Shown: one piece after another, positions 1-16,606 of the stretch
Layout of the letters: every line of letters begins with the position of its first letter
Numbering within the stretch: position 1 is the first letter of the stretch
Origin: a virus
Lineage: Duplodnaviria > Heunggongvirae > Uroviricota > Caudoviricetes
Length of the DNA stretch: 16,606 nucleotides
Virus record (IMG/VR): IMGVR_UViG_2623620506_000007
Span: 1-16,606 of that record
Direction: 5' to 3' (one strand)
The notes under the pieces: generated by a model
What the model was told of the DNA's origin: nothing
The model's database searches: none
The model's input: the letters and a program-made list of their open reading frames with translations, nothing else
Position numbers and translations under genes: made by a program

Positions 1-84
1 ATGGCGGGTTATTTGTCCTGGTTATTCCCCCGTTGTAAAATCTCTCCTAAACTTAACGGTACGGCACCACACTTCGGGGATGAA

Positions 85-276
85 ATGTTCGCGCTGGTAC
101 TTTTTGTTTGCTACCTGGATGGCGGTTGTGAAGATATTGTTGTGGATGTCTACAACACGGAACAGCAGTGTCTTTATTCTATGAGCGATCAACGGATCCG
201 CCATGGCGGTTGTTTTCCGATTGAGGATTTTATAGATGGTTTCTGGCGACCTGCACAGGAGTACGGTGATTTTTAA
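85..276 (+). CDS. yebW: Small conserved protein, YebW-like (63 aa from the internal ATG at 85)
   Basis: ORF 1..276 in the track; the internal ATG at 85 gives a 63-aa product. It is convergent with pphA, which matches the yebW-pphA arrangement I recall from E. coli K-12. Identity rests on synteny and recalled size, not a search. Confidence 0.4.
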   Translation: MFALVLFVCYLDGGCEDIVVDVYNTEQQCLYSMSDQRIRHGGCFPIEDFIDGFWRPAQEYGDF

Positions 277-933
277 TTATTGCAATTGCACAAGAGTCAG
301 TTCGCCCCCAAAGACAGCACCGGTATCAATATAATGCAGGTTGCCAATATCCACGCGATGTCGCAACGGTGTATGACCAAACCAGAAATAATCAGCACCT
401 GTAATTCCCTGCCCTTTTTGGCGTTCACCTAATCGCGAGCGGCTCCACAAGACCTGATGCAAATCAACGTCCTTTTGCCATTCATAAACATCATCTGGAT
501 AATCGGCATGAGCAATAACATGTTTGCCGGTACGACTGTGTACTTCAAGAATAAAGGGCAAATGCTGACATTTTTCCAGCGCCGTTTTCGCTTGTTTCTG
601 TTGATTATCTGCCAGCGCAATAAACCAGTCGCCGCCATTCATCAACCACAAAGACATCTGCTGAGATGCCAGCGCATCCATCGCCATCTGTTCATGATTG
701 CCTCTTACCGCACGAACCCAATGTTGTTCCAGTAACTGCAGACAACGTAAACTTTGCGGCCCACGATCGATAACGTCTCCCACTGAGATAAGTAAATCTC
801 GCCACGGATCAAAACGACAATGCCATAATTTGCGGCGCAACTGCTCAAGACAACCGTGTATATCGCCAGAAAGCCAGATATGTCGCCATTGATGACCCGC
901 AATTCTCTGATAAACGGGCGCAGGCTGTTTCAT
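277..933 (-). CDS. pphA: Serine/threonine protein phosphatase 1, PP1/2A/2B (calcineurin-like) metallophosphatase
   Basis: Metallophosphatase motifs GDIHG, GDVIDRG and GNHE are present in the 219-aa track ORF. The first codon in the track is TTG; the ATG at 933..931 gives 218 aa, preceded by GGAGG about 9 nt upstream. The N-terminus matches my recollection of E. coli PphA/PrpA. Confidence 0.9.
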   Translation of the reverse strand: MKQPAPVYQRIAGHQWRHIWLSGDIHGCLEQLRRKLWHCRFDPWRDLLISVGDVIDRGPQSLRCLQLLEQHWVRAVRGNHEQMAMDALASQQMSLWLMNGGDWFIALADNQQKQAKTALEKCQHLPFILEVHSRTGKHVIAHADYPDDVYEWQKDVDLHQVLWSRSRLGERQKGQGITGADYFWFGHTPLRHRVDIGNLHYIDTGAVFGGELTLVQLQ

Positions 934-1060
934 CAATATTTTCCTCCCGCGCTAAAGATCACATAATCTTAACAAGAATGTTAAAAAACGCTGGACTCAG
1001 ACAGTAGAGTGTGTGTTATGGTTGACTATAAAGTCAGCGAAGGGAATGCTTCTGGCTTTT

Positions 1061-1093
1061 AACAGATAAAAAGAGACCGAACACGATTCCTGT
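1061..1093 (-). ncRNA. sdsR: 3'-terminal fragment of sRNA SdsR/RyeB (terminator half plus U-tract); putative att core
   Basis: The minus strand reads ACAGGAAUCGUGUUCGGUCUCUUUUUAUCUGUU, which matches the 3' end of SdsR as I recall it. The 5' half of the terminator stem that should follow (CCGAACAC) is replaced by CGUAAAC, so similarity stops near 1094. The rest of the sRNA gene is absent. Confidence 0.4.
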
Positions 1094-1104
1094 TTACGCC
1101 CCAA

Positions 1105-1155
1105 TCAATAAAAACCCTTTAAATTCATCGTCATAATCCATAAAACCCTTCAAAA
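1105..1155 (+). repeat. Two direct copies of ATAAAA(A)CCCTT(T/C)AAA about 31 bp apart; candidate integrase arm-type sites
   Basis: caATAAAAACCCTTTAAAttc at about 1108-1123 and ccATAAAACCCTTCAAAAac at about 1140-1155, in non-coding DNA just inside the putative att junction. Confidence 0.3.
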
Positions 1156-1386
1156 ACAACGATGCAATACTTACCATTGCGTTCTTTCAAGATCAAACTT
1201 TTGCCAATCTATTCGAGTGCGCGACGAGTAAATTTCGTGGCGTCATAATCGTTGATTTAATTATCGCGCATTTGCAAAACTATGCGCAGCTCCTTCCAGA
1301 AATCACCTCGGCTTGTTTACAGCCACCCCGACCGCCGGCACAATCGCCACCGATCTGTTTGTATGATTTATGGTGCGCACCGCCTT

Positions 1387-2655
1387 TCAACGGACAATCA
1401 ACAAATCAGAAAATCTTGTCGTATATCGAGGCGACAGCATTTCCCTTTTCATTTGCCACTGCTGCTGAACGCCCTGGCCAGCAAAGTAAATCGTTCCCCT
1501 ACCGTCTTTGGCATTAAGATTATCCAGCAACTCCATGAGCTTCTCGCTGCCTGCCCGCGGCGCGTTCTCATCAAAGAGATTAAGCTGAGCGACACCCTGA
1601 CTGAAGAAGTCGCCAAGCATGACGCCGGCTTTCTGATACCGATGGCCGTCTCGCCAGATTTTGTCCAGGCACTTTACCGCCGCATTGATTATGTCCCGGC
1701 TGTCCTGCGTGGGAATAAGAAGCTTAATTGATGCACTGTTGCCATAGTAGGGTTCATTAAGGGCAAAGGGGCTGGTCTTCACGAAGGCTGAGATAAAGCG
1801 GCAGTACTGATGCTCACCGCGCAGTTTCTCCGCCGCGCGTGCAGCGTAGCTGCAGATAGCCTGGCGCATCTGCTCATAATCGGTAACCCGCTCGCCAAAA
1901 GAGCGGGAGCAGACAATTTCCTGTTTCGCCGGCGCAAACTCCTCCAGTTCAAGGCATGGCTCGCCGCGCAGTTCCCGCACGGTACGCTCCAGCACCACAT
2001 TGAAGTGTTTTCGGATAATCCATGTGCCCTGCTCTGACAGGTCCAGCGCGGTTTTAATGCCCATTGCGTTGAGCTTTTTGCTGATGCGCCTGCCGACGCC
2101 CCAGACATCCTCCACGGGAACGAGAGACATTAGCCGACGCTGGCGATCGACGTTCGACAAATCCACTACGCCGCCGGTCTGCCGCTGCCATTTTTTCGCA
2201 GCGTGATTAGCAAGCTTCGCCAGGGTTTTGGTCTGGGCAATGCCGACGCCCACGGTAAGATGTGTGTTCTGCAAAACCGTAGCGCGAATTTCCCTTCCAA
2301 AATCTTCCAGGTTCCGGCAATTCCGTACGCCAGTGAGATCGCAAAAGGCCTCATCGATTGAGTATATTTCTACGCGAGGGCTCATTTCCTCGAGCGTTGT
2401 CATTACACGCTGGCTCATGTCCGCATACAGCTCATAATTGGAACTGAAGCAGACCACGCCGTAGCGACGGAACAAATCTTTCTGCTTAAAGAAAGGCTCG
2501 CCCATTTTAATGCCCAGCTCTTTCGCCTCCGCAGAACGGGCAATAACACATCCATCATTGTTAGAAAGCACGACCACCGGCCGCCCTTTCAGGTCTGGTC
2601 TAAATACCGTTTCGCAGGATGCGTAAAAAGAATTTACGTCACAGAGCGCGAACAT
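1387..2655 (-). CDS. umuC: UmuC, catalytic subunit of error-prone DNA polymerase V (Y family), 422 aa
   Basis: From the ATG at 2655 the product starts [22 protein letters not shown] and runs full length with the beta-clamp motif QLNLF. It is very similar to enterobacterial UmuC from memory. The track start at 2670 is a longer alternative; the ATG at 2655 overlaps the upstream stop as TGATG. Confidence 0.95.
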
Positions 2656-2930
2656 CACATCACCGGGCAATCATCAAAGTCAGTCGGTTCGCCAGAATGC
2701 GTTAAGATACCGACCAACTGAACATACTCCAGTGATTCCCCTTCAATGGCCTCACCTTCTTCAGTAATCAGCGCATTCCCAGCTTTATACGCATATTGCT
2801 GGCGACCGCAAAACCATATCAGCAATGTGACGCTGGCGTAAGCATGTCTCTCGCACTCTTCTGGAACGTCTAACATTTCGATATTAGGTAAGCTACCGCA
2901 TACCTCAAAGTTCTCTGTGTAATCAATCAT
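2655..2930 (-). CDS. Small acidic 4-Cys protein (91 aa) in the position normally held by umuD; function unknown
   Basis: ATG at 2930 with AAGGGG 7-12 nt upstream, LexA box and promoter directly upstream, and stop overlapping the umuC start (TGATG). No S24 peptidase hallmarks (no GDSM-type serine, no TVKK-type lysine), and it is too short for UmuD (about 139 aa). The other two frames are full of stops, so this is not a frameshifted umuD. Confidence 0.65.
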
Positions 2931-2946
2931 CTGCCCGCCCCTTATG

Positions 2947-2989
2947 TACTGTTTTTATATACAGTAGTTTTAATTTGAGGGCAGAGCAA
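2947..2989 (-). promoter_or_regulatory. LexA (SOS) box overlapping a sigma70-like promoter for the small-ORF-umuC operon
   Basis: Plus strand 2947-2966 is tactgtttttatatacagta, which on the minus strand reads TACTGTATATAAAAACAGTA, a perfect CTGT-N8-ACAG palindrome. It matches the E. coli umuDC operator as I recall it. -35 TTGCTC (2989..2984) and -10 TACTGT (2966..2961) are 17 bp apart, with the -10 inside the LexA box. Confidence 0.85.
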
Positions 2990-2994
2990 GAGAT

Positions 2995-3591
2995 TTACAC
3001 TTCTGGTGATGATGGCCAGTTGATCTGAGGAGCCGTCGAAGTATCGACTCCCTCGAGCGCATCGAGATAATCAAGCCATGCGTTATACTTCGCCTTTTCC
3101 GGATCATTCAGGCGGCCCATAGCTGCTTTGCCGGGCCACTGCTTACTGTTCATAAACTCATTTGCCTGATCGATTCTGTCCTGTTTCTCTGCTTCAGCAG
3201 CCGCAACATCAGCAGTATGTTCAGCTACAGTATCGGTTACCCATTTGGTGCCGTCCCACTTATCGTAGGGACTAGAAGGTGTGATGAGGGTATAACCATC
3301 GTGAATCGGCCCGATGTAATCTACGATTACAGCTGATTTGTCAGTGGTTGAATAAACTCTTTTACCGCGATTATCTTGTTTTTGTTCCCAATTACTACCG
3401 TTGAAAACCGCAACTTTTCCGGCAACCTCATCACCAGGATCAATATCTGTTGAATGCCCGGGCATGCTTACACCGATGTTAATGAATTCGTCAGACCAGC
3501 CCATATATTCTGATGTCACCGAATCATAATAAAAACAGCGAATTTCGCCATTTTGTGTTGCTAATCCATTTTCATCAAAAACAGGTTTCAT
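2995..3591 (-). CDS. Tail fiber assembly protein (Tfa chaperone)
   Basis: 198 aa with the C-terminal stretch KYNAWLDYLDALEGVDTSTAPQINWP typical of lambda Tfa / P2 gpG-type chaperones. It lies immediately downstream of the fiber gene, and its start overlaps the fiber stop (TAATG). Confidence 0.8.
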   Translation of the reverse strand: MKPVFDENGLATQNGEIRCFYYDSVTSEYMGWSDEFINIGVSMPGHSTDIDPGDEVAGKVAVFNGSNWEQKQDNRGKRVYSTTDKSAVIVDYIGPIHDGYTLITPSSPYDKWDGTKWVTDTVAEHTADVAAAEAEKQDRIDQANEFMNSKQWPGKAAMGRLNDPEKAKYNAWLDYLDALEGVDTSTAPQINWPSSPEV

Positions 3592-4313
3592 TACTTAGCC
3601 CTCACCAAAAAGTTAAATGCGATGTTACGCGGCCTTGTCTCGACATCCCCTGTAGAGCCTGTCTCAATGATGTAGTTTGTTAACGTGCCACCAGCGTCCG
3701 CACCAACAACGTACTGCCCAGATGTAGGGTCAAATCCTGTCGCCCCCCAGGTCTTTTCAAATCTATGAGTGTGTGCTTTTAAAGAGTCCGCCTGTGCACT
3801 TAACAACGCCCGGCCGCTATCAATCCCGCGGCCATCATCCCAAACACGCAGAAATTCTCCACGTGCTTCAGTTAGCGTTAGCCCAGGAAATACCAGGGCA
3901 AGTTTTGGGTAGGTTGAAGCTGAAAATGTAGCGCCGTTAAACTTCAGAAACACCATATCTGCCCATTCGGTCATAACGGTATTAGGCATTGCTGACGATG
4001 GCCAGAAGAATGGAATACCAATGGCAGGCGCACCCGCCTCTAAGCGCAGGTTCTTGATAAGCGCATTCGTGAATTTTGTCACCAGGCCATTGACGTCTGC
4101 ATTGTCCAGGGCATCAACGCCGGAGTTGGCAATAAACTGTCCCACTACCGCTGCGATAGTAGTCGCTTGGCGAAGCGCTTTATTTACTTGTGCGCTGGAC
4201 GCTTTGCCTGCAGCAAAACCAGACAGCAACGCGGGTAGCGCTTCCCAGCCAGCCTGTGGAGTTACATTAGCGTTAGGATCAAGCGCGAACGCTTTAAAGT
4301 TGTTTGTTGCCAT
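3591..4313 (-). CDS. Tail fiber protein with tail-collar-type domain
   Basis: Contains EARGEFLRVWDDGRGIDSGRALLSAQADSLKAHTH, which resembles the phage tail-collar / fiber motif. The ATG at 4313 (MATNNFKAF...) is preferred to the track start at 4331. Only about 240 aa, which is short for a fiber. Confidence 0.7.
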   Translation of the reverse strand: MATNNFKAFALDPNANVTPQAGWEALPALLSGFAAGKASSAQVNKALRQATTIAAVVGQFIANSGVDALDNADVNGLVTKFTNALIKNLRLEAGAPAIGIPFFWPSSAMPNTVMTEWADMVFLKFNGATFSASTYPKLALVFPGLTLTEARGEFLRVWDDGRGIDSGRALLSAQADSLKAHTHRFEKTWGATGFDPTSGQYVVGADAGGTLTNYIIETGSTGDVETRPRNIAFNFLVRAK

Positions 4314-4993
4314 CAGAATAATACCCCCCATGCGCCGGTATCAAAACCGCCGATATATTCGTTATCCATATCAAAACCAAAGAATTTTGAGCCTTCGGAG
4401 GGTGTTTCAACCGAAGGCATTTCAACATCACCAGCCCATACGCCAGCTGCTTTAACGGTGAGATAACCCTGCTTGATAGCGGCAATCAGTTCGAGTGACA
4501 CATCCGAAATATCGGTCTCCGGGAATACCCAGACCGAGATCGTCATGTCCTGGTTGTCAACGATCTGCATCTTCAGGCCCGAACCCACCGTGGCAGTGTC
4601 AAGAATGTCCGGAAGCGAATCGTTACGCCCGTCCCAGTTGTTAATAGCGATTTTTGCTTTCAGAATAGTGCGATAGGTATCATCGCTAAGCGTCGTATAG
4701 CCGGAGTCAGGATCATATGGCCCCTGCCATACGCCCTGGTCATATCCGAGCCCCTCCGTGTCCCAGCTGAAATAAACGCCACTTATCGGCTGGCTGACTA
4801 TACGGCTACGTCCAATCCAGAGTCCGAGAATATCGAGCTGCACGCCAACAGCCGTATCGATGTCAAACGCACCCACCAGACCCCTTGTGGCTGACGTGAT
4901 ATCAATCAGGGGACGGGTACTCAGGTCGATGTGATCGAGGTATTTCGGCTTAGTGGCGTGGTAGTTAGTGATTAAATCCGTGTACCTGCTCAT
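4313..4993 (-). CDS. Baseplate / tail protein, DUF2612-like (e14 YmfQ-like)
   Basis: 226 aa between the J-like gene and the fiber, the position held by YmfQ-type proteins in e14/SfV-like tails. Start overlaps the J-like stop (ATGA). Family assignment is from position and general character, not a search. Confidence 0.5.
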   Translation of the reverse strand: MSRYTDLITNYHATKPKYLDHIDLSTRPLIDITSATRGLVGAFDIDTAVGVQLDILGLWIGRSRIVSQPISGVYFSWDTEGLGYDQGVWQGPYDPDSGYTTLSDDTYRTILKAKIAINNWDGRNDSLPDILDTATVGSGLKMQIVDNQDMTISVWVFPETDISDVSLELIAAIKQGYLTVKAAGVWAGDVEMPSVETPSEGSKFFGFDMDNEYIGGFDTGAWGVLF

Positions 4994-6189
4994 GACGTCA
5001 CCGTGATAACGATGTTTGCCGGTTTACATGAAGCTGATTCGTCGTAGGCTATGATTATGTTTGCCGATGCTACGGATCCTGCTGATTTACCGATGAGTAA
5101 TTCCTGGATGTCGTAATAACGCGCGCTACCGCCGCTGACCACCCCGAGGTTGGCAGGTGAATAAATGCGGCTCAGCAGCACCGAATCACCGATCGTCAGA
5201 GCGTTGATGTAATCCGCAACGGCCTGCTGAATCGCCTTCCCTATTTGTGATGTGTAACCTGCGAAAGCTTTCAGCGTTATATGTCCGTAAATAGGAACAT
5301 CCGTTGACCGGGAAAAGCGAATCACATGGGGATTACCGTATTTATCCGGCACCGTGACGGCTGTCGCACCATACGTTGACACCCCCTGCCCCTTATTGCC
5401 CCTGATGGCCTGGGCGATTTCAGTCAGATCGCCGCCATCCACGATGGCAGAGATAGAGTGTGGCGGCAGCCCATTACTGTCGGTCGTGCCGGTATCATTC
5501 TCGTAGAGCTTGTGACGTGTAACCCCTGCAACGTTCACTATCGCACCGTCCACGCCTTCAAACGGCGTGATGGAGGGTAGCGCGACGCTCTGCCCCTGCC
5601 GGGTACGCAACTCTGCATCGGTTTCCGCCGGGGAGCCGACGGTGGCCGCCGCCGGGTTAGTTACCGAAGTCCAGCCGCGCGTCGGTGTGTTAATGGTCGT
5701 GACCGTTCCGGACAGCGCGGCCACTGCGCCGCTATTTGAGCAGGTGGCAGTGACCGTCGCCGTCCCGTCTAAACCAATTACCACTGAGGCCGGCATGTTC
5801 CAGACCAGGCCATTCTTATCCCTGACGGAACCATTTGAAATGGTCGTCCCGGCCGCGCCGCTAAGCAATAAATCAACCGTTGAGTTGGTAGCCGTTCTCC
5901 TTTTGATACCGTTTATTTTTACGTTCTTGCTCAGCCCTGCGCCATAACCGGTGGCGGGCGAAAAGCTGTTGTAAACAGCAATGGCCGTGTTATTAGCATC
6001 GTGAATAGCCAGGGCCACCAGAGCAACCATCTGCCCGTCTTTGCTGTCAGGATTCAGATAAGCATCGCTGCCATATATCTGTTTAAAGTAGTTGGTCAGG
6101 GTGTCCAGTATTGTCTGGTAATCAGGCGCGCTGATCCCCTCAGCGGTTACCGTTGCCGATAAGCCGAGCGTGTCCAAATTGAGGGCCAT
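4990..6189 (-). CDS. Baseplate J-like protein (P2 gpJ / Mu gp47 family)
   Basis: 399 aa, Thr/Gly/Ala-rich, in the canonical position after the gp25-like gene and directly abutting it. Confidence 0.75.
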   Translation of the reverse strand: MALNLDTLGLSATVTAEGISAPDYQTILDTLTNYFKQIYGSDAYLNPDSKDGQMVALVALAIHDANNTAIAVYNSFSPATGYGAGLSKNVKINGIKRRTATNSTVDLLLSGAAGTTISNGSVRDKNGLVWNMPASVVIGLDGTATVTATCSNSGAVAALSGTVTTINTPTRGWTSVTNPAAATVGSPAETDAELRTRQGQSVALPSITPFEGVDGAIVNVAGVTRHKLYENDTGTTDSNGLPPHSISAIVDGGDLTEIAQAIRGNKGQGVSTYGATAVTVPDKYGNPHVIRFSRSTDVPIYGHITLKAFAGYTSQIGKAIQQAVADYINALTIGDSVLLSRIYSPANLGVVSGGSARYYDIQELLIGKSAGSVASANIIIAYDESASCKPANIVITVTS

Positions 6190-6543
6190 TTATGCCTCGC
6201 TGGTAAGGGTGGTTTGTCCGTAGATAGTGTTTATGGTGGCTGTGAACGTAACCCGGCGTGTCGTGCTTTCATTCACGGTATCAAAGGCCAGGATGGACAG
6301 AACGCCAGGCGTGGTGCTGATGCGATCCCTGATCGCAAGGTTATAAACCTCAGGCCTTTGCTTTCCCAGAACAGACTGGATATAGGGTGTGCCCGCGGTC
6401 GTGTCCAGAAACCACTGGCCCTTCCACAGTTCAAAGCGAGTTTTTACGGCCTGGGCCACGCACTCAGGGGAGTTGATCAGGAAAGTATCATCGCCCTGGC
6501 CGAAGGTGTAGTCTCCGTCTTCGTCTTCGCGTCGGTATCGCAT
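6190..6543 (-). CDS. Baseplate wedge protein, GPW / gp25-like
   Basis: 117 aa between the spike and J-like genes. The segment AQAVKTRFELWKGQWFLDTTAGTPY fits the gp25/GPW pattern as I recall it. Confidence 0.5.
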   Translation of the reverse strand: MRYRREDEDGDYTFGQGDDTFLINSPECVAQAVKTRFELWKGQWFLDTTAGTPYIQSVLGKQRPEVYNLAIRDRISTTPGVLSILAFDTVNESTTRRVTFTATINTIYGQTTLTSEA

Positions 6544-6545
6544 AA

Positions 6546-7199
6546 TTACCCCCCCAGTGGTTTCGTATTGCTGCCGCCGCTTTCCACGCCGCCATGCGTA
6601 TGCTTATCAACCATTGAGCCATCCACCAGCTGCAGGCGGCCGTCAGGCAGAATTTTCAAACCGTTGAGGTTAAAACCTCCCGGCGCAGTTCCCGTTATCG
6701 CTCCGGTTGAAGGATTAAGACTCAACCTGGTACCACCGTCGTCGCTGCGCAGTTCAACCGCACTGGTACTGATGCCGCTGATTTTCTTTGCCTGCGACTG
6801 CGGCCCCACTATGGCAAACGCATCACTCAGGTCATGCTGGCGCGGGTCAACCGGTTCCTGTACCCCGCCGCTCTGCCACCAGAAGTCGATGCAGCGATCC
6901 GAGAAGACCAGGAGGCATTCGTCACCGGACTTTACCGGGAAAGTTAAAGTGCAGCCGCCGCCGCGGGGAAACACCACCGGAACGTCTGGCAGGATCGGTA
7001 TCTCCTCAGAAACCAGAGCACCATCGTCGCCGAGCCGCTGACCATAGATGGCCGGCTGCACGGTGCATGTCACTGTTTCAGGGTCAAAGGACTGGATGAT
7101 CCCCGGCAAAGCCACGCGCAAGCTGCCGAAAATGGCGTGGCGATGCGCCTCAAGGGTCTGCGATTCGTTGCCGTCCTGCGCGCGGGCTGATACTGGCAT
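6546..7199 (-). CDS. Baseplate spike / assembly protein V-like (Mu gp45 / P2 gpV type)
   Basis: 217 aa with a Gly-rich C-terminal tip carrying HTH (VDKHTHGGVESGG), as in the metal-binding apex of gpV-type spikes. GGAGA lies 7-11 nt upstream of the ATG at 7199. Confidence 0.65.
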   Translation of the reverse strand: MPVSARAQDGNESQTLEAHRHAIFGSLRVALPGIIQSFDPETVTCTVQPAIYGQRLGDDGALVSEEIPILPDVPVVFPRGGGCTLTFPVKSGDECLLVFSDRCIDFWWQSGGVQEPVDPRQHDLSDAFAIVGPQSQAKKISGISTSAVELRSDDGGTRLSLNPSTGAITGTAPGGFNLNGLKILPDGRLQLVDGSMVDKHTHGGVESGGSNTKPLGG

Positions 7200-7210
7200 A
7201 GTTTTCTCCA

Positions 7211-7240
7211 GGCAATAAAAAACCCGCCGTAGCGGGTTTG
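7211..7240 (-). terminator. Rho-independent terminator for the minus-strand transcript
   Basis: Minus strand reads CAAACCCGC-UACG-GCGGGUUU followed by UUUUUUAUU: an 8-bp GC-rich stem with a 4-nt loop and a U-tract. It sits 16 nt after the stop at 7256 and directly upstream of the spike gene RBS. Confidence 0.7.
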
Positions 7241-7255
7241 CGTGAAAAGGTGATT

Positions 7256-7576
7256 TTATATGTCTTTTTTAAGTACTAACTGGCAGTCATCCTTGGTTAA
7301 TCCCAAAACTTTTGCCGACTCCTCATAACCGCAGGCGGTTTTCACTCTCCTGAATCCGAGCAAGGCAAACTTATCACCTTGGGTTTCCATGAGATGTTTT
7401 TCGTCCCCACCTTCTCTTCTTGCGAAGCCTGCAGCTTCAAATCTTGATGCTTTTGATATAGCCACATGAACCGGGAAGTTTTCATCCAGATCGGGATGTT
7501 TTTTGAAGAAGTCAGCCAACGTTCCAGCCGTACATGAAAATGAAGCCAGGATGATAAAAACAAGCAGTCCTTTCAT
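7256..7576 (-). CDS. Small exported protein (106 aa, N-terminal signal peptide, Cys-containing); moron gene 2
   Basis: N-terminus MKGLLVFIILASFSCTAG is hydrophobic and signal-like, with no canonical lipobox. Local GC is lower than in the flanking tail genes, and the terminator follows. Confidence 0.55.
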   Translation of the reverse strand: MKGLLVFIILASFSCTAGTLADFFKKHPDLDENFPVHVAISKASRFEAAGFARREGGDEKHLMETQGDKFALLGFRRVKTACGYEESAKVLGLTKDDCQLVLKKDI

Positions 7577-7581
7577 GATAG

Positions 7582-7911
7582 TTACCCATTAGCACTACAG
7601 TTATAAGTCCCAAAAACTCGCGGAGCGTTCATATTTGCCCTAAGCGCTTCAACATTCAAAAAAGCCTTGCCGTCACGCTTAATCAGTTCATAGCCATATG
7701 CATACCCATCAGGGGCAGGGGACAAAACCATCTCAAGCTTCATGTTGGAATAGTCGCCTTTCGCCTTCAAAAAAGTAACTTTTTGAGTGCTGGTCACCAC
7801 CCCGTTTATTGTCGTTTCGCCTGACTCGTTGGCATCAACTAGCCATTTACCACACTTTAACCCCGAGGCATGACTAATGCCTGCAGCCAGTAGCACCAAG
7901 ATACCTAACAT
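7582..7911 (-). CDS. Small exported protein (109 aa from the ATG at 7911, signal peptide with SHA-SG cleavage-like site); moron gene 1
   Basis: The track ORF 7582..8028 overlaps the hub gene by 110 nt. The internal ATG at 7911 gives MLGILVLLAAGISHASG..., a typical signal peptide, and starts 7 nt after the hub stop. Low-GC segment. Confidence 0.55.
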   Translation of the reverse strand: MLGILVLLAAGISHASGLKCGKWLVDANESGETTINGVVTSTQKVTFLKAKGDYSNMKLEMVLSPAPDGYAYGYELIKRDGKAFLNVEALRANMNAPRVFGTYNCSANG

Positions 7912-7918
7912 CCTAATG

Positions 7919-8992
7919 TTAACCGCCACCTGGAACTCCCCTTGCGATTGCAGAGCTCGATAATAAATCCTTCGCCCCGCGCGCCATACACATGAGGTCC
8001 ATATACCATGGATTTCCCCTCGTATCACCGGTGTAGCTGATTGACTGAACTATGTAAACGCCATCAGTTGCCACACTGGCGGGCTGCGCAATAGTGCCGC
8101 CAAGGGAAAGGTTACCATCATTGCTCGACTCTGTGATCCTTGACTGTGATCTTTGAATTTCGTCGTTGGGCAGCTGCGAACGATAGACTGATGCCTGGTC
8201 CAGCTGGATCAGGCCATTCACACGGATGTTTGGGTTGATGAGACAGCGAACATTGACGCCGGCGCCCATGGTTTGCTGGGGCATGCCGACCAGTCCCGTT
8301 TCACTACTGAGCACGCTCGCTTCATGAAGGTATTTATTCTCAGGCACCATTTGCAGCTGGCCGTCGACAAATTGCCAGTTAGCCTCGCACTGCGCCGCCA
8401 GGTTGCTCATGTAGTCGCGCGTTGCGCCGAAGAAGACGCGACCACGTGGCATGACACGGTCAGGAAACTGCACGGTGATGCCCTGGGTGATGCCGTAAGG
8501 CGAAAAGTCCTTCATCAGAAGTGAATGCACGTCGGCAAGCTTATATCCTGCCGCCAGGCTACCGGACGATACGGCTTCATTGAACGCCTTATGGCCATCC
8601 ACCGACTGAATTAGCGTAAAAATATCGGTAGGATTATCGCGCCCGGTTATCGTAAAACGGATCTCTCCATCAAAAATAACCCCGTAATTCTGCCCGCGCG
8701 TCTGGCCGGTTTGCTCAGATGAAATCTCGGTAACCTGCCCAACCTCACTTTCGGTAACCGTCGGCGCCAGGCCGTTATACCCGGCTATGATGGTAATGCG
8801 AGAAAACTCATCCCCCGTAATCCGGGTGATTGTGTCACGCTTGAGGTTGTAAATTTTAAGCGTCGCCACACGTGGCCACATCGAGTTAAACCAGTCGATT
8901 GCGAAGGTAACTTTAAAGTCCGACAGGGATATTCCGTTCCCCTTGTCGTTCAGAAGCCGCAGTTCAAAATGGCGATTCCAGTTAATAGTCAT
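7919..8992 (-). CDS. Probable baseplate hub protein (P2 gpD / Mu gpP-like)
   Basis: 357 aa in the position that follows the tape measure and small tail proteins and precedes the spike in Mu-like tails. The call is based on gene order and size only. Confidence 0.45.
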   Translation of the reverse strand: MTINWNRHFELRLLNDKGNGISLSDFKVTFAIDWFNSMWPRVATLKIYNLKRDTITRITGDEFSRITIIAGYNGLAPTVTESEVGQVTEISSEQTGQTRGQNYGVIFDGEIRFTITGRDNPTDIFTLIQSVDGHKAFNEAVSSGSLAAGYKLADVHSLLMKDFSPYGITQGITVQFPDRVMPRGRVFFGATRDYMSNLAAQCEANWQFVDGQLQMVPENKYLHEASVLSSETGLVGMPQQTMGAGVNVRCLINPNIRVNGLIQLDQASVYRSQLPNDEIQRSQSRITESSNDGNLSLGGTIAQPASVATDGVYIVQSISYTGDTRGNPWYMDLMCMARGAKDLLSSSAIARGVPGGG

Positions 8993-8995
8993 GCG

Positions 8996-9301
8996 CTATT
9001 CCTGAACAAAATAAAGATGGCTCGAGGCACCAAGGTTTGTTTTCGTCGGGTATTCAGGGGCGCCGTTGTCTGTCATAACCACCAGCGCGCCAGATATCCC
9101 CAGATCCGGATACTGAGCCAAAAGGTTAACTCCCGGCACCAAAGGAACACCCATTAACAGAGGTTGCGCGCCGCTATCCATCACGTCCATTATCCAGCCG
9201 GCATCATCGCGCCACAGCACGCGGAGCGTATAGCTTACGTCGCCCAGGGTGATGCGAAACTCCTGGTTATCGGGAATCATAGGTATCTCATTAACGCTCA
9301 T
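8996..9301 (-). CDS. Tail / baseplate protein, function unknown (101 aa)
   Basis: Translationally coupled on both sides: ATGA overlap with the upstream gene, and its stop lies 3 nt from the hub start. Confidence 0.5.
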   Translation of the reverse strand: MSVNEIPMIPDNQEFRITLGDVSYTLRVLWRDDAGWIMDVMDSGAQPLLMGVPLVPGVNLLAQYPDLGISGALVVMTDNGAPEYPTKTNLGASSHLYFVQE

Positions 9302-9876
9302 GGTCCCCTCGCAAAATCAGCTATTTTCTGAATTACAGATGAACTGCTGGTCGGCACCAGAGATTTCATCCCTGTATTTTGTACTGGCGCAGTGCTGACC
9401 CCTTCCTGCATGTTGGCCTTATCCGTAACAGTGATGCTCTGCGTATCAGACATGATCACTTCCCGGAGCGTCAGAACGCATGACAGCACATTTTCGCTGG
9501 TCCGGTCCGTGGTGACCTCGATAGCGCGTATCAGCATATTGCTGTAGGTGCGCTTGCCGGTGACAACATCAAACGGCACCCGGGATTGTTGCAACTCCAG
9601 CAACTGCTGATAAATCTCCCTCGGGCTCTCGCCAACCCGCAAGCCTATGCTGGACAGATTCACCAGGTCGAGTACCGACCCGCCGCCGGCAAATCCGCAC
9701 TCCATAGTGACCTCACTGGCGCGCTTATAGGCGTGGTCGTTTATAGCGGCGCCAAACTCCACCGGATGTTCAGTAATTTCCAGAGCATCAACATGCTTCT
9801 CCGATACCACCACGTCAGGCACAAAAATACCTATTTTCCGAGACTGCAGCCGGAAGATGGCCGACAAAATATCCAT
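9298..9876 (-). CDS. Tail protein, function unknown (192 aa), directly after the tape measure gene
   Basis: Its ATG at 9876 overlaps the tape measure stop (ATGA). Confidence 0.5.
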   Translation of the reverse strand: MDILSAIFRLQSRKIGIFVPDVVVSEKHVDALEITEHPVEFGAAINDHAYKRASEVTMECGFAGGGSVLDLVNLSSIGLRVGESPREIYQQLLELQQSRVPFDVVTGKRTYSNMLIRAIEVTTDRTSENVLSCVLTLREVIMSDTQSITVTDKANMQEGVSTAPVQNTGMKSLVPTSSSSVIQKIADFARGP

Positions 9877-11864
9877 CAGTAGACCCTCGGTTGTAGCTGC
9901 TGAGTGAGACGGGAGTTAACGCCGGATTGACGATCGGCAACCTCCCGGCCAGTGGATGCCGGGTCGCTCGCGCCGTAAATGTTGATGTTCGTTTCCTGGC
10001 TAATCTGAGCTGGTGCGCCAGCCCCCACTCCAGCAGCCATAGTTACCAGTTCGCTTGGATATGGGTTGCGTCCGTTTTCATGGTGGATAATCCCATTCAT
10101 GAGTGATGACAGCACCTGAGGATCTTTCAGGTTCAGTGCGGTATCTGGCGCGACACCGAGTAATTTAGAGAGCTGCGAAATATACGCCTCAGTGTTGTTT
10201 TCACTATCTGGTGCCCAGGTTGAGATGATTTCACTTAGTGTCTGCAAAGGCTTGCCCGTTGTTTTGCCTTCAAAGTAACGCATCAACTGCCGTGCCATTG
10301 CTTTCAGCCCATCAAATGCAGAGCCAAATTTGGCAAATCGCCCTCCTGCCCTCTCTAACTGGGCGCCTTCCTGCCCTTTGAAATCGAGGTTGCCTGGGTT
10401 GTTATTTCTGATGCCACGAGGCAAAGCTGATTGAGCGTGCTGATCTGGGTCTTCCTCACCAGTAAACCATCTGCCAATGCTTCGCGGATCAAAACCAGTC
10501 CGGCTCTTAATCCACTCGGCGGTATTATTCGCGCTATCCGAAACAGCCGGCAAAGCATCGGGATTATCTCTTCCCTGCGCCAGCAGGTTCTTGCCGATCG
10601 CATAAGCATCAGACCACCGGCCCTCGTTGATGGCGTTAATCAGATCGCCAATCATCTTGATCATCTTGCCAAACTCACCGAACTGCCGGGTAAGATTTTC
10701 GATGTCGCCTTTAAGGGTCCAGTTTTTGAGGTTGATATTGAGCAGCTTAGCGATTTCAACTCCTATCGCCTTCACGGAATCCCGCAGCTCGGCCAGCGAT
10801 TTCAGGGCAGCCTCTATTTCTGGCTCCCATTTATCCCAGGGCAGCAGGCTTTGACCGCCTTCTTTCCAGGTTTTGTAGTCGTCGTATAGCGCGAACAGCG
10901 CCGAGCCTAGCGCGATTACGATACCTATCGGCGATTTGAGGAACTCAGTGTTAAGCAACTGCCAAGCCGAGACCAGCCCGGACACAAGCATGATCAGCTG
11001 CTGTATATCGGGCGGCAGTTTTTTGAACCACTCAATCAGGCCACCTACCGCCTGCGAGACGCGCCACGCCATCTGGGTAATGACATCAGCAGCAAAGAGC
11101 ACCCCCTTCACTATCTTCGTGACCACGCTCTCTATCTTCGGCCAGTTCTCCAGCATCTGCTTGCTGAGATTGTTCAGCGTGCCGCTCAGGCCGCCGGCCA
11201 GATTCGAGCCAACCTTATCGCGCAGGATCCCCAGTAGCGAAACGAAGTTGCGCATGGAGGTCATGAACTTGTTGGACTGCTGCGCGGCCTTGTCAGCATC
11301 AAAGCCTGTCTTCTGCATCATCGACTGGTATTCAGCCGTGAAGCCGGACATTCCGCGCCGCATTGCCATCAGCGTGTTTTCGTCAATGCCCAGCATCTGC
11401 GCGAACTGGTTGGCACGATAATAGGGCATGGTGCTGAGGCGCTGGCCGACGCCGGTGAAGATAGCCGACATGTCACGCATCTGTCCGGAAGCGTCCCGGG
11501 TCTGCACCCCAAGGCGGTTCAGGAAGCCTTCGGCTCCGGGATTGCTGCGCATGAAGCGTGCCAGGCTCTCCAGTGAGTTCTGGGCAGCCTCGGCGCTGGA
11601 GCCGGTTTGTGAGGCAGCGTAGCCAAGTGCCTTGATGCCGTTGACCGATGCCCCGGTGCGTTCCGCGGCCCAGTAGAGTTTATCCAGGCCGCTGGCGATC
11701 GAGGCAGTGAGGCCCACGATGGCCAGCCCCGTTGACTCAACCACGGCCCCCAGTTTTACGACGTTTGCAGCCACACCTTTGAGCGTGGCTTCAAATTTCG
11801 CCTGGCCGGCGCCATCAATGTCGAACCCCAGAGAGACCAGGTAATCACGGATAGTATCAGCCAT
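9876..11864 (-). CDS. Tail tape measure protein (662 aa)
   Basis: Position after the chaperone, size, and Ala/Gly/Gln-rich helical sequence. There is a hydrophobic segment at about residues 290-327 and a distinct motif-rich segment at 483-605 (RGIRNNNPGNLDF ... HHENGRNPYP). GGAG lies about 13 nt upstream of the ATG at 11864. Confidence 0.85.
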   Translation of the reverse strand: MADTIRDYLVSLGFDIDGAGQAKFEATLKGVAANVVKLGAVVESTGLAIVGLTASIASGLDKLYWAAERTGASVNGIKALGYAASQTGSSAEAAQNSLESLARFMRSNPGAEGFLNRLGVQTRDASGQMRDMSAIFTGVGQRLSTMPYYRANQFAQMLGIDENTLMAMRRGMSGFTAEYQSMMQKTGFDADKAAQQSNKFMTSMRNFVSLLGILRDKVGSNLAGGLSGTLNNLSKQMLENWPKIESVVTKIVKGVLFAADVITQMAWRVSQAVGGLIEWFKKLPPDIQQLIMLVSGLVSAWQLLNTEFLKSPIGIVIALGSALFALYDDYKTWKEGGQSLLPWDKWEPEIEAALKSLAELRDSVKAIGVEIAKLLNINLKNWTLKGDIENLTRQFGEFGKMIKMIGDLINAINEGRWSDAYAIGKNLLAQGRDNPDALPAVSDSANNTAEWIKSRTGFDPRSIGRWFTGEEDPDQHAQSALPRGIRNNNPGNLDFKGQEGAQLERAGGRFAKFGSAFDGLKAMARQLMRYFEGKTTGKPLQTLSEIISTWAPDSENNTEAYISQLSKLLGVAPDTALNLKDPQVLSSLMNGIIHHENGRNPYPSELVTMAAGVGAGAPAQISQETNINIYGASDPASTGREVADRQSGVNSRLTQQLQPRVY

Positions 11865-12102
11865 TATTCTGGGCTCTCCATTTGGCTACAAGCGCGTCGT
11901 TATCGTCACGCATATCGAGGTAATCGTTAAGCAGCGCGATGCGGCACAGGTCCACTGCACCGCTGTCGAGGTCTTTCTGATCGAGGTTAAAAGCGAGCGC
12001 CGGACGCAGGATGTAGTCTTCCCCGCCCGGCATCGTATTGAAGGTTATTCCGCTGGCGGGGTGTTCGTCTCGCTGGTAGGGAGTCCTTGCAAAAAATTTC
12101 CC
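11857..12102 (-). other. -1 frame extension ORF of the tail assembly chaperone, reached by a putative programmed frameshift
   Basis: Frame-0 sequence CUG GGA AAU UUU UUG holds overlapping slippery heptamers G_GGA_AAU and U_UUU_UUG (plus 12090-12102). The -1 frame is then open for about 69 codons through the gap to a TGA at 11859..11857, overlapping the tape measure start. The gap is otherwise unannotated. Confidence 0.45.
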
Positions 12103-12470
12103 AGCGAATCGGCGACCACCCGCGCCACAAGCTGCAGCATCACGAACAGGTCGATATCATCAAAGGCCATGGTGCCCTGCTGGCACACCGGCACCCAGGC
12201 GCTCATATGCTTGCGCGCTACCACCTGCAGGCAGGGAAAAAGGATCGCATTCACGTCGTCATCACTGAGGCCGGAAACGGCGCCAGCGATCTTCGGCAGA
12301 ATACTTTCCATCGCGCCTTCGGTGTCTTTGGCATTCAGCTTCGTCTGGATGTTACGGAAGTCAGAAACCAGACCCGCCAGAACCGGCAGCAGCTTGCGGG
12401 ATACCTTTAGCTGTTCGAAAACGCTTAACTTAGCGATACGGTACTGCTGATCCTTGATAGTAATTTCCAT
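12045..12470 (-). CDS. Tail assembly chaperone (lambda gpG / P2 gpE analogue)
   Basis: 141 aa between the tube and tape measure genes, acidic C-terminal half, with a frameshift-accessible extension downstream. Confidence 0.7.
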   Translation of the reverse strand: MEITIKDQQYRIAKLSVFEQLKVSRKLLPVLAGLVSDFRNIQTKLNAKDTEGAMESILPKIAGAVSGLSDDDVNAILFPCLQVVARKHMSAWVPVCQQGTMAFDDIDLFVMLQLVARVVADSLGNFLQGLPTSETNTPPAE

Positions 12471-12473
12471 GAA

Positions 12474-12914
12474 TTAATACTCCCCCAGGAACGGGTCGAT
12501 TTTGATGCAGTCGAACACCCAGGCCACCGTCCCGCCCTCTTTGGCGTTCTGCCAGTCGGGGTGCTTCTGAAAGGCGCCGCCGCGCGCGGTCATGATGTCG
12601 CCAGATGCAGTGTTGCGGAACACAAAGACGTTATTGCCCCACAGCGCGGAAGACTGACTTTGTGCGTTGTAGGCCAGGGACAGCTTTTTGTTTACCGGCG
12701 AGGTTTTCAGGAGGTTAACGGTTACCGTTCCAGCCTTGCCGGCGTGCAGGGAGTGCATGCCCTCACCGTCAGCGCCGATCGTCATGGTGTTTTTATTTTC
12801 AACCATGGCGACGGTGATGCCCTCTTCTGAGTTGGCAGAACCGGCGCCGAGGTCAATCACCCCGGTGGGGCCAGTCATTGACCCCGTGATATCCAGAAAA
12901 GAATAAGTGCTCAT
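12474..12914 (-). CDS. Tail tube protein
   Basis: 146 aa immediately downstream of the sheath gene, typical size and position. G-rich RBS before the ATG at 12914. Confidence 0.7.
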   Translation of the reverse strand: MSTYSFLDITGSMTGPTGVIDLGAGSANSEEGITVAMVENKNTMTIGADGEGMHSLHAGKAGTVTVNLLKTSPVNKKLSLAYNAQSQSSALWGNNVFVFRNTASGDIMTARGGAFQKHPDWQNAKEGGTVAWVFDCIKIDPFLGEY

Positions 12915-12925
12915 TCAGTGCCCCC

Positions 12926-14416
12926 TTAGCGCACCACGTCGATTAATACATCAGCGAAGTGGATAGCCCCCGCCAGTTTGGTTGCTACCTGAATCACCGG
13001 CGCCTTACGCGCTTCACGATCTGCCTGCGCCTGGGCGTTGAGCGGGTTCGCATAAACGTAATAGCCTTTGGTCAGCATATCGCCTGATGTCAGCTGTCCG
13101 ACGTCACCGCCGTTCCAGATCCCCGGTGCCACCAGACCGTTGTTTACAGACTGGTCCATAGACTGTTCGACATTGGTCACCAGGCGCGTCACGCCCGCTT
13201 CGGTCTGCGGGATTTTGGTGGTTGAGGTGTAAAGCAGGTTCCAGAGGTTGTTCTGGACGTAGTTCTGCAGCCAGTCGAGACCGTGGCGCTCGTCGAAGAA
13301 GTCGCCGTTCGACATCACGCCTTCCTGGATGATGGCGGTATCGTTGGCGTAGCGCACAAACACGTTGCAGTTTTTTGCCTTGAGCGTGTCGGCCTGCTGC
13401 GCGGTGATCGTTTCGGCAGTGATGCCCGGCTCCTGCTTGAATTTCAGGGTGATGGTGGTGTTGTTACCCAGGAAATTTACGGTGAACGCGCGACCGAAGG
13501 CGGAAGCTGCCGCATATGGCACCTGGCTGTACTGGCAAAACGTACGGCCATAACCAGCAGCTTTCAGCCTGTAGGCAATATCCGTGGTGCTGGTTGAGTC
13601 CAGGACCTCGGTCGCCGCAGTTGTCACACCGTACACCCGGGAATCGCTCGCAGAGCCGATCAGGGCAGATACATCGATATGGTCCTGGTCCGTCATTGCA
13701 GTATCGGCGATAACCAGTCCATACCAGTCGGCTGAGTAGTTCAGCGCTGTATTCACCGACGGCAGCACTGAGGATGAGGCATCCTGGCCGTTTGACACGG
13801 TGGGGTTATGCGCTGAGTCAATGCCCAGCAGCGGCGCCAGGTCAGTGCCTGTGCCGGCAGCAACAGGAATACCGATCGCCGAGGAGGCCCCGGTAGTGGA
13901 AGATGTCACCACAAACTGATTCGAGCCGGCCACGTAGGAAACGGTGGTACCGGTAAGTTTCGCAGTGACGGCGGTCGCTACTCCGGCCAGATCGGTCACC
14001 GCTGACAGGTCGATACCCGTTACGGTTTTAACAGTGCCGTCCACCGAGATCTTAATCGCACCATCGTCGATCGCGGTAAAGTTTGCTATCGCCTGCTCTG
14101 CAGAGGTCAGTACAGCACCAGTGAGCTTGCCGGCCGTTGCCGGGCTGGAGGCGCGTTCCAGTTTGCCGATATACAGATCGCGGGGCTGCGGCGACTGCTG
14201 GAAGTAAAGGTTTGCCGCCTTGTACTCTTCAGCGGTAGTGCCAAAGTCAGTGGCGACACTTTCGATATCCTGGTAAAGGCGCATCACTTCTGGGGCAGTG
14301 ATTACGTCGGCGGTGCCGAGAACCAGCAGCGCGCCGAAGTTACGCCCGGCCGCCGCGCGAACGGCGAGCGCGACCTGCACGCGAACGACGCGTGATACAG
14401 ATAAGCCGTTAGGCAT
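12926..14416 (-). CDS. Contractile tail sheath protein
   Basis: 496 aa, Thr/Ser/Ala-rich with a conserved-looking C-terminal region, followed by tube, chaperone and tape measure genes. GGAGA lies 8 nt upstream of the ATG at 14416. Confidence 0.85.
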
Positions 14417-14419
14417 GAT

Positions 14420-14971
14420 TTAATCTCCGAAAAATTGTACTGGAGCAGAGAGGATGGATTTGATGCCGTACTCGCGTACCGTCTTGCGCCGTAGCGTCAC
14501 GGACAGGTCGTAGCGGCGCTGCCACTGGTTGTTGACGAGCTCCGGTGCCGGGATGATTCGGCCCACCTCGCCGAGCGTGAGGCCGACGCGATTTAGTTCA
14601 GCATTGTTCTGGGACACGAACAGACCGTTACGAAACGTTTTGGCGTAAGCCTGGCCTGCAGGTCCGTAGAAACAGCAGAGCACCACCAGCGATTCGAATT
14701 GCCACTGGTAGTCGGTGTCGTCGTCTTTGGTTACGGATGCCGGGTTGGCTGTGTCCTGGAAGTCTGTGATACCAAACCCGCACCAGTTGGTGCCCAGCAC
14801 CGGGATCGCTGGCTGAGGGTCGGTGAAGCGTGGTATGGCCATGCCATCCGGCAGACCAGATACACCACGTATCCACCGGCTGAGCTCGCGCTCAAGCGCT
14901 TGGTCATACTGCGGCGCCGGGCTGACTGGCGTCAGGTAACCCGGTTGCGTGGTGTCATTCAACTGGAGCAC
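14420..14971 (-). CDS. Phage structural protein preceding the sheath (neck or tail-terminator candidate)
   Basis: The track ORF begins at a TTG at 15043 and overlaps the upstream gene by 89 nt. The GTG at 14971 with GGAG upstream is the preferred start; an ATG at 14842 is an alternative. Start is uncertain. Confidence 0.4.
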   Translation of the reverse strand: MLQLNDTTQPGYLTPVSPAPQYDQALERELSRWIRGVSGLPDGMAIPRFTDPQPAIPVLGTNWCGFGITDFQDTANPASVTKDDDTDYQWQFESLVVLCCFYGPAGQAYAKTFRNGLFVSQNNAELNRVGLTLGEVGRIIPAPELVNNQWQRRYDLSVTLRRKTVREYGIKSILSAPVQFFGD

Positions 14972-15341
14972 CCCCGTTAAACTCCACCAGCTCACAGTGG
15001 GCCTGAACGAACCCGGCGCCGTATGAGGTGTACGGATCCACAAAAGTTACGCGGTAATGCCGCCCGTTGTAGAGCACCACGTCGGCATCCTGCCCGGGCT
15101 GGCCCTGCGTTAAGCGGAAGGTGGTAATCACCAGGATTGCGCCGTCAATAACCTGCCCTGCCGCCATGCGCCGGGCTTCCAGCGAGCGGTCGACGGTAAC
15201 CACGCCGTTGAACGGTATATCCTCCGGCGTATTGGTCACGAAGCCGTCAGCATCTTTCGCCTGGTGGTTACGGATACAGACCAGCGTGTAATCGCAGAAA
15301 TCTGGATCCGACAACACATCGGTTACATCGAGAAAAGGCAT
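14955..15341 (-). CDS. Phage head-tail joining / neck protein candidate (128 aa)
   Basis: Part of the translationally coupled string upstream of the sheath (TAATG overlap at 15341). Function inferred from position only. Confidence 0.4.
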   Translation of the reverse strand: MPFLDVTDVLSDPDFCDYTLVCIRNHQAKDADGFVTNTPEDIPFNGVVTVDRSLEARRMAAGQVIDGAILVITTFRLTQGQPGQDADVVLYNGRHYRVTFVDPYTSYGAGFVQAHCELVEFNGGAPVE

Positions 15342-15847
15342 TATTTTTTACCTCTCACAACAAATGTGATCGAGCGAAGCAGGTAGCCGTGGTCATACAG
15401 CGGCTTAATGCCTGTGAACCCGCGTCCCCGCCGTCTCTGGATAGTGAGCTCGGATACGGGCTCCAGCCGGTCCCCGTCGGTAATAACGCGCTTCGCGGCA
15501 TCCGATGCCAGTTGCCCTGCGTTAGTAAACTCGCGCTCAGCACCAGAGAAATTGCCATCCAATGCAAGGCCGGCTGCCGTGCCGAGATGCTCAGAAGTGA
15601 TCTTTGACGAATCCTCAATACCGATGTCCAGGAACGGGCGCGGCGGCAAGGTCACCTCCTGCCCACCGAGCCGGACCGTTGCCCCGGTGGATTGCAGATA
15701 GGCGATCTCAGCGTTGTTGAGCTCTTCCCTGTCTTCACGCACCGCGTTGGATTCAGGGATACCCACCAGCACATCCATCCGGGACAGCCTGTCCAGACCA
15801 GCCAGCACCGAGGTGGCATTGTCCGCCCTGACCTTCACGCCGCTCAT
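15341..15847 (-). CDS. Phage head-tail joining / virion morphogenesis protein candidate (168 aa)
   Basis: The ATG at 15847 overlaps the upstream stop (ATGA); the track start at 15886 is a longer alternative. Confidence 0.4.
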   Translation of the reverse strand: MSGVKVRADNATSVLAGLDRLSRMDVLVGIPESNAVREDREELNNAEIAYLQSTGATVRLGGQEVTLPPRPFLDIGIEDSSKITSEHLGTAAGLALDGNFSGAEREFTNAGQLASDAAKRVITDGDRLEPVSELTIQRRRGRGFTGIKPLYDHGYLLRSITFVVRGKK

Positions 15848-16251
15848 AGCAGTTGCCGCCCGCCAGCACCGAACATAGACCACCACCAGAAGAACTCCTG
15901 CCCGTACCCGGTTTTATTCCAGAACCCGGCGTCGGGGTTGATGGTGCCCGAATTGTCATAGCTGACGCTGACCTTATCGACAGACTTCGACGATGCCACA
16001 CCGCTACCGCCGCTACTGACAAAGCCGCCCGATACGCCAGCCAGCGCTCGACCGCGCAGCTCAACGTAATGCGCTGTGAACAGCTCAGCCAGGTAAACGA
16101 ACTGGTCGCCGTGAATGTCCTGGTTGAGGATGGCGTCAGCCTGTCCGAGGTAAAAATTTACGGAGGCGTCTGGATAGCGGGTGGTGTTGGCGAACTCAGG
16201 GAAGTCGGTGCGGAACTGATCACTTGTTGGCAGAAGGCTGTTTTTTGGCAT
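15844..16251 (-). CDS. Phage protein, DUF4054-like head-tail connector candidate (135 aa)
   Basis: The ATG at 16251 is preceded by a perfect AGGAGG 6 nt upstream; the track start at 16272 is a TTG. The Gly/Ser-rich middle and FFWWW C-terminus recall DUF4054-type proteins, from memory. Confidence 0.45.
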   Translation of the reverse strand: MPKNSLLPTSDQFRTDFPEFANTTRYPDASVNFYLGQADAILNQDIHGDQFVYLAELFTAHYVELRGRALAGVSGGFVSSGGSGVASSKSVDKVSVSYDNSGTINPDAGFWNKTGYGQEFFWWWSMFGAGGRQLL

Positions 16252-16606
16252 TGCCAGCCTCCTGTGATGCAAGCTTCTCAGTCAGCTCATCCAGCTGCTG
16301 TTGCAGGCCGGTGATGGTGCCGTCTTTCTCTTCGATTTGCTTCAGCTGATCGTCGATGGTGGTGGTCTTTTCATCCAGCTGCTGTTGCAGGCCGGTGATG
16401 GTGGTCTCCAGCCCGGAGACCTTAAGCGCGAGGTCTTCGTCGCTCTGGCTTTGCTTTAGCTCATCTTCGCTGATGGCCTGCGCATGCGCACCAAACGCCC
16501 AGTGCTCAGTAACGTGCTTATCGAAGCTGTGCACGCCGGGGGTAAGTTCTACCTGCGAACCATCGGAAAAGCGCAGCACGGTCCCGGTATTTACGAGATA
16601 TTTCAT
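16220..16606 (-). CDS. Coiled-coil protein with internal repeats (128 aa); start coincides with the window edge
   Basis: N-terminal domain of about 50 aa followed by a heptad-like coiled coil with a duplicated TITGLQQQLDE unit and a Lys-rich tail. Confidence 0.5.
   Translation of the reverse strand: MKYLVNTGTVLRFSDGSQVELTPGVHSFDKHVTEHWAFGAHAQAISEDELKQSQSDEDLALKVSGLETTITGLQQQLDEKTTTIDDQLKQIEEKDGTITGLQQQLDELTEKLASQEAGNAKKQPSANK
16287..16403 (+). repeat. Perfect 33-bp direct repeat (two copies, 84-bp period) inside the coiled-coil gene
   Basis: tcatccagctgctgttgcaggccggtgatggtg occurs at 16287-16319 and again at 16371-16403. Confidence 0.85.

Follow-up and report, generated by a model that had tools for sequence, protein, structure and literature searches.

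The stretch of DNA analysed here (the window, 16,606 nt in full) joins host DNA to prophage DNA. Its first 1093 positions are E. coli DNA running from yebW through pphA into the intergenic region beyond, and the sequence from 1094 onward belongs to a prophage, with a non-coding arm followed by umuD-like/umuC cargo and myovirus tail genes. When positions 600-1500 were used as a query, every one of the 5426 complete E. coli genomes gave a match, for the most part with an identity of at least 99%, and nearly all of these matches stopped at query base 494, equivalent to window position 1093. The left boundary of the prophage is fixed exactly at 1093/1094. The features to which the text refers are the following.

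1..276, plus strand: host gene yebW (DUF1482), from Pfam DUF1482 (E 3e-35) and its position as in K-12
277..933, minus strand: host gene pphA, a serine/threonine phosphatase, from the pphA annotated under the match in all E. coli genomes and from Pfam Metallophos
934..1065, no strand: host intergenic region between pphA and sdsR, collinear with positions 1835-1966 of the K-12 locus (L001)
1066..1093, minus strand: attR core copy of 28 bp, ATAAAAAGAGACCGAACACGATTCCTGT, comprising the displaced sdsR 3′ end and an internal piece of ryeA, from Rfam mapping and comparison of the core copies of relatives
1094..1245, no strand: phage P′ arm of attR, from the alignment of seven P′ arms at the same site
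1169-1178: conserved block ACTTACCATT, from the P′ arm alignment of seven elements
1192-1203: candidate IHF site ATCAAACTTTTG, from a match to the IHF consensus at a conserved position
1212-1217 and 1234-1239: putative arm-type motifs TTCG(A/T)G, from the P′ arm alignment
1387..2655, minus strand: umuC-like Y-family polymerase, a cargo gene, from NCBIfam UmuC NF002955 (875.6 bits) and Pfam IMS, IMS_C and DUF4113
2655..2930, minus strand: UmuD-like protein of 91 aa, a short form overlapping the umuC start, from PHROG 3469 'UmuD-like protein' (E 6e-18)
2947..2966: perfect LexA (SOS) box TACTGTTTTTATATACAGTA upstream of the umuD-like/umuC operon, from a pattern scan
2995..16606, minus strand: late genes for tail-fibre assembly, tail fibre, baseplate (DUF2612, Baseplate_J), tape measure (662 aa), tube, sheath (DUF3383, 496 aa) and head-tail connectors

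On the host side, the yebW open reading frame is 91 aa long in the window and in most contigs with the same prophage, and RefSeq gives K-12 YebW as 63 aa. On the phage side, the LexA box is the sole exact match in the window, where 0.27 matches would be expected by chance with one mismatch allowed. The 91-aa UmuD-like protein has no match in Pfam or NCBIfam, and its similarity to the PHROG UmuD-like profile is confined to the C-terminal part; it may be a pre-truncated form that would not need RecA-mediated cleavage. The prophage has a contractile tail of the E217/PhiTE-like type; its nearest deposited phages reach only 75-79% identity over ~30% of a query spanning 1080-9000, and none of the 5426 complete E. 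coli genomes carries it. Contigs with the same prophage, such as JAQEMG010000015.1 of GCA_027678455.1, could be followed to the Q antiterminator, 10 kb past the window. The public-assembly collection indexes the exact UmuC protein of the window in 57 blocks. One contig of GCA_001637625.1 (L011), 100% identical to window 6220-16606, stops 32 bp past the right end of the window, so that the window may derive from a draft contig broken inside the prophage. Five further contigs (L016, L017, L019, L020 and L021) carry varied internal deletions in the head and tail genes next to an identical pphA junction, and represent either decaying prophages or assembly collapses.

The host gene interrupted at the break is sdsR (ryeB), which lies on the same strand as pphA and has pphA as its downstream gene. 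Rfam models matched to the intact K-12 locus (L001) put SdsR_RyeB on the minus strand at 1969-2068 (114 bits) and its antisense partner SraC_RyeA on the plus strand at 1965-2109 (175 bits). Because L001 position 1965 corresponds to window 1064, the window retains only positions 75-100 of the SdsR model (window 1068-1093), and the SdsR 3′ ends mapped by RACE to +100 to +102 (PMC6610125) therefore give a remnant of 26-28 nt (1066/1068-1093). This remnant is composed of the final 2 nt of the 5′ stem, followed by a loop of 7 nt (AGGAAUC), GUGUUCGGUCU as the 3′ stem half, and lastly the U-tract. The sequence-only reading had recognized the last 33 nt of SdsR at this position; the 3′ stem half and U-tract do stand beside pphA as it described, but the length must be shortened in view of the Rfam mapping and the RACE ends. 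Its proposal that similarity breaks inside the terminator hairpin near 1094 is borne out by comparison with the intact K-12 locus and the 5426 genomes, identity being lost between 1093 and 1094, within the SdsR terminator hairpin. A full-length sdsR directly right of 1094, which it had named as a finding that would speak against it, is present nowhere in the window.

An Rfam scan of the whole window found no family, SdsR included, and a lax local scan of 940-1400 returned SdsR at 17.1 bits (E 1.9), under the gathering score of 38 for RF00111. By that measure the stretch at the break is a fragment of sdsR and not an SdsR_RyeB gene. Together with its new phage flank, the remnant folds with a minimum free energy of -9 kcal/mol (z -0.06) and forms no terminator stem, where the K-12 sequence forms an 11-bp hairpin; nor was any intrinsic terminator predicted on the minus strand between 900 and 1450. 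A remnant acting as a working terminator that shields pphA was ruled out by the folding and the terminator scan. The junction (1060-1140) is identical in ten independent public contigs from different samples and is therefore real, neither a product of chance nor an assembly artefact.

The same 1066-1093 stretch is also internal to ryeA on the plus strand, a point absent from the sequence-only reading, and the ryeA promoter and 5′ end would remain on the pphA side of the break. RyeA is a sigma-70-dependent RNA of ~270 nt (PMC6610125), and from published RNA lengths its promoter and transcription start would be expected within 934..1065, near 1027. Position 1044, in the ryeA 5′ region and just upstream of the att core, holds a single-nucleotide polymorphism: the window and one other contig (L018) have G, and K-12 and nine other contigs with the same prophage have A.

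Comparison of both ends of related prophages defines the att core. On the pphA side, the copy in relatives reads ATAAAAAGAGACCGAACACGATTCCTGT and then continues into phage DNA; on the int side, phage DNA is followed by ATAAAAAGAGACCGAATACGATTCCTGT and then by ATTCGGTCC of the sdsR body. The layout of the two copies therefore gives a repeat of 28 bp (1066-1093) with the form ATAAAAAGAGACCGAA(C/T)ACGATTCCTGT, in which the single polymorphic base falls at window 1082, the window having C and relatives having T at attL. Among the fetched loci this base is T in 84 int-side (attL) copies and C in 60 pphA-side (attR) copies, with few exceptions, a partition that would place strand exchange within ACGATTCCTGT (1083-1093). 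The T supplied by the phage (for example at L033 11172-11200, at L325 1586-1613 and at 82 other attL loci) converts a G-U pair of the SdsR stem into A-U. The phage-supplied SdsR terminator folds into a perfect 11-bp stem.

The break is not peculiar to one element. The 23-mer at 1071-1093 is present in 49 IMG/VR proviral contigs, and many different elements share the break base, their similarity to the window stopping at 1098, 1113, 1123, 1128, 1206 or 1240; the longest matches, up to 1240, are those of E. coli strain 98232 and the IMG/VR loci L280 and L281. A 35-mer across the junction (1083-1117), searched as an exact pattern in its junction or attP form, had no match in IMG/VR, JGI metagenomes or GTDB representative genomes. 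When the P′ arm of the window was aligned with those of six other elements, the first ~75 bp proved variable and were followed by conserved blocks at fixed spacing. In relatives, three tandem copies of the arm-type motif recur in the P arm beside int. The IHF consensus has only one match in the window and one is expected by chance, so that the weight of the candidate site comes only from its conserved position. This 150-bp phage-side arm has the appearance of a lambda-type P′ arm, to which integrase and IHF would be predicted to bind.

The far end of the prophage was followed in relatives that share its arm or its tail module, where the pattern forecast by the sequence-only reading was found: a second copy of the core, a full-length sdsR with a 3′ end supplied by the phage, and an integrase, which in the relatives is a tyrosine integrase accompanied by an excisionase. 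In E. coli GZ2408P the order is yebY, sdsR, attL, int, xis, recT, recE, replication genes, Q, lysis, head, tail, attR and pphA, with an integrase of 361 aa, a full-length SdsR at the int end (116.4 bits in Rfam), and core copies 42,124 bp apart that carry C at attR and T at attL; its structural genes and tail module are 82% identical to those of the window. Strain 98232, whose arm is that of the window to 1240, holds at the same site a remnant riddled with IS1 and IS3 that retains attL and an intact sdsR, with a 361-aa tyrosine integrase and an excisionase beside yebY. The IMG/VR provirus 2667527965_000003 (48.9 kb) has a window-type arm at one end (L281) and at its int end (L035) an integrase 100% identical to P0001. 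In strain 98232 and in this provirus, as in GZ2408P, the core is repeated at the far boundary and joined there to a full-length sdsR. A tyrosine integrase and an excisionase adjoin the far junction in every relative examined.

To gauge how often the site is occupied, the intact K-12 locus was searched against the 5426 complete E. coli genomes. The sdsR locus was uninterrupted in 5189 and split in 237 (~4%). At 227 of the split loci the int/attL end is that of a 371-aa integrase (WP_001189089.1 type), as in strain 12689, where int and xis adjoin sdsR and yebY; five more have the 361-aa P0001-family type, and the two lineages together make up 232/237. The 371-aa integrase is 50% identical to the P0001 family, whose 361-aa members combine the arm-binding domain PF09003 with PF22022 and the catalytic domain PF00589, are widespread in Enterobacteriaceae, and lie beside yebY wherever examined. 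In IMG/VR contigs, P0001-family integrases recur with the tail type of the window and have a umuC-like gene at the opposite contig end. Since the arm of the window is closest to P0001-associated arms, we infer that its integrase would be of the P0001 family. At least one of the other split loci owes its interruption to something else: FDAARGOS_944 (L324, NZ_CP065613.1 ~424000-424950) has IS1A inserted ~6 nt inside the sdsR 5′ end, independently of the att site, so that split sdsR loci cannot all be taken for prophages.

Taken together, these results make it highly probable that 1066-1245 is the attR of a temperate, lambdoid-type myovirus prophage placed by a lambda-family tyrosine integrase in the last ~28 bp of sdsR/ryeB. 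The earlier proposal of site-specific integration at the sdsR 3′ end is supported by the prophage DNA that begins right at the break, by the layout of the P′ arm, by the published att site and by the relatives. In the proposed course of events, attP would bring its own copy of the sdsR 3′ end, and an integrase with an arm-binding domain would act at the last ~28 bp of the gene, with recombination probably falling within ACGATTCCTGT (1083-1093). The original sdsR 3′ end of the host would be left beside pphA, joined to the phage P′ arm, and at the far end, as judged from relatives, the sdsR body would gain the phage-supplied terminator half beside int and xis, so that sdsR would stay intact. The whole element would measure ~42 kb if it resembles that of GZ2408P. 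Two consequences would follow: ryeA would have its promoter and 5′ end severed from its body, as has been published for PhiW104, and pphA would be separated from the sdsR promoter.

Two other accounts of the junction were weighed against this reading. The prophage could have integrated here and since become an immobile, decayed remnant whose far end (int, attL or sdsR) is deleted or rearranged, with sdsR truly lost. The window ends before the far boundary of its prophage, many public copies of the same prophage are internally deleted (L016, L017, L019-L021), and strain 98232 harbours an IS1- and IS3-riddled remnant at this very site; given such deletions, the copy in the window may no longer excise. 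However, even strain 98232 retains int, xis and attL together with an unbroken sdsR, the prophage part of the window (15.5 kb) is full-length and collinear with undeleted contigs at 99.9-100% identity, and contigs L005-L008 run unbroken through the head, terminase, lysis and Q genes, which leaves decay with loss of sdsR improbable. Still less credit is due to a junction formed by transposition, illegitimate recombination or assembly chimerism, with a coincidental match to the end of sdsR: nothing specific speaks for such a route, although the integrase gene lies outside the window. Against it, the same break base recurs in unrelated proviruses by the dozen, as it does at 232 of the 237 loci split in complete genomes, those 232 carry one of two related integrases, and the P′ arm architecture is conserved; moreover, no IS ends or transposase occur at 1094, ten independent assemblies have an identical junction, and the genuine IS1 insertion in the locus lies elsewhere, at the sdsR 5′ end. 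A route without integrase is effectively refuted by the recurring exact break point, and we regard it as having a negligible probability.

Site-specific integration at sdsR has precedents. The last 23 bp of ryeB are the att site reported by Balbontin et al. in 2008 (J Bacteriol 190:4075), as described in PMC7380047 and PMC3333887. According to PMC7380047, PMC3333887 and PMC3603311, the Salmonella ryeB site is internal to ryeA and has been used repeatedly in Salmonella evolution and by PhiW104, whose lysogeny alters the 5′ part of ryeA, lowers ryeA expression and raises ryeB expression. An island named Cfr111.52.RyeB (PMC10111431) also contains 'RyeB', which we read as a label for the integration target. 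The prophage of the window resembles PhiW104 and the Balbontin site in the target, in the expected retention of sdsR with replacement of the 5′ part of ryeA, and in the recurrence of the site as a hot spot in both settings. It differs in its E. coli host and in its mosaic make-up, which combines an E217/PhiTE-like contractile tail with umuDC-like cargo, and its repeat spans 28 bp with one polymorphic base, whereas that of Balbontin spans 23 bp. The lambdoid prophages with the 371-aa integrase, from STEC and other E. coli, share the att site, the int-xis-attL-sdsR-yebY layout and similar tandem arm-type motifs, but their P′ arms diverge from that of the window within 5-35 bp of the core and their tail and cargo genes are others, such as nleG7 and lambda-like fibres. 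As in lambda attP, a PF09003 integrase would be paired with repeated arm-type motifs on both arms and with a match to the IHF consensus placed between the P′ sites and the core, whereas the putative IHF site lies, unlike that of lambda, ~100 bp from the core.

P4, P22, Fels-2 and others are known to integrate at the 3′ ends of genes for tRNA or tmRNA, and a 2002 account by Williams reportedly describes prophages and islands at such ends. The logic is the same, in that a structured-RNA 3′ stem-loop is targeted and attP carries a replacement 3′ end, and so is the layout, with int beside the restored gene and the displaced 3′ fragment at the other end. The present case mostly confirms this textbook behaviour, in which phages target the 3′ end of a structured-RNA gene and restore it from a copy that they carry. 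The prophage of the window is one more mosaic member at a known, common att site. Unlike the tRNA and tmRNA cases, the target is an Hfq-dependent sRNA with an antisense partner, RyeA, and integration would thereby also rewire the overlapping gene and the downstream, co-transcribed pphA.

SdsR, a toxin-like sRNA, forms a three-way regulatory unit with its antisense antagonist RyeA and with pphA, which receives read-through from sdsR. A lysogen at this locus would thus be a natural experiment in uncoupling the parts. Such uncoupling has been studied for ryeA/ryeB in Salmonella, and a study of the effect of lysogeny at the sdsR site on pphA was not found in the searchable literature. If the proposed arrangement is correct, the orphaned ryeA promoter would fire into the end of the prophage, antisense to the umuC 3′ end. 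For pphA itself, transcription comes mainly from the promoter of sdsR, which depends on sigma-S, via read-through of the sdsR terminator (Choi et al. 2019, PMC6610125). In the window, pphA lies 450 bp downstream of the LexA-boxed umuD-like/umuC operon on the same strand, and no minus-strand terminator was predicted between umuC and pphA (1387 to 936). With no predicted terminator and an old terminator half that is unable to fold, pphA could come under SOS rather than stationary-phase control. That the insertion does rewire host control in this way, by read-through from the umuD-like/umuC operon, is a speculative suggestion, and we consider it rather doubtful.

The structural module of this prophage is also found away from sdsR. 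Among complete genomes, the relatives with the best structural match (H51-H54, 93% identical) sit elsewhere, beside yciI/tonB, and were set aside as evidence on the att site. In NCTC11023 (L004, NZ_LS483297.1 2611398-2644329), a head and tail module 93% identical to window 4075-16606 is inserted beside yciI/tonB, and its tail-fibre end carries a small invertase-like recombinase and no umuDC. Set against the window, the NCTC11023 prophage clearly exemplifies the shuffling of modules between integration modules.

Follow-up and report, generated by a model that had tools for sequence, protein, structure and literature searches.

We analysed a 16,606-nucleotide stretch of prophage DNA, called the window here, whose first ~1130 positions are 98-99% identical to the yebW-pphA region of E. 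coli. A short non-coding segment leads from this host flank to a full-length umuC, and a second, much smaller gene precedes umuC on the same strand behind an SOS promoter. The features of the cassette and of the prophage end are as follows:

1128..1386, no strand: non-coding prophage end, from umuC to the E. coli chromosome (the host match stops near 1128-1131)
1387..2655, minus strand: umuC, a full-length Y-family polymerase of 422 aa (domain and NCBIfam searches)
2653..2657, minus strand: TGATG stop/start overlap of the small ORF with umuC (read from the sequence)
2655..2930, minus strand: small ORF of 91 aa, putatively a minimised, catalytically dead HumD/UmuD'-like protein of the PHROG 3469 lineage
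2658..2693, minus strand: residues 80-91, C-terminal tail ending DFDDCPVM, a HumD-type extension (comparison with HumD)
2694..2834, minus strand: residues 33-79, conserved small beta-barrel core (...GEAIEGE...VGILTH; pLDDT 70-89)
2835..2930, minus strand: residues 1-32, acidic, clade-specific and predicted to be disordered (pLDDT <50 in both models)
2938..2943, minus strand: putative Shine-Dalgarno-like AAGGGG, 7 nt upstream of the small-ORF ATG (read by eye)
2947..2966, minus strand: LexA (SOS) box TACTGTATATAAAAACAGTA, overlapping the -10-like TACTGT (CTGT-N8-ACAG scan)
2984..2989, minus strand: -35-like hexamer TTGCTC of the SOS promoter, 17 nt upstream of TACTGT

Layout of the SOS operon

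The LexA box is perfect and is the only match to CTGT-N8-ACAG in the 16.6-kb window, where 0.14 matches would be expected by chance. Its core, CTGTATATAAAAACAG, recurs upstream of umuD in phage Oslo and upstream of geneA at locus L070, and in nearly all related loci the box lies 30-35 nt ahead of the small gene. A generic sigma-70 promoter scan gave no score for the TTGCTC hexamer; the layout of TTG(C/A)TC, 17 nt and box recurs at homologous loci, with L004 and the type A/B loci reading TTGATC. At the other end of the small gene, its TGA (2657-2655) and the ATG of umuC (2655-2653) have one A in common, and L011 and L013 share the junction CCGGTGATGTGATGTT exactly. Because of this overlap we place the start of umuC at the ATG at 2655 and reject a GTG at 2658. 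The encoded polymerase is full length: IMS, IMS_C and DUF4113 domains are all present, and its score against NCBIfam NF002955 is 876 bits (cut-off 431). Scans of the cassette and the prophage end for tRNA genes and Rfam families were empty.

The initial annotation of this DNA had likened the operator, the promoter and the TGATG coupling to those of a umuDC operon, and all three are present. As in the canonical operon, a LexA box lies over the promoter and the first gene overlaps a full-length umuC; the self-cleaving UmuD that canonically forms the first gene is missing. We measured 292 bp from the LexA box to umuC, in agreement with an earlier estimate of ~290 bp, and found no further ORF of more than 31 aa on either strand of this interval. 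The 91-aa ORF is thus the only one that fits the interval, and it is, as had been argued, too short for UmuD.

The 91-residue protein and its relatives

Translation confirmed an acidic protein of 91 residues (pI 4.05; 18 Asp and Glu versus 3 Lys and Arg) with cysteines at positions 11, 26, 41 and 88, serines at 13, 33, 66 and 79, and a single lysine, K49. Two AlphaFold2 runs, with 32 and 50 sequences, gave the same picture of a confident core at residues 33-79 and disorder at residues 1-31 (mean pLDDT 61-64), and fold searches returned no significant match. The N-terminal segment (residues 1-32) differs from the GFPSPAAD arm of UmuD' and HumD. When the first 35 residues of the protein were searched by tblastn and blastn against all fetched loci, no homologue appeared beyond its own clade.

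Searches of Pfam and NCBIfam gave no match to the protein apart from a sub-threshold UL11 in Pfam (E 0.08), and neither collection has a model for its family. Residues 29-91 correspond to positions 44-106 in the 106-position profile of PHROG 3469, 'UmuD-like protein' (E 6e-18), and relatives of 105/106 aa match this profile over their full length. The family comprises 174 homologous clusters (153 representatives at 50% identity), and its typical members, of ~106 aa, begin with MGFPSPAxDY, which is the UmuD' start exposed by RecA-mediated cleavage. A tblastn search of the phage collection with the 91-aa query found no match, probably owing to low-complexity masking, and the same search with a 106-aa relative returned 77 phage records. 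Our literature search found no experimental study of any PHROG 3469 member.

Several comparisons connect this family with HumD and UmuD'. The 91-aa protein is 49% identical to mEp390 gp26 across the core (E 5e-17), and BLASTP aligns it with P1 HumD (E 4e-4), the C-termini matching end to end; the tails read EFDDCPVI in P1 HumD, EFDDCPVM in the HumD family consensus and DFDDCPVM here. Against the PDB, the three best matches of the family profile are UmuD 8gmt (E 1.8e-4) and UmuD' 1umu and 1i4v, and the gap in these alignments coincides exactly with the Ser60 loop. With hhalign, the family aligned to HumD plus UmuD end to end over 106 columns (probability 99.1%, E 6.7e-19). The narrow subfamily profile of the 91-aa protein reached 62% (E 7e-5) by itself, and a narrow-family profile found nothing relevant among the PDB sequences, the broader alignment alone reaching UmuD. 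In profile alignments, core residues 33-79 correspond to UmuD' ~84 to 135, and the strand (D)V.(V/L)(I/V)GV(V/L)TH is the counterpart of LDVFGVVIHVV in UmuD. Judged from these alignments, homology between the family and HumD/UmuD' extends over its full length, and the product of the 91-aa ORF shares descent with the UmuD' domain, of which it keeps only the beta-barrel core, together with the HumD-type tail. The earlier suggestion of an extremely diverged mini-UmuD is supported by the PHROG 3469 match, by the first rank of the UmuD and UmuD' structures and by the hhalign probability. The accompanying statement that the gene is not a recognisable UmuD stands for the Pfam S24, NCBIfam UmuD and NCBIfam HumD models, to which the protein is invisible, but not for PHROGs and RefSeq phage annotation, which already call its relatives 'UmuD-like protein'.

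The hallmarks of the S24 peptidases had been described as lacking, and both the Ser-Lys dyad and the cleavage site are indeed missing. When the family is aligned with UmuD and HumD, a deletion removes the Ser60 loop, and the Lys97 column holds K, R, Y, W or V; K49 of the 91-aa protein is Trp in most close relatives, and its Ser13 is Gly in a 78% homologue. Because the Ser60 segment is deleted and Lys97 is not conserved, self-cleavage would be neither needed nor possible. A propeptide with a Cys/Ala-Gly cleavage site appears to be absent, since relatives begin at the post-cleavage Gly. The UmuD' N-terminus itself, M-GFPSPAADYVE, is found in the 106-aa relatives and is absent from the 91-aa protein, which does carry the HumD C-terminal extension ...FDDCPV(I/M). 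The protein gives no match at the cut-offs of PF00717 and NF007621, and of 37 family members one touches PF00717 (E 0.013). The equivalog model NF051876, with a threshold of 120 bits, does not match it at E up to 10, gives 25 bits for a 106-aa relative (arm only) and gives 221 bits for P1 HumD. Nor did we find a match to YolD PF08863 at E up to 1 or to a DinI domain in Pfam or PHROG.

Two motifs were considered and rejected. A resemblance of EVCGSLP to the UmuD cleavage site LVQCGFP had been pointed out, but it is spurious: the CG dipeptide is missing from the 78%-identical P0002, and in the family alignment C11-G12 falls on an internal (L/I)CG motif ~20 residues past the UmuD' N-terminus. A Zn-binding site made of the four cysteines was dismissed because they are not conserved; P0002 has other residues in place of C11 and C26, most relatives have Asn in place of C88, and conservation of C41 is confined to the near subfamily.

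HumD of P1 (129 aa; NF051876, 'HumD family translesion DNA polymerase', with N15 gp26 as another example) is likewise phage-encoded and LexA-controlled, and a LexA site is annotated in the P1 record. According to the annotation of that record and a paper title, it is said to be a pre-truncated, LexA-controlled UmuD' homologue that complements UmuD'. P1 HumD is the only case in which such substitution for UmuD' in SOS mutagenesis is known. Like the 106-aa relatives of the 91-aa protein, HumD is made already 'cleaved', from the UmuD' N-terminus, and it has in common with the 91-aa protein the C-terminal extension (E/D)FDDCPV(I/M), which is missing from UmuD. However, HumD retains the full S24 fold, with an invariant Lys97 equivalent and Ser/Thr at Ser60, and passes the Pfam S24 and NCBIfam models, whereas the 91-aa protein, which is 38 residues shorter, has neither the Ser60 loop nor the GFPSPAAD arm and is also missing part of the distal sheet. 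HumD is also an orphan in P1, while translation of the window gene is coupled to that of umuC. E. coli UmuD' (UmuD 25-139; 1UMU, 1I4V, 8GMT; Pol V UmuD'2C) has the same operon position, LexA box and overlap. Compared with UmuD, the 91-aa protein has no precursor, no Cys24-Gly25 site, no Ser60 and no conserved Lys97; compared with UmuD', it is ~24 residues shorter, and an unrelated acidic sequence replaces the N-arm. Its own family, PHROG 3469, includes gp26 of Enterobacteria phage mEp390 (106 aa) and Enterobacter phage CobraSix gp29 (101 aa). Relative to these, the first 43 profile positions, comprising the arm and the first strands, are missing and the N-terminus is clade-specific. CobraSix gp29 lies directly ahead of a umuC, like the window gene, whereas mEp390 gp26 is an orphan without umuC.

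Two further systems resemble the locus in layout. YolD/YqjX (PF08863) has been proposed as a non-proteolytic, SH3-core analogue of UmuD' for the UmuC-like polymerases of Gram-positive bacteria (PMC6511836), and YolD has been modelled as a monomer that binds by its N-arm and not by the polymerase tail (PMC12926913). The likeness is one of principle: YolD is small, SOS-induced and non-proteolytic, has an SH3-like core and is encoded immediately ahead of a UmuC-type polymerase, but there is no sequence relationship to the 91-aa protein. ImpC/DinI, from the first gene of impCAB, is likewise small, acidic, SOS-regulated and encoded ahead of umuD/umuC homologues, and loci with the order small gene-umuD-umuC mimic impC-impA-impB. 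It belongs to another family, whereas the 91-aa protein descends from UmuD'.

Selection on the cassette and its spread

The core of the small protein is under strong purifying selection, with a dN/dS of 0.066 between the window and L004 and of 0.04 across 25 distinct family genes (dS 0.83). For the same window and L004 pair, dN/dS is 0.37 in the N-terminal region (dS 0.84) and 0.024 in umuC. Most umuC-linked relatives carry a degenerate, fast-evolving N-terminus (MPRTAD..., dN/dS 0.455), not the canonical arm. [quoted passage not shown]

The contig collection contains the exact 91-aa protein in 60 blocks (24 contigs read). When representative genomes were scanned for exact copies of the small gene, none was found. 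At every shown locus with the exact protein or its 78% relative, umuC comes next with the same one-base overlap. The cassette of promoter, ORF and umuC is found in unrelated prophage backbones. In the window the backbone is a myovirus-type prophage and at L004 it is a lambda-like siphovirus prophage at another site, and the similarity between the two cassettes starts exactly at the -35 hexamer.

Among 79 IMG/VR loci, the small gene lies directly ahead of umuC in 34 (33 without geneA and 1 with it). At 24 loci it has its own LexA box and stands ahead of a complete umuD-umuC with a second box; this count omits the misassigned L045, with which the automatic tally is 25. Orphan members with no umuC nearby occur in mEp390, L072 and L085. 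The initial annotation had proposed to look for pairing of the homologues with umuC; some of them directly precede umuC, others precede a complete umuDC, and others are orphans. Because the 24 loci keep a complete umuDC, the small gene is not simply a replacement for UmuD.

Possible roles of the small protein

We give about an even chance to the following explanation taken as a whole: the 91-aa ORF encodes a minimised, protease-dead descendant of HumD/UmuD', forms the first gene of a mobile, LexA-repressed umuC cassette at the end of an E. coli prophage, and provides UmuC with a small subunit. DNA damage would cause LexA to leave its box, and the small protein and UmuC would be made from one mRNA by coupled translation. 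UmuC would then gain a ready-made small subunit without the RecA*-dependent maturation of UmuD to UmuD'. The role of a UmuC subunit is an inference, since the small gene of relatives can stand ahead of umuC, ahead of a complete umuDC, or alone. In a model of Pol V (PMC12926913), UmuC holds one UmuD' protomer by its C-tail and receives the inserted N-arm of the other. The UmuD' N-arm, modelled as lying in the UmuC cleft, is missing from the window variant. This variant may therefore perform part of the UmuD' function only, such as binding or stabilisation, and host UmuD' would supply the rest.

Several points weigh against a subunit. The GFPSPAAD arm is missing here and degenerate in most umuC-linked relatives, and hhalign gives no more than 62% for the narrow subfamily profile on its own. 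Additionally, the UmuC C-tail is unadapted, the E. coli host could supply UmuD', orphan members exist, and 24 loci hold the small gene together with a complete umuDC. A tentative alternative, to which we give slightly more than a quarter of our belief, is that UmuC works with host chromosomal UmuD' and that the small protein modulates the polymerase without being one of its subunits. Chromosomal umuDC is present in E. coli K-12, and the host may supply UmuD' to an orphan umuC that relies on UmuD made elsewhere, as had been suggested for this locus. As a modulator, the protein would use its conserved barrel either to bind the UmuC tail or, via the retained C-terminal strand, to form heterodimers with UmuD or UmuD', and Pol V activity would be tuned, delayed or blocked, as it is by the UmuD-UmuD' heterodimer. 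The E. coli host flank, the identity of the UmuC tail at loci with and without a genuine UmuD, the LexA box on each unit of the ~24 doubly equipped loci, the loss of the canonical N-arm from the 91-aa protein and most umuC-linked relatives, and the orphans are all consistent with such a role. However, the TGATG coupling conserved in the loci read and the horizontal movement of the pair argue for stoichiometric co-production, and umuC is under strong purifying selection in lineages without umuD in cis.

We consider it improbable that the small protein acts on the RecA* filament instead of on UmuC, either as a DinI/ImpC-like SOS modulator or as a decoy that resists cleavage and sits in the groove to which LexA, UmuD and phage repressors bind. 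In favour are its small size, strong acidity (pI 4.05) and SOS regulation, the position of its gene upstream of umuC, as with impC and impAB, and the dinI homologue that adjoins the orphan member in mEp390. The ancestor protein binds the RecA* groove, where UmuD makes its contacts through Y52, L54, F94, D91, E93 and the cleavage-site region (PMC9926225). But in the 91-aa protein the segments that carry these contact residues are deleted or replaced, G42, Q44 and Q45 being aligned with D91, E93 and F94, and a Pfam DinI match is absent.

A functionless, decaying umuD/humD remnant, open by chance or as a carrier of the umuC start signals, is a largely refuted reading that we now find very hard to credit. 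The length of 91 aa against 102-106 in relatives, the clade-specific N-terminus with its predicted disorder and the restriction of the 91-aa form to two 90%-identity clusters would all suit decay. Against this, a remnant free of purifying selection would not have a core dN/dS of 0.04-0.07 at dS up to 0.83, and the ORF is intact in all shown loci and in the 78%-identical relative, which lies in a different backbone. The tail, moreover, is common to HumD, whose gene has no umuC downstream, and it is therefore conserved as protein sequence. The idea of a new Y-family accessory protein unrelated to UmuD, which had been offered for this gene and which the empty Pfam and NCBIfam searches and the lack of significant fold matches would allow, has next to no probability left: significant sequence links tie the 91-aa protein to PHROG 3469 and mEp390 gp26, and these in turn to HumD/UmuD', so that the gene, as a descendant of the HumD/UmuD' accessory protein, is not a new kind of partner, and the hhalign result already refutes the idea unless the family alignment is chimeric.

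A broader proposal, which we hold to be doubtful, is that the invariant 45-residue barrel and the DDxPVM tail are no Pol V subunit but form a portable prophage module that controls translesion synthesis by binding the UmuC tail or UmuD'. The barrel would be joined to a fast-changing arm that differs between lineages, being novel sequence in the window, the UmuD' arm in some others, and elsewhere the N-terminus taken from an unrelated upstream gene, PHROG 3893. If this were true, the window UmuC would stay bound to a partner that does not activate it, until host UmuD' takes the partner's place, which would add a new layer of Pol V regulation.

In E. coli, Pol V activity has to wait for the slow conversion of UmuD to UmuD', a cleavage that depends on RecA*. 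If the 91-aa protein and its relatives are indeed protease-dead descendants of HumD/UmuD' that serve UmuC, a widespread prophage family would pair UmuC with a pre-truncated, uncleavable UmuD' relative. The family could reveal the smallest portion of UmuD' that UmuC requires; its 106-aa members consist of barrel core, tail and arm, and the 91-aa protein of core and tail only. Full UmuD, HumD and the 106-aa, 102-aa and 91-aa forms make up a natural deletion series with which the recent structural model of Pol V can be tested. Some prophages would also bring error-prone polymerases that bypass a safety checkpoint, which would bear on stress-induced mutagenesis and the evolution of resistance in Enterobacteriaceae.

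The small gene and its coupling to umuC

The initial annotation described an operator, a promoter and TGATG coupling into a full-length umuC, preceded by a gene for an acidic 91-aa protein with cysteines at positions 11, 26, 41 and 88. All of these features are present in the sequence:

2989-2984, minus strand: -35-like hexamer TTGCTC, 17 nt before the LexA box segment
2966-2947, minus strand: LexA box segment TACTGTATATAAAAACAGTA
2930 (ATG) to 2655, minus strand: small ORF, 91 codons
2655-1387, minus strand: umuC, 422 aa, its ATG sharing one base with the small-ORF TGA (TGATG)

The LexA box is the only CTGT-N8-ACAG match in the 16.6-kb window (chance expectation 0.14), and our analysis shows apparent LexA-box control of the whole cassette of promoter, small gene and umuC. 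We place the umuC start at 2655 because the small-ORF TGA overlaps the ATG by one base; gene calls of identical contigs also give 422 aa. The product contains the IMS, IMS_C and DUF4113 domains, and its 876-bit score exceeds the cut-off of the NCBIfam Pol V UmuC model (431). The small protein has a pI of 4.05 and one lysine, and matches nothing in Pfam or NCBIfam. Its interval had been judged too short for a 139-aa UmuD; indeed, no other ORF longer than 31 aa lies between the LexA box and umuC, and therefore no such UmuD is hidden there.

Descent from the HumD/UmuD' lineage

One reading of this gene was an extremely diverged mini-UmuD, and profile searches favor it. Residues 29-91 match positions 44-106 of the 106-position profile of phrog_3469 ('UmuD-like protein'; E 6e-18), which identifies the window protein as a partial member of that family. 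A search of 5.8 billion proteins returned 174 homologous clusters, nearly all of them 102-105-aa 'hypothetical proteins' from Enterobacter, E. coli and Hafnia; the 91-aa form occurs in only two, P0001 (99% identical) and P0002 (78% identical). Exhaustive searching with a profile yielded 153 representatives at 50% identity. Typical members from that search and from phage genomes have ~106 aa and the N-terminus M-GFPSPA(A/M/T)DY(V/I/Q)E. RecA-stimulated cleavage of UmuD at Cys24/Gly25 exposes a GFPSPA-type N-terminus, and the ~106-aa members begin at an N-terminus equal to that of cleaved UmuD.

When a profile of 37 diverse members was searched against 177,635 PDB sequences, the three best matches were UmuD 8gmt (E 1.8e-4), UmuD' 1umu and 1i4v. 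The alignment pairs profile positions 2-65 with UmuD residues 25-100 and has an 11-12-residue gap over the Ser60 loop. Using hhalign, the family matched an alignment of HumD (the UmuD' homologue of phage P1), 16 HumD-family proteins and four full-length phage UmuDs over all 106 columns (probability 99.1%, E 6.7e-19), again with the Ser60-loop deletion; the distal sheet is shortened as well. Taken by itself, the narrow subfamily centred on the window protein reached only 62% (E 7e-5). A direct match to the 106-aa gp26 of phage mEp390 (49% identity over 57 residues, E 5e-17) ties the window protein to the broader family. Its C-terminus also aligns end to end with that of HumD (E 4e-4): the tail DFDDCPVM resembles EFDDCPV(I/M) of HumD, whereas UmuD lacks the (D/E)FDDCPV(I/M) extension.

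The S24 peptidase hallmarks are missing, as first noted, and the window protein passes none of the curated membership tests for UmuD/S24 or HumD. The Ser60 segment is deleted in the alignments of the family with UmuD and HumD, K, R, Y, W and V all occur in the Lys97 column, and the sole candidate Ser-Lys pair, S13 and K49, is not kept even in P0002. We conclude that this is a HumD/UmuD'-lineage protein that has lost its protease; the homology case is based on sequence profiles. A proposed likeness of CG (residues 11-12) to the UmuD cleavage site did not hold up: this dipeptide is missing in P0002, and its counterpart in the family is an internal (L/I)CG rather than the cleavage site.

Two concordant AlphaFold2 runs predict a small beta-barrel at residues 33-79 (pLDDT 70-89), built of four or five strands plus a short helix, with residues 1-31 disordered in both (pLDDT <50). 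Fold searches say little about so small a core: Foldseek found no match at E <=0.001, and a LexA C-domain appeared at E 0.5. Between the window and L004, the locus encoding the 78% relative, dN/dS is 0.37 in the N-terminal part (dS 0.84) and 0.066 over codons 36-91 (dS 0.12). Among 25 distinct 102-aa genes, the values are 0.455 for codons 1-46 and 0.04 for core codons 47-90 (dS 0.83). The sequence data show a conserved barrel and tail, loss of the protease, and a small gene coupled to an intact umuC that is under purifying selection (dN/dS 0.024, window versus L004).

The N-terminal part is the fast-evolving part of the window protein, and its first 35 residues have no detected relative outside their own clade. 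Most umuC-linked relatives begin MPRTADIHAAFVA... rather than GFPSPAAD. Directly 5' of 106-aa members, as in L070-L083, lies a phrog_3893 gene (~80 aa, function not assigned; E 2e-40), which in 15 loci separates the LexA box from the 106-aa UmuD'-like gene. Examples outside the window are:

L070:2612-2851, phrog_3893 gene
L071:2615-2854, phrog_3893 gene
L072:2700-2942, phrog_3893 gene

Because the 102-aa umuC-linked proteins start with a sequence (MPRTADIHAAFVAV) very similar to residues 1-15 of the phrog_3893 product (MPRxSDIxAAFxAAI), we suggest that the 102-aa form arose by an in-frame deletion joining both genes. In the window, promoter, RBS and start codon align with the corresponding elements of the phrog_3893 gene at 80-87% identity over 54-76 nt.

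Arrangements and mobility of the cassette

Homologues do not consistently sit directly upstream of umuC: the small gene immediately precedes it in 33 of the 79 closest IMG/VR loci, and in others the small gene precedes umuDC, is an orphan or lies 3' of umuDC.

Arrangement of the small gene in the 79 closest IMG/VR loci
Immediately 5' of umuC: 33 loci
Under its own LexA box, followed by another box with full-length umuD and umuC: 25 loci by script, 24 without L045
PHROG 3893 gene and 106-aa member: 15 loci, one with umuC
Orphan small gene: 4 loci
At contig end, downstream not covered: 1 locus
3' of umuDC (L084): 1 locus

Nearly all loci have a LexA box ahead of the small gene or of the gene upstream of it, and the junction CCGGTGATGTGATGTT is identical in L011 and L013, the two directly coupled loci read. 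About 24 prophage loci contain two tandem SOS units, a LexA box with the small gene and, ~145 nt on, a canonical LexA box with umuD and umuC (L043:2832 and 3321; repeated in L044-L067), a gene order that recalls impC-impA-impB. At L084:1172-3174, umuD and umuC are followed by a 95-aa small UmuD'-like gene and a divergent dinI-like ORF.

The family is common in cultured temperate phages of Klebsiella, Escherichia, Enterobacter, Cronobacter and Erwinia, annotated as 'hypothetical' or 'UmuD-like'. In mEp390, whose annotators already recorded the similarity of gp26 to HumD, gp26 is an orphan adjoining a divergently transcribed dinI/msgA homologue just 5' of attP (L090:1909-2821), a small SOS-related accessory island without a polymerase. 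The start of the RefSeq 79-aa 'UmuD-like protein' of Salmonella phage vB_SosS_Oslo (L002:2079-2498) is mis-called; from 2079 the locus encodes a complete 139-aa UmuD including the cleavage site, and a LexA box lies upstream. In several related loci an SRAP/YedK-like SOS-response-associated peptidase gene lies convergent and directly 3' of umuC (L050:5037-5708; L058:4432-5103; L110:3260-3931); the window has no such gene. A UmuC-SRAP link was recently reported (PMC12926913).

Window positions 1 to ~1130 are E. coli chromosome (yebW-pphA, 98-99% identity), and the 'Metallophos' ORF at 277-936 is therefore host pphA rather than phage NinI. The prophage end falls between ~1130 and 1386; on this side (window 1-1386) there is no integrase, and no tRNA or Rfam matches were found. 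Because of the flanking host sequence, the cassette is the final prophage module, after the tail-fibre assembly gene. In the contig collection, 60 blocks list the exact 91-aa protein (24 contigs were read), and the four loci shown share this arrangement. A search of 5,426 complete E. coli genomes found the cassette in none. Sheath and baseplate genes in the window's prophage are of myovirus type. The L004 cassette (L004:7940-9544, compared with window 1387-2989), in which the 78% relative is paired with a 98.8%-identical UmuC, lies at a different chromosomal site beside an integrase in a lambda-like siphovirus prophage. Since similarity between the two begins at the -35 hexamer, promoter, small gene and umuC travel as a single unit, a mobile moron.

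Candidate roles beside UmuC

Upon SOS induction, the small protein would be made together with UmuC and would act as the small partner of UmuC with no need for maturation by RecA*. Three precedents make this role plausible. HumD is a pre-truncated, LexA-regulated UmuD' homologue, recorded in the P1 record annotation as complementing UmuD'. In the current Pol V structural model, the extreme UmuC C-terminus binds one UmuD' protomer, and the second protomer inserts its N-terminal arm (PMC12926913). YolD/YqjX has been proposed as the Gram-positive counterpart, non-proteolytic and with an SH3 core (PMC6511836). The 106-aa members retain exactly the two elements required by the Pol V model, arm and barrel; the window protein, in contrast, retains only barrel and tail, and loss of the arm is the main weakness of a UmuC-subunit reading for the window gene.

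The missing arm would also suit a modulator that binds the UmuC tail or UmuD'. We consider this a serious rival because the UmuC tail does not differ between UmuCs paired with UmuD, with the small protein alone or with both, because ~24 loci have the small gene besides umuDC, and because the host could provide UmuD'. A decoy for the RecA* groove is less likely, since the UmuD residues that contact RecA* (Y52, L54, F94, D91, E93 and the cleavage region; PMC9926225) fall in deleted or replaced segments. That the small ORF is a decayed remnant is highly improbable, as the constraint on the core codons excludes decay.

The window protein is best described as a seemingly catalytically dead, minimised HumD/UmuD' relative coupled to UmuC. 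Literature searches found no experimental or comparative treatment of the small UmuD'-like (PHROG 3469) family. The protein is of most use as part of a natural minimisation series with which to test which parts of UmuD' Pol V needs.

Follow-up and report, generated by a model that had tools for sequence, protein, structure and literature searches.

The window, by which we mean the whole 16,606-nt stretch of viral-record DNA that was analysed, carries a prophage, inserted in the ryeA/sdsR hot spot of Escherichia coli, whose contractile tail is E217/PhiTE-like and whose Q and lysis genes are lambdoid. Between the last structural gene of this prophage, beyond which lie the baseplate, tube and sheath genes, and the junction with the chromosome are two genes read from the minus strand, a small UmuD′-like gene followed by umuC, together with their putative control elements. 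The features of this region, with the evidence used to assign them, are as follows.

1030..1103, no strand: chromosome/prophage junction in the bidirectional ryeA/sdsR locus (base-by-base comparison with K-12)
1030-1093, plus strand: 5′ part of ryeA (comparison with K-12)
1068-1093, minus strand: last ~26 nt of sdsR (comparison with K-12)
1104..1286, no strand: att-proximal prophage arm, non-coding and partly common to other elements at the same site (sequence matches)
1287..1386, minus strand: conserved stretch of ~100 nt on the 3′ side of the cassette, possibly structured or acting as a terminator (alignment with Enterobacter bugandensis; RNA fold)
1387-2655, minus strand: umuC, 422 aa, catalytic subunit of a Pol V-type Y-family translesion polymerase (NCBIfam, Pfam, alignment with K-12)
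2655-2930, minus strand: mini UmuD′-like gene of the HumD family (PHROG 3469), 91 aa (phrog_3469 match, profile comparison)
2938-2943, minus strand: Shine-Dalgarno-like AAGGGG, separated by 7 nt from the start codon (ATG) of the mini gene (sequence reading)
2947-2966, minus strand: putative LexA operator (SOS box) TACTGTATATAAAAACAGTA (20/20 identity to the K-12 umuDC box)
2984-2989, minus strand: -35-like hexamer TTGCTC, 17 nt upstream of TACTGT (alignment of promoter regions)
2995-3591, minus strand: tail-fibre assembly gene, last structural gene of the prophage (Caudo_TAP, 1.5e-27; gene order in related contigs)

The larger gene, which runs from an ATG at 2653-2655 to a TGA stop codon at 1387-1389, encodes a UmuC that scored 875.6 bits against the NCBIfam model NF002955 (cut-off 431; residues 1-422 of 422) and matched the Pfam families IMS (1.6e-43), IMS_C (1.7e-25) and DUF4113 (1.4e-22). 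It aligned to K-12 UmuC at 85% identity without gaps over all 422 residues, and D6, D101-E102, Y11, the QLNLF motif and the C-terminal tail ..SPRYTTR.SDLL.. are conserved in this alignment; we take the acidic residues to be catalytic, Y11 to be the steric-gate Tyr and QLNLF to be the beta-clamp motif. Comparison with the E. bugandensis copy gave a dN/dS of 0.024, and umuC is apparently intact and under strong purifying selection. UmuC proteins paired with mini genes are 92-95% identical to those paired with canonical UmuD and carry an identical type of C-terminal UmuD′-binding tail.

The mini gene overlaps umuC by 1 nt (ATGA), an overlap that is conserved in relatives and by which the two genes are predicted to be translationally coupled. 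As judged from its sequence, it belongs, as a minimal member, to a family of UmuD-like phage proteins and is kin to HumD of phage P1; the gene upstream of umuC is not a normal, cleavable umuD, a point that the first-pass annotation had not noted. Residues 29-91 of the protein matched positions 44-106 of the 106 positions of phrog_3469, a profile annotated “UmuD-like protein”, at 6e-18, and typical members of the family match it over its full length at 1e-47. The start of the window protein, M-IDYTEN, aligned to UmuD from residue 30 (ADYVEQ), about 6 residues after the Gly25 equivalent; GFPSPA, with which the N-terminal arm begins (~6 residues), is missing, and the Cys24-Gly25 cleavage site and the N-terminal tail are absent from the alignment. 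The Ser60/Lys97 dyad is likewise absent from the profile alignment, in which the Ser60 loop falls within a gap of 11-12 residues and the Lys97 position is occupied by Ala. The C-terminal tail is of the HumD type (..F.DD.PV[IM]; HumD ends in ..SGEFDDCPVI). The UmuD′ N-terminal arm has been modelled as reaching into UmuC near the active site (PMC12926913), and the window variant may therefore differ from UmuD′ in its behavior, since the start of this arm is missing. Two AF2 models of the 91-aa protein had a pLDDT of 64 and were confident for residues 33-78 only.

The relationship to UmuD emerges at the level of profiles. A BLASTP search of the 91-aa protein against K-12 UmuD gave no match, the protein and a 25-member family alignment had no sequence match in Pfam, NCBIfam or the PDB, and neither PF00717 nor the NCBIfam UmuD model matched the window protein or any of the 25 members at E values up to 10; in DNA alignments of mini genes with umuD, homology was confined to the promoter and the start of umuC. 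The family comprises 151 cluster representatives and at least 481 viral loci, and a profile built from the 50%-identity cluster representatives among these 151 aligned to the UmuD profile in hhalign with 98.6% probability (E 8e-16) over 97 collinear columns, covering UmuD residues 25-138; a reversed-profile control was not significant (P 0.08-0.45). With a narrow, Enterobacter-only family alignment the similarity was weak (P 0.01 local, 1e-4 global), and the comparison became decisive only once the distant members from the representative search had been added. Typical members begin with MGFPSPA.DY, which corresponds to the N-terminus of UmuD′ and hence exactly to the UmuD cleavage site (Gly25 equivalent), and they have the C-terminal ..FDDCPV[IM] tail in common with P1 HumD. 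Of 80 viral loci, 43 had a CTGT-N8-ACAG sequence in the 120 nt ahead of the mini gene. A search with a typical member as the query found 94 GenBank phage records.

In the window, the predicted operator is of the same CTGT-N8-ACAG type, ends 16 nt before the start codon of the mini gene and overlaps the putative promoter; it is the sole match in the window, in which none would be expected by chance (200 shuffles). The -35-like TTGCTC occupies the position of TTGATC in the promoter region of K-12 umuDC. The first-pass annotation had given the operon its own LexA-controlled promoter: the operator component of this claim holds at the sequence level, and LexA binding at 2947-2966 and promoter activity at 2984-2989 are both predictions from this resemblance. 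The last base of the hexamer, 2989, is also where that annotation had ended its interval. A simple promoter scan did not call the cassette promoter, and a consensus scan returned no canonical intrinsic terminator on either side of the cassette. On the 3′ side, 1287-1386 aligned to the 3′ flank of the E. bugandensis cassette, with the homology ending there, and had an RNA fold z of -2.2.

At the other end of the region, identity to K-12 is unbroken up to window position 1093 and is gone by about 1103. The 3′ end of sdsR lies at window position 1068, 26-36 nt away from this point, and the sdsR junction is therefore real; 1094-1103, which match K-12 only in part, are the probable edge of the att core. 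Integration of phage PhiW104 has been reported within the last 23 bp of ryeB/sdsR (PMC7380047). Rfam gave no sdsR/RyeB match for the whole window or for 900-3100 at E values up to 1, because only the 3′ tip of sdsR (~26-36 nt) is present. The att-proximal arm at 1104-1286 is 87.6% identical to sequence in E. coli 98232 as far as window position 1240 and shows patchy matches to COL60J, and it is absent from the E. bugandensis cassette. With the tail-fibre assembly gene on one side and this loss of identity on the other, the earlier placement of the umuC operon inside the inserted element, after the last tail gene and before the sdsR junction, is borne out; the flanking gene had been named yebY, and the ORF at 1-276 is instead yebW (DUF1482). 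The flank is 99% identical to E. coli, which identifies the host as this species. A non-coli Escherichia host was also considered, as none of 5426 complete E. coli genomes had the cassette, and was rejected because of this 99% identity. In other assemblies, copies of the prophage carry internal deletions.

The claim that the polymerase genes are prophage cargo is corroborated by their distribution. In K-12 the site is empty, with ryeA/sdsR intact and no umuC, as had been proposed as a check, and the umuC copy of the window occurs at >80% nucleotide identity in 0 of the 5426 complete E. coli genomes. An unrelated, lambda-like prophage of E. bugandensis has the nearest copy (95.4% nucleotide and 99% amino acid identity) at its end, and homology to it extends only from about -60 to +100 around the genes. 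The pair of mini gene and umuC was found at the cargo end of three different phage types, with an HK620-like background among the settings in which it occurs, and also in the isolated phage CobraSix. The isolated phages CobraSix, PHB10 and Oslo have the layout tail-fibre, UmuD-like, UmuC, integrase. Among GenBank phages, a megablast search with the cassette and a tblastn search with the 91-aa protein gave no match. Taken from sequence, these genes form a putatively LexA-controlled, Pol V-type cargo cassette that is mobile among unrelated phage backbones. umuDC genes are widespread on phages; cargo of this sort was already known, and the window cassette adds one more example. The chromosomal umuDC that had been expected elsewhere in the host is almost certainly present, since the species-wide survey found it between hlyE and dsbB in 5423 of the 5426 genomes, and the umuC of the window has diverged from the chromosomal E. 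coli copy to 73% nucleotide and 85% amino acid identity.

Compared with E. coli umuDC, which encodes Pol V (UmuD′2C), the cassette has the same LexA operator, promoter layout and 1-nt overlap between the small gene and umuC in addition to the similar UmuC, whereas its small subunit is 91 rather than 139 aa in length, lacks the cleavage site and the Ser60 loop, has Ala at the Lys97 position and is encoded in a prophage rather than at hlyE-dsbB. P1 HumD (phrog_811), a naturally “pre-cleaved” UmuD′ homologue, is also phage-borne and LexA-regulated, shares the C-terminal tail and, like typical PHROG 3469 members, begins at the UmuD cleavage site; however, HumD has 129 aa, matches Pfam Peptidase_S24, retains the loop and the Lys position and has no cognate umuC, whereas the window protein is 38 aa shorter, has no Pfam match and is coupled to umuC. 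Enterobacter phage vB_EclS_CobraSix has the same two-gene cassette, gp29 (“UmuD-like protein”, 101 aa) and gp30 (UmuC), in the same place, with tail genes on one side and the integrase/att end on the other; identity to the window proteins is 91.9% for UmuC and, over the 58 conserved C-terminal residues, 43% for the mini protein, but CobraSix is a siphovirus of another host genus and its mini gene is of a subtype with a different N-terminus. Escherichia phage PHB10, Salmonella phage Oslo, mucAB, rumAB and impCAB are likewise Pol V orthologues borne on mobile elements under SOS control, and in PHB10 and Oslo the genes directly follow the tail-fibre gene. Unlike the window cassette, PHB10 and the plasmid and ICE operons mucAB, rumAB and impCAB encode a small subunit of full length and of the cleavable UmuD/MucA type; the annotated “UmuD-like protein” of Oslo is a short CDS of ~80 aa. 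In Bacillus subtilis, including its prophage SPbeta, YolD/YqjX are encoded directly upstream of UvrX/YqjW (PMC6511836). These are also small non-peptidase accessory proteins, with an SH3-like core, whose genes stand just before that of a UmuC-like polymerase; they belong to a different family (PF08863) from Gram-positive hosts, and no sequence relation between them and the window mini protein was detected.

The interpretation that we consider likely is that the right end of the prophage is occupied by a self-contained “moron” cassette (~1287-2992), composed of a umuDC-type promoter with a consensus LexA operator, the 91-aa UmuD′-like gene and the coupled umuC, and functioning as Pol V-type cargo with a subunit that resembles a pre-cleaved one. 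In the lysogen, the cassette would be repressed by LexA, and DNA damage would lead, through RecA*-stimulated cleavage of LexA, to production of both proteins. The small protein, of phage HumD lineage, would be made in a form that matches the already-cleaved UmuD′ and, as it has no cleavable tail, a deleted Ser60 loop and Ala in place of Lys97, could bind UmuC without the RecA*-dependent self-cleavage that delays the chromosomal Pol V; complex formation with UmuC, independence from cleavage and the mode of action of the mini subunit as a whole are proposed here on the basis of alignments. The complex would still depend on RecA/ATP for activation. The lysogen would thereby gain a second, Enterobacter-type translesion polymerase beside the host Pol V, with which replication of damaged DNA, of the host and of the phage, would be helped at the cost of mutations; this mutagenic output is likewise a prediction, as is the joint induction of cassette and prophage that the first-pass annotation proposed.

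An unlikely alternative role for the mini protein is that it modulates Pol V rather than serving as the activating subunit, for instance as a decoy that forms heterodimers with host UmuD/UmuD′, as a protector of UmuC from proteolysis or as a brake on mutagenesis. The window UmuC would then need UmuD′ from the host, which could bind it because its C-terminal tail differs very little from the K-12 UmuC tail. The mini gene precedes a complete umuD-umuC operon in 9 of 80 IMG/VR loci, in 4 of 80 GTDB loci and in E. coli XJ55, and it stands alone in 39 of 80 viral loci (15 of these 39 contigs end <400 nt past its stop codon); it may therefore be more than a substitute for UmuD, and the missing start of the arm in the window variant is also consistent with a modulator. 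Against this, the mini gene is the sole UmuD-like partner, coupled to umuC as umuD is in K-12, both in the window and in 28 of the 80 viral loci, and its relative HumD reportedly complements UmuD′ and binds UmuC, with which the note in the P1 GenBank record agrees. That the 91-aa ORF is instead a functionless, decaying remnant of umuD in a cassette heading for loss appears very improbable. The protein is shorter than every other member of the family and has a diverged N-terminus, its codons 1-35 gave a dN/dS of 0.37 with a dS of 0.84 in the comparison with E. bugandensis, it lacks Pfam and NCBIfam matches and the prophage is internally deleted in other assemblies; however, codons 36-91, which encode the C-terminal 56 residues, gave a dN/dS of 0.066, the reading frame, ribosome-binding site and ATGA coupling are intact, an identical 91-aa protein occurs in about 60 blocks of the contig collection, and the size of the family also argues against decay.

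Two further explanations concern the cassette as a whole. It is conceivable, although we would not favor it, that the cassette chiefly serves the phage, being expressed by late read-through, or at an early stage of induction, for the replication of damaged phage DNA, with host mutagenesis as a by-product, a reading that is compatible with that of a pre-cleaved-like Pol V cassette. The tail-fibre assembly gene lies on the same strand 64 nt upstream of the cassette, a terminator scan found no terminator between the two, prophage induction itself follows DNA damage, and umuDC genes are common on phages; yet the predicted LexA-controlled promoter of the cassette points to expression in the uninduced lysogen, and the cassette is retained in prophage copies with large internal deletions that are probably unable to grow lytically. 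It is most improbable that the genes are ordinary chromosomal genes of the lineage that merely adjoin the prophage, as the 85% identity to E. coli UmuC and the identical operator might suggest, because K-12 has nothing inserted at the site, the copy is missing from all of the complete E. coli genomes, host homology ends 290 nt past umuC within sdsR, and the nearest relatives come from prophages and phages of Enterobacter.

Stress-induced mutation, including that to antibiotic resistance, is driven by error-prone polymerases, and a cassette that moves between unrelated temperate phages and between genera (Enterobacter to E. coli) would provide lysogens with a second mutagenic polymerase. If the helper indeed needs no RecA-mediated cleavage, a main safety delay on SOS mutagenesis would be bypassed in these lysogens. 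More tentatively, and with the odds against it, the mini UmuD′-like proteins of PHROG 3469 may represent a distinct class of catalytically dead, cleavage-independent Pol V accessory proteins that phages use alone, with umuC or before a full umuDC, and the armless 91-aa variant may give a Pol V-type enzyme that is licensed at LexA cleavage, such that lysogens could be faster or stronger SOS mutators. The family has no Pfam or NCBIfam model and its members are annotated as “hypothetical” in bacterial genomes; such cassettes therefore resemble orphan umuC genes in routine annotation. One 106-aa member, mEp390_026, carries the GenBank note “similar to HumD”.

The umuC gene lies at one end of the prophage, beside pphA, and the ORF map and family scans gave the following order of features in the window:

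1–276, + strand, yebW (DUF1482)
277–936, − strand, pphA
450 nt between pphA and umuC, non-coding
1387–2655, − strand, umuC (422 aa)
2655–2930, − strand, 91-aa ORF (mini gene), overlapping umuC by one base
64-nt spacer
2995–3591, same strand as the cassette, tail-fibre assembly gene
beyond 3591, same strand, unbroken tail run: putative fibre, baseplate wedge/J, tape measure, tube and sheath

An outward gene walk showed that related contigs continue beyond the last gene of the window with major capsid, portal, terminase and lysis genes and a Q-type antiterminator, and the element is genuinely a prophage, with a tail of the contractile, E217/PhiTE-like kind. In other assemblies of this locus (L004, L005, L007 and L008), the same prophage shows differing large internal deletions of baseplate, head or tail blocks, in the part that corresponds to ~3600–16606 of the window, and in each of these copies umuC and the mini gene remain beside pphA, together with the gene for tail-fibre assembly; the deletions could reflect decay with the cassette retained, or assembly artefacts. 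The yebW ORF read from the ATG at position 1 is 91 aa long, compared with 63 aa (192 nt) for annotated yebW in K-12 and other E. coli, and its true start is probably internal to the 1–276 ORF.

Chromosomes of E. coli match positions 1–1128 at 99% identity. Compared base by base with K-12, the sequence contains a single mismatch up to 1093, partial identity to 1103 and none beyond, and the K-12 equivalent of this junction lies inside the overlapping ryeA/sdsR genes; the sdsR junction proposed in the first-pass annotation is thus correct, and the flanking gene, which had been given as yebY, is yebW (1–276). The 3′ end of sdsR is at position 1068, and Rfam returned no sdsR match in the window because only the last 26–36 nt of the gene are left beside pphA; the sdsR promoter and 5′ portion, displaced by the insertion, must be at the opposite end of the prophage. 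The same insertion point is occupied by different prophages in other E. coli genomes, one of which has the att-proximal arm in common up to 1240. This non-coding arm (1104–1240) matches a different element at the sdsR site of E. coli 98232 at ~87% (L109, ~4100–4240) and is patchily common to COL60J (L108), a pattern consistent with a common integrase/att family at an sdsR hot spot. At the junction, phage sequence has taken the place of the 5′ arm of the terminator hairpin of sdsR, and pphA follows umuC on its strand (277–1386, −), so that cassette transcripts might read into pphA after SOS induction.

The first-pass annotation had read umuC as prophage cargo, and this reading survives: the window umuC was found at >80% nucleotide identity in none of the complete E. 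coli genomes, and the K-12 site is empty, without umuC. The opposite arrangement, in which this would be the only umuC and would occupy the same position without a prophage, was also looked for; chromosomal umuDC was found at >95% identity in 5423 of the 5426 complete E. coli genomes, and a relative of the mini gene in one.

The UmuC product matches the NCBIfam UmuC model over its full length (875.6 bits; cut-off 431). Its alignment with K-12 UmuC is gap-free at 85% amino acid identity and shows that the acidic residues of catalysis, the tyrosine of the steric gate, the clamp motif QLNLF and the C-terminal tail are retained; identity to K-12 umuC at the DNA level is only 73%. The closest copy, in a lambda-like prophage of Enterobacter bugandensis, is 95.4% identical in nucleotides and 99% in amino acids (dN/dS 0.024), and the nearest other relatives are all Enterobacter-type (90–92%).

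The 91-aa protein gave no match in Pfam, NCBIfam, PDB sequences or a BLAST comparison with UmuD. A homologue search identified 174 proteins of ~102–105 aa, all "hypothetical" and mostly from Enterobacter, whose genes are always directly upstream of umuC at the cargo end of differing types of prophage: HK620-like ones that carry gtrABC, lambda-like ones that carry J and integrase, and the myovirus of the window. Some begin M-GFPSPAA, the residues that UmuD has immediately after its Cys24/Gly25 cleavage site. Profile–profile comparison of this narrow family with UmuD was only suggestive; the family was widened by a profile search of a 1.84-billion-protein representative library, which yielded 151 cluster representatives, most with the start MGFPSPA.DY.E. 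The widened family matched UmuD 25–138 in hhalign (98.6% probability, E 8e-16, 97 collinear columns), and a reversed-profile control gave no match. In the alignment, an 11–12-residue deletion takes out the Ser60 nucleophile loop, the Lys97 position is Ala, and a C-terminal extension (..F.DD.PV[IM]) is common to the family and phage P1 HumD and absent from UmuD. Intermediates are provided by "pre-cleaved" proteins of 119–125 aa (L082 and L091), which retain matches both to UmuD (1e-15 to 1e-24) and to Pfam S24. The window ORF matches phrog_3469, "UmuD-like protein" (6e-18), HumD belonging to the sister phrog_811, and this assignment settles the name. Compared with typical members, the window protein has an N-terminal arm shortened by ~6 residues at its start, M-IDYTEN aligning to UmuD A30-DYVEQ. 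Structure prediction gave a confident small beta-barrel for residues 33–78 only, and the predicted fold was left out as evidence because fold searches returned non-specific matches.

The mini gene retains an RBS and ATGA coupling to umuC, and the identical protein occurs in ~60 blocks of the contig collection. Compared with the E. bugandensis copy, codons 36–91 show a dN/dS of 0.066, whereas codons 1–35 (2826–2930) are far more diverged (dS 0.84, dN/dS 0.37), a difference suggestive of an N-terminus that is mosaic or under loose constraint. The dS contrast (0.84 in codons 1–35, 0.12 in the rest of the gene, 0.21 in umuC) also suggests a recombination breakpoint inside the gene.

A LexA box, TACTGTATATAAAAACAGTA, is located at 2947–2966 on the coding strand, 16 nt upstream of the mini gene start codon; it equals the K-12 umuD box at 20/20 positions and is its sole occurrence in the window, where none is expected by chance. 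The TACTGT with which the box opens is preceded, at a distance of 17 nt, by the hexamer TTGCTC, K-12 having TTGATC at the same position. Predicted LexA control of the cassette is thus well supported at the level of sequence. The cassette is co-oriented with the late genes, and a terminator scan found no terminator between them; it may therefore also be expressed in lytic growth. The ~100 nt past the umuC stop (1287–1386), conserved with the E. bugandensis cassette, have an RNA fold z-score of −2.2 and hold a perfect palindrome, GGTGCGCACC, without a T-run terminator.

Homology to the E. bugandensis cassette extends from ~60 nt upstream of the mini gene to ~100 nt past umuC and then ends, the flanking phages being unrelated. 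At least 481 viral stretches in IMG/VR encode the mini family, and in most of them the gene is no more than a few kb from the end of a provirus. Phage CobraSix has the same layout, with gp29 ("UmuD-like protein", 101 aa) and gp30 (UmuC, 91.9% identical) between the tail genes and integrase; in PHB10 a full-length umuD accompanies umuC directly after the tail fibre, where Oslo has a CDS annotated "UmuD-like protein" that is shorter (~80 aa), and mEp390 carries an orphan member at its tail-fibre/attP locus, noted in GenBank as "similar to HumD".

The best-supported reading is that the cassette would be a LexA-repressed two-gene Pol V-type unit whose accessory subunit is made in an "already processed" form. 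The nearest studied relative of the mini protein is P1 HumD, which, in work of McLenigan et al. from 1999, reportedly substitutes for UmuD′ and binds UmuC; a GenBank note on HumD records both properties. Chromosomal Pol V is delayed, since UmuD cleavage on RecA filaments must precede the release of UmuC for action by UmuD′2 (PMC6511836), and the mini subunit, having neither a removable tail nor a catalytic dyad, could not be controlled through UmuD-type cleavage. The mini protein may instead be a modulator, and confidence in a simple UmuD′ substitute is limited, because the family also occurs alone and before a complete umuD-umuC pair, and because the window variant lacks the arm tip, which in a recent model is adjacent to the active site of UmuC (PMC12926913). 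UmuCs partnered with the mini gene and those partnered with canonical UmuD are 92–95% identical and have the same C-terminal tail.

The mini gene stands alone in about half of the viral loci (IMG/VR L152–L191; mEp390, L196 3501–3821), as humD does in P1; 24 solo loci have no umuC within 0.4–5 kb downstream, and a further 15 are cut off by a contig end no more than 400 nt on. Solo genes frequently occupy the tail-fibre/attP cargo locus, in mEp390 beside a DinI-like gene. Three-gene operons with canonical umuD-umuC were found in 13 loci (L131 4866–7043; L128, L130, L132–L137, L030, L033, L083 and L085) and in E. coli XJ55 (L200 2089–4360), PGAP labelling the mini gene "hypothetical protein", and suggest that the mini protein does something that normal UmuD does not.

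Phage-, plasmid- and ICE-borne umuDC, cleavage-free phage UmuD′-like proteins, the same gene pair in an isolated phage and the sdsR integration hot spot are already documented. New are the cassette at the sdsR site in E. coli and a sequence-based account of the mini family, with its deleted loop, the change from Lys to Ala, the three architectures and the armless variant.

A gene for an SRAP/YedK-like SOS-response-associated peptidase recurs at or near the cassette (L020–L024 7576–8247; L018 4808–5479; L200 693–1361; PHB10, L193 6710–7266), convergent and just downstream of umuC in Enterobacter loci and ~0.5–2.5 kb away in PHB10 and in E. coli 210205630 and XJ55. No such gene accompanies the cassette of the window; UmuC-like polymerases linked with SRAP-like proteins are also described in a 2026 survey (PMC12926913).

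What the first reader, a model, noticed from the sequence alone, without database searches (positions are those of the whole stretch)
7205..7919. Low-GC moron with its own terminator, encoding two small secreted proteins, inside the baseplate operon
Two short ORFs with classic N-terminal signal peptides (MLGILVLLAAGISHA-SG and MKGLLVFIILASFSC...) sit between the hub and spike genes. The segment is visibly more AT-rich than its neighbours and ends in a strong intrinsic terminator directly upstream of the spike RBS. Exported proteins have no obvious role in tail assembly, so this looks like a gene cassette acquired after the tail module formed. Candidate roles are periplasmic superinfection exclusion, lysogenic conversion, or inhibition of a host or competitor envelope factor. 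Neither protein resembles anything I can name. Downstream baseplate and fiber expression must depend on read-through of the terminator.
Basis: partly seen in the sequence, partly recalled or inferred. Interest (0 to 1): 0.65.

Follow-up and report, generated by a model that had tools for sequence, protein, structure and literature searches.

The report
Exported-protein cassette in prophage baseplate hotspot
Two small exported proteins of unknown function sit in an accessory-gene hotspot between the baseplate hub and spike genes of an E. coli prophage; the first is a near-universal fixture of this tail lineage, the second is occasional cargo, and the terminator belongs to the phage backbone.

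Summary
On the minus strand there are two real genes, A (7929/7911-7582) and B (7576-7256), both with Sec-type signal peptides. The segment has low GC, and a strong hairpin plus T-run (7239-7214) sits 20 nt before the spike ATG.

In 97 related loci the hub and spike genes are never adjacent; the gap is 385-2592 bp.
- The first slot after the hub holds an A-family gene in 89 of 97 loci. In 7 others it holds an unrelated signal-peptide protein.
- A overlaps the hub stop codon and has its own Shine-Dalgarno site, so it is a lineage-wide fixture rather than a recent insert.
- B is sporadic cargo, present in 11 of 97 loci. Other loci carry PD-Lambda-1, PDC-S42, Phd/Doc, Mrr-like nuclease or EACC1 genes in the same space.
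- The hairpin is present in about 96 of 97 loci whatever the cargo, so it is a backbone element.
- A 93%-identical E. coli prophage has exactly 7239-7956 replaced.

A is predicted to be a disulfide-closed 8-stranded beta-barrel and B a helical bundle. Neither matches any characterised protein. My best guess, about 35% likely, is envelope-level superinfection exclusion. This is a new variant of a known kind, of moderate interest.

The parts
7919..8992 (-). Baseplate hub gene (357 aa). It forms the left flank of the hotspot. Its last ~38 nt lie inside the swapped segment.
   Evidence: Pfam PF22759 E217_GP41, 1.4e-6. It is 93% identical to the E. coli prophage hub. DNA homology to L002 ends at 7957.
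7239..7956 (-). The exchanged cassette, defined by comparison with the closest E. coli prophage. It contains A and B.
   Evidence: blastn of the window against L002 gives matches at 4048-7238 and 7957-10016 at 92-93% identity, with nothing in between. Megablast of 7150-8000 against 5426 E. coli genomes matches only 7150-7238.
7960..7987 (-). Weak sigma-70-like candidate promoter (-35 ATGGCG, 16 nt spacer, -10 TATTAT) just upstream of A. It scores only 8/12, lies inside hub coding sequence, and has not been validated.
   Evidence: Custom relaxed scan. The standard scan finds no promoter on this strand.
7936..7943 (-). Shine-Dalgarno sequence AAGGGGAG for ORF A, 6 nt upstream of GTG 7929.
   Evidence: Read directly from the sequence.
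7582..7929 (-). It is predicted to be exported and cleaved after SHA (residue 21). The mature protein is ~10 kDa, an 8-stranded beta-barrel with invariant Cys26 and Cys111. Family phrog_3443.
   Evidence: PHROG match 4.3e-34. 656 homologous clusters, all in Enterobacterales, with no Pfam family. AF2 pLDDT 86.8. First slot after the hub in 89 of 97 loci. Signal-peptide features hold across the family.
7867..7929 (-). Predicted signal peptide of A (residues 1-21, MAVNIRMLGILVLLAAGISHA).
   Evidence: The AF2 model shows helix 5-15 followed by a low-confidence linker.
7256..7576 (-). ORF B, 106 aa, starting 5 nt after the A stop codon. It is predicted to be exported and cleaved after CTA (residue 17). 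The mature protein is ~10 kDa, a helical bundle with invariant Cys82 and Cys98. Family phrog_13007. It is sporadic cargo.
   Evidence: PHROG match 6.6e-19. 6 close homologues and 18 representatives at the 50% level. AF2 pLDDT 91. Present in 11 of 97 loci, always after the first-slot secreted gene. All homologue contexts checked lie between hub and spike.
7526..7576 (-). Predicted signal peptide of B (residues 1-17). Cys15 is not conserved, so B is not a lipoprotein.
   Evidence: Alignments A2 and A4. Heuristics.
7214..7239 (-). Intrinsic-terminator-like hairpin (AAACCCGC-TACG-GCGGGTTT) plus T-run. It is the conserved right border of the hotspot and a backbone element.
   Evidence: Terminator scan. 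Fold z = -3.9. Present within 130 nt of the spike gene in 96 of 97 loci, including 24 of 24 single-gene gaps. The core stem is ACCCGC/GCGGGT in 81 of 97 loci, and the variants keep pairing through compensatory changes.
6546..7209 (-). Spike gene (217 aa) with its GGAG ribosome-binding site at 7206-7209. It forms the right flank.
   Evidence: Pfam PF18352 N-terminal domain, 5.5e-43 (family name masked in tool output), and Apex motif PF18946. It is 97% identical to the E. coli prophage spike.

Best explanation
The segment is the content of a conserved accessory-gene hotspot between the baseplate hub and spike genes. The tail module is an E217/Pam3-type contractile tail in a temperate enterobacterial phage, here a prophage next to pphA/yebW in E. 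coli.

The hotspot has a fixed frame. On the left is the hub 3' end followed by a 'slot-1' gene for a small exported protein, nearly always family A. On the right is an invariant terminator hairpin 16-25 nt before the spike start codon. Variable cargo sits between them. In this window the cargo is B.

Shown or directly read from sequence:
- A is translationally coupled to the hub gene, and B follows A by 5 nt.
- Both carry cleavable Sec-type signal peptides and one invariant Cys pair each. They are therefore most likely soluble, disulfide-bonded periplasmic proteins of about 10 kDa, a beta-barrel and a helical bundle.
- There is no room for a promoter between the hairpin and the spike ATG.

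Inferred:
- During lytic growth the whole unit and the downstream baseplate genes are transcribed by terminator-resistant late transcription. Relatives such as phage Mulock have a lambdoid genome organisation.
- In the lysogen, any transcription that starts inside the hotspot stops at the hairpin. Cargo can then be expressed without switching on tail genes.

Inferred function (about 35% likely): A, its non-homologous slot-1 replacements, and probably B act in the periplasm against incoming phages. That would be superinfection exclusion at the stage when the hub/spike/tape-measure complex crosses the envelope, or protection of progeny from ejecting into lysing cells. The gene would be kept next to the puncturing-device genes, as in other tail-linked exclusion genes.

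The confidence value of 0.4 is for the whole statement including the function. The architectural part alone I put at about 0.85.
For: Architecture:
- The hub-to-spike gap is 385-2592 bp and never 0 in 97 loci.
- A is in the first slot in 89 of 97 loci. In 7 others the first slot holds an unrelated signal-peptide protein: C9 (183 aa) or C20 (80 aa).
- One identical Salmonella A protein is followed by three different cargos.
- The swap relative to L002 falls exactly at 7239-7956.
- The hairpin is conserved.
- Across loci, A has lower GC than the hub in 78 of 83, and the cargo has lower GC in 70 of 70.

Cargo elsewhere in the same slot includes recognised defence genes: PD-Lambda-1 (4.7e-82), PDC-S42 (1.7e-36), an Mrr-like nuclease, Phd/Doc and EACC1.

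Export: signal-peptide features and invariant Cys pairs hold across both families. The structure models are confident.

A recurring link between secreted proteins and the puncturing device: a 209-aa B-like secreted protein is the first gene after the spike gene in a distant lineage whose hotspot lies between spike and sheath initiator. Serratia aquatilis carries three A paralogues in one gap.

The lysis cassette lies elsewhere in the related phage Mulock, which has cI/cII/O/P/Nin genes.

Precedent: HK97 gp15 is a moron inside the tail operon, next to the tape-measure gene. It is expressed from the prophage and excludes superinfecting phages depending on features of their tails. Cor proteins block FhuA-dependent phages (PMC3594210).
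Against: - No functional evidence exists for A or B.
- No convincing prophage-active promoter was found. Tight coupling to the hub gene points to late expression rather than lysogenic expression.
- A identity does not co-vary with the spike C-terminus or the variable tape-measure module, as a target-matched excluder might. Spearman rho is 0.15 and 0.26, against 0.56 for the adjacent hub.
- A has many invariant polar and basic residues. That fits a conserved ligand better than an arms-race interface.
- Antitermination is inferred only. The Mulock gene at the lambda Q position has no Pfam match.
Confidence: 0.4

Rival explanations
1. A is a lytic-cycle helper, made only late with the tail proteins and exported to the periplasm. 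It might condition the envelope for release, block receptors or entry sites so that progeny are not lost on lysing cells, or counter a host periplasmic or membrane defence. B would be unrelated cargo.
For: - A's start overlaps the hub stop, and A has its own SD.
- No sigma-70 promoter was found.
- A is near-universal in the lineage, which is more typical of a phage function than of a host-benefit moron.
- The family has conserved polar residues.
Against: - Slot 1 can be filled by non-homologous secreted proteins, and A alleles are swapped between near-identical tails (43-48% identity against 93-97% for hub and spike). This is typical of conflict genes.
- A has systematically lower GC than the structural genes.
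- The lysis genes lie elsewhere.
Confidence: 0.3
2. A and/or B are lysogenic-conversion factors. Like lambda Lom and Bor, they would alter host envelope physiology, stress resistance or host interaction rather than phage infection.
For: - Both proteins are exported.
- The location is a prophage accessory hotspot, and the GC is low.
- Morons with such roles are documented (PMC3594210).
Against: - A is tied to one tail lineage across many genera with different lifestyles, including Escherichia, Salmonella, Serratia, Pantoea, Pectobacterium and Yersinia.
- Neighbouring cargo consists mainly of anti-phage or toxin-antitoxin genes.
- No similarity to known virulence or envelope factors was found.
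Confidence: 0.15
3. A is a periplasmic inhibitor or binder of a peptidoglycan hydrolase, in the manner of PliC/MliC or T4 Spackle. Its target would be the muralytic activity that incoming tails carry on the tape-measure protein.
For: - Relatives' tape-measure proteins carry an SLT domain.
Against: - The PliC hits rank 37th or lower, below streptavidin-like hits and other generic barrels.
- A does not co-vary with the variable tape-measure module.
- The window's own tape-measure protein has no recognisable hydrolase domain.
- B does not resemble Spackle.
Confidence: 0.1
4. A is a structural or assembly component of the baseplate, and its hydrophobic N-terminus is not a signal peptide.
For: Fixed position between the hub and spike genes, and translational coupling to the hub.
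Against: - The signal-peptide architecture is canonical across the family, with an AXA-type site.
- Two invariant Cys join the barrel's first and last strands, which is typical of an oxidising compartment.
- Non-homologous secreted proteins can replace A.
- A diverges far faster than the hub and spike proteins.
Confidence: 0.05

Closest known systems
HK97 gp15 moron (superinfection exclusion gene inside a tail operon)
   Same: - A small envelope-targeted protein encoded inside the late tail operon, next to genes of the DNA-delivery apparatus.
- GC differs from the neighbouring genes.
- Followed by a terminator.
- The proposed role is to block entry of incoming phages (PMC3594210).
   Different: - gp15 is a YebO-like inner-membrane protein with its own promoter and is absent from close relatives.
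- A is a soluble exported beta-barrel, is present in ~92% of relatives, is translationally coupled to the hub gene, and has no evident promoter.
- There is no sequence similarity.
- Function has not been tested here.
Prophage hotspots of anti-phage systems (P2/P4 hotspots, Rousset et al. 2022, PMC9122126)
   Same: - Conserved flanking genes enclose highly variable, low-GC cargo.
- The cargo includes known defence systems: PD-Lambda-1, PDC-S42, Phd/Doc and an Mrr-like nuclease.
   Different: - The phage lineage and site differ: between the hub and spike genes of an E217/Pam3-type tail.
- The hotspot has a resident secreted-protein gene at its left edge and an invariant terminator at its right edge.
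- I found no description of this site in the papers searched. That search is limited.
Cor (phi80/N15/HK022) and Llp (T5) receptor-blocking lipoproteins
   Same: Small exported proteins encoded next to tail or receptor-binding genes that protect against superinfection (Cor: PMC3594210; Llp: my own knowledge).
   Different: - Both are outer-membrane lipoproteins.
- A and B lack a lipobox. B's Cys15 is not conserved, and A's Cys26 lies after an SPase I-type site.
- There is no sequence similarity.
T4 Spackle (periplasmic inhibitor of the tail lysozyme gp5) and PliC/MliC lysozyme inhibitors
   Same: Small periplasmic disulfide-containing proteins. Spackle is helical like B, and PliC/MliC are 8-stranded barrels like A (fold classes from my own knowledge; PliC hits).
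   Different: - Spackle is an early gene and is not tail-linked.

Membership tests
Moron (Juhala/Hendrix definition as summarised in PMC3594210) | Extra DNA between two genes that are adjacent in related phages | tested here: not met
   The hub and spike genes are never adjacent in 97 loci; the minimum gap is 385 bp. A is present in 89 of 97 loci. B alone behaves as extra DNA and is absent in 86 of 97.
Moron (Juhala/Hendrix definition as summarised in PMC3594210) | [quoted passage not shown] | tested here: met
   A is 0.46 and B is 0.43, against 0.53 for the hub and 0.59 for the spike. The same pattern holds across loci.
Moron (Juhala/Hendrix definition as summarised in PMC3594210) | Own promoter | tested here: inconclusive
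   No match of 9/12 or better on the coding strand. There is only an 8/12 candidate at 7987-7960 inside hub coding sequence. Consensus scans cannot exclude a promoter.
Moron (Juhala/Hendrix definition as summarised in PMC3594210) | Own terminator | tested here: not met
   A terminator is present, but it is a backbone element. It occurs in about 96 of 97 loci whatever the cargo, including all gaps that hold a single gene.
Moron (Juhala/Hendrix definition as summarised in PMC3594210) | Expressed from the repressed prophage | not testable with these tools
   Needs RNA-seq, 5' RACE or reporters in the lysogen.
Prophage accessory/defence hotspot | Conserved flanks with variable gene content across related elements | tested here: met
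   42 distinct gene arrangements in 97 loci between the conserved hub and spike genes.
Prophage accessory/defence hotspot | Cargo includes recognised defence systems | tested here: met
   PD-Lambda-1 at 4.7e-82 (5 loci), PDC-S42 at 1.7e-36, Mrr-like/PDC-S02, Phd/Doc and EACC1. A and B themselves have no significant PADLOC hit.
Sec-exported periplasmic protein (A and B) | N-terminal signal peptide with a positive n-region, a hydrophobic core and a small-x-small cleavage site | tested here: met
   Heuristic only. Net-positive n-region: 108 of 120 (A) and 20 of 20 (B). Small-x-small site: 120 of 120 (A) and 19 of 20 (B). SignalP was not available.
Bacterial lipoprotein (Cor/Llp-like) | Lipobox with an invariant Cys at +1 | tested here: not met
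   B's Cys15 is replaced by A, S or I in homologues. A's first Cys follows an AXA site by 5 residues and sits in a K/R/H-C-G context.
PliC/MliC lysozyme inhibitors | Specific fold or sequence match to PF09864-type barrels | tested here: not met
   [not shown]
T4 Spackle | Fold match | tested here: not met
   [not shown]

The most novel reading that the evidence does not exclude
Family A (about 650 clusters across Enterobacterales), its non-homologous slot-1 substitutes C9 and C20, and B would together form an unrecognised class of periplasmic proteins. They would be genetically welded to the puncturing device of contractile-tailed temperate phages and would block, or otherwise control, the periplasmic step of tail-mediated genome delivery. 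The hub-spike junction, closed by an invariant terminator, would then be a dedicated expression platform that lets prophages display envelope and defence cargo without leaking tail-gene expression.
Probability: 0.3. Interest if true: 0.7.

Novelty: new variant of a known kind. Interest (0 to 1): 0.5.

Why it matters
If A is an entry-stage exclusion or envelope factor, it would add a large, widespread protein family with a confident predicted fold and no known relative to the short list of periplasmic anti-phage mechanisms. It would also give a handle on how contractile tails cross the periplasm.

Whatever A does, the hub-spike junction is a defined, easily recognised hotspot: the hub 3' end, a secreted gene, cargo, then the ACCCGC...GCGGGT terminator. 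It already contains PD-Lambda-1, PDC-S42 and toxin-antitoxin genes. Several recurrent cargo families there (C2, C6, C7, C9, C11, C14) had no Pfam or PADLOC match and could be mined as candidate defence genes.

The conserved in-operon terminator also raises a testable question about how late tail genes are transcribed in these phages.

Tried and rejected
- **Family searches on A and B.** Pfam, NCBIfam and PADLOC gave no significant hits. PHROGs gave only unknown-function families.
- **Structure comparison.**
  - BFVD Foldseek for A gave nothing at E <= 0.001.
  - PDB profile sequence searches gave nothing.
  - The afdb50 library was unavailable.
- **Lipoprotein idea for B.** Rejected because Cys15 is not conserved.
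- **Co-variation test.** I asked whether the A allele tracks a possible target. Spearman rho was 0.26 for the tape-measure variable module (aa ~460-618) and 0.15 for the spike C-terminus, so there is no specific signal. The best correlate is simply the adjacent hub, rho 0.56.
- **Promoter search.** Nothing convincing was found.
- **Rfam on 6900-8200.** Only sub-threshold chance hits over the hairpin.
- **Q-like antiterminator in phage Mulock.** The gene at the lambda Q position has no Pfam match, so antitermination stays an inference.
- **Literature.** Four searches found no description of these families or of this hotspot.
- **B in isolated phages.** tblastn against 50,697 phage records gave no match.
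- **Chance-ORF and pseudogene reading.** Rejected on conservation and model confidence.
Full report
**What is in the sequence**

The window is an E. coli chromosome segment. Bases 1 to ~1130 match pphA/yebW at up to 99% and are present in all 5426 complete genomes. The rest is the tail end of a prophage, and all tail genes are on the minus strand.

Pfam identifies an E217/Pam3-type contractile tail. In gene order it contains:

| Gene | Coordinates | Pfam |
|---|---|---|
| Sheath | 12926-14416 | DUF3383 |
| Tube | 12474-12914 | PF11681 (KPP10_Orf10) |
| Tail assembly chaperone | 12045-12470 | PF21822 (Phage_TAC_15) |
| Tape measure | 9876-11864 | PF10145, below Pfam cut-off |
| Dit-like | 9298-9876 | PF21821 |
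| Pam3_gp18 plug | 8996-9301 | PF22479 |
| Hub | 7919-8992 | PF22759 |
| Spike | 6546-7199 | PF18352 plus Apex; the family name is masked in tool output |
| 117-aa protein | 6190-6543 | none here; relatives hit PF10934 Sheath_initiator |
| Baseplate_J | 4990-6189 | PF04865 |
| DUF2612 wedge | 4313-4993 | PF11041 |
| Fibre and assembly protein | 3591-4331, 2995-3591 | none; PF02413 (Caudo_TAP) |

Two ORFs lie between the hub and spike genes.
- **ORF A** most likely starts at GTG 7929. That start has an AAGGGGAG Shine-Dalgarno site 6 nt upstream and overlaps the hub stop by 11 nt. Gene callers use this start for the 99%-identical P0001 and its relatives, and it gives the signal peptide its positive n-region.
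- **ORF B** starts 5 nt after the A stop codon.

A hairpin AAACCCGC-TACG-GCGGGTTT plus a T-run (7239-7214) ends 20 nt before the spike ATG. The stretch around it folds at -18.9 kcal/mol, z = -3.9. GC is 0.46 for A and 0.43 for B, against 0.53 for the hub and 0.59 for the spike.

**Both are real, exported proteins from uncharacterised families**

A matches phrog_3443 (4e-34) and B matches phrog_13007 (7e-19). Both PHROG families have unknown function. Pfam, NCBIfam and PADLOC give nothing significant.

A profile search finds 656 A-family clusters. All are in Enterobacterales (Escherichia, Salmonella, Serratia, Pantoea, Pectobacterium, Yersinia, Citrobacter and others), and all are annotated as hypothetical or secreted. 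B is rare, with 6 close homologues and 18 representatives among 1.84 billion cluster representatives.

Signal-peptide features hold across both families.
- A has two invariant Cys, C26 and C111, in the first and last strands of the barrel.
- B has invariant C82 and C98. Its Cys15 is not conserved, so it is not a lipoprotein.

AlphaFold2 predicts A as an 8-stranded beta-barrel (pLDDT 86.8) and B as a helical bundle (pLDDT 91.0).

Structure searches give no specific relative.
- BFVD and PDB sequence searches are empty.

**Comparative anatomy changes the interpretation**

I collected 97 loci that contain both hub and spike homologues, from genomes, IMG/VR, phage records and protein contexts.

- **Gap size.** The hub-to-spike gap ranges from 385 to 2592 bp and is never zero.
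- **First slot.** The first gene after the hub, on the same strand, is an A-family member in 89 of 97 loci. In 21 of those loci A is the only gene in the gap. In 7 of the 8 exceptions the first slot holds a different signal-peptide protein, either C9 (183 aa) or C20 (80 aa).
- **B.** It occurs in 11 of 97 loci, always right after the slot-1 gene. Its homologues in Serratia, Erwinia and one further NCBI genome assembly are all at this site.
- **Other cargo.** The remaining space holds 42 different arrangements. They include PD-Lambda-1 (4.7e-82), PDC-S42 (1.7e-36), an Mrr-like nuclease, Phd/Doc and EACC1 on the opposite strand, plus several families with no match.
- **A as a fixed anchor.** One identical Salmonella A protein is followed by three different cargos. 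Serratia aquatilis has three A paralogues and an IS element in one gap.
- **GC.** Low GC is a property of the slot. A has lower GC than the hub in 78 of 83 loci, and the cargo has lower GC in 70 of 70.

**The terminator belongs to the backbone**

A terminator-like hairpin lies within 130 nt upstream of the spike gene in 96 of 97 loci, including all 24 gaps that hold a single gene. The core stem is ACCCGC/GCGGGT in 81 of 97 loci. Variants such as GCCCAC/GTGGGT and CCTCGC/GCGAGG keep the pairing. The loop varies, with UUCG the commonest. The stem ends 16-25 nt before the spike ATG. Sequence upstream of the hairpin is unrelated between loci. The hairpin therefore marks the right border of the hotspot.

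**The window's cassette is a swapped unit**

An E. coli prophage (NZ_CP062811, locus L002) is 92-95% identical to the window from 4048 to 13014. The two exceptions are 7239-7956 and 10017-10473, which lies inside the tape-measure gene. In the first interval L002 carries a different A allele (43-48% identical, although its hub is 93% and its spike 97% identical) plus a reverse-strand EACC1 gene.

None of the 5426 complete E. coli genomes carries the window's cassette at megablast level. In the NCBI genome assembly behind L005, the same A+B pair (90-93% protein identity) is collinear with its flanks at about 79% DNA identity, so there it was inherited together with the tail.

**How it probably works**

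*Read directly from the sequence:*
- A is translationally coupled to the hub gene, and B follows A directly.
- Nothing but a ribosome-binding site fits between the hairpin and the spike gene, so the spike and downstream baseplate genes need read-through.

*Inferred:*
- These are lambdoid temperate phages. Mulock has cI/cII/O/P/Nin genes, a late-region terminator and a separate lysis cassette.
- Late transcription is therefore probably terminator-resistant.
- Transcription that starts inside the hotspot in a lysogen would stop at the hairpin.
- I could not confirm a Q-type antiterminator or a cassette promoter. The only candidate is an 8/12 match at 7987-7960.

*Function is the weakest step.* Several features point to an envelope-level conflict function, most simply superinfection exclusion at the periplasmic stage of tail penetration:
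- The proteins are exported.
- Slot 1 can be filled by non-homologous secreted proteins.
- A alleles are swapped between near-identical tails.
- A paralogues can multiply within one gap.
- The neighbouring cargo is defence-type.
- A B-like secreted protein sits first after the spike gene in a distant lineage.

The precedent is HK97 gp15, which sits next to the tape-measure gene (PMC3594210). I put this at about 0.35.

Against it:
- Tight coupling to a late gene.
- No visible promoter.
- No co-variation with the spike C-terminus or the tape-measure module.
- A set of invariant basic and polar residues that suggests a conserved ligand.

A late-expressed periplasmic helper is nearly as likely, at about 0.30.

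**Comparison with known systems and verdict**

The locus works like a prophage accessory or defence hotspot, and B behaves like moron cargo. The classical moron definition is not met for A or for the terminator, and it is unresolved for the promoter. A and B are not members of the Cor/Llp, Spackle, PliC/MliC or gp15 families.

I rate this a new variant of a known kind. It is a defined hotspot inside the baseplate operon, framed by a resident secreted-protein gene and an invariant terminator, and it holds two uncharacterised exported protein families. Interest is moderate (0.5). Nothing here overturns current understanding, but the A family is large, structurally well defined and directly testable.

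Confidence in the architectural conclusions is high, about 0.85. Confidence in the proposed function is low to moderate.

Noticed in passing
window 10016-10474 (tape-measure gene, aa ~460-618): A second mosaic segment. The internal module of the tape-measure protein (contains RGIRNNNPGNLDF, no Pfam hit) is replaced relative to the otherwise 92-95% identical E. coli prophage L002. Relatives in Serratia and Erwinia have an SLT lytic-transglycosylase hit in their tape-measure proteins (position within the protein not checked).
   Followed up: partly
window 1-1240: The left end is E. coli core DNA (yebW and pphA, up to 99% identity, present in 5426 of 5426 genomes). Matches end at about 1128-1240, so the prophage/chromosome junction lies there.
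   Followed up: partly
window 1387-2930: A umuC-like translesion polymerase gene (IMS domains, 427 aa) is preceded by an overlapping 91-aa ORF with no Pfam hit, possibly a truncated umuD-like gene. Both sit at the prophage end beyond the tail-fibre assembly gene and look like further prophage cargo.
   Followed up: no
L016, L058, L062, L064, L096 (hub-spike gap): Five related loci carry a 420-aa membrane-anchored T5orf172 protein in the same hotspot. It matches PD-Lambda-1 at 4.7e-82. L007 and L056 carry a PDC-S42-like gene, and L011 and L085 carry a TM + Mrr-like nuclease.
   Followed up: partly
L104 1740-6628 (Serratia aquatilis CP173186): The hub-spike gap holds three A-family paralogues (122, 130 and 121 aa), several small ORFs and a Transposase_mut IS element.
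   Followed up: no
L109 4303-9430 (metagenome contig): In a more distant tail lineage the hub and spike genes are adjacent, and the variable region lies after the spike gene. It opens with a 209-aa B-like secreted protein and continues with Mrr_cat, Arc and ORF6N genes before the sheath-initiator gene.
   Followed up: no
L008, L059, L060, L069 (C9); L019, L083 (C20): Where A is missing, slot 1 holds other exported proteins. One is a 183-aa Cys-containing protein (C9). The other is an 80-aa protein with repeated TGTTYC motifs (C20). Neither has a Pfam hit.
   Followed up: partly
window 2995-4331: The tail fibre (246 aa, no Pfam hit) and the fibre assembly gene have low GC (0.51 and 0.45; GC3 0.48 and 0.40). 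They are poorly conserved in relatives, the usual host-range mosaic module.
   Followed up: no
hub-spike gaps of L095, L097, L048 and L015: In these four loci the ORF that carries the A-family match is unusually long, about 190-300 aa. This could be a fusion or extension, or an artefact of taking the first in-frame start codon after the preceding stop. I did not inspect them.
   Followed up: no

What the first reader, a model, noticed from the sequence alone, without database searches (positions are those of the whole stretch)
11857..12110. Programmed -1 frameshift site joining the tail chaperone to an unannotated 180-bp extension
The 181-bp gap between chaperone and tape measure is fully open in the -1 frame and ends in a TGA that overlaps the tape measure ATG. 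Just upstream, the chaperone frame contains CUG GGA AAU UUU UUG with two overlapping slippery heptamers. This is the conserved G/GT-type arrangement of tailed phages and predicts a fusion of about 196 aa that the ORF track misses. Because the heptamers overlap, the exact shift site is ambiguous. The gap also has an in-frame ATG (12033) that could yield an independent 58-aa product.
Basis: partly seen in the sequence, partly recalled or inferred. Interest (0 to 1): 0.5.

Follow-up and report, generated by a model that had tools for sequence, protein, structure and literature searches.

The report
Tail chaperone -1 frameshift site
This is an ordinary example of the long-known ribosomal frameshift that lets tailed phages make a short and a long tail-assembly chaperone from one gene; here it sits in an enterobacterial myovirus prophage, and standard annotation misfiles the extension as a separate small gene of unknown function.

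Summary
All genes lie on the minus strand. The chaperone gene (12470-12045, Pfam Phage_TAC_15) contains CUG GGA AAU UUU UUG at 12104-12090. That stretch carries three overlapping X_XXY_YYZ heptamers, not two. The -1 frame is open from 12156 to a TGA at 11859-11857, which lies inside codons 2-3 of the tape measure gene (ATG 11864). The predicted fusion is 204 aa, not 196.

In 150 of 153 related loci the -1 frame stays open for 73-83 codons. It shows coding periodicity and encodes Pfam DUF6889. GGA-AAT-TTT are the only codons in the chaperone with no synonymous variation among 116 distinct sequences. The ATG at 12033 is kept in only 6 of 123 relatives and lacks a good ribosome-binding site, so an independent 58-aa protein is unlikely. 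No conserved downstream RNA structure exists.

Comparative data and published E. coli rules favour A_AAU_UUU (12099-12093) as the main shift site.

Homologous sites in phages Mulock and Magia already carry frameshift annotations. This is a new member of a known kind and of low interest. No experiment in this family has yet demonstrated the shift.

The parts
12045..12470 (-). Tail assembly chaperone gene, zero frame, 141 aa (short product, the 'G' or TAC-N analogue)
12090..12102 (-). Slippery patch G GGA AAU UUU UUG with three overlapping X_XXY_YYZ heptamers: 12102-12096, 12099-12093 and 12096-12090
   Evidence: Read directly. GGA AAT TTT TT is invariant in 122 distinct relatives while neighbouring synonymous sites vary freely. 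G124, N125 and F126 are the only 3 of 71 conserved-residue columns with a single codon.
12093..12099 (-). A_AAU_UUU, the most likely principal shift site
   Evidence: It is the only heptamer with every position invariant in the enterobacterial set. Phage Magia has C_CCU_UUU at the homologous codons. H_HH.U_UU.Y motifs are in the high-efficiency class in E. coli, whereas G_GG.A_AA.U and U_UU.U_UU.G are not (PMC4066793). This assignment is an inference.
11857..12093 (-). -1 frame extension, 78 codons plus TGA (the 'T' or TAC-C analogue). It overlaps the chaperone's last 49 nt (stop codon included) and the first 8 nt of the tape measure gene.
   Evidence: The frame is open. A -1 ORF of 73-83 codons is present in 150 of 153 related loci. 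Codon-position entropy after the zero-frame stop is 0.64/0.52/1.28, and in the overlap it is 0.80/0.56/1.01 in -1 frame phase.
11866..11979 (-). DUF6889 domain within the extension (conserved L..G.VDL..IA..ND.L....DN..R...WR)
   Evidence: Pfam PF21829 DUF6889 E 5.9e-12 and phrog_4364 E 1.1e-16. Alignment of relatives. Predicted C-terminal helix after a disordered linker in the model of P0022.
11857..12033 (-). 58-aa ORF from ATG 12033, judged not to be an independent gene but the distal part of the extension
   Evidence: ATG is at this column in 6 of 123 distinct relatives, and CTN or TTA Leu codons in 109. The best anti-SD duplex upstream is -3.5 kcal/mol, against -8.4 and -6.4 for the chaperone and tape measure starts.
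9876..11864 (-). Tape measure protein gene (662 aa), the presumed client of the chaperone
   Evidence: phrog_2276 tail length tape measure protein E 1.3e-227, with a lytic transglycosylase-like region near residues 478-612.
12116..12121 (-). SD-like GGGUGG 15-16 nt 5' of A_AAU_UUU, a possible weak upstream stimulator (a hint only)
   Evidence: The rare Arg codon CGG is used in 100 of 123 sequences here, against 11% elsewhere in these genes. The following Val is GTG in 112 of 116. The anti-SD duplex is -6.6 kcal/mol, but a median of 14% of other windows in the gene are at least as strong.
12474..14416 (-). Tail tube (12474-12914) and tail sheath (12926-14416) genes immediately upstream, which set the G/GT-type gene order
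   Evidence: Pfam KPP10_Orf10 E 7e-58 and DUF3383 E 4e-140; phrog_205 tail sheath.

Best explanation
This is a programmed -1 ribosomal frameshift of the lambda G/GT type in the tail assembly chaperone gene of a temperate myovirus prophage of Enterobacterales.

Most ribosomes translate the 141-aa chaperone and stop at 12045. A minority slip back one base on the patch G GGA AAU UUU UUG, most likely on A_AAU_UUU. There the P-site tRNA-Asn re-pairs from AAU to AAA and the A-site tRNA-Phe from UUU to UUU. These ribosomes continue for 78 codons in the -1 frame to the TGA at 11859-11857.

The result is a 204-aa protein. Its N-terminal chaperone domain is followed by a probably disordered linker and the small helical DUF6889 domain.

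By analogy with lambda gpG and gpGT, both forms would coat the tape measure protein through the shared domain. The rare extension would recruit the tube protein to start polymerisation. Neither form would stay in the virion.

What is shown here: the sequence anatomy, conservation of the site, coding in the -1 frame and the lack of an independent start. What is inferred: the slip itself, its efficiency, which heptamer is used and the role of the extension.
For: - Anatomy.
- Gene order sheath, tube, chaperone, extension, tape measure, with family hits.
- The extension matches DUF6889 (E 5.9e-12) and phrog_4364 (E 1.1e-16).
- 150 of 153 related loci from genome and viral collections keep a -1 ORF of 73-83 codons. 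It ends 188 nt past the zero-frame stop in 134 of them, and usually 5-8 nt into the tape measure gene.
- Third-position variability peaks in -1 frame phase, both after the stop and inside the overlap.
- GGA, AAT and TTT are used in 100% of sequences at the site, against 11%, 46% and 41% elsewhere in the same genes.
- They are the only three of 71 conserved columns with no synonymous variation.
- Distant relatives keep a heptamer at the same spot with different letters: Magia C_CCT_TTT, Acinetobacter G_GGA_AAT_TTT, Bordetella G_GGA_AAT, Ralstonia G_GGT_TTT_TTC.
- GenBank records for Klebsiella phage Mulock and Burkholderia phage Magia annotate a two-piece 'tape measure chaperone frameshift product' here. 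The Magia paper states that a programmed frameshift was identified (PMC7883833).
- Variants with a T7 run encode exactly the predicted junction ...SLGNFFA... as one ORF.
- G/GT biology: PMC5009743.
Against: No experimental evidence for the shift exists in this window or, as far as I found, in this protein family. The Mulock and Magia annotations are predictions.

No downstream stem-loop or pseudoknot was found: z-scores were -0.9 and 0.0 for the window, and the consensus over 36 diverse relatives had zero predicted pairs. Efficiency may therefore be low, although low efficiency without a stimulator is also typical of lambda G/GT.

The relatives were partly collected with peptide patterns that span the site. 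Amino-acid conservation there is therefore biased. The synonymous-codon test is not affected by this.

The sequences are phylogenetically related, so the counts are not independent events.
Confidence: 0.9

Rival explanations
1. The extension is translated independently as a small DUF6889 protein. It would start at ATG 12033 (58 aa) or another internal start, as PGAP and many phage annotations imply.
For: An ATG-initiated 58-aa ORF exists in the window. RefSeq annotates a separate 'DUF6889 family protein' in close E. coli relatives. PHROGs and the protein libraries hold many short ORFs of 46-74 aa for this region.
Against: ATG 12033 is a Leu codon (CTN or TTA) in 109 of 123 distinct relatives. 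No alignment column upstream of the domain has a start-type codon in half or more of the sequences. The upstream anti-SD duplex is weak at -3.5 kcal/mol. The PGAP start in the closest E. coli relative lies inside the domain and gives only 32 aa, so called starts look arbitrary. The -1 frame is conserved as protein (FARTP...) from the slippery site itself, upstream of any candidate start, and shows -1 phase selection inside the overlap.
Confidence: 0.04
2. The long form arises by transcriptional slippage. RNA polymerase would add one extra U on the T6 run (12095-12090), and standard translation of the edited mRNA would give the same fusion.
For: The T6 run is invariant in the enterobacterial set. 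A one-base insertion gives exactly the fusion seen in T7 variants. Homopolymer runs are known slippage sites (PMC5009743; PMC4066793).
Against: Distant relatives keep a heptamer at the same place but not a long homopolymer: Magia CCCTTTTA, Acinetobacter AAATTTTA, Bordetella GGGAAATAC. From my own knowledge, efficient slippage by bacterial RNA polymerase generally needs runs of about 8-9 or more. Invariance of GGA and AAT is explained by tRNA re-pairing and not by polymerase slippage on the T run.
Confidence: 0.04
3. There is no recoding. The open -1 frame and the heptamers are coincidental, and the gap is a non-coding spacer.
For: Single in-frame heptamers occur at chance frequency in this window (16 in 5026 codons). 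3.7% of positions have a -1 frame open for 78 or more codons. No stimulatory RNA structure was found.
Against: The Pfam and PHROG domain hits to the -1 translation, protein-level conservation with third-position periodicity across 123 distinct sequences, an open frame in 150 of 153 loci and the unique synonymous invariance of the slippery codons cannot be explained by chance.
Confidence: 0.01

Closest known systems
Bacteriophage lambda gpG/gpGT tail assembly chaperone frameshift (Levin, Hendrix and Casjens 1993; Xu, Hendrix and Duda 2004, 2013, 2014, as cited in PMC5009743)
   Same: Two overlapping ORFs lie between the major tail or tube gene and the tape measure gene. The second ORF is in the -1 frame and has no start of its own. 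[quoted passage not shown] No downstream RNA stimulator is evident. The N-terminal domain has a tail assembly chaperone fold.
   Different: No detectable sequence similarity: the Pfam families differ (Phage_TAC_15 and DUF6889). The host virus is a contractile-tail phage. The site has three overlapping heptamers, and the most likely one, A_AAU_UUU, uses tRNA-Asn and tRNA-Phe rather than tRNA-Gly and tRNA-Lys. Efficiency and product ratio are unknown.
Bacteriophage P2 E / E+E' frameshift (contractile-tail phage; cited in PMC5009743 as having 2- to 3-fold higher efficiency than lambda)
   Same: A myovirus context with sheath, tube, chaperone(s) and tape measure in that order, and a -1 shift into an extension that ends at the tape measure gene. 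From my own recollection P2 uses a U-rich heptamer (T_TTT_TTG), identical to the third heptamer here. I did not check this.
   Different: Unrelated protein families. The sheath and tube here belong to the DUF3383 and KPP10_Orf10 families, not the P2 FI and FII type.
Annotated frameshift products of Klebsiella phage Mulock (QFG06717.1) and Burkholderia phage Magia (QPB08698.1; PMC7883833)
   Same: True homologues of both parts: the extension is 42% and 37% identical. The join lies at the same conserved LGNF or LGPF motif. Mulock has the identical GGGAAATTTTTTG patch.
   Different: These are predictions in genome announcements without experiments or comparative analysis. Magia uses C_CCU_UUU instead.
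Tail assembly chaperone short and long isoforms (TAC-N/TAC-NC) made by -1 frameshift in Pakpunavirus and Andersonviridae myoviruses, at a GTTTTT motif (PMC12846349)
   Same: The same argument and the same kind of misannotation: the extension is routinely called a hypothetical protein, the -1 frame is uninterrupted across divergent genomes, and there is a conserved U-rich slippery motif.
   Different: A different phage group and different slippery context. I did not test homology of the chaperones.

Membership tests
G/GT-type tail assembly chaperone frameshift (Xu, Hendrix and Duda 2004 definition) | Located between the major tail or tube gene and the tape measure gene | tested here: met
   Order on the minus strand: sheath 14416-12926, tube 12914-12474, chaperone 12470-12045, extension, tape measure 11864-9876.
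G/GT-type tail assembly chaperone frameshift (Xu, Hendrix and Duda 2004 definition) | A second ORF overlaps the 3' end of the first in the -1 frame and lacks its own conserved initiation signals | tested here: met
   The -1 frame is open 12156-11860. No conserved start codon, and a weak SD at ATG 12033.
G/GT-type tail assembly chaperone frameshift (Xu, Hendrix and Duda 2004 definition) | A canonical slippery heptamer in the overlap, conserved among relatives | tested here: met
   Three heptamers at 12102-12090. GGA AAT TTT TT is invariant in 122 distinct sequences and is the only synonymously invariant stretch. Heptamers lie at the same spot in Burkholderia, Acinetobacter, Bordetella and Ralstonia phages.
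G/GT-type tail assembly chaperone frameshift (Xu, Hendrix and Duda 2004 definition) | The extension is under protein-coding selection in the shifted frame | tested here: met
   DUF6889 and phrog_4364 hits. Codon-position entropy 0.64/0.52/1.28. Alignment.
G/GT-type tail assembly chaperone frameshift (Xu, Hendrix and Duda 2004 definition) | A frameshifted fusion protein is actually made at a low fixed ratio, and both products are required for tail assembly but absent from virions | not testable with these tools
   Needs proteomics, reporter assays and genetics. No such data were found for this family.
Tail assembly chaperone fold (HK97 or lambda gpG-like) | The N-terminal domain adopts the chaperone fold | tested here: inconclusive
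Frameshift sites with a 3' RNA stimulator (dnaX or IS3 type) | A conserved stem-loop or pseudoknot 5-9 nt downstream of the heptamer | tested here: not met
   The MFE is not different from shuffles (z -0.91 and 0.02). RNAalifold over 36 diverse relatives predicts no pairs.
Frameshift sites with a 5' SD-like stimulator (dnaX or IS911 type) | A conserved Shine-Dalgarno-like sequence 6-17 nt upstream of the heptamer | tested here: inconclusive
   GGGUGG at 12121-12116 is kept through a rare CGG codon (100 of 123) and GTG (112 of 116). The predicted anti-SD duplex is only -6.6 kcal/mol and not exceptional within the gene. The spacing rule is from PMC4066793.

The most novel reading that the evidence does not exclude
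The invariant 13-nt patch may be more than a redundant slippery site. It could be a stimulator-free cassette in which three overlapping heptamers, plus an upstream SD-like GGGUGG, jointly set the short-to-long chaperone ratio and yield two junction variants (Phe or Leu). In addition, the T6 run could act as a mutational switch: T6 to T7 fuses the frames, as seen in some assemblies, and would turn tail production off or on in prophage populations.
Probability: 0.07. Interest if true: 0.4.

Novelty: new member of a known kind. Interest (0 to 1): 0.2.

Why it matters
The value is mainly for annotation. In hundreds of E. coli and other enterobacterial prophages, the region between the chaperone and the tape measure gene is either left empty or called a separate 'DUF6889 family protein' with an arbitrary start. 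The evidence here says DUF6889 is the frameshift-encoded C-terminal domain of Phage_TAC_15 chaperones. That gives the domain a probable role as the tube-recruiting 'T' domain, and it argues for a joined CDS with ribosomal slippage. It adds no new biology beyond the established G/GT paradigm.

Tried and rejected
- Downstream stimulatory RNA: I folded 113 nt and 60 nt after the site and ran a consensus fold over 36 diverse relatives. Nothing was found. A hairpin about 58 nt downstream in the window is too far away and is not conserved.
- Independent 58-aa gene: rejected on start-codon and SD conservation.
I used the natural in-frame relative P0022 instead.
- A census of the extension in the 1.84-billion-protein library gave only 16 hits. 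Most were short ORFs. Several were artefacts: the tandem-repeat proteins P0143, P0146 and P0147, and the chimeric P0150. It was uninformative beyond showing that gene callers start the ORF at arbitrary places.
- A literature search for DUF6889 found nothing. The Mulock paper does not mention the frameshift.
- I looked for heptamer-specific efficiencies for G_GGA_AAU, A_AAU_UUU and U_UUU_UUG in PMC4066793. Only class rules appear in the text; the values are in a figure.
- The second candidate site in the window, G_GGG_GGG at 6555-6549, has a -1 frame that runs into the next gene. I rejected it: the G run is the ribosome-binding site of that gene, whose ATG is at 6543.
Full report
**What is in the sequence.**

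All relevant genes are on the minus strand.
- The 141-aa ORF at 12470-12045 is a tail assembly chaperone: Pfam Phage_TAC_15 at E 9.7e-33 and phrog_1688 at E 1.4e-54.
- Upstream lie a DUF3383-type tail sheath (14416-12926) and a KPP10_Orf10-type tube (12914-12474).
- Downstream lies a 662-aa tape measure protein (11864-9876; phrog_2276, E 1.3e-227).
- After that come Dit-like, plug, hub, spike and baseplate genes.

This is the tail module of a temperate myovirus prophage. The closest matches are E. coli chromosomes at 95.5% nucleotide identity and IMG/VR proviruses whose chaperone is 99% identical at the protein level.

**Checking the observation.**

The zero-frame codons CTG GGA AAT TTT TTG occupy 12104-12090. 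Relative to the chaperone, the -1 frame is open from 12156 to 11860 and stops at TGA 11859-11857.

Three details of the finding need correction.
- The patch holds three overlapping X_XXY_YYZ heptamers: G_GGA_AAT, A_AAT_TTT and T_TTT_TTG.
- The TGA lies 3 nt after the tape measure ATG (ATGGCTGA) and does not overlap it.
- The fusion would be 204 aa, not about 196.

Shifts on the first two heptamers give the junction ...SLGNF-FARTP.... A shift on the third with tRNA-Leu gives ...SLGNFL-ARTP....

Single in-frame heptamers occur at chance frequency in the window (16 in 5026 codons). No other gene has a cluster of them. Only 3.7% of codon positions are followed by 78 or more open -1 codons.

**Is the -1 frame coding?**

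The translated extension matches Pfam DUF6889 (E 5.9e-12) and phrog_4364 (E 1.1e-16), both of unknown function.

I collected 78 loci from species-representative genomes and 80 from viral contigs, using an alignment of chaperone homologues. Of the 153 loci with a recognisable site, 150 have a -1 ORF of 73-83 codons after it. In 134 of them the ORF ends 188 nt beyond the zero-frame stop, and it usually ends 5-8 nt inside the tape measure gene. The three exceptions are a truncation, a deletion fusion and a T5 mutant.

Among 123 non-identical sequences the extension aligns as a conserved protein: FARTP...LP.GE.Y..RP......L..G.VDL..IA..ND.L....DN..R...WR. Nucleotide entropy by -1 frame codon position is 0.64/0.52/1.28 after the zero-frame stop. 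Inside the 46-nt overlap it is 0.80/0.56/1.01. Selection therefore follows the -1 frame from the slippery site onward.

**Is the slippery site selected?**

The collection patterns covered the DSLGNF peptide, so amino-acid conservation at the site is biased. The patterns were degenerate at synonymous positions, so codon choice is a fair test.

GGA, AAT and TTT are used in every sequence at the site. Elsewhere in the same genes they are used for 11%, 46% and 41% of Gly, Asn and Phe codons.

Of 71 conserved-residue columns in the chaperone alignment (116 distinct sequences), the only three with a single codon are G124, N125 and F126. The next lowest is L127, with TTG in 111 of 112. Flanking codons vary freely: Asp is GAC or GAT at 65:57, and Ser uses all six codons.

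**Which heptamer?**

The G before GGA is lost in eight distinct relatives, where the preceding Leu codon is CTC or CTT. One short fragment in the wider 153-locus set has CTA. G_GGA_AAU is therefore dispensable. The last base of U_UUU_UUN varies (G, A, U or C). A_AAU_UUU is invariant at all seven positions.

Distant homologues place a heptamer at the same protein motif:

| Phage | Heptamer(s) at the motif |
|---|---|
| Burkholderia phage Magia | C_CCU_UUU |
| Acinetobacter phage Ab105-1phi | G_GGA_AAU_UUU |
| Bordetella phage IFTN9 | G_GGA_AAU only |
| Ralstonia phage PY059YO380 | G_GGU_UUU_UUC |

Sharma et al. place H_HH.U_UU.Y motifs, which include A_AA.U_UU.U and C_CC.U_UU.U, in the high-efficiency class in E. 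coli. G_GG.A_AA.U and U_UU.U_UU.G fall outside the efficient classes (PMC4066793). I therefore favour A_AAU_UUU (12099-12093) as the main site, with a confidence of about 0.55. The Bordetella case shows the family can also use the first heptamer.

**Stimulators.**

The window sequence downstream of the site folds no better than shuffled sequence (z -0.91 and 0.02). RNAalifold on 36 diverse relatives predicts no pairs. This resembles lambda G/GT, which works at low efficiency.

Upstream, GGGUGG (12121-12116) is maintained by a rare CGG Arg codon (100 of 123 here, against 11% elsewhere) and by GTG (112 of 116). It lies 15-16 nt before A_AAU_UUU, within the 6-17 nt range used by Sharma et al. The predicted anti-SD duplex is only -6.6 kcal/mol and is not exceptional for the gene. 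I treat it as a hint.

**Rivals.**

- *Independent translation of the 58-aa ORF.* This is not supported. The ATG at 12033 is kept in 6 of 123 relatives and is a Leu codon (CTN or TTA) in 109. No column upstream of the domain carries a start-type codon in most sequences, and the SD is weak. PGAP's 'DUF6889 family protein' in the closest E. coli relative begins at a GTG inside the domain and gives only 32 aa.
- *Transcriptional slippage on the T6 run.* This is unlikely, because distant relatives keep a heptamer but not a long homopolymer, and because it would not explain the invariance of GGA and AAT.
- *Chance.* This is excluded by the domain hits and the conservation.

**Structure.**

I therefore modelled P0022, a 213-aa relative in which a T7 run fuses the frames and gives exactly the predicted ...SLGNFFA... 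junction.
- The chaperone domain (residues 1-136) is confident, and its last helix ends at the slip site.
- Residues 138-164 have low confidence and probably form a flexible linker.
- A C-terminal helix (184-210) corresponds to DUF6889.

**Comparison with what is known.**

Frameshifting between two tail chaperone ORFs is conserved across long-tailed dsDNA phages (Xu et al. 2004; review PMC5009743). True homologues of this very gene pair already carry a 'tape measure chaperone frameshift product' annotation in Klebsiella phage Mulock and Burkholderia phage Magia. The Magia paper states that a programmed frameshift was identified (PMC7883833). A 2025 paper makes the same argument for another myovirus group (PMC12846349).

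The finding is therefore a correct identification of an ordinary, well-known mechanism. The only modest additions are these:
- linking Pfam DUF6889 to the frameshift extension of Phage_TAC_15 chaperones;
- the clean synonymous-site signal at the slippery codons;
- narrowing the likely shift site to A_AAU_UUU.

No experiment has yet shown the shift in this family.

**Verdict.**

- Observation: confirmed, with three small corrections.
- Interpretation: supported, confidence 0.9.
- Novelty: new member of a known kind.
- Interest: 0.2.

Noticed in passing
window 12116-12121 (-): An SD-like GGGUGG lies 15-16 nt upstream of A_AAU_UUU. It is kept by an otherwise rare CGG Arg codon (100 of 123 relatives, against 11% elsewhere in these genes) and by GTG (112 of 116). 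The predicted anti-SD pairing is weak at -6.6 kcal/mol. It may be an upstream frameshift stimulator of the dnaX type.
   Followed up: partly
L165 2478-2490; proteins P0022, P0121 (E. coli ISC7, CDL28562.1): Some assemblies carry T7 instead of T6 in the slippery patch. This fuses the chaperone and DUF6889 into one 212-213 aa ORF with exactly the predicted junction. Matches of the same lineage listed from complete E. coli genomes (302 genomes cover at least 80% of the query) are one base shorter than the query, consistent with T6. The T7 forms are either rare mutants or homopolymer sequencing errors.
   Followed up: partly
window 6543-6555 (-): A G7 run (G_GGG_GGG) lies two codons before the stop of the spike gene (7199-6546), and its -1 frame runs straight into the next gene (6543-6190). 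The G run sits 6 nt before that gene's ATG, so it is most simply its ribosome-binding site and not a second frameshift site.
   Followed up: partly
window 12045-12093 (-): In the 46-nt overlap, the zero-frame second codon positions are the most variable (entropy up to 1.78). The C-terminal 15 residues of the short chaperone therefore evolve almost freely, while the -1 reading (FARTPYQRD) is constrained.
   Followed up: yes
window 277-2930 (-) and 1-276 (+): Cargo genes lie beyond the tail fibre genes: a UmuC-like Y-family DNA polymerase (1387-2670; IMS, IMS_C, DUF4113), a small ORF overlapping its start (2655-2930, no Pfam hit, possibly UmuD-like), a calcineurin-like phosphoesterase (277-936) and a DUF1482 protein (1-276).
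   Followed up: no
window 9876-11864 (-), residues about 478-612: The tape measure protein carries a lytic transglycosylase or endolysin-like region (phrog_873 and phrog_7182 matches). RefSeq relatives name the gene 'lytic transglycosylase'.
   Followed up: no
window 14420-15043 (-): The listed 207-aa ORF with a TTG start overlaps the upstream ORF 14955-15341 by 89 nt, and its Pfam match (Phage_tail_terminator_9) begins at residue 48. The true start is probably further downstream.
   Followed up: no
L077 (Apirhabdus apintestini), L014, L068: Three related loci break the pattern: a T5 run that shifts into the wrong frame, a truncated extension, and a deletion that fuses the extension to a downstream structural gene. 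They look like decaying prophages.
   Followed up: no

What the first reader, a model, noticed from the sequence alone, without database searches (positions are those of the whole stretch)
16220..16606. Coiled-coil protein built on a perfect 33-bp tandem duplication at the head-tail module boundary
Two identical 33-bp units 84 bp apart encode duplicated TITGLQQQLDE heptad-like units. Perfect nucleotide identity implies a recent duplication or a site of repeat-number variation by slippage or recombination. The protein (globular N-terminus, coiled coil, Lys-rich tail) sits first in the visible structural string and could be a length-variable decoration or scaffolding-like component. I cannot assign a family.
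Basis: seen in the sequence. Interest (0 to 1): 0.35.

Follow-up and report, generated by a model that had tools for sequence, protein, structure and literature searches.

The report
Length-variable coiled-coil phage head-module protein
This is a small prophage gene of a named but uncharacterised family (STY1053) whose helical middle part grows and shrinks in whole heptads between related phages by recombination between internal repeats; this is a tidy example of a known process, and the protein's job is still unknown.

Summary
Two identical 33-nt copies lie at 16287-16319 and 16371-16403, 84 nt apart, inside a 128-codon minus-strand ORF (16220-16606). They are not adjacent. They are the ends of a 1.4-copy 84-nt unit on an older 42-nt (14-aa) period.

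The gene belongs to the STY1053 family (NF047914, PHROG 2619). In relatives it always lies between the major capsid gene and the DUF4054 head-to-tail adaptor gene of SEN34-like myovirus prophages.

The model shows a 45-residue beta domain followed by one long helix with a single unbroken heptad register.

Relatives encode 60-72, 100, 114, 121, 128 and 156 residues, that is 0, 1, 2 or 3 repeat units spaced 14, 21 or 28 residues apart. One 100-residue gene equals a 121-residue E. coli gene with a single 63-nt deletion and no other difference. Synonymous variants co-vary between the two copies within genomes, so the copies are repeatedly homogenised. This is more than one recent duplication.

The 'Lys-rich tail' is a 32-nt overlap with the ribosome-binding site and start of the adaptor gene.

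Function is untested. I infer a minor head or neck accessory with a variable stalk. Interest is modest.

The parts
16220..16606 (-). STY1053-family gene, 128 codons plus stop; the ATG is the last three bases of the window
   Evidence: ORF and translation. NF047914 54.3 bits against a cutoff of 40. PHROG 2619 E 8e-34 over the full length. An identical protein is on record as an E. coli STY1053-family protein (P0001). In the 97%-identical relative L004, a GGAG site lies 5 nt upstream of the same ATG.
16469..16606 (-). N-terminal domain, residues 1-46, with the invariant HWAF motif; the only part shared by all family members
   Evidence: AlphaFold2 gives four to five short strands and two short helices, with pLDDT 92-95. 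Invariant columns D15, G24, H35, W36, F38. pN/pS 0.16. The exhaustive profile search found this domain only at the N-terminus of 60-161 aa proteins.
16259..16468 (-). Helical stalk, residues 47-116, with one continuous heptad register (a positions D V I L I I I L L; d positions L L L K Q K L L Q)
   Evidence: AlphaFold2 predicts a single helix over residues 47-121, with pLDDT 92-98 for residues 61-110. 13 of 19 a/d positions are L/I/V/M in one register; the best unrelated register has 2 of 20 (the same seam read 3 or 4 residues out of phase scores 5 and 9). pN/pS 0.24.
16371..16403 (-). Repeat copy 1 (gene-proximal), encoding TITGLQQQLDE, residues 69-79
   Evidence: 100% identical to copy 2; protein coordinates.
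16329..16361 (-). Degenerate middle copy (64% identity) of the 42-nt period, encoding part of TIDDQLKQIEEKDG
16287..16319 (-). Repeat copy 2, encoding TITGLQQQLDE, residues 97-107
16320..16403 (-). The 84-nt (28-aa, four-heptad) unit whose number varies among relatives: 0, 1 or 2 full units followed by the terminal 33-nt copy
   Evidence: 100-aa (L052, L063, L064), 128-aa and 156-aa (L009, L010; 188 nt of perfect tandem) forms.
16220..16251 (-). 32-nt overlap between the last 10 sense codons and stop codon of the STY1053 gene and the first codons (MPKNSLLPTSD) of the DUF4054 adaptor gene in another frame
   Evidence: The same 32-nt overlap was found by an ATG search in 40 of 41 distinct relatives' contexts; the 41st, L020, has GTG at the equivalent position. 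Synonymous divergence is 0.10 here against 0.36-0.47 elsewhere.
16258..16263 (-). AGGAGG Shine-Dalgarno site of the DUF4054 gene, 6 nt before its ATG (16249-16251), lying inside STY1053 codons Q-E-A
   Evidence: Read from the sequence. GGAG or GGGG is conserved at this position in all contexts.
15844..16251 (-). Downstream partner gene: DUF4054 / E217_gp27-type dodecameric head-to-tail adaptor
   Evidence: PF13262 E 1.8e-20. PDB 8fvh/9b41 E217 gp27 / Pa193 gp28 E 3.6e-9.

Best explanation
The ORF is a genuine late gene of a SEN34-like (Brunovirus-type) myovirus prophage and a member of the STY1053 family. The protein has three parts. The first is a conserved ~45-residue beta-rich N-terminal domain, which is the family's functional core. 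The second is an alpha-helical coiled-coil stalk with one unbroken heptad register. The third is a C-terminal stretch whose conservation is mostly imposed by the overlapping start of the next gene.

Stalk length is set by the number and spacing of an internal repeat. Misaligned pairing of the direct repeats, by replication slippage or unequal homologous recombination, deletes or duplicates whole numbers of heptads. The same process, or gene conversion, keeps the copies within a genome alike. Related phages therefore carry stalks ranging from none to about 12 heptads while the register is preserved. These points are shown.

The following is inferred. The protein is a low-copy accessory of the head or neck. 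Its N-domain docks on a head or connector component, and it is made together with the DUF4054 portal adaptor. The stalk is a tolerant spacer or oligomerisation module, not a precisely sized part.
For: Family and synteny.

Fold. Heptad register kept in the 100, 114, 121, 128 and 156 aa variants. Coding constraint in all parts.

Length series 60-72/100/114/121/128/156 aa, with units spaced 14, 21 or 28 aa.

Precise deletion: L001 against L052 shows 0 mismatches in 303 nt and one 63-nt gap bounded by the repeats. The 100-aa form is present in a k=141 contig and a 75-kb scaffold. The 156-aa form occurs on two 42-kb viral contigs.

Homogenisation: across 10 distinct 128-aa genes, 317 of 330 repeat positions are identical within genomes, against 296.7 +/- 3.8 after permuting genome labels (0 of 20000 permutations reach the observed value). 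Polymorphic synonymous sites 10, 12, 13, 16, 19, 26 and 30 carry the same allele in both copies in 8-10 of 10 genomes. Four diverged lineages each have their own perfect 33-nt pair (window, L011, L012/L049, L046).

Stalk dispensable: 60-72 aa members have only the N-domain plus the overlap tail.

Coupling to the adaptor gene: the 32-nt overlap and internal SD in 40 of 41 contexts.
Against: No experiment or proteomic record exists for any family member; a full-text search for 'STY1053' returned nothing. The N-domain has no significant structural neighbour in PDB or BFVD, so its docking partner is unknown. The oligomeric state could not be modelled. The threefold capsid sites are presumably taken by a separate cement protein (Phage_cement / XM1_gp53 family), which argues against a classical trimeric decoration role at those sites. 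Selection for two identical peptide segments could add to the within-protein similarity. Some short-read contigs could in principle collapse the repeat.
Confidence: 0.6

Rival explanations
1. A non-virion assembly factor. The protein would act transiently in head completion or in adaptor/portal loading and would be absent from mature particles. It would be comparable in gene position to lambda gpFI, which lies between the capsid gene E and the head-tail joining gene FII.
For: The gene lies between the capsid and adaptor genes and overlaps the adaptor gene. It has no similarity to known structural proteins. The stalk is dispensable in some lineages. The lambda comparison is from my own knowledge and was not tested.
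Against: There is no sequence or fold link to gpFI or any chaperone. In the distantly related Pbunavirus Pa193, the non-homologous protein in the same slot (gp27) was detected in virions by LC-MS (PMC11456595; non-homology shown).
Confidence: 0.28
2. One recent duplication and nothing more. The perfect identity would simply date a single young duplication in this prophage, with no recurrent expansion, contraction or conversion.
For: The two copies are 100% identical in the window.
Against: The two-copy layout is shared by relatives only 40-90% identical, and by SEN34, EKP1 and Mulock with unrelated repeat sequences. Lineage-specific synonymous changes are present in both copies. Unit number and spacing differ between close relatives.
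Confidence: 0.05
3. A scaffolding protein for procapsid assembly, that is a coiled coil with a capsid-binding end.
For: Weak hit of the helical part to PHROG 73, head scaffolding protein (E 5e-4). Small coiled-coil scaffolds exist, for example phi29 gp7 (own knowledge).
Against: The hit covers only the coiled coil, alongside many other coiled-coil families. The gene lies downstream of the capsid gene. Relatives encode a DUF2213 protein in the usual scaffold/protease position, and its Pa193 counterpart gp24 is the proposed scaffold. Members without any coiled coil exist.
Confidence: 0.05
4. The length variants are assembly artefacts caused by collapse of a short perfect repeat.
For: Many homologues come from k=31 Logan assemblies. 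That k is shorter than the 33-nt repeat, so loop-skipping is conceivable (my inference).
Against: The 114, 121 and 128-aa forms occur in complete RefSeq E. coli chromosomes. The 100-aa form occurs in a k=141 contig and a 75-kb scaffold across 7 contigs. L052's parent type has only a 25-nt exact repeat. The 156-aa form is an expansion, which collapse cannot produce.
Confidence: 0.03

Closest known systems
STY1053 family phage-associated protein (NCBIfam NF047914; PHROG 2619)
   Same: The N-terminal 42-residue domain scores above the curated cutoff, there is a full-length PHROG match, and the position between the capsid and DUF4054 genes is the same.
   Different: Nothing differs; the window protein is a member. 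The family has no described function, and its repeat-length polymorphism does not appear in the searched literature.
Size-variable coiled-coil surface proteins such as streptococcal M protein, where recombination between intragenic repeats changes fibril length (own knowledge, not checked here)
   Same: In-frame repeats within a coiled coil, length variants among close relatives, repeats homogenised within a gene, heptad register preserved.
   Different: The proteins are unrelated in sequence. This one is tiny (60-156 aa) and phage-encoded, with at most three units. There is no evidence of immune or host-range selection on length.
phi29 head fibre gp8.5 and T4 fibritin: phage fibres with an N-terminal attachment domain and a helical stalk (own knowledge)
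   Same: A gene next to the capsid gene (gp8.5), an N-terminal docking domain plus a helical stalk, and dispensability of parts of the stalk.
   Different: No sequence or fold similarity beyond generic coiled coil (fibritin 1avy E 0.1; no fold match). There is no C-terminal tip or foldon domain. Virion presence is unknown.
Pa193 gp27 / PB1 ORF24, the product of the gene between the capsid and head-to-tail adaptor genes in Pbunavirus
   Same: Same slot in a syntenic head-neck module with a homologous adaptor. Pa193 gp27 was found in virions by LC-MS but could not be placed in the map.
   Different: Not homologous: hhalign probability 0.25%. It has no HWAF motif and no coiled coil.

Membership tests
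STY1053 family (NF047914) | N-terminal 42-residue domain scoring above the curated cutoff | tested here: met
   54.3 bits against a cutoff of 40, E 1.1e-14, residues 2-43 matching profile positions 1-42 of 42.
STY1053 family (NF047914) | Gene located between the major capsid gene (DUF2184/PF09950) and the DUF4054 adaptor gene | tested here: met
   The downstream DUF4054 gene is in the window. The upstream capsid gene is seen in every relative with flanks. The window itself ends at the ATG.
PHROG 2619 | Full-length profile match | tested here: met
   E 8e-34, residues 1-128 against profile positions 5-124 of 124.
Alpha-helical coiled coil | Continuous heptad pattern with hydrophobic a/d positions on a predicted helix | tested here: met
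   13 of 19 a/d positions are L/I/V/M in one register; the best unrelated register has 2 of 20 (the same seam read 3 or 4 residues out of phase scores 5 and 9). AlphaFold2 predicts a helix over 47-121 with high confidence.
Alpha-helical coiled coil | Defined oligomeric state (dimer or trimer) | not testable with these tools
   Only monomer prediction is available.
Repeat-mediated size-variable proteins | Copy number or spacing differs between close relatives in frame | tested here: met
   100/114/121/128/156 aa series. L001 against L052: 0 mismatches and one 63-nt gap.
Repeat-mediated size-variable proteins | Concerted evolution of repeat copies | tested here: met
   317 of 330 positions identical within genomes against 296.7 +/- 3.8 after permutation, 0 of 20000 permutations reaching the observed value. 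Co-varying synonymous sites.
Repeat-mediated size-variable proteins | Length changes arise at measurable frequency within a population | not testable with these tools
   This needs deep long-read sequencing of a lysate or lysogen culture.
Phage head decoration / cement proteins (lambda gpD, TW1/XM1 Dec, beta-tulip cement) | Sequence or fold similarity to a known decoration protein | tested here: not met
   No PDB or BFVD match at E <= 1e-3. A separate Phage_cement/XM1_gp53-family gene occupies the slot upstream of the capsid gene.
Phage head decoration / cement proteins | Presence on purified virions | not testable with these tools
   No proteomic data were found for any member.
Phage scaffolding proteins | Specific profile match beyond coiled-coil composition, and a gene upstream of the capsid gene | tested here: not met
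   Only PHROG 73 at E 5e-4 on the helix, among other coiled-coil hits. The gene is downstream of the capsid gene.

The most novel reading that the evidence does not exclude
Stalk length may itself be a selected, tunable trait. The repeats would then act as a built-in length switch, with 0/4/6/7/8/12-heptad alleles interconverting at appreciable frequency. The switch would change how far a head- or neck-anchored fibre projects. Alternatively, the two identical segments could allow staggered self-association into a lattice. Either way a phage population would hold standing heterogeneity in particle surface properties. A 28-residue repeat spacing recurs in the distant relatives SEN34 and EKP1 with unrelated sequences, which hints at selection on the layout.
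Probability: 0.12. Interest if true: 0.55.

Novelty: new member of a known kind. Interest (0 to 1): 0.3.

Why it matters
The finding gives an uncharacterised, named phage family a clear anatomy: a docking-type N-domain, an optional heptad-modular stalk, and a dual-coding 3' end. It documents recurrent repeat-mediated resizing and concerted evolution within a very small viral gene. It also corrects an easy misreading, because the conserved basic C-terminus is largely the footprint of the next gene's start. For annotators, it shows that length differences in this family are real alleles and not errors. For phage structural work, it flags a conserved and still unplaced gene product in the capsid-adaptor slot of a widespread group of temperate myoviruses. 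It does not open a new kind of biology.

Tried and rejected
- Profile search of PDB sequences found only generic coiled coils (GCN4 chimeras E 0.007, fibritin 0.1, P22 gp26 0.22).
- Foldseek of the AlphaFold2 model found nothing at E <= 1e-3 in PDB or BFVD. The weak BFVD neighbours were small phage proteins, some labelled DUF7443 or 'structural protein'. Pfam scans of distant members gave no DUF7443 or other specific hit.
- Exhaustive HMM search with the N-domain, looking for informative domain fusions, found none. The few long hits matched only 15-20 residue repeats and were treated as spurious.
- I tested whether PB1 ORF24 / Pa193 gp27, which occupies the same slot, is a homologue. It is not.
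- I tried to use the cryo-EM phage XM1, which has an unidentified density at the hexamer centre. The only XM1 record available (PP580404) is a different phage with a lambda-like head, so this was a dead end.
- Literature searches for STY1053 and SEN34 proteomics returned nothing usable.
- The genome-contig scan returned only three loci. The viral and metagenome scans supplied the DNA set.
- Plus-strand ORFs over the region (16224-16349, 16301-16459) were rejected as shadows of the minus-strand gene.
- The 12-nt inverted repeats I2 and I3 were rejected as chance matches.

Full report
**Observation**

The window's last 387 bases form a 128-codon ORF on the minus strand, 16220-16606, with the ATG as the final three bases of the window.

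The repeat finder reports two 100% identical 33-nt copies at 16287-16319 and 16371-16403, 84 nt apart. An in-register third copy of 64% identity lies between them at 16329-16361. Tandem Repeats Finder describes the stretch as 2.9 copies of a 42-nt unit. A chance 33-nt exact repeat in a gene this size is expected about 1e-15 times.

Both copies encode TITGLQQQLDE, at residues 69-79 and 97-107. The word 'tandem' needs qualifying: the copies are the ends of an 84-nt (28-residue) unit present 1.4 times, built on an older 14-residue period.

**Identity and context**

The N-terminal 42 residues match NCBIfam NF047914, 'STY1053 family phage-associated protein', above the curated cutoff (54.3 against 40 bits). 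The whole protein matches PHROG 2619, of unknown function, at E 8e-34. Pfam has no specific model for it. An identical protein is on record from E. coli.

The downstream genes in the window are:
- a DUF4054 head-to-tail adaptor, homologous to E217 gp27 / Pa193 gp28
- a Neck1/tail-completion protein
- a head-tail adaptor
- a tail terminator
- a DUF3383 sheath

In every relative with upstream sequence the order is portal (DUF1073), MuF-like, DUF2213, cement protein, major capsid (DUF2184), STY1053, DUF4054. This holds for E. coli prophages, Salmonella phage SEN34 (Brunovirus), Providencia PSTCR3, Elizabethkingia EKP1, Klebsiella Mulock and Burkholderia Magia.

The gene is rare in E. coli. Only 5 of 5,426 complete genomes match, none above 90% DNA identity.

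In the 97%-identical relative L004, a GGAG site lies 5 nt before the same ATG, and a GC-rich hairpin follows the capsid gene.

**Protein anatomy**

AlphaFold2 with a 42-sequence alignment gives mean pLDDT 89. It predicts short strands and two short helices over residues 2-45, then a single helix over 47-121.

The helix has one register in which 13 of 19 a/d positions are L/I/V/M (a: D V I L I I I L L; d: L L L K Q K L L Q). The best unrelated register scores 2 of 20. The same hydrophobic seam read 3 or 4 residues out of phase scores 5 and 9.

Among ten distinct 128-residue alleles, pN/pS is 0.16 for the N-domain and 0.24 for the stalk. Both parts are therefore protein-coding and constrained.

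**The 'Lys-rich tail'**

The last 32 nt of the ORF (16220-16251) overlap the DUF4054 gene in another frame. That gene's ATG is at 16249-16251 and it begins MPKNSLLPTSD. Its AGGAGG ribosome-binding site (16258-16263) lies inside STY1053 codons Q-E-A.

The same 32-nt overlap was found in 40 of 41 distinct relatives' contexts. The search counted ATG only; the 41st context, L020, has GTG at the equivalent position. Mulock also has the overlap.

Synonymous divergence falls to 0.10 in these codons, against 0.36-0.47 elsewhere. The variable tail residues (P/S, A/T/S) are silent in the adaptor frame.

EKP1 has no overlap, and its C-terminus is different (ADKSGKTDKK). The conserved tail is therefore mainly a dual-coding footprint and cannot be read as an independent functional domain.

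**Length variation**

Homologues have lengths of 60-72, 97-100, 114, 121, 128, 156 and, in other lineages, 106-161 residues.

In the close clade the differences are whole heptads:
- one unit gives 100 aa
- two units spaced 14, 21 or 28 residues give 114, 121 or 128 aa
- three units spaced 28 residues give 156 aa (L009/L010, on two separate 42-kb viral contigs, with 188 nt of perfect tandem)

The 97- and 99-residue forms (P0040, P0038) are exceptions to the whole-heptad rule. All five length classes examined keep the same heptad register.

The 100-aa gene L052 equals the 121-aa E. coli gene L001 with zero mismatches over 303 nt and one 63-nt gap bounded by the repeats. This is the signature of a precise repeat-mediated deletion.

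I considered assembly collapse as an explanation. The 100-aa form occurs in a k=141 contig and a 75-kb scaffold, on 7 contigs in all. The 114, 121 and 128-aa forms are in finished chromosomes. Expansions cannot arise by collapse.

**Concerted evolution**

Within genomes the two copies are 317/330 identical across ten distinct 128-aa genes. After permuting genome labels the figure is 296.7 +/- 3.8, and 0 of 20,000 permutations reach the observed value.

At polymorphic, mostly synonymous sites (10, 12, 13, 16, 19, 26, 30 of the 33) both copies carry the same allele in 8-10 of 10 genomes. Between-genome identity of copy 1 to copy 1 (0.845) equals that of copy 1 to copy 2 (0.846). Four diverged lineages each have their own perfect 33-nt pair.

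The same A-spacer-A layout recurs with unrelated sequences:
- SEN34: DSLQAQI twice, 28 apart
- EKP1: EDLKAQLAAL twice, 28 apart
- Mulock: RIAELEA twice, 14 apart
- many metagenomic members

The perfect identity in the window is therefore the current state of an ongoing homogenisation and resizing process. It does not mark one young duplication.

**Function**

The exhaustive profile search with the N-domain over 1.84 billion representatives found only 45 clusters. Apart from a few long proteins that matched only 15-20 residue repeats and were treated as spurious, these are all 60-161 residues with the domain at the N-terminus, and none shows a domain fusion.

Members of 60-72 residues lack the stalk altogether. 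The N-domain is therefore the core, and the stalk is an optional module.

No significant sequence or fold neighbour exists in PDB or BFVD. A full-text search for the family name found no paper.

The capsid's threefold sites are presumably served by the separate cement gene. The scaffold role is presumably served by DUF2213, by analogy with Pa193 gp24.

The only experimental hint is positional. In Pa193, the non-homologous product of the gene in the same slot (gp27) was detected in virions by LC-MS but could not be located in the map.

I therefore infer, and have not shown, a low-copy head or neck accessory. Its N-domain would dock on a head or connector component, and it would be produced in step with the adaptor. 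A transient assembly factor is the main rival.

**Novelty and score**

The family is already named. Intragenic-repeat resizing of coiled coils is a well-known process, for example in streptococcal M protein (my own knowledge).

What is new is the description of that process in this family, together with the dual-coding explanation of the tail. I rate it a new member of a known kind, with interest about 0.3.

Noticed in passing
window 16220-16263 (minus strand): The STY1053 gene's last 32 nt overlap the DUF4054 adaptor gene, and the adaptor's AGGAGG site lies inside STY1053 codons. The arrangement was found in 40 of 41 distinct relatives by an ATG search (the 41st has GTG at the equivalent position) and it depresses synonymous divergence. 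This suggests linked translation of the two genes.
   Followed up: yes
L004 2963-3001 (97%-identical relative; the region lies just beyond the window end): A GC-rich hairpin (GGCGGG-GCAA-CCCGCC) without a clear T-run sits between the capsid gene stop and the STY1053 start. It may attenuate transcription or stabilise the capsid mRNA. If so, the downstream genes would be expressed less than the capsid gene.
   Followed up: no
window 7256-7576 and 7582-8028 (minus strand): Two small ORFs with signal-peptide-like N-termini and no Pfam match sit between the baseplate hub-like gene and the spike gene. The E. coli relative L001 carries different cargo at that position, an EACC1 gene on the opposite strand. 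These look like moron-type insertions.
   Followed up: partly
window 1387-2670 and 2655-2930 (minus strand): A full-length UmuC-type Y-family polymerase gene (IMS, IMS_C, DUF4113) lies at the prophage edge. It is preceded by a 91-aa ORF with no Pfam match (so no UmuD/S24 peptidase hit), which overlaps it by 16 nt.
   Followed up: partly
window 1-936: A DUF1482 ORF (1-276, plus strand) and a calcineurin-like metallophosphatase (277-936, minus strand) flank the UmuC gene. These are probably prophage cargo or host boundary genes.
   Followed up: partly
window 12926-14416 (minus strand): The 496-aa sheath aligns over its full length with PSTCR3, Acinetobacter and Burkholderia phages. It aligns only from about residue 206 with SEN34, Mulock, EKP1 and the Klebsiella prophages, whose sheaths are about 380 aa. 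The sheath gene therefore varies by a roughly 200-residue N-terminal portion within this phage group.
   Followed up: no
L065 (PP580404): The GenBank record named Vibrio phage vB_VpaM_XM1 has a lambda-like head module (Clp protease, gpD-like decoration, gpE-like capsid). This does not match the gene sizes given for the cryo-EM phage XM1 (Dec 160 aa, capsid 324 aa). Two different phages appear to share the name.
   Followed up: partly
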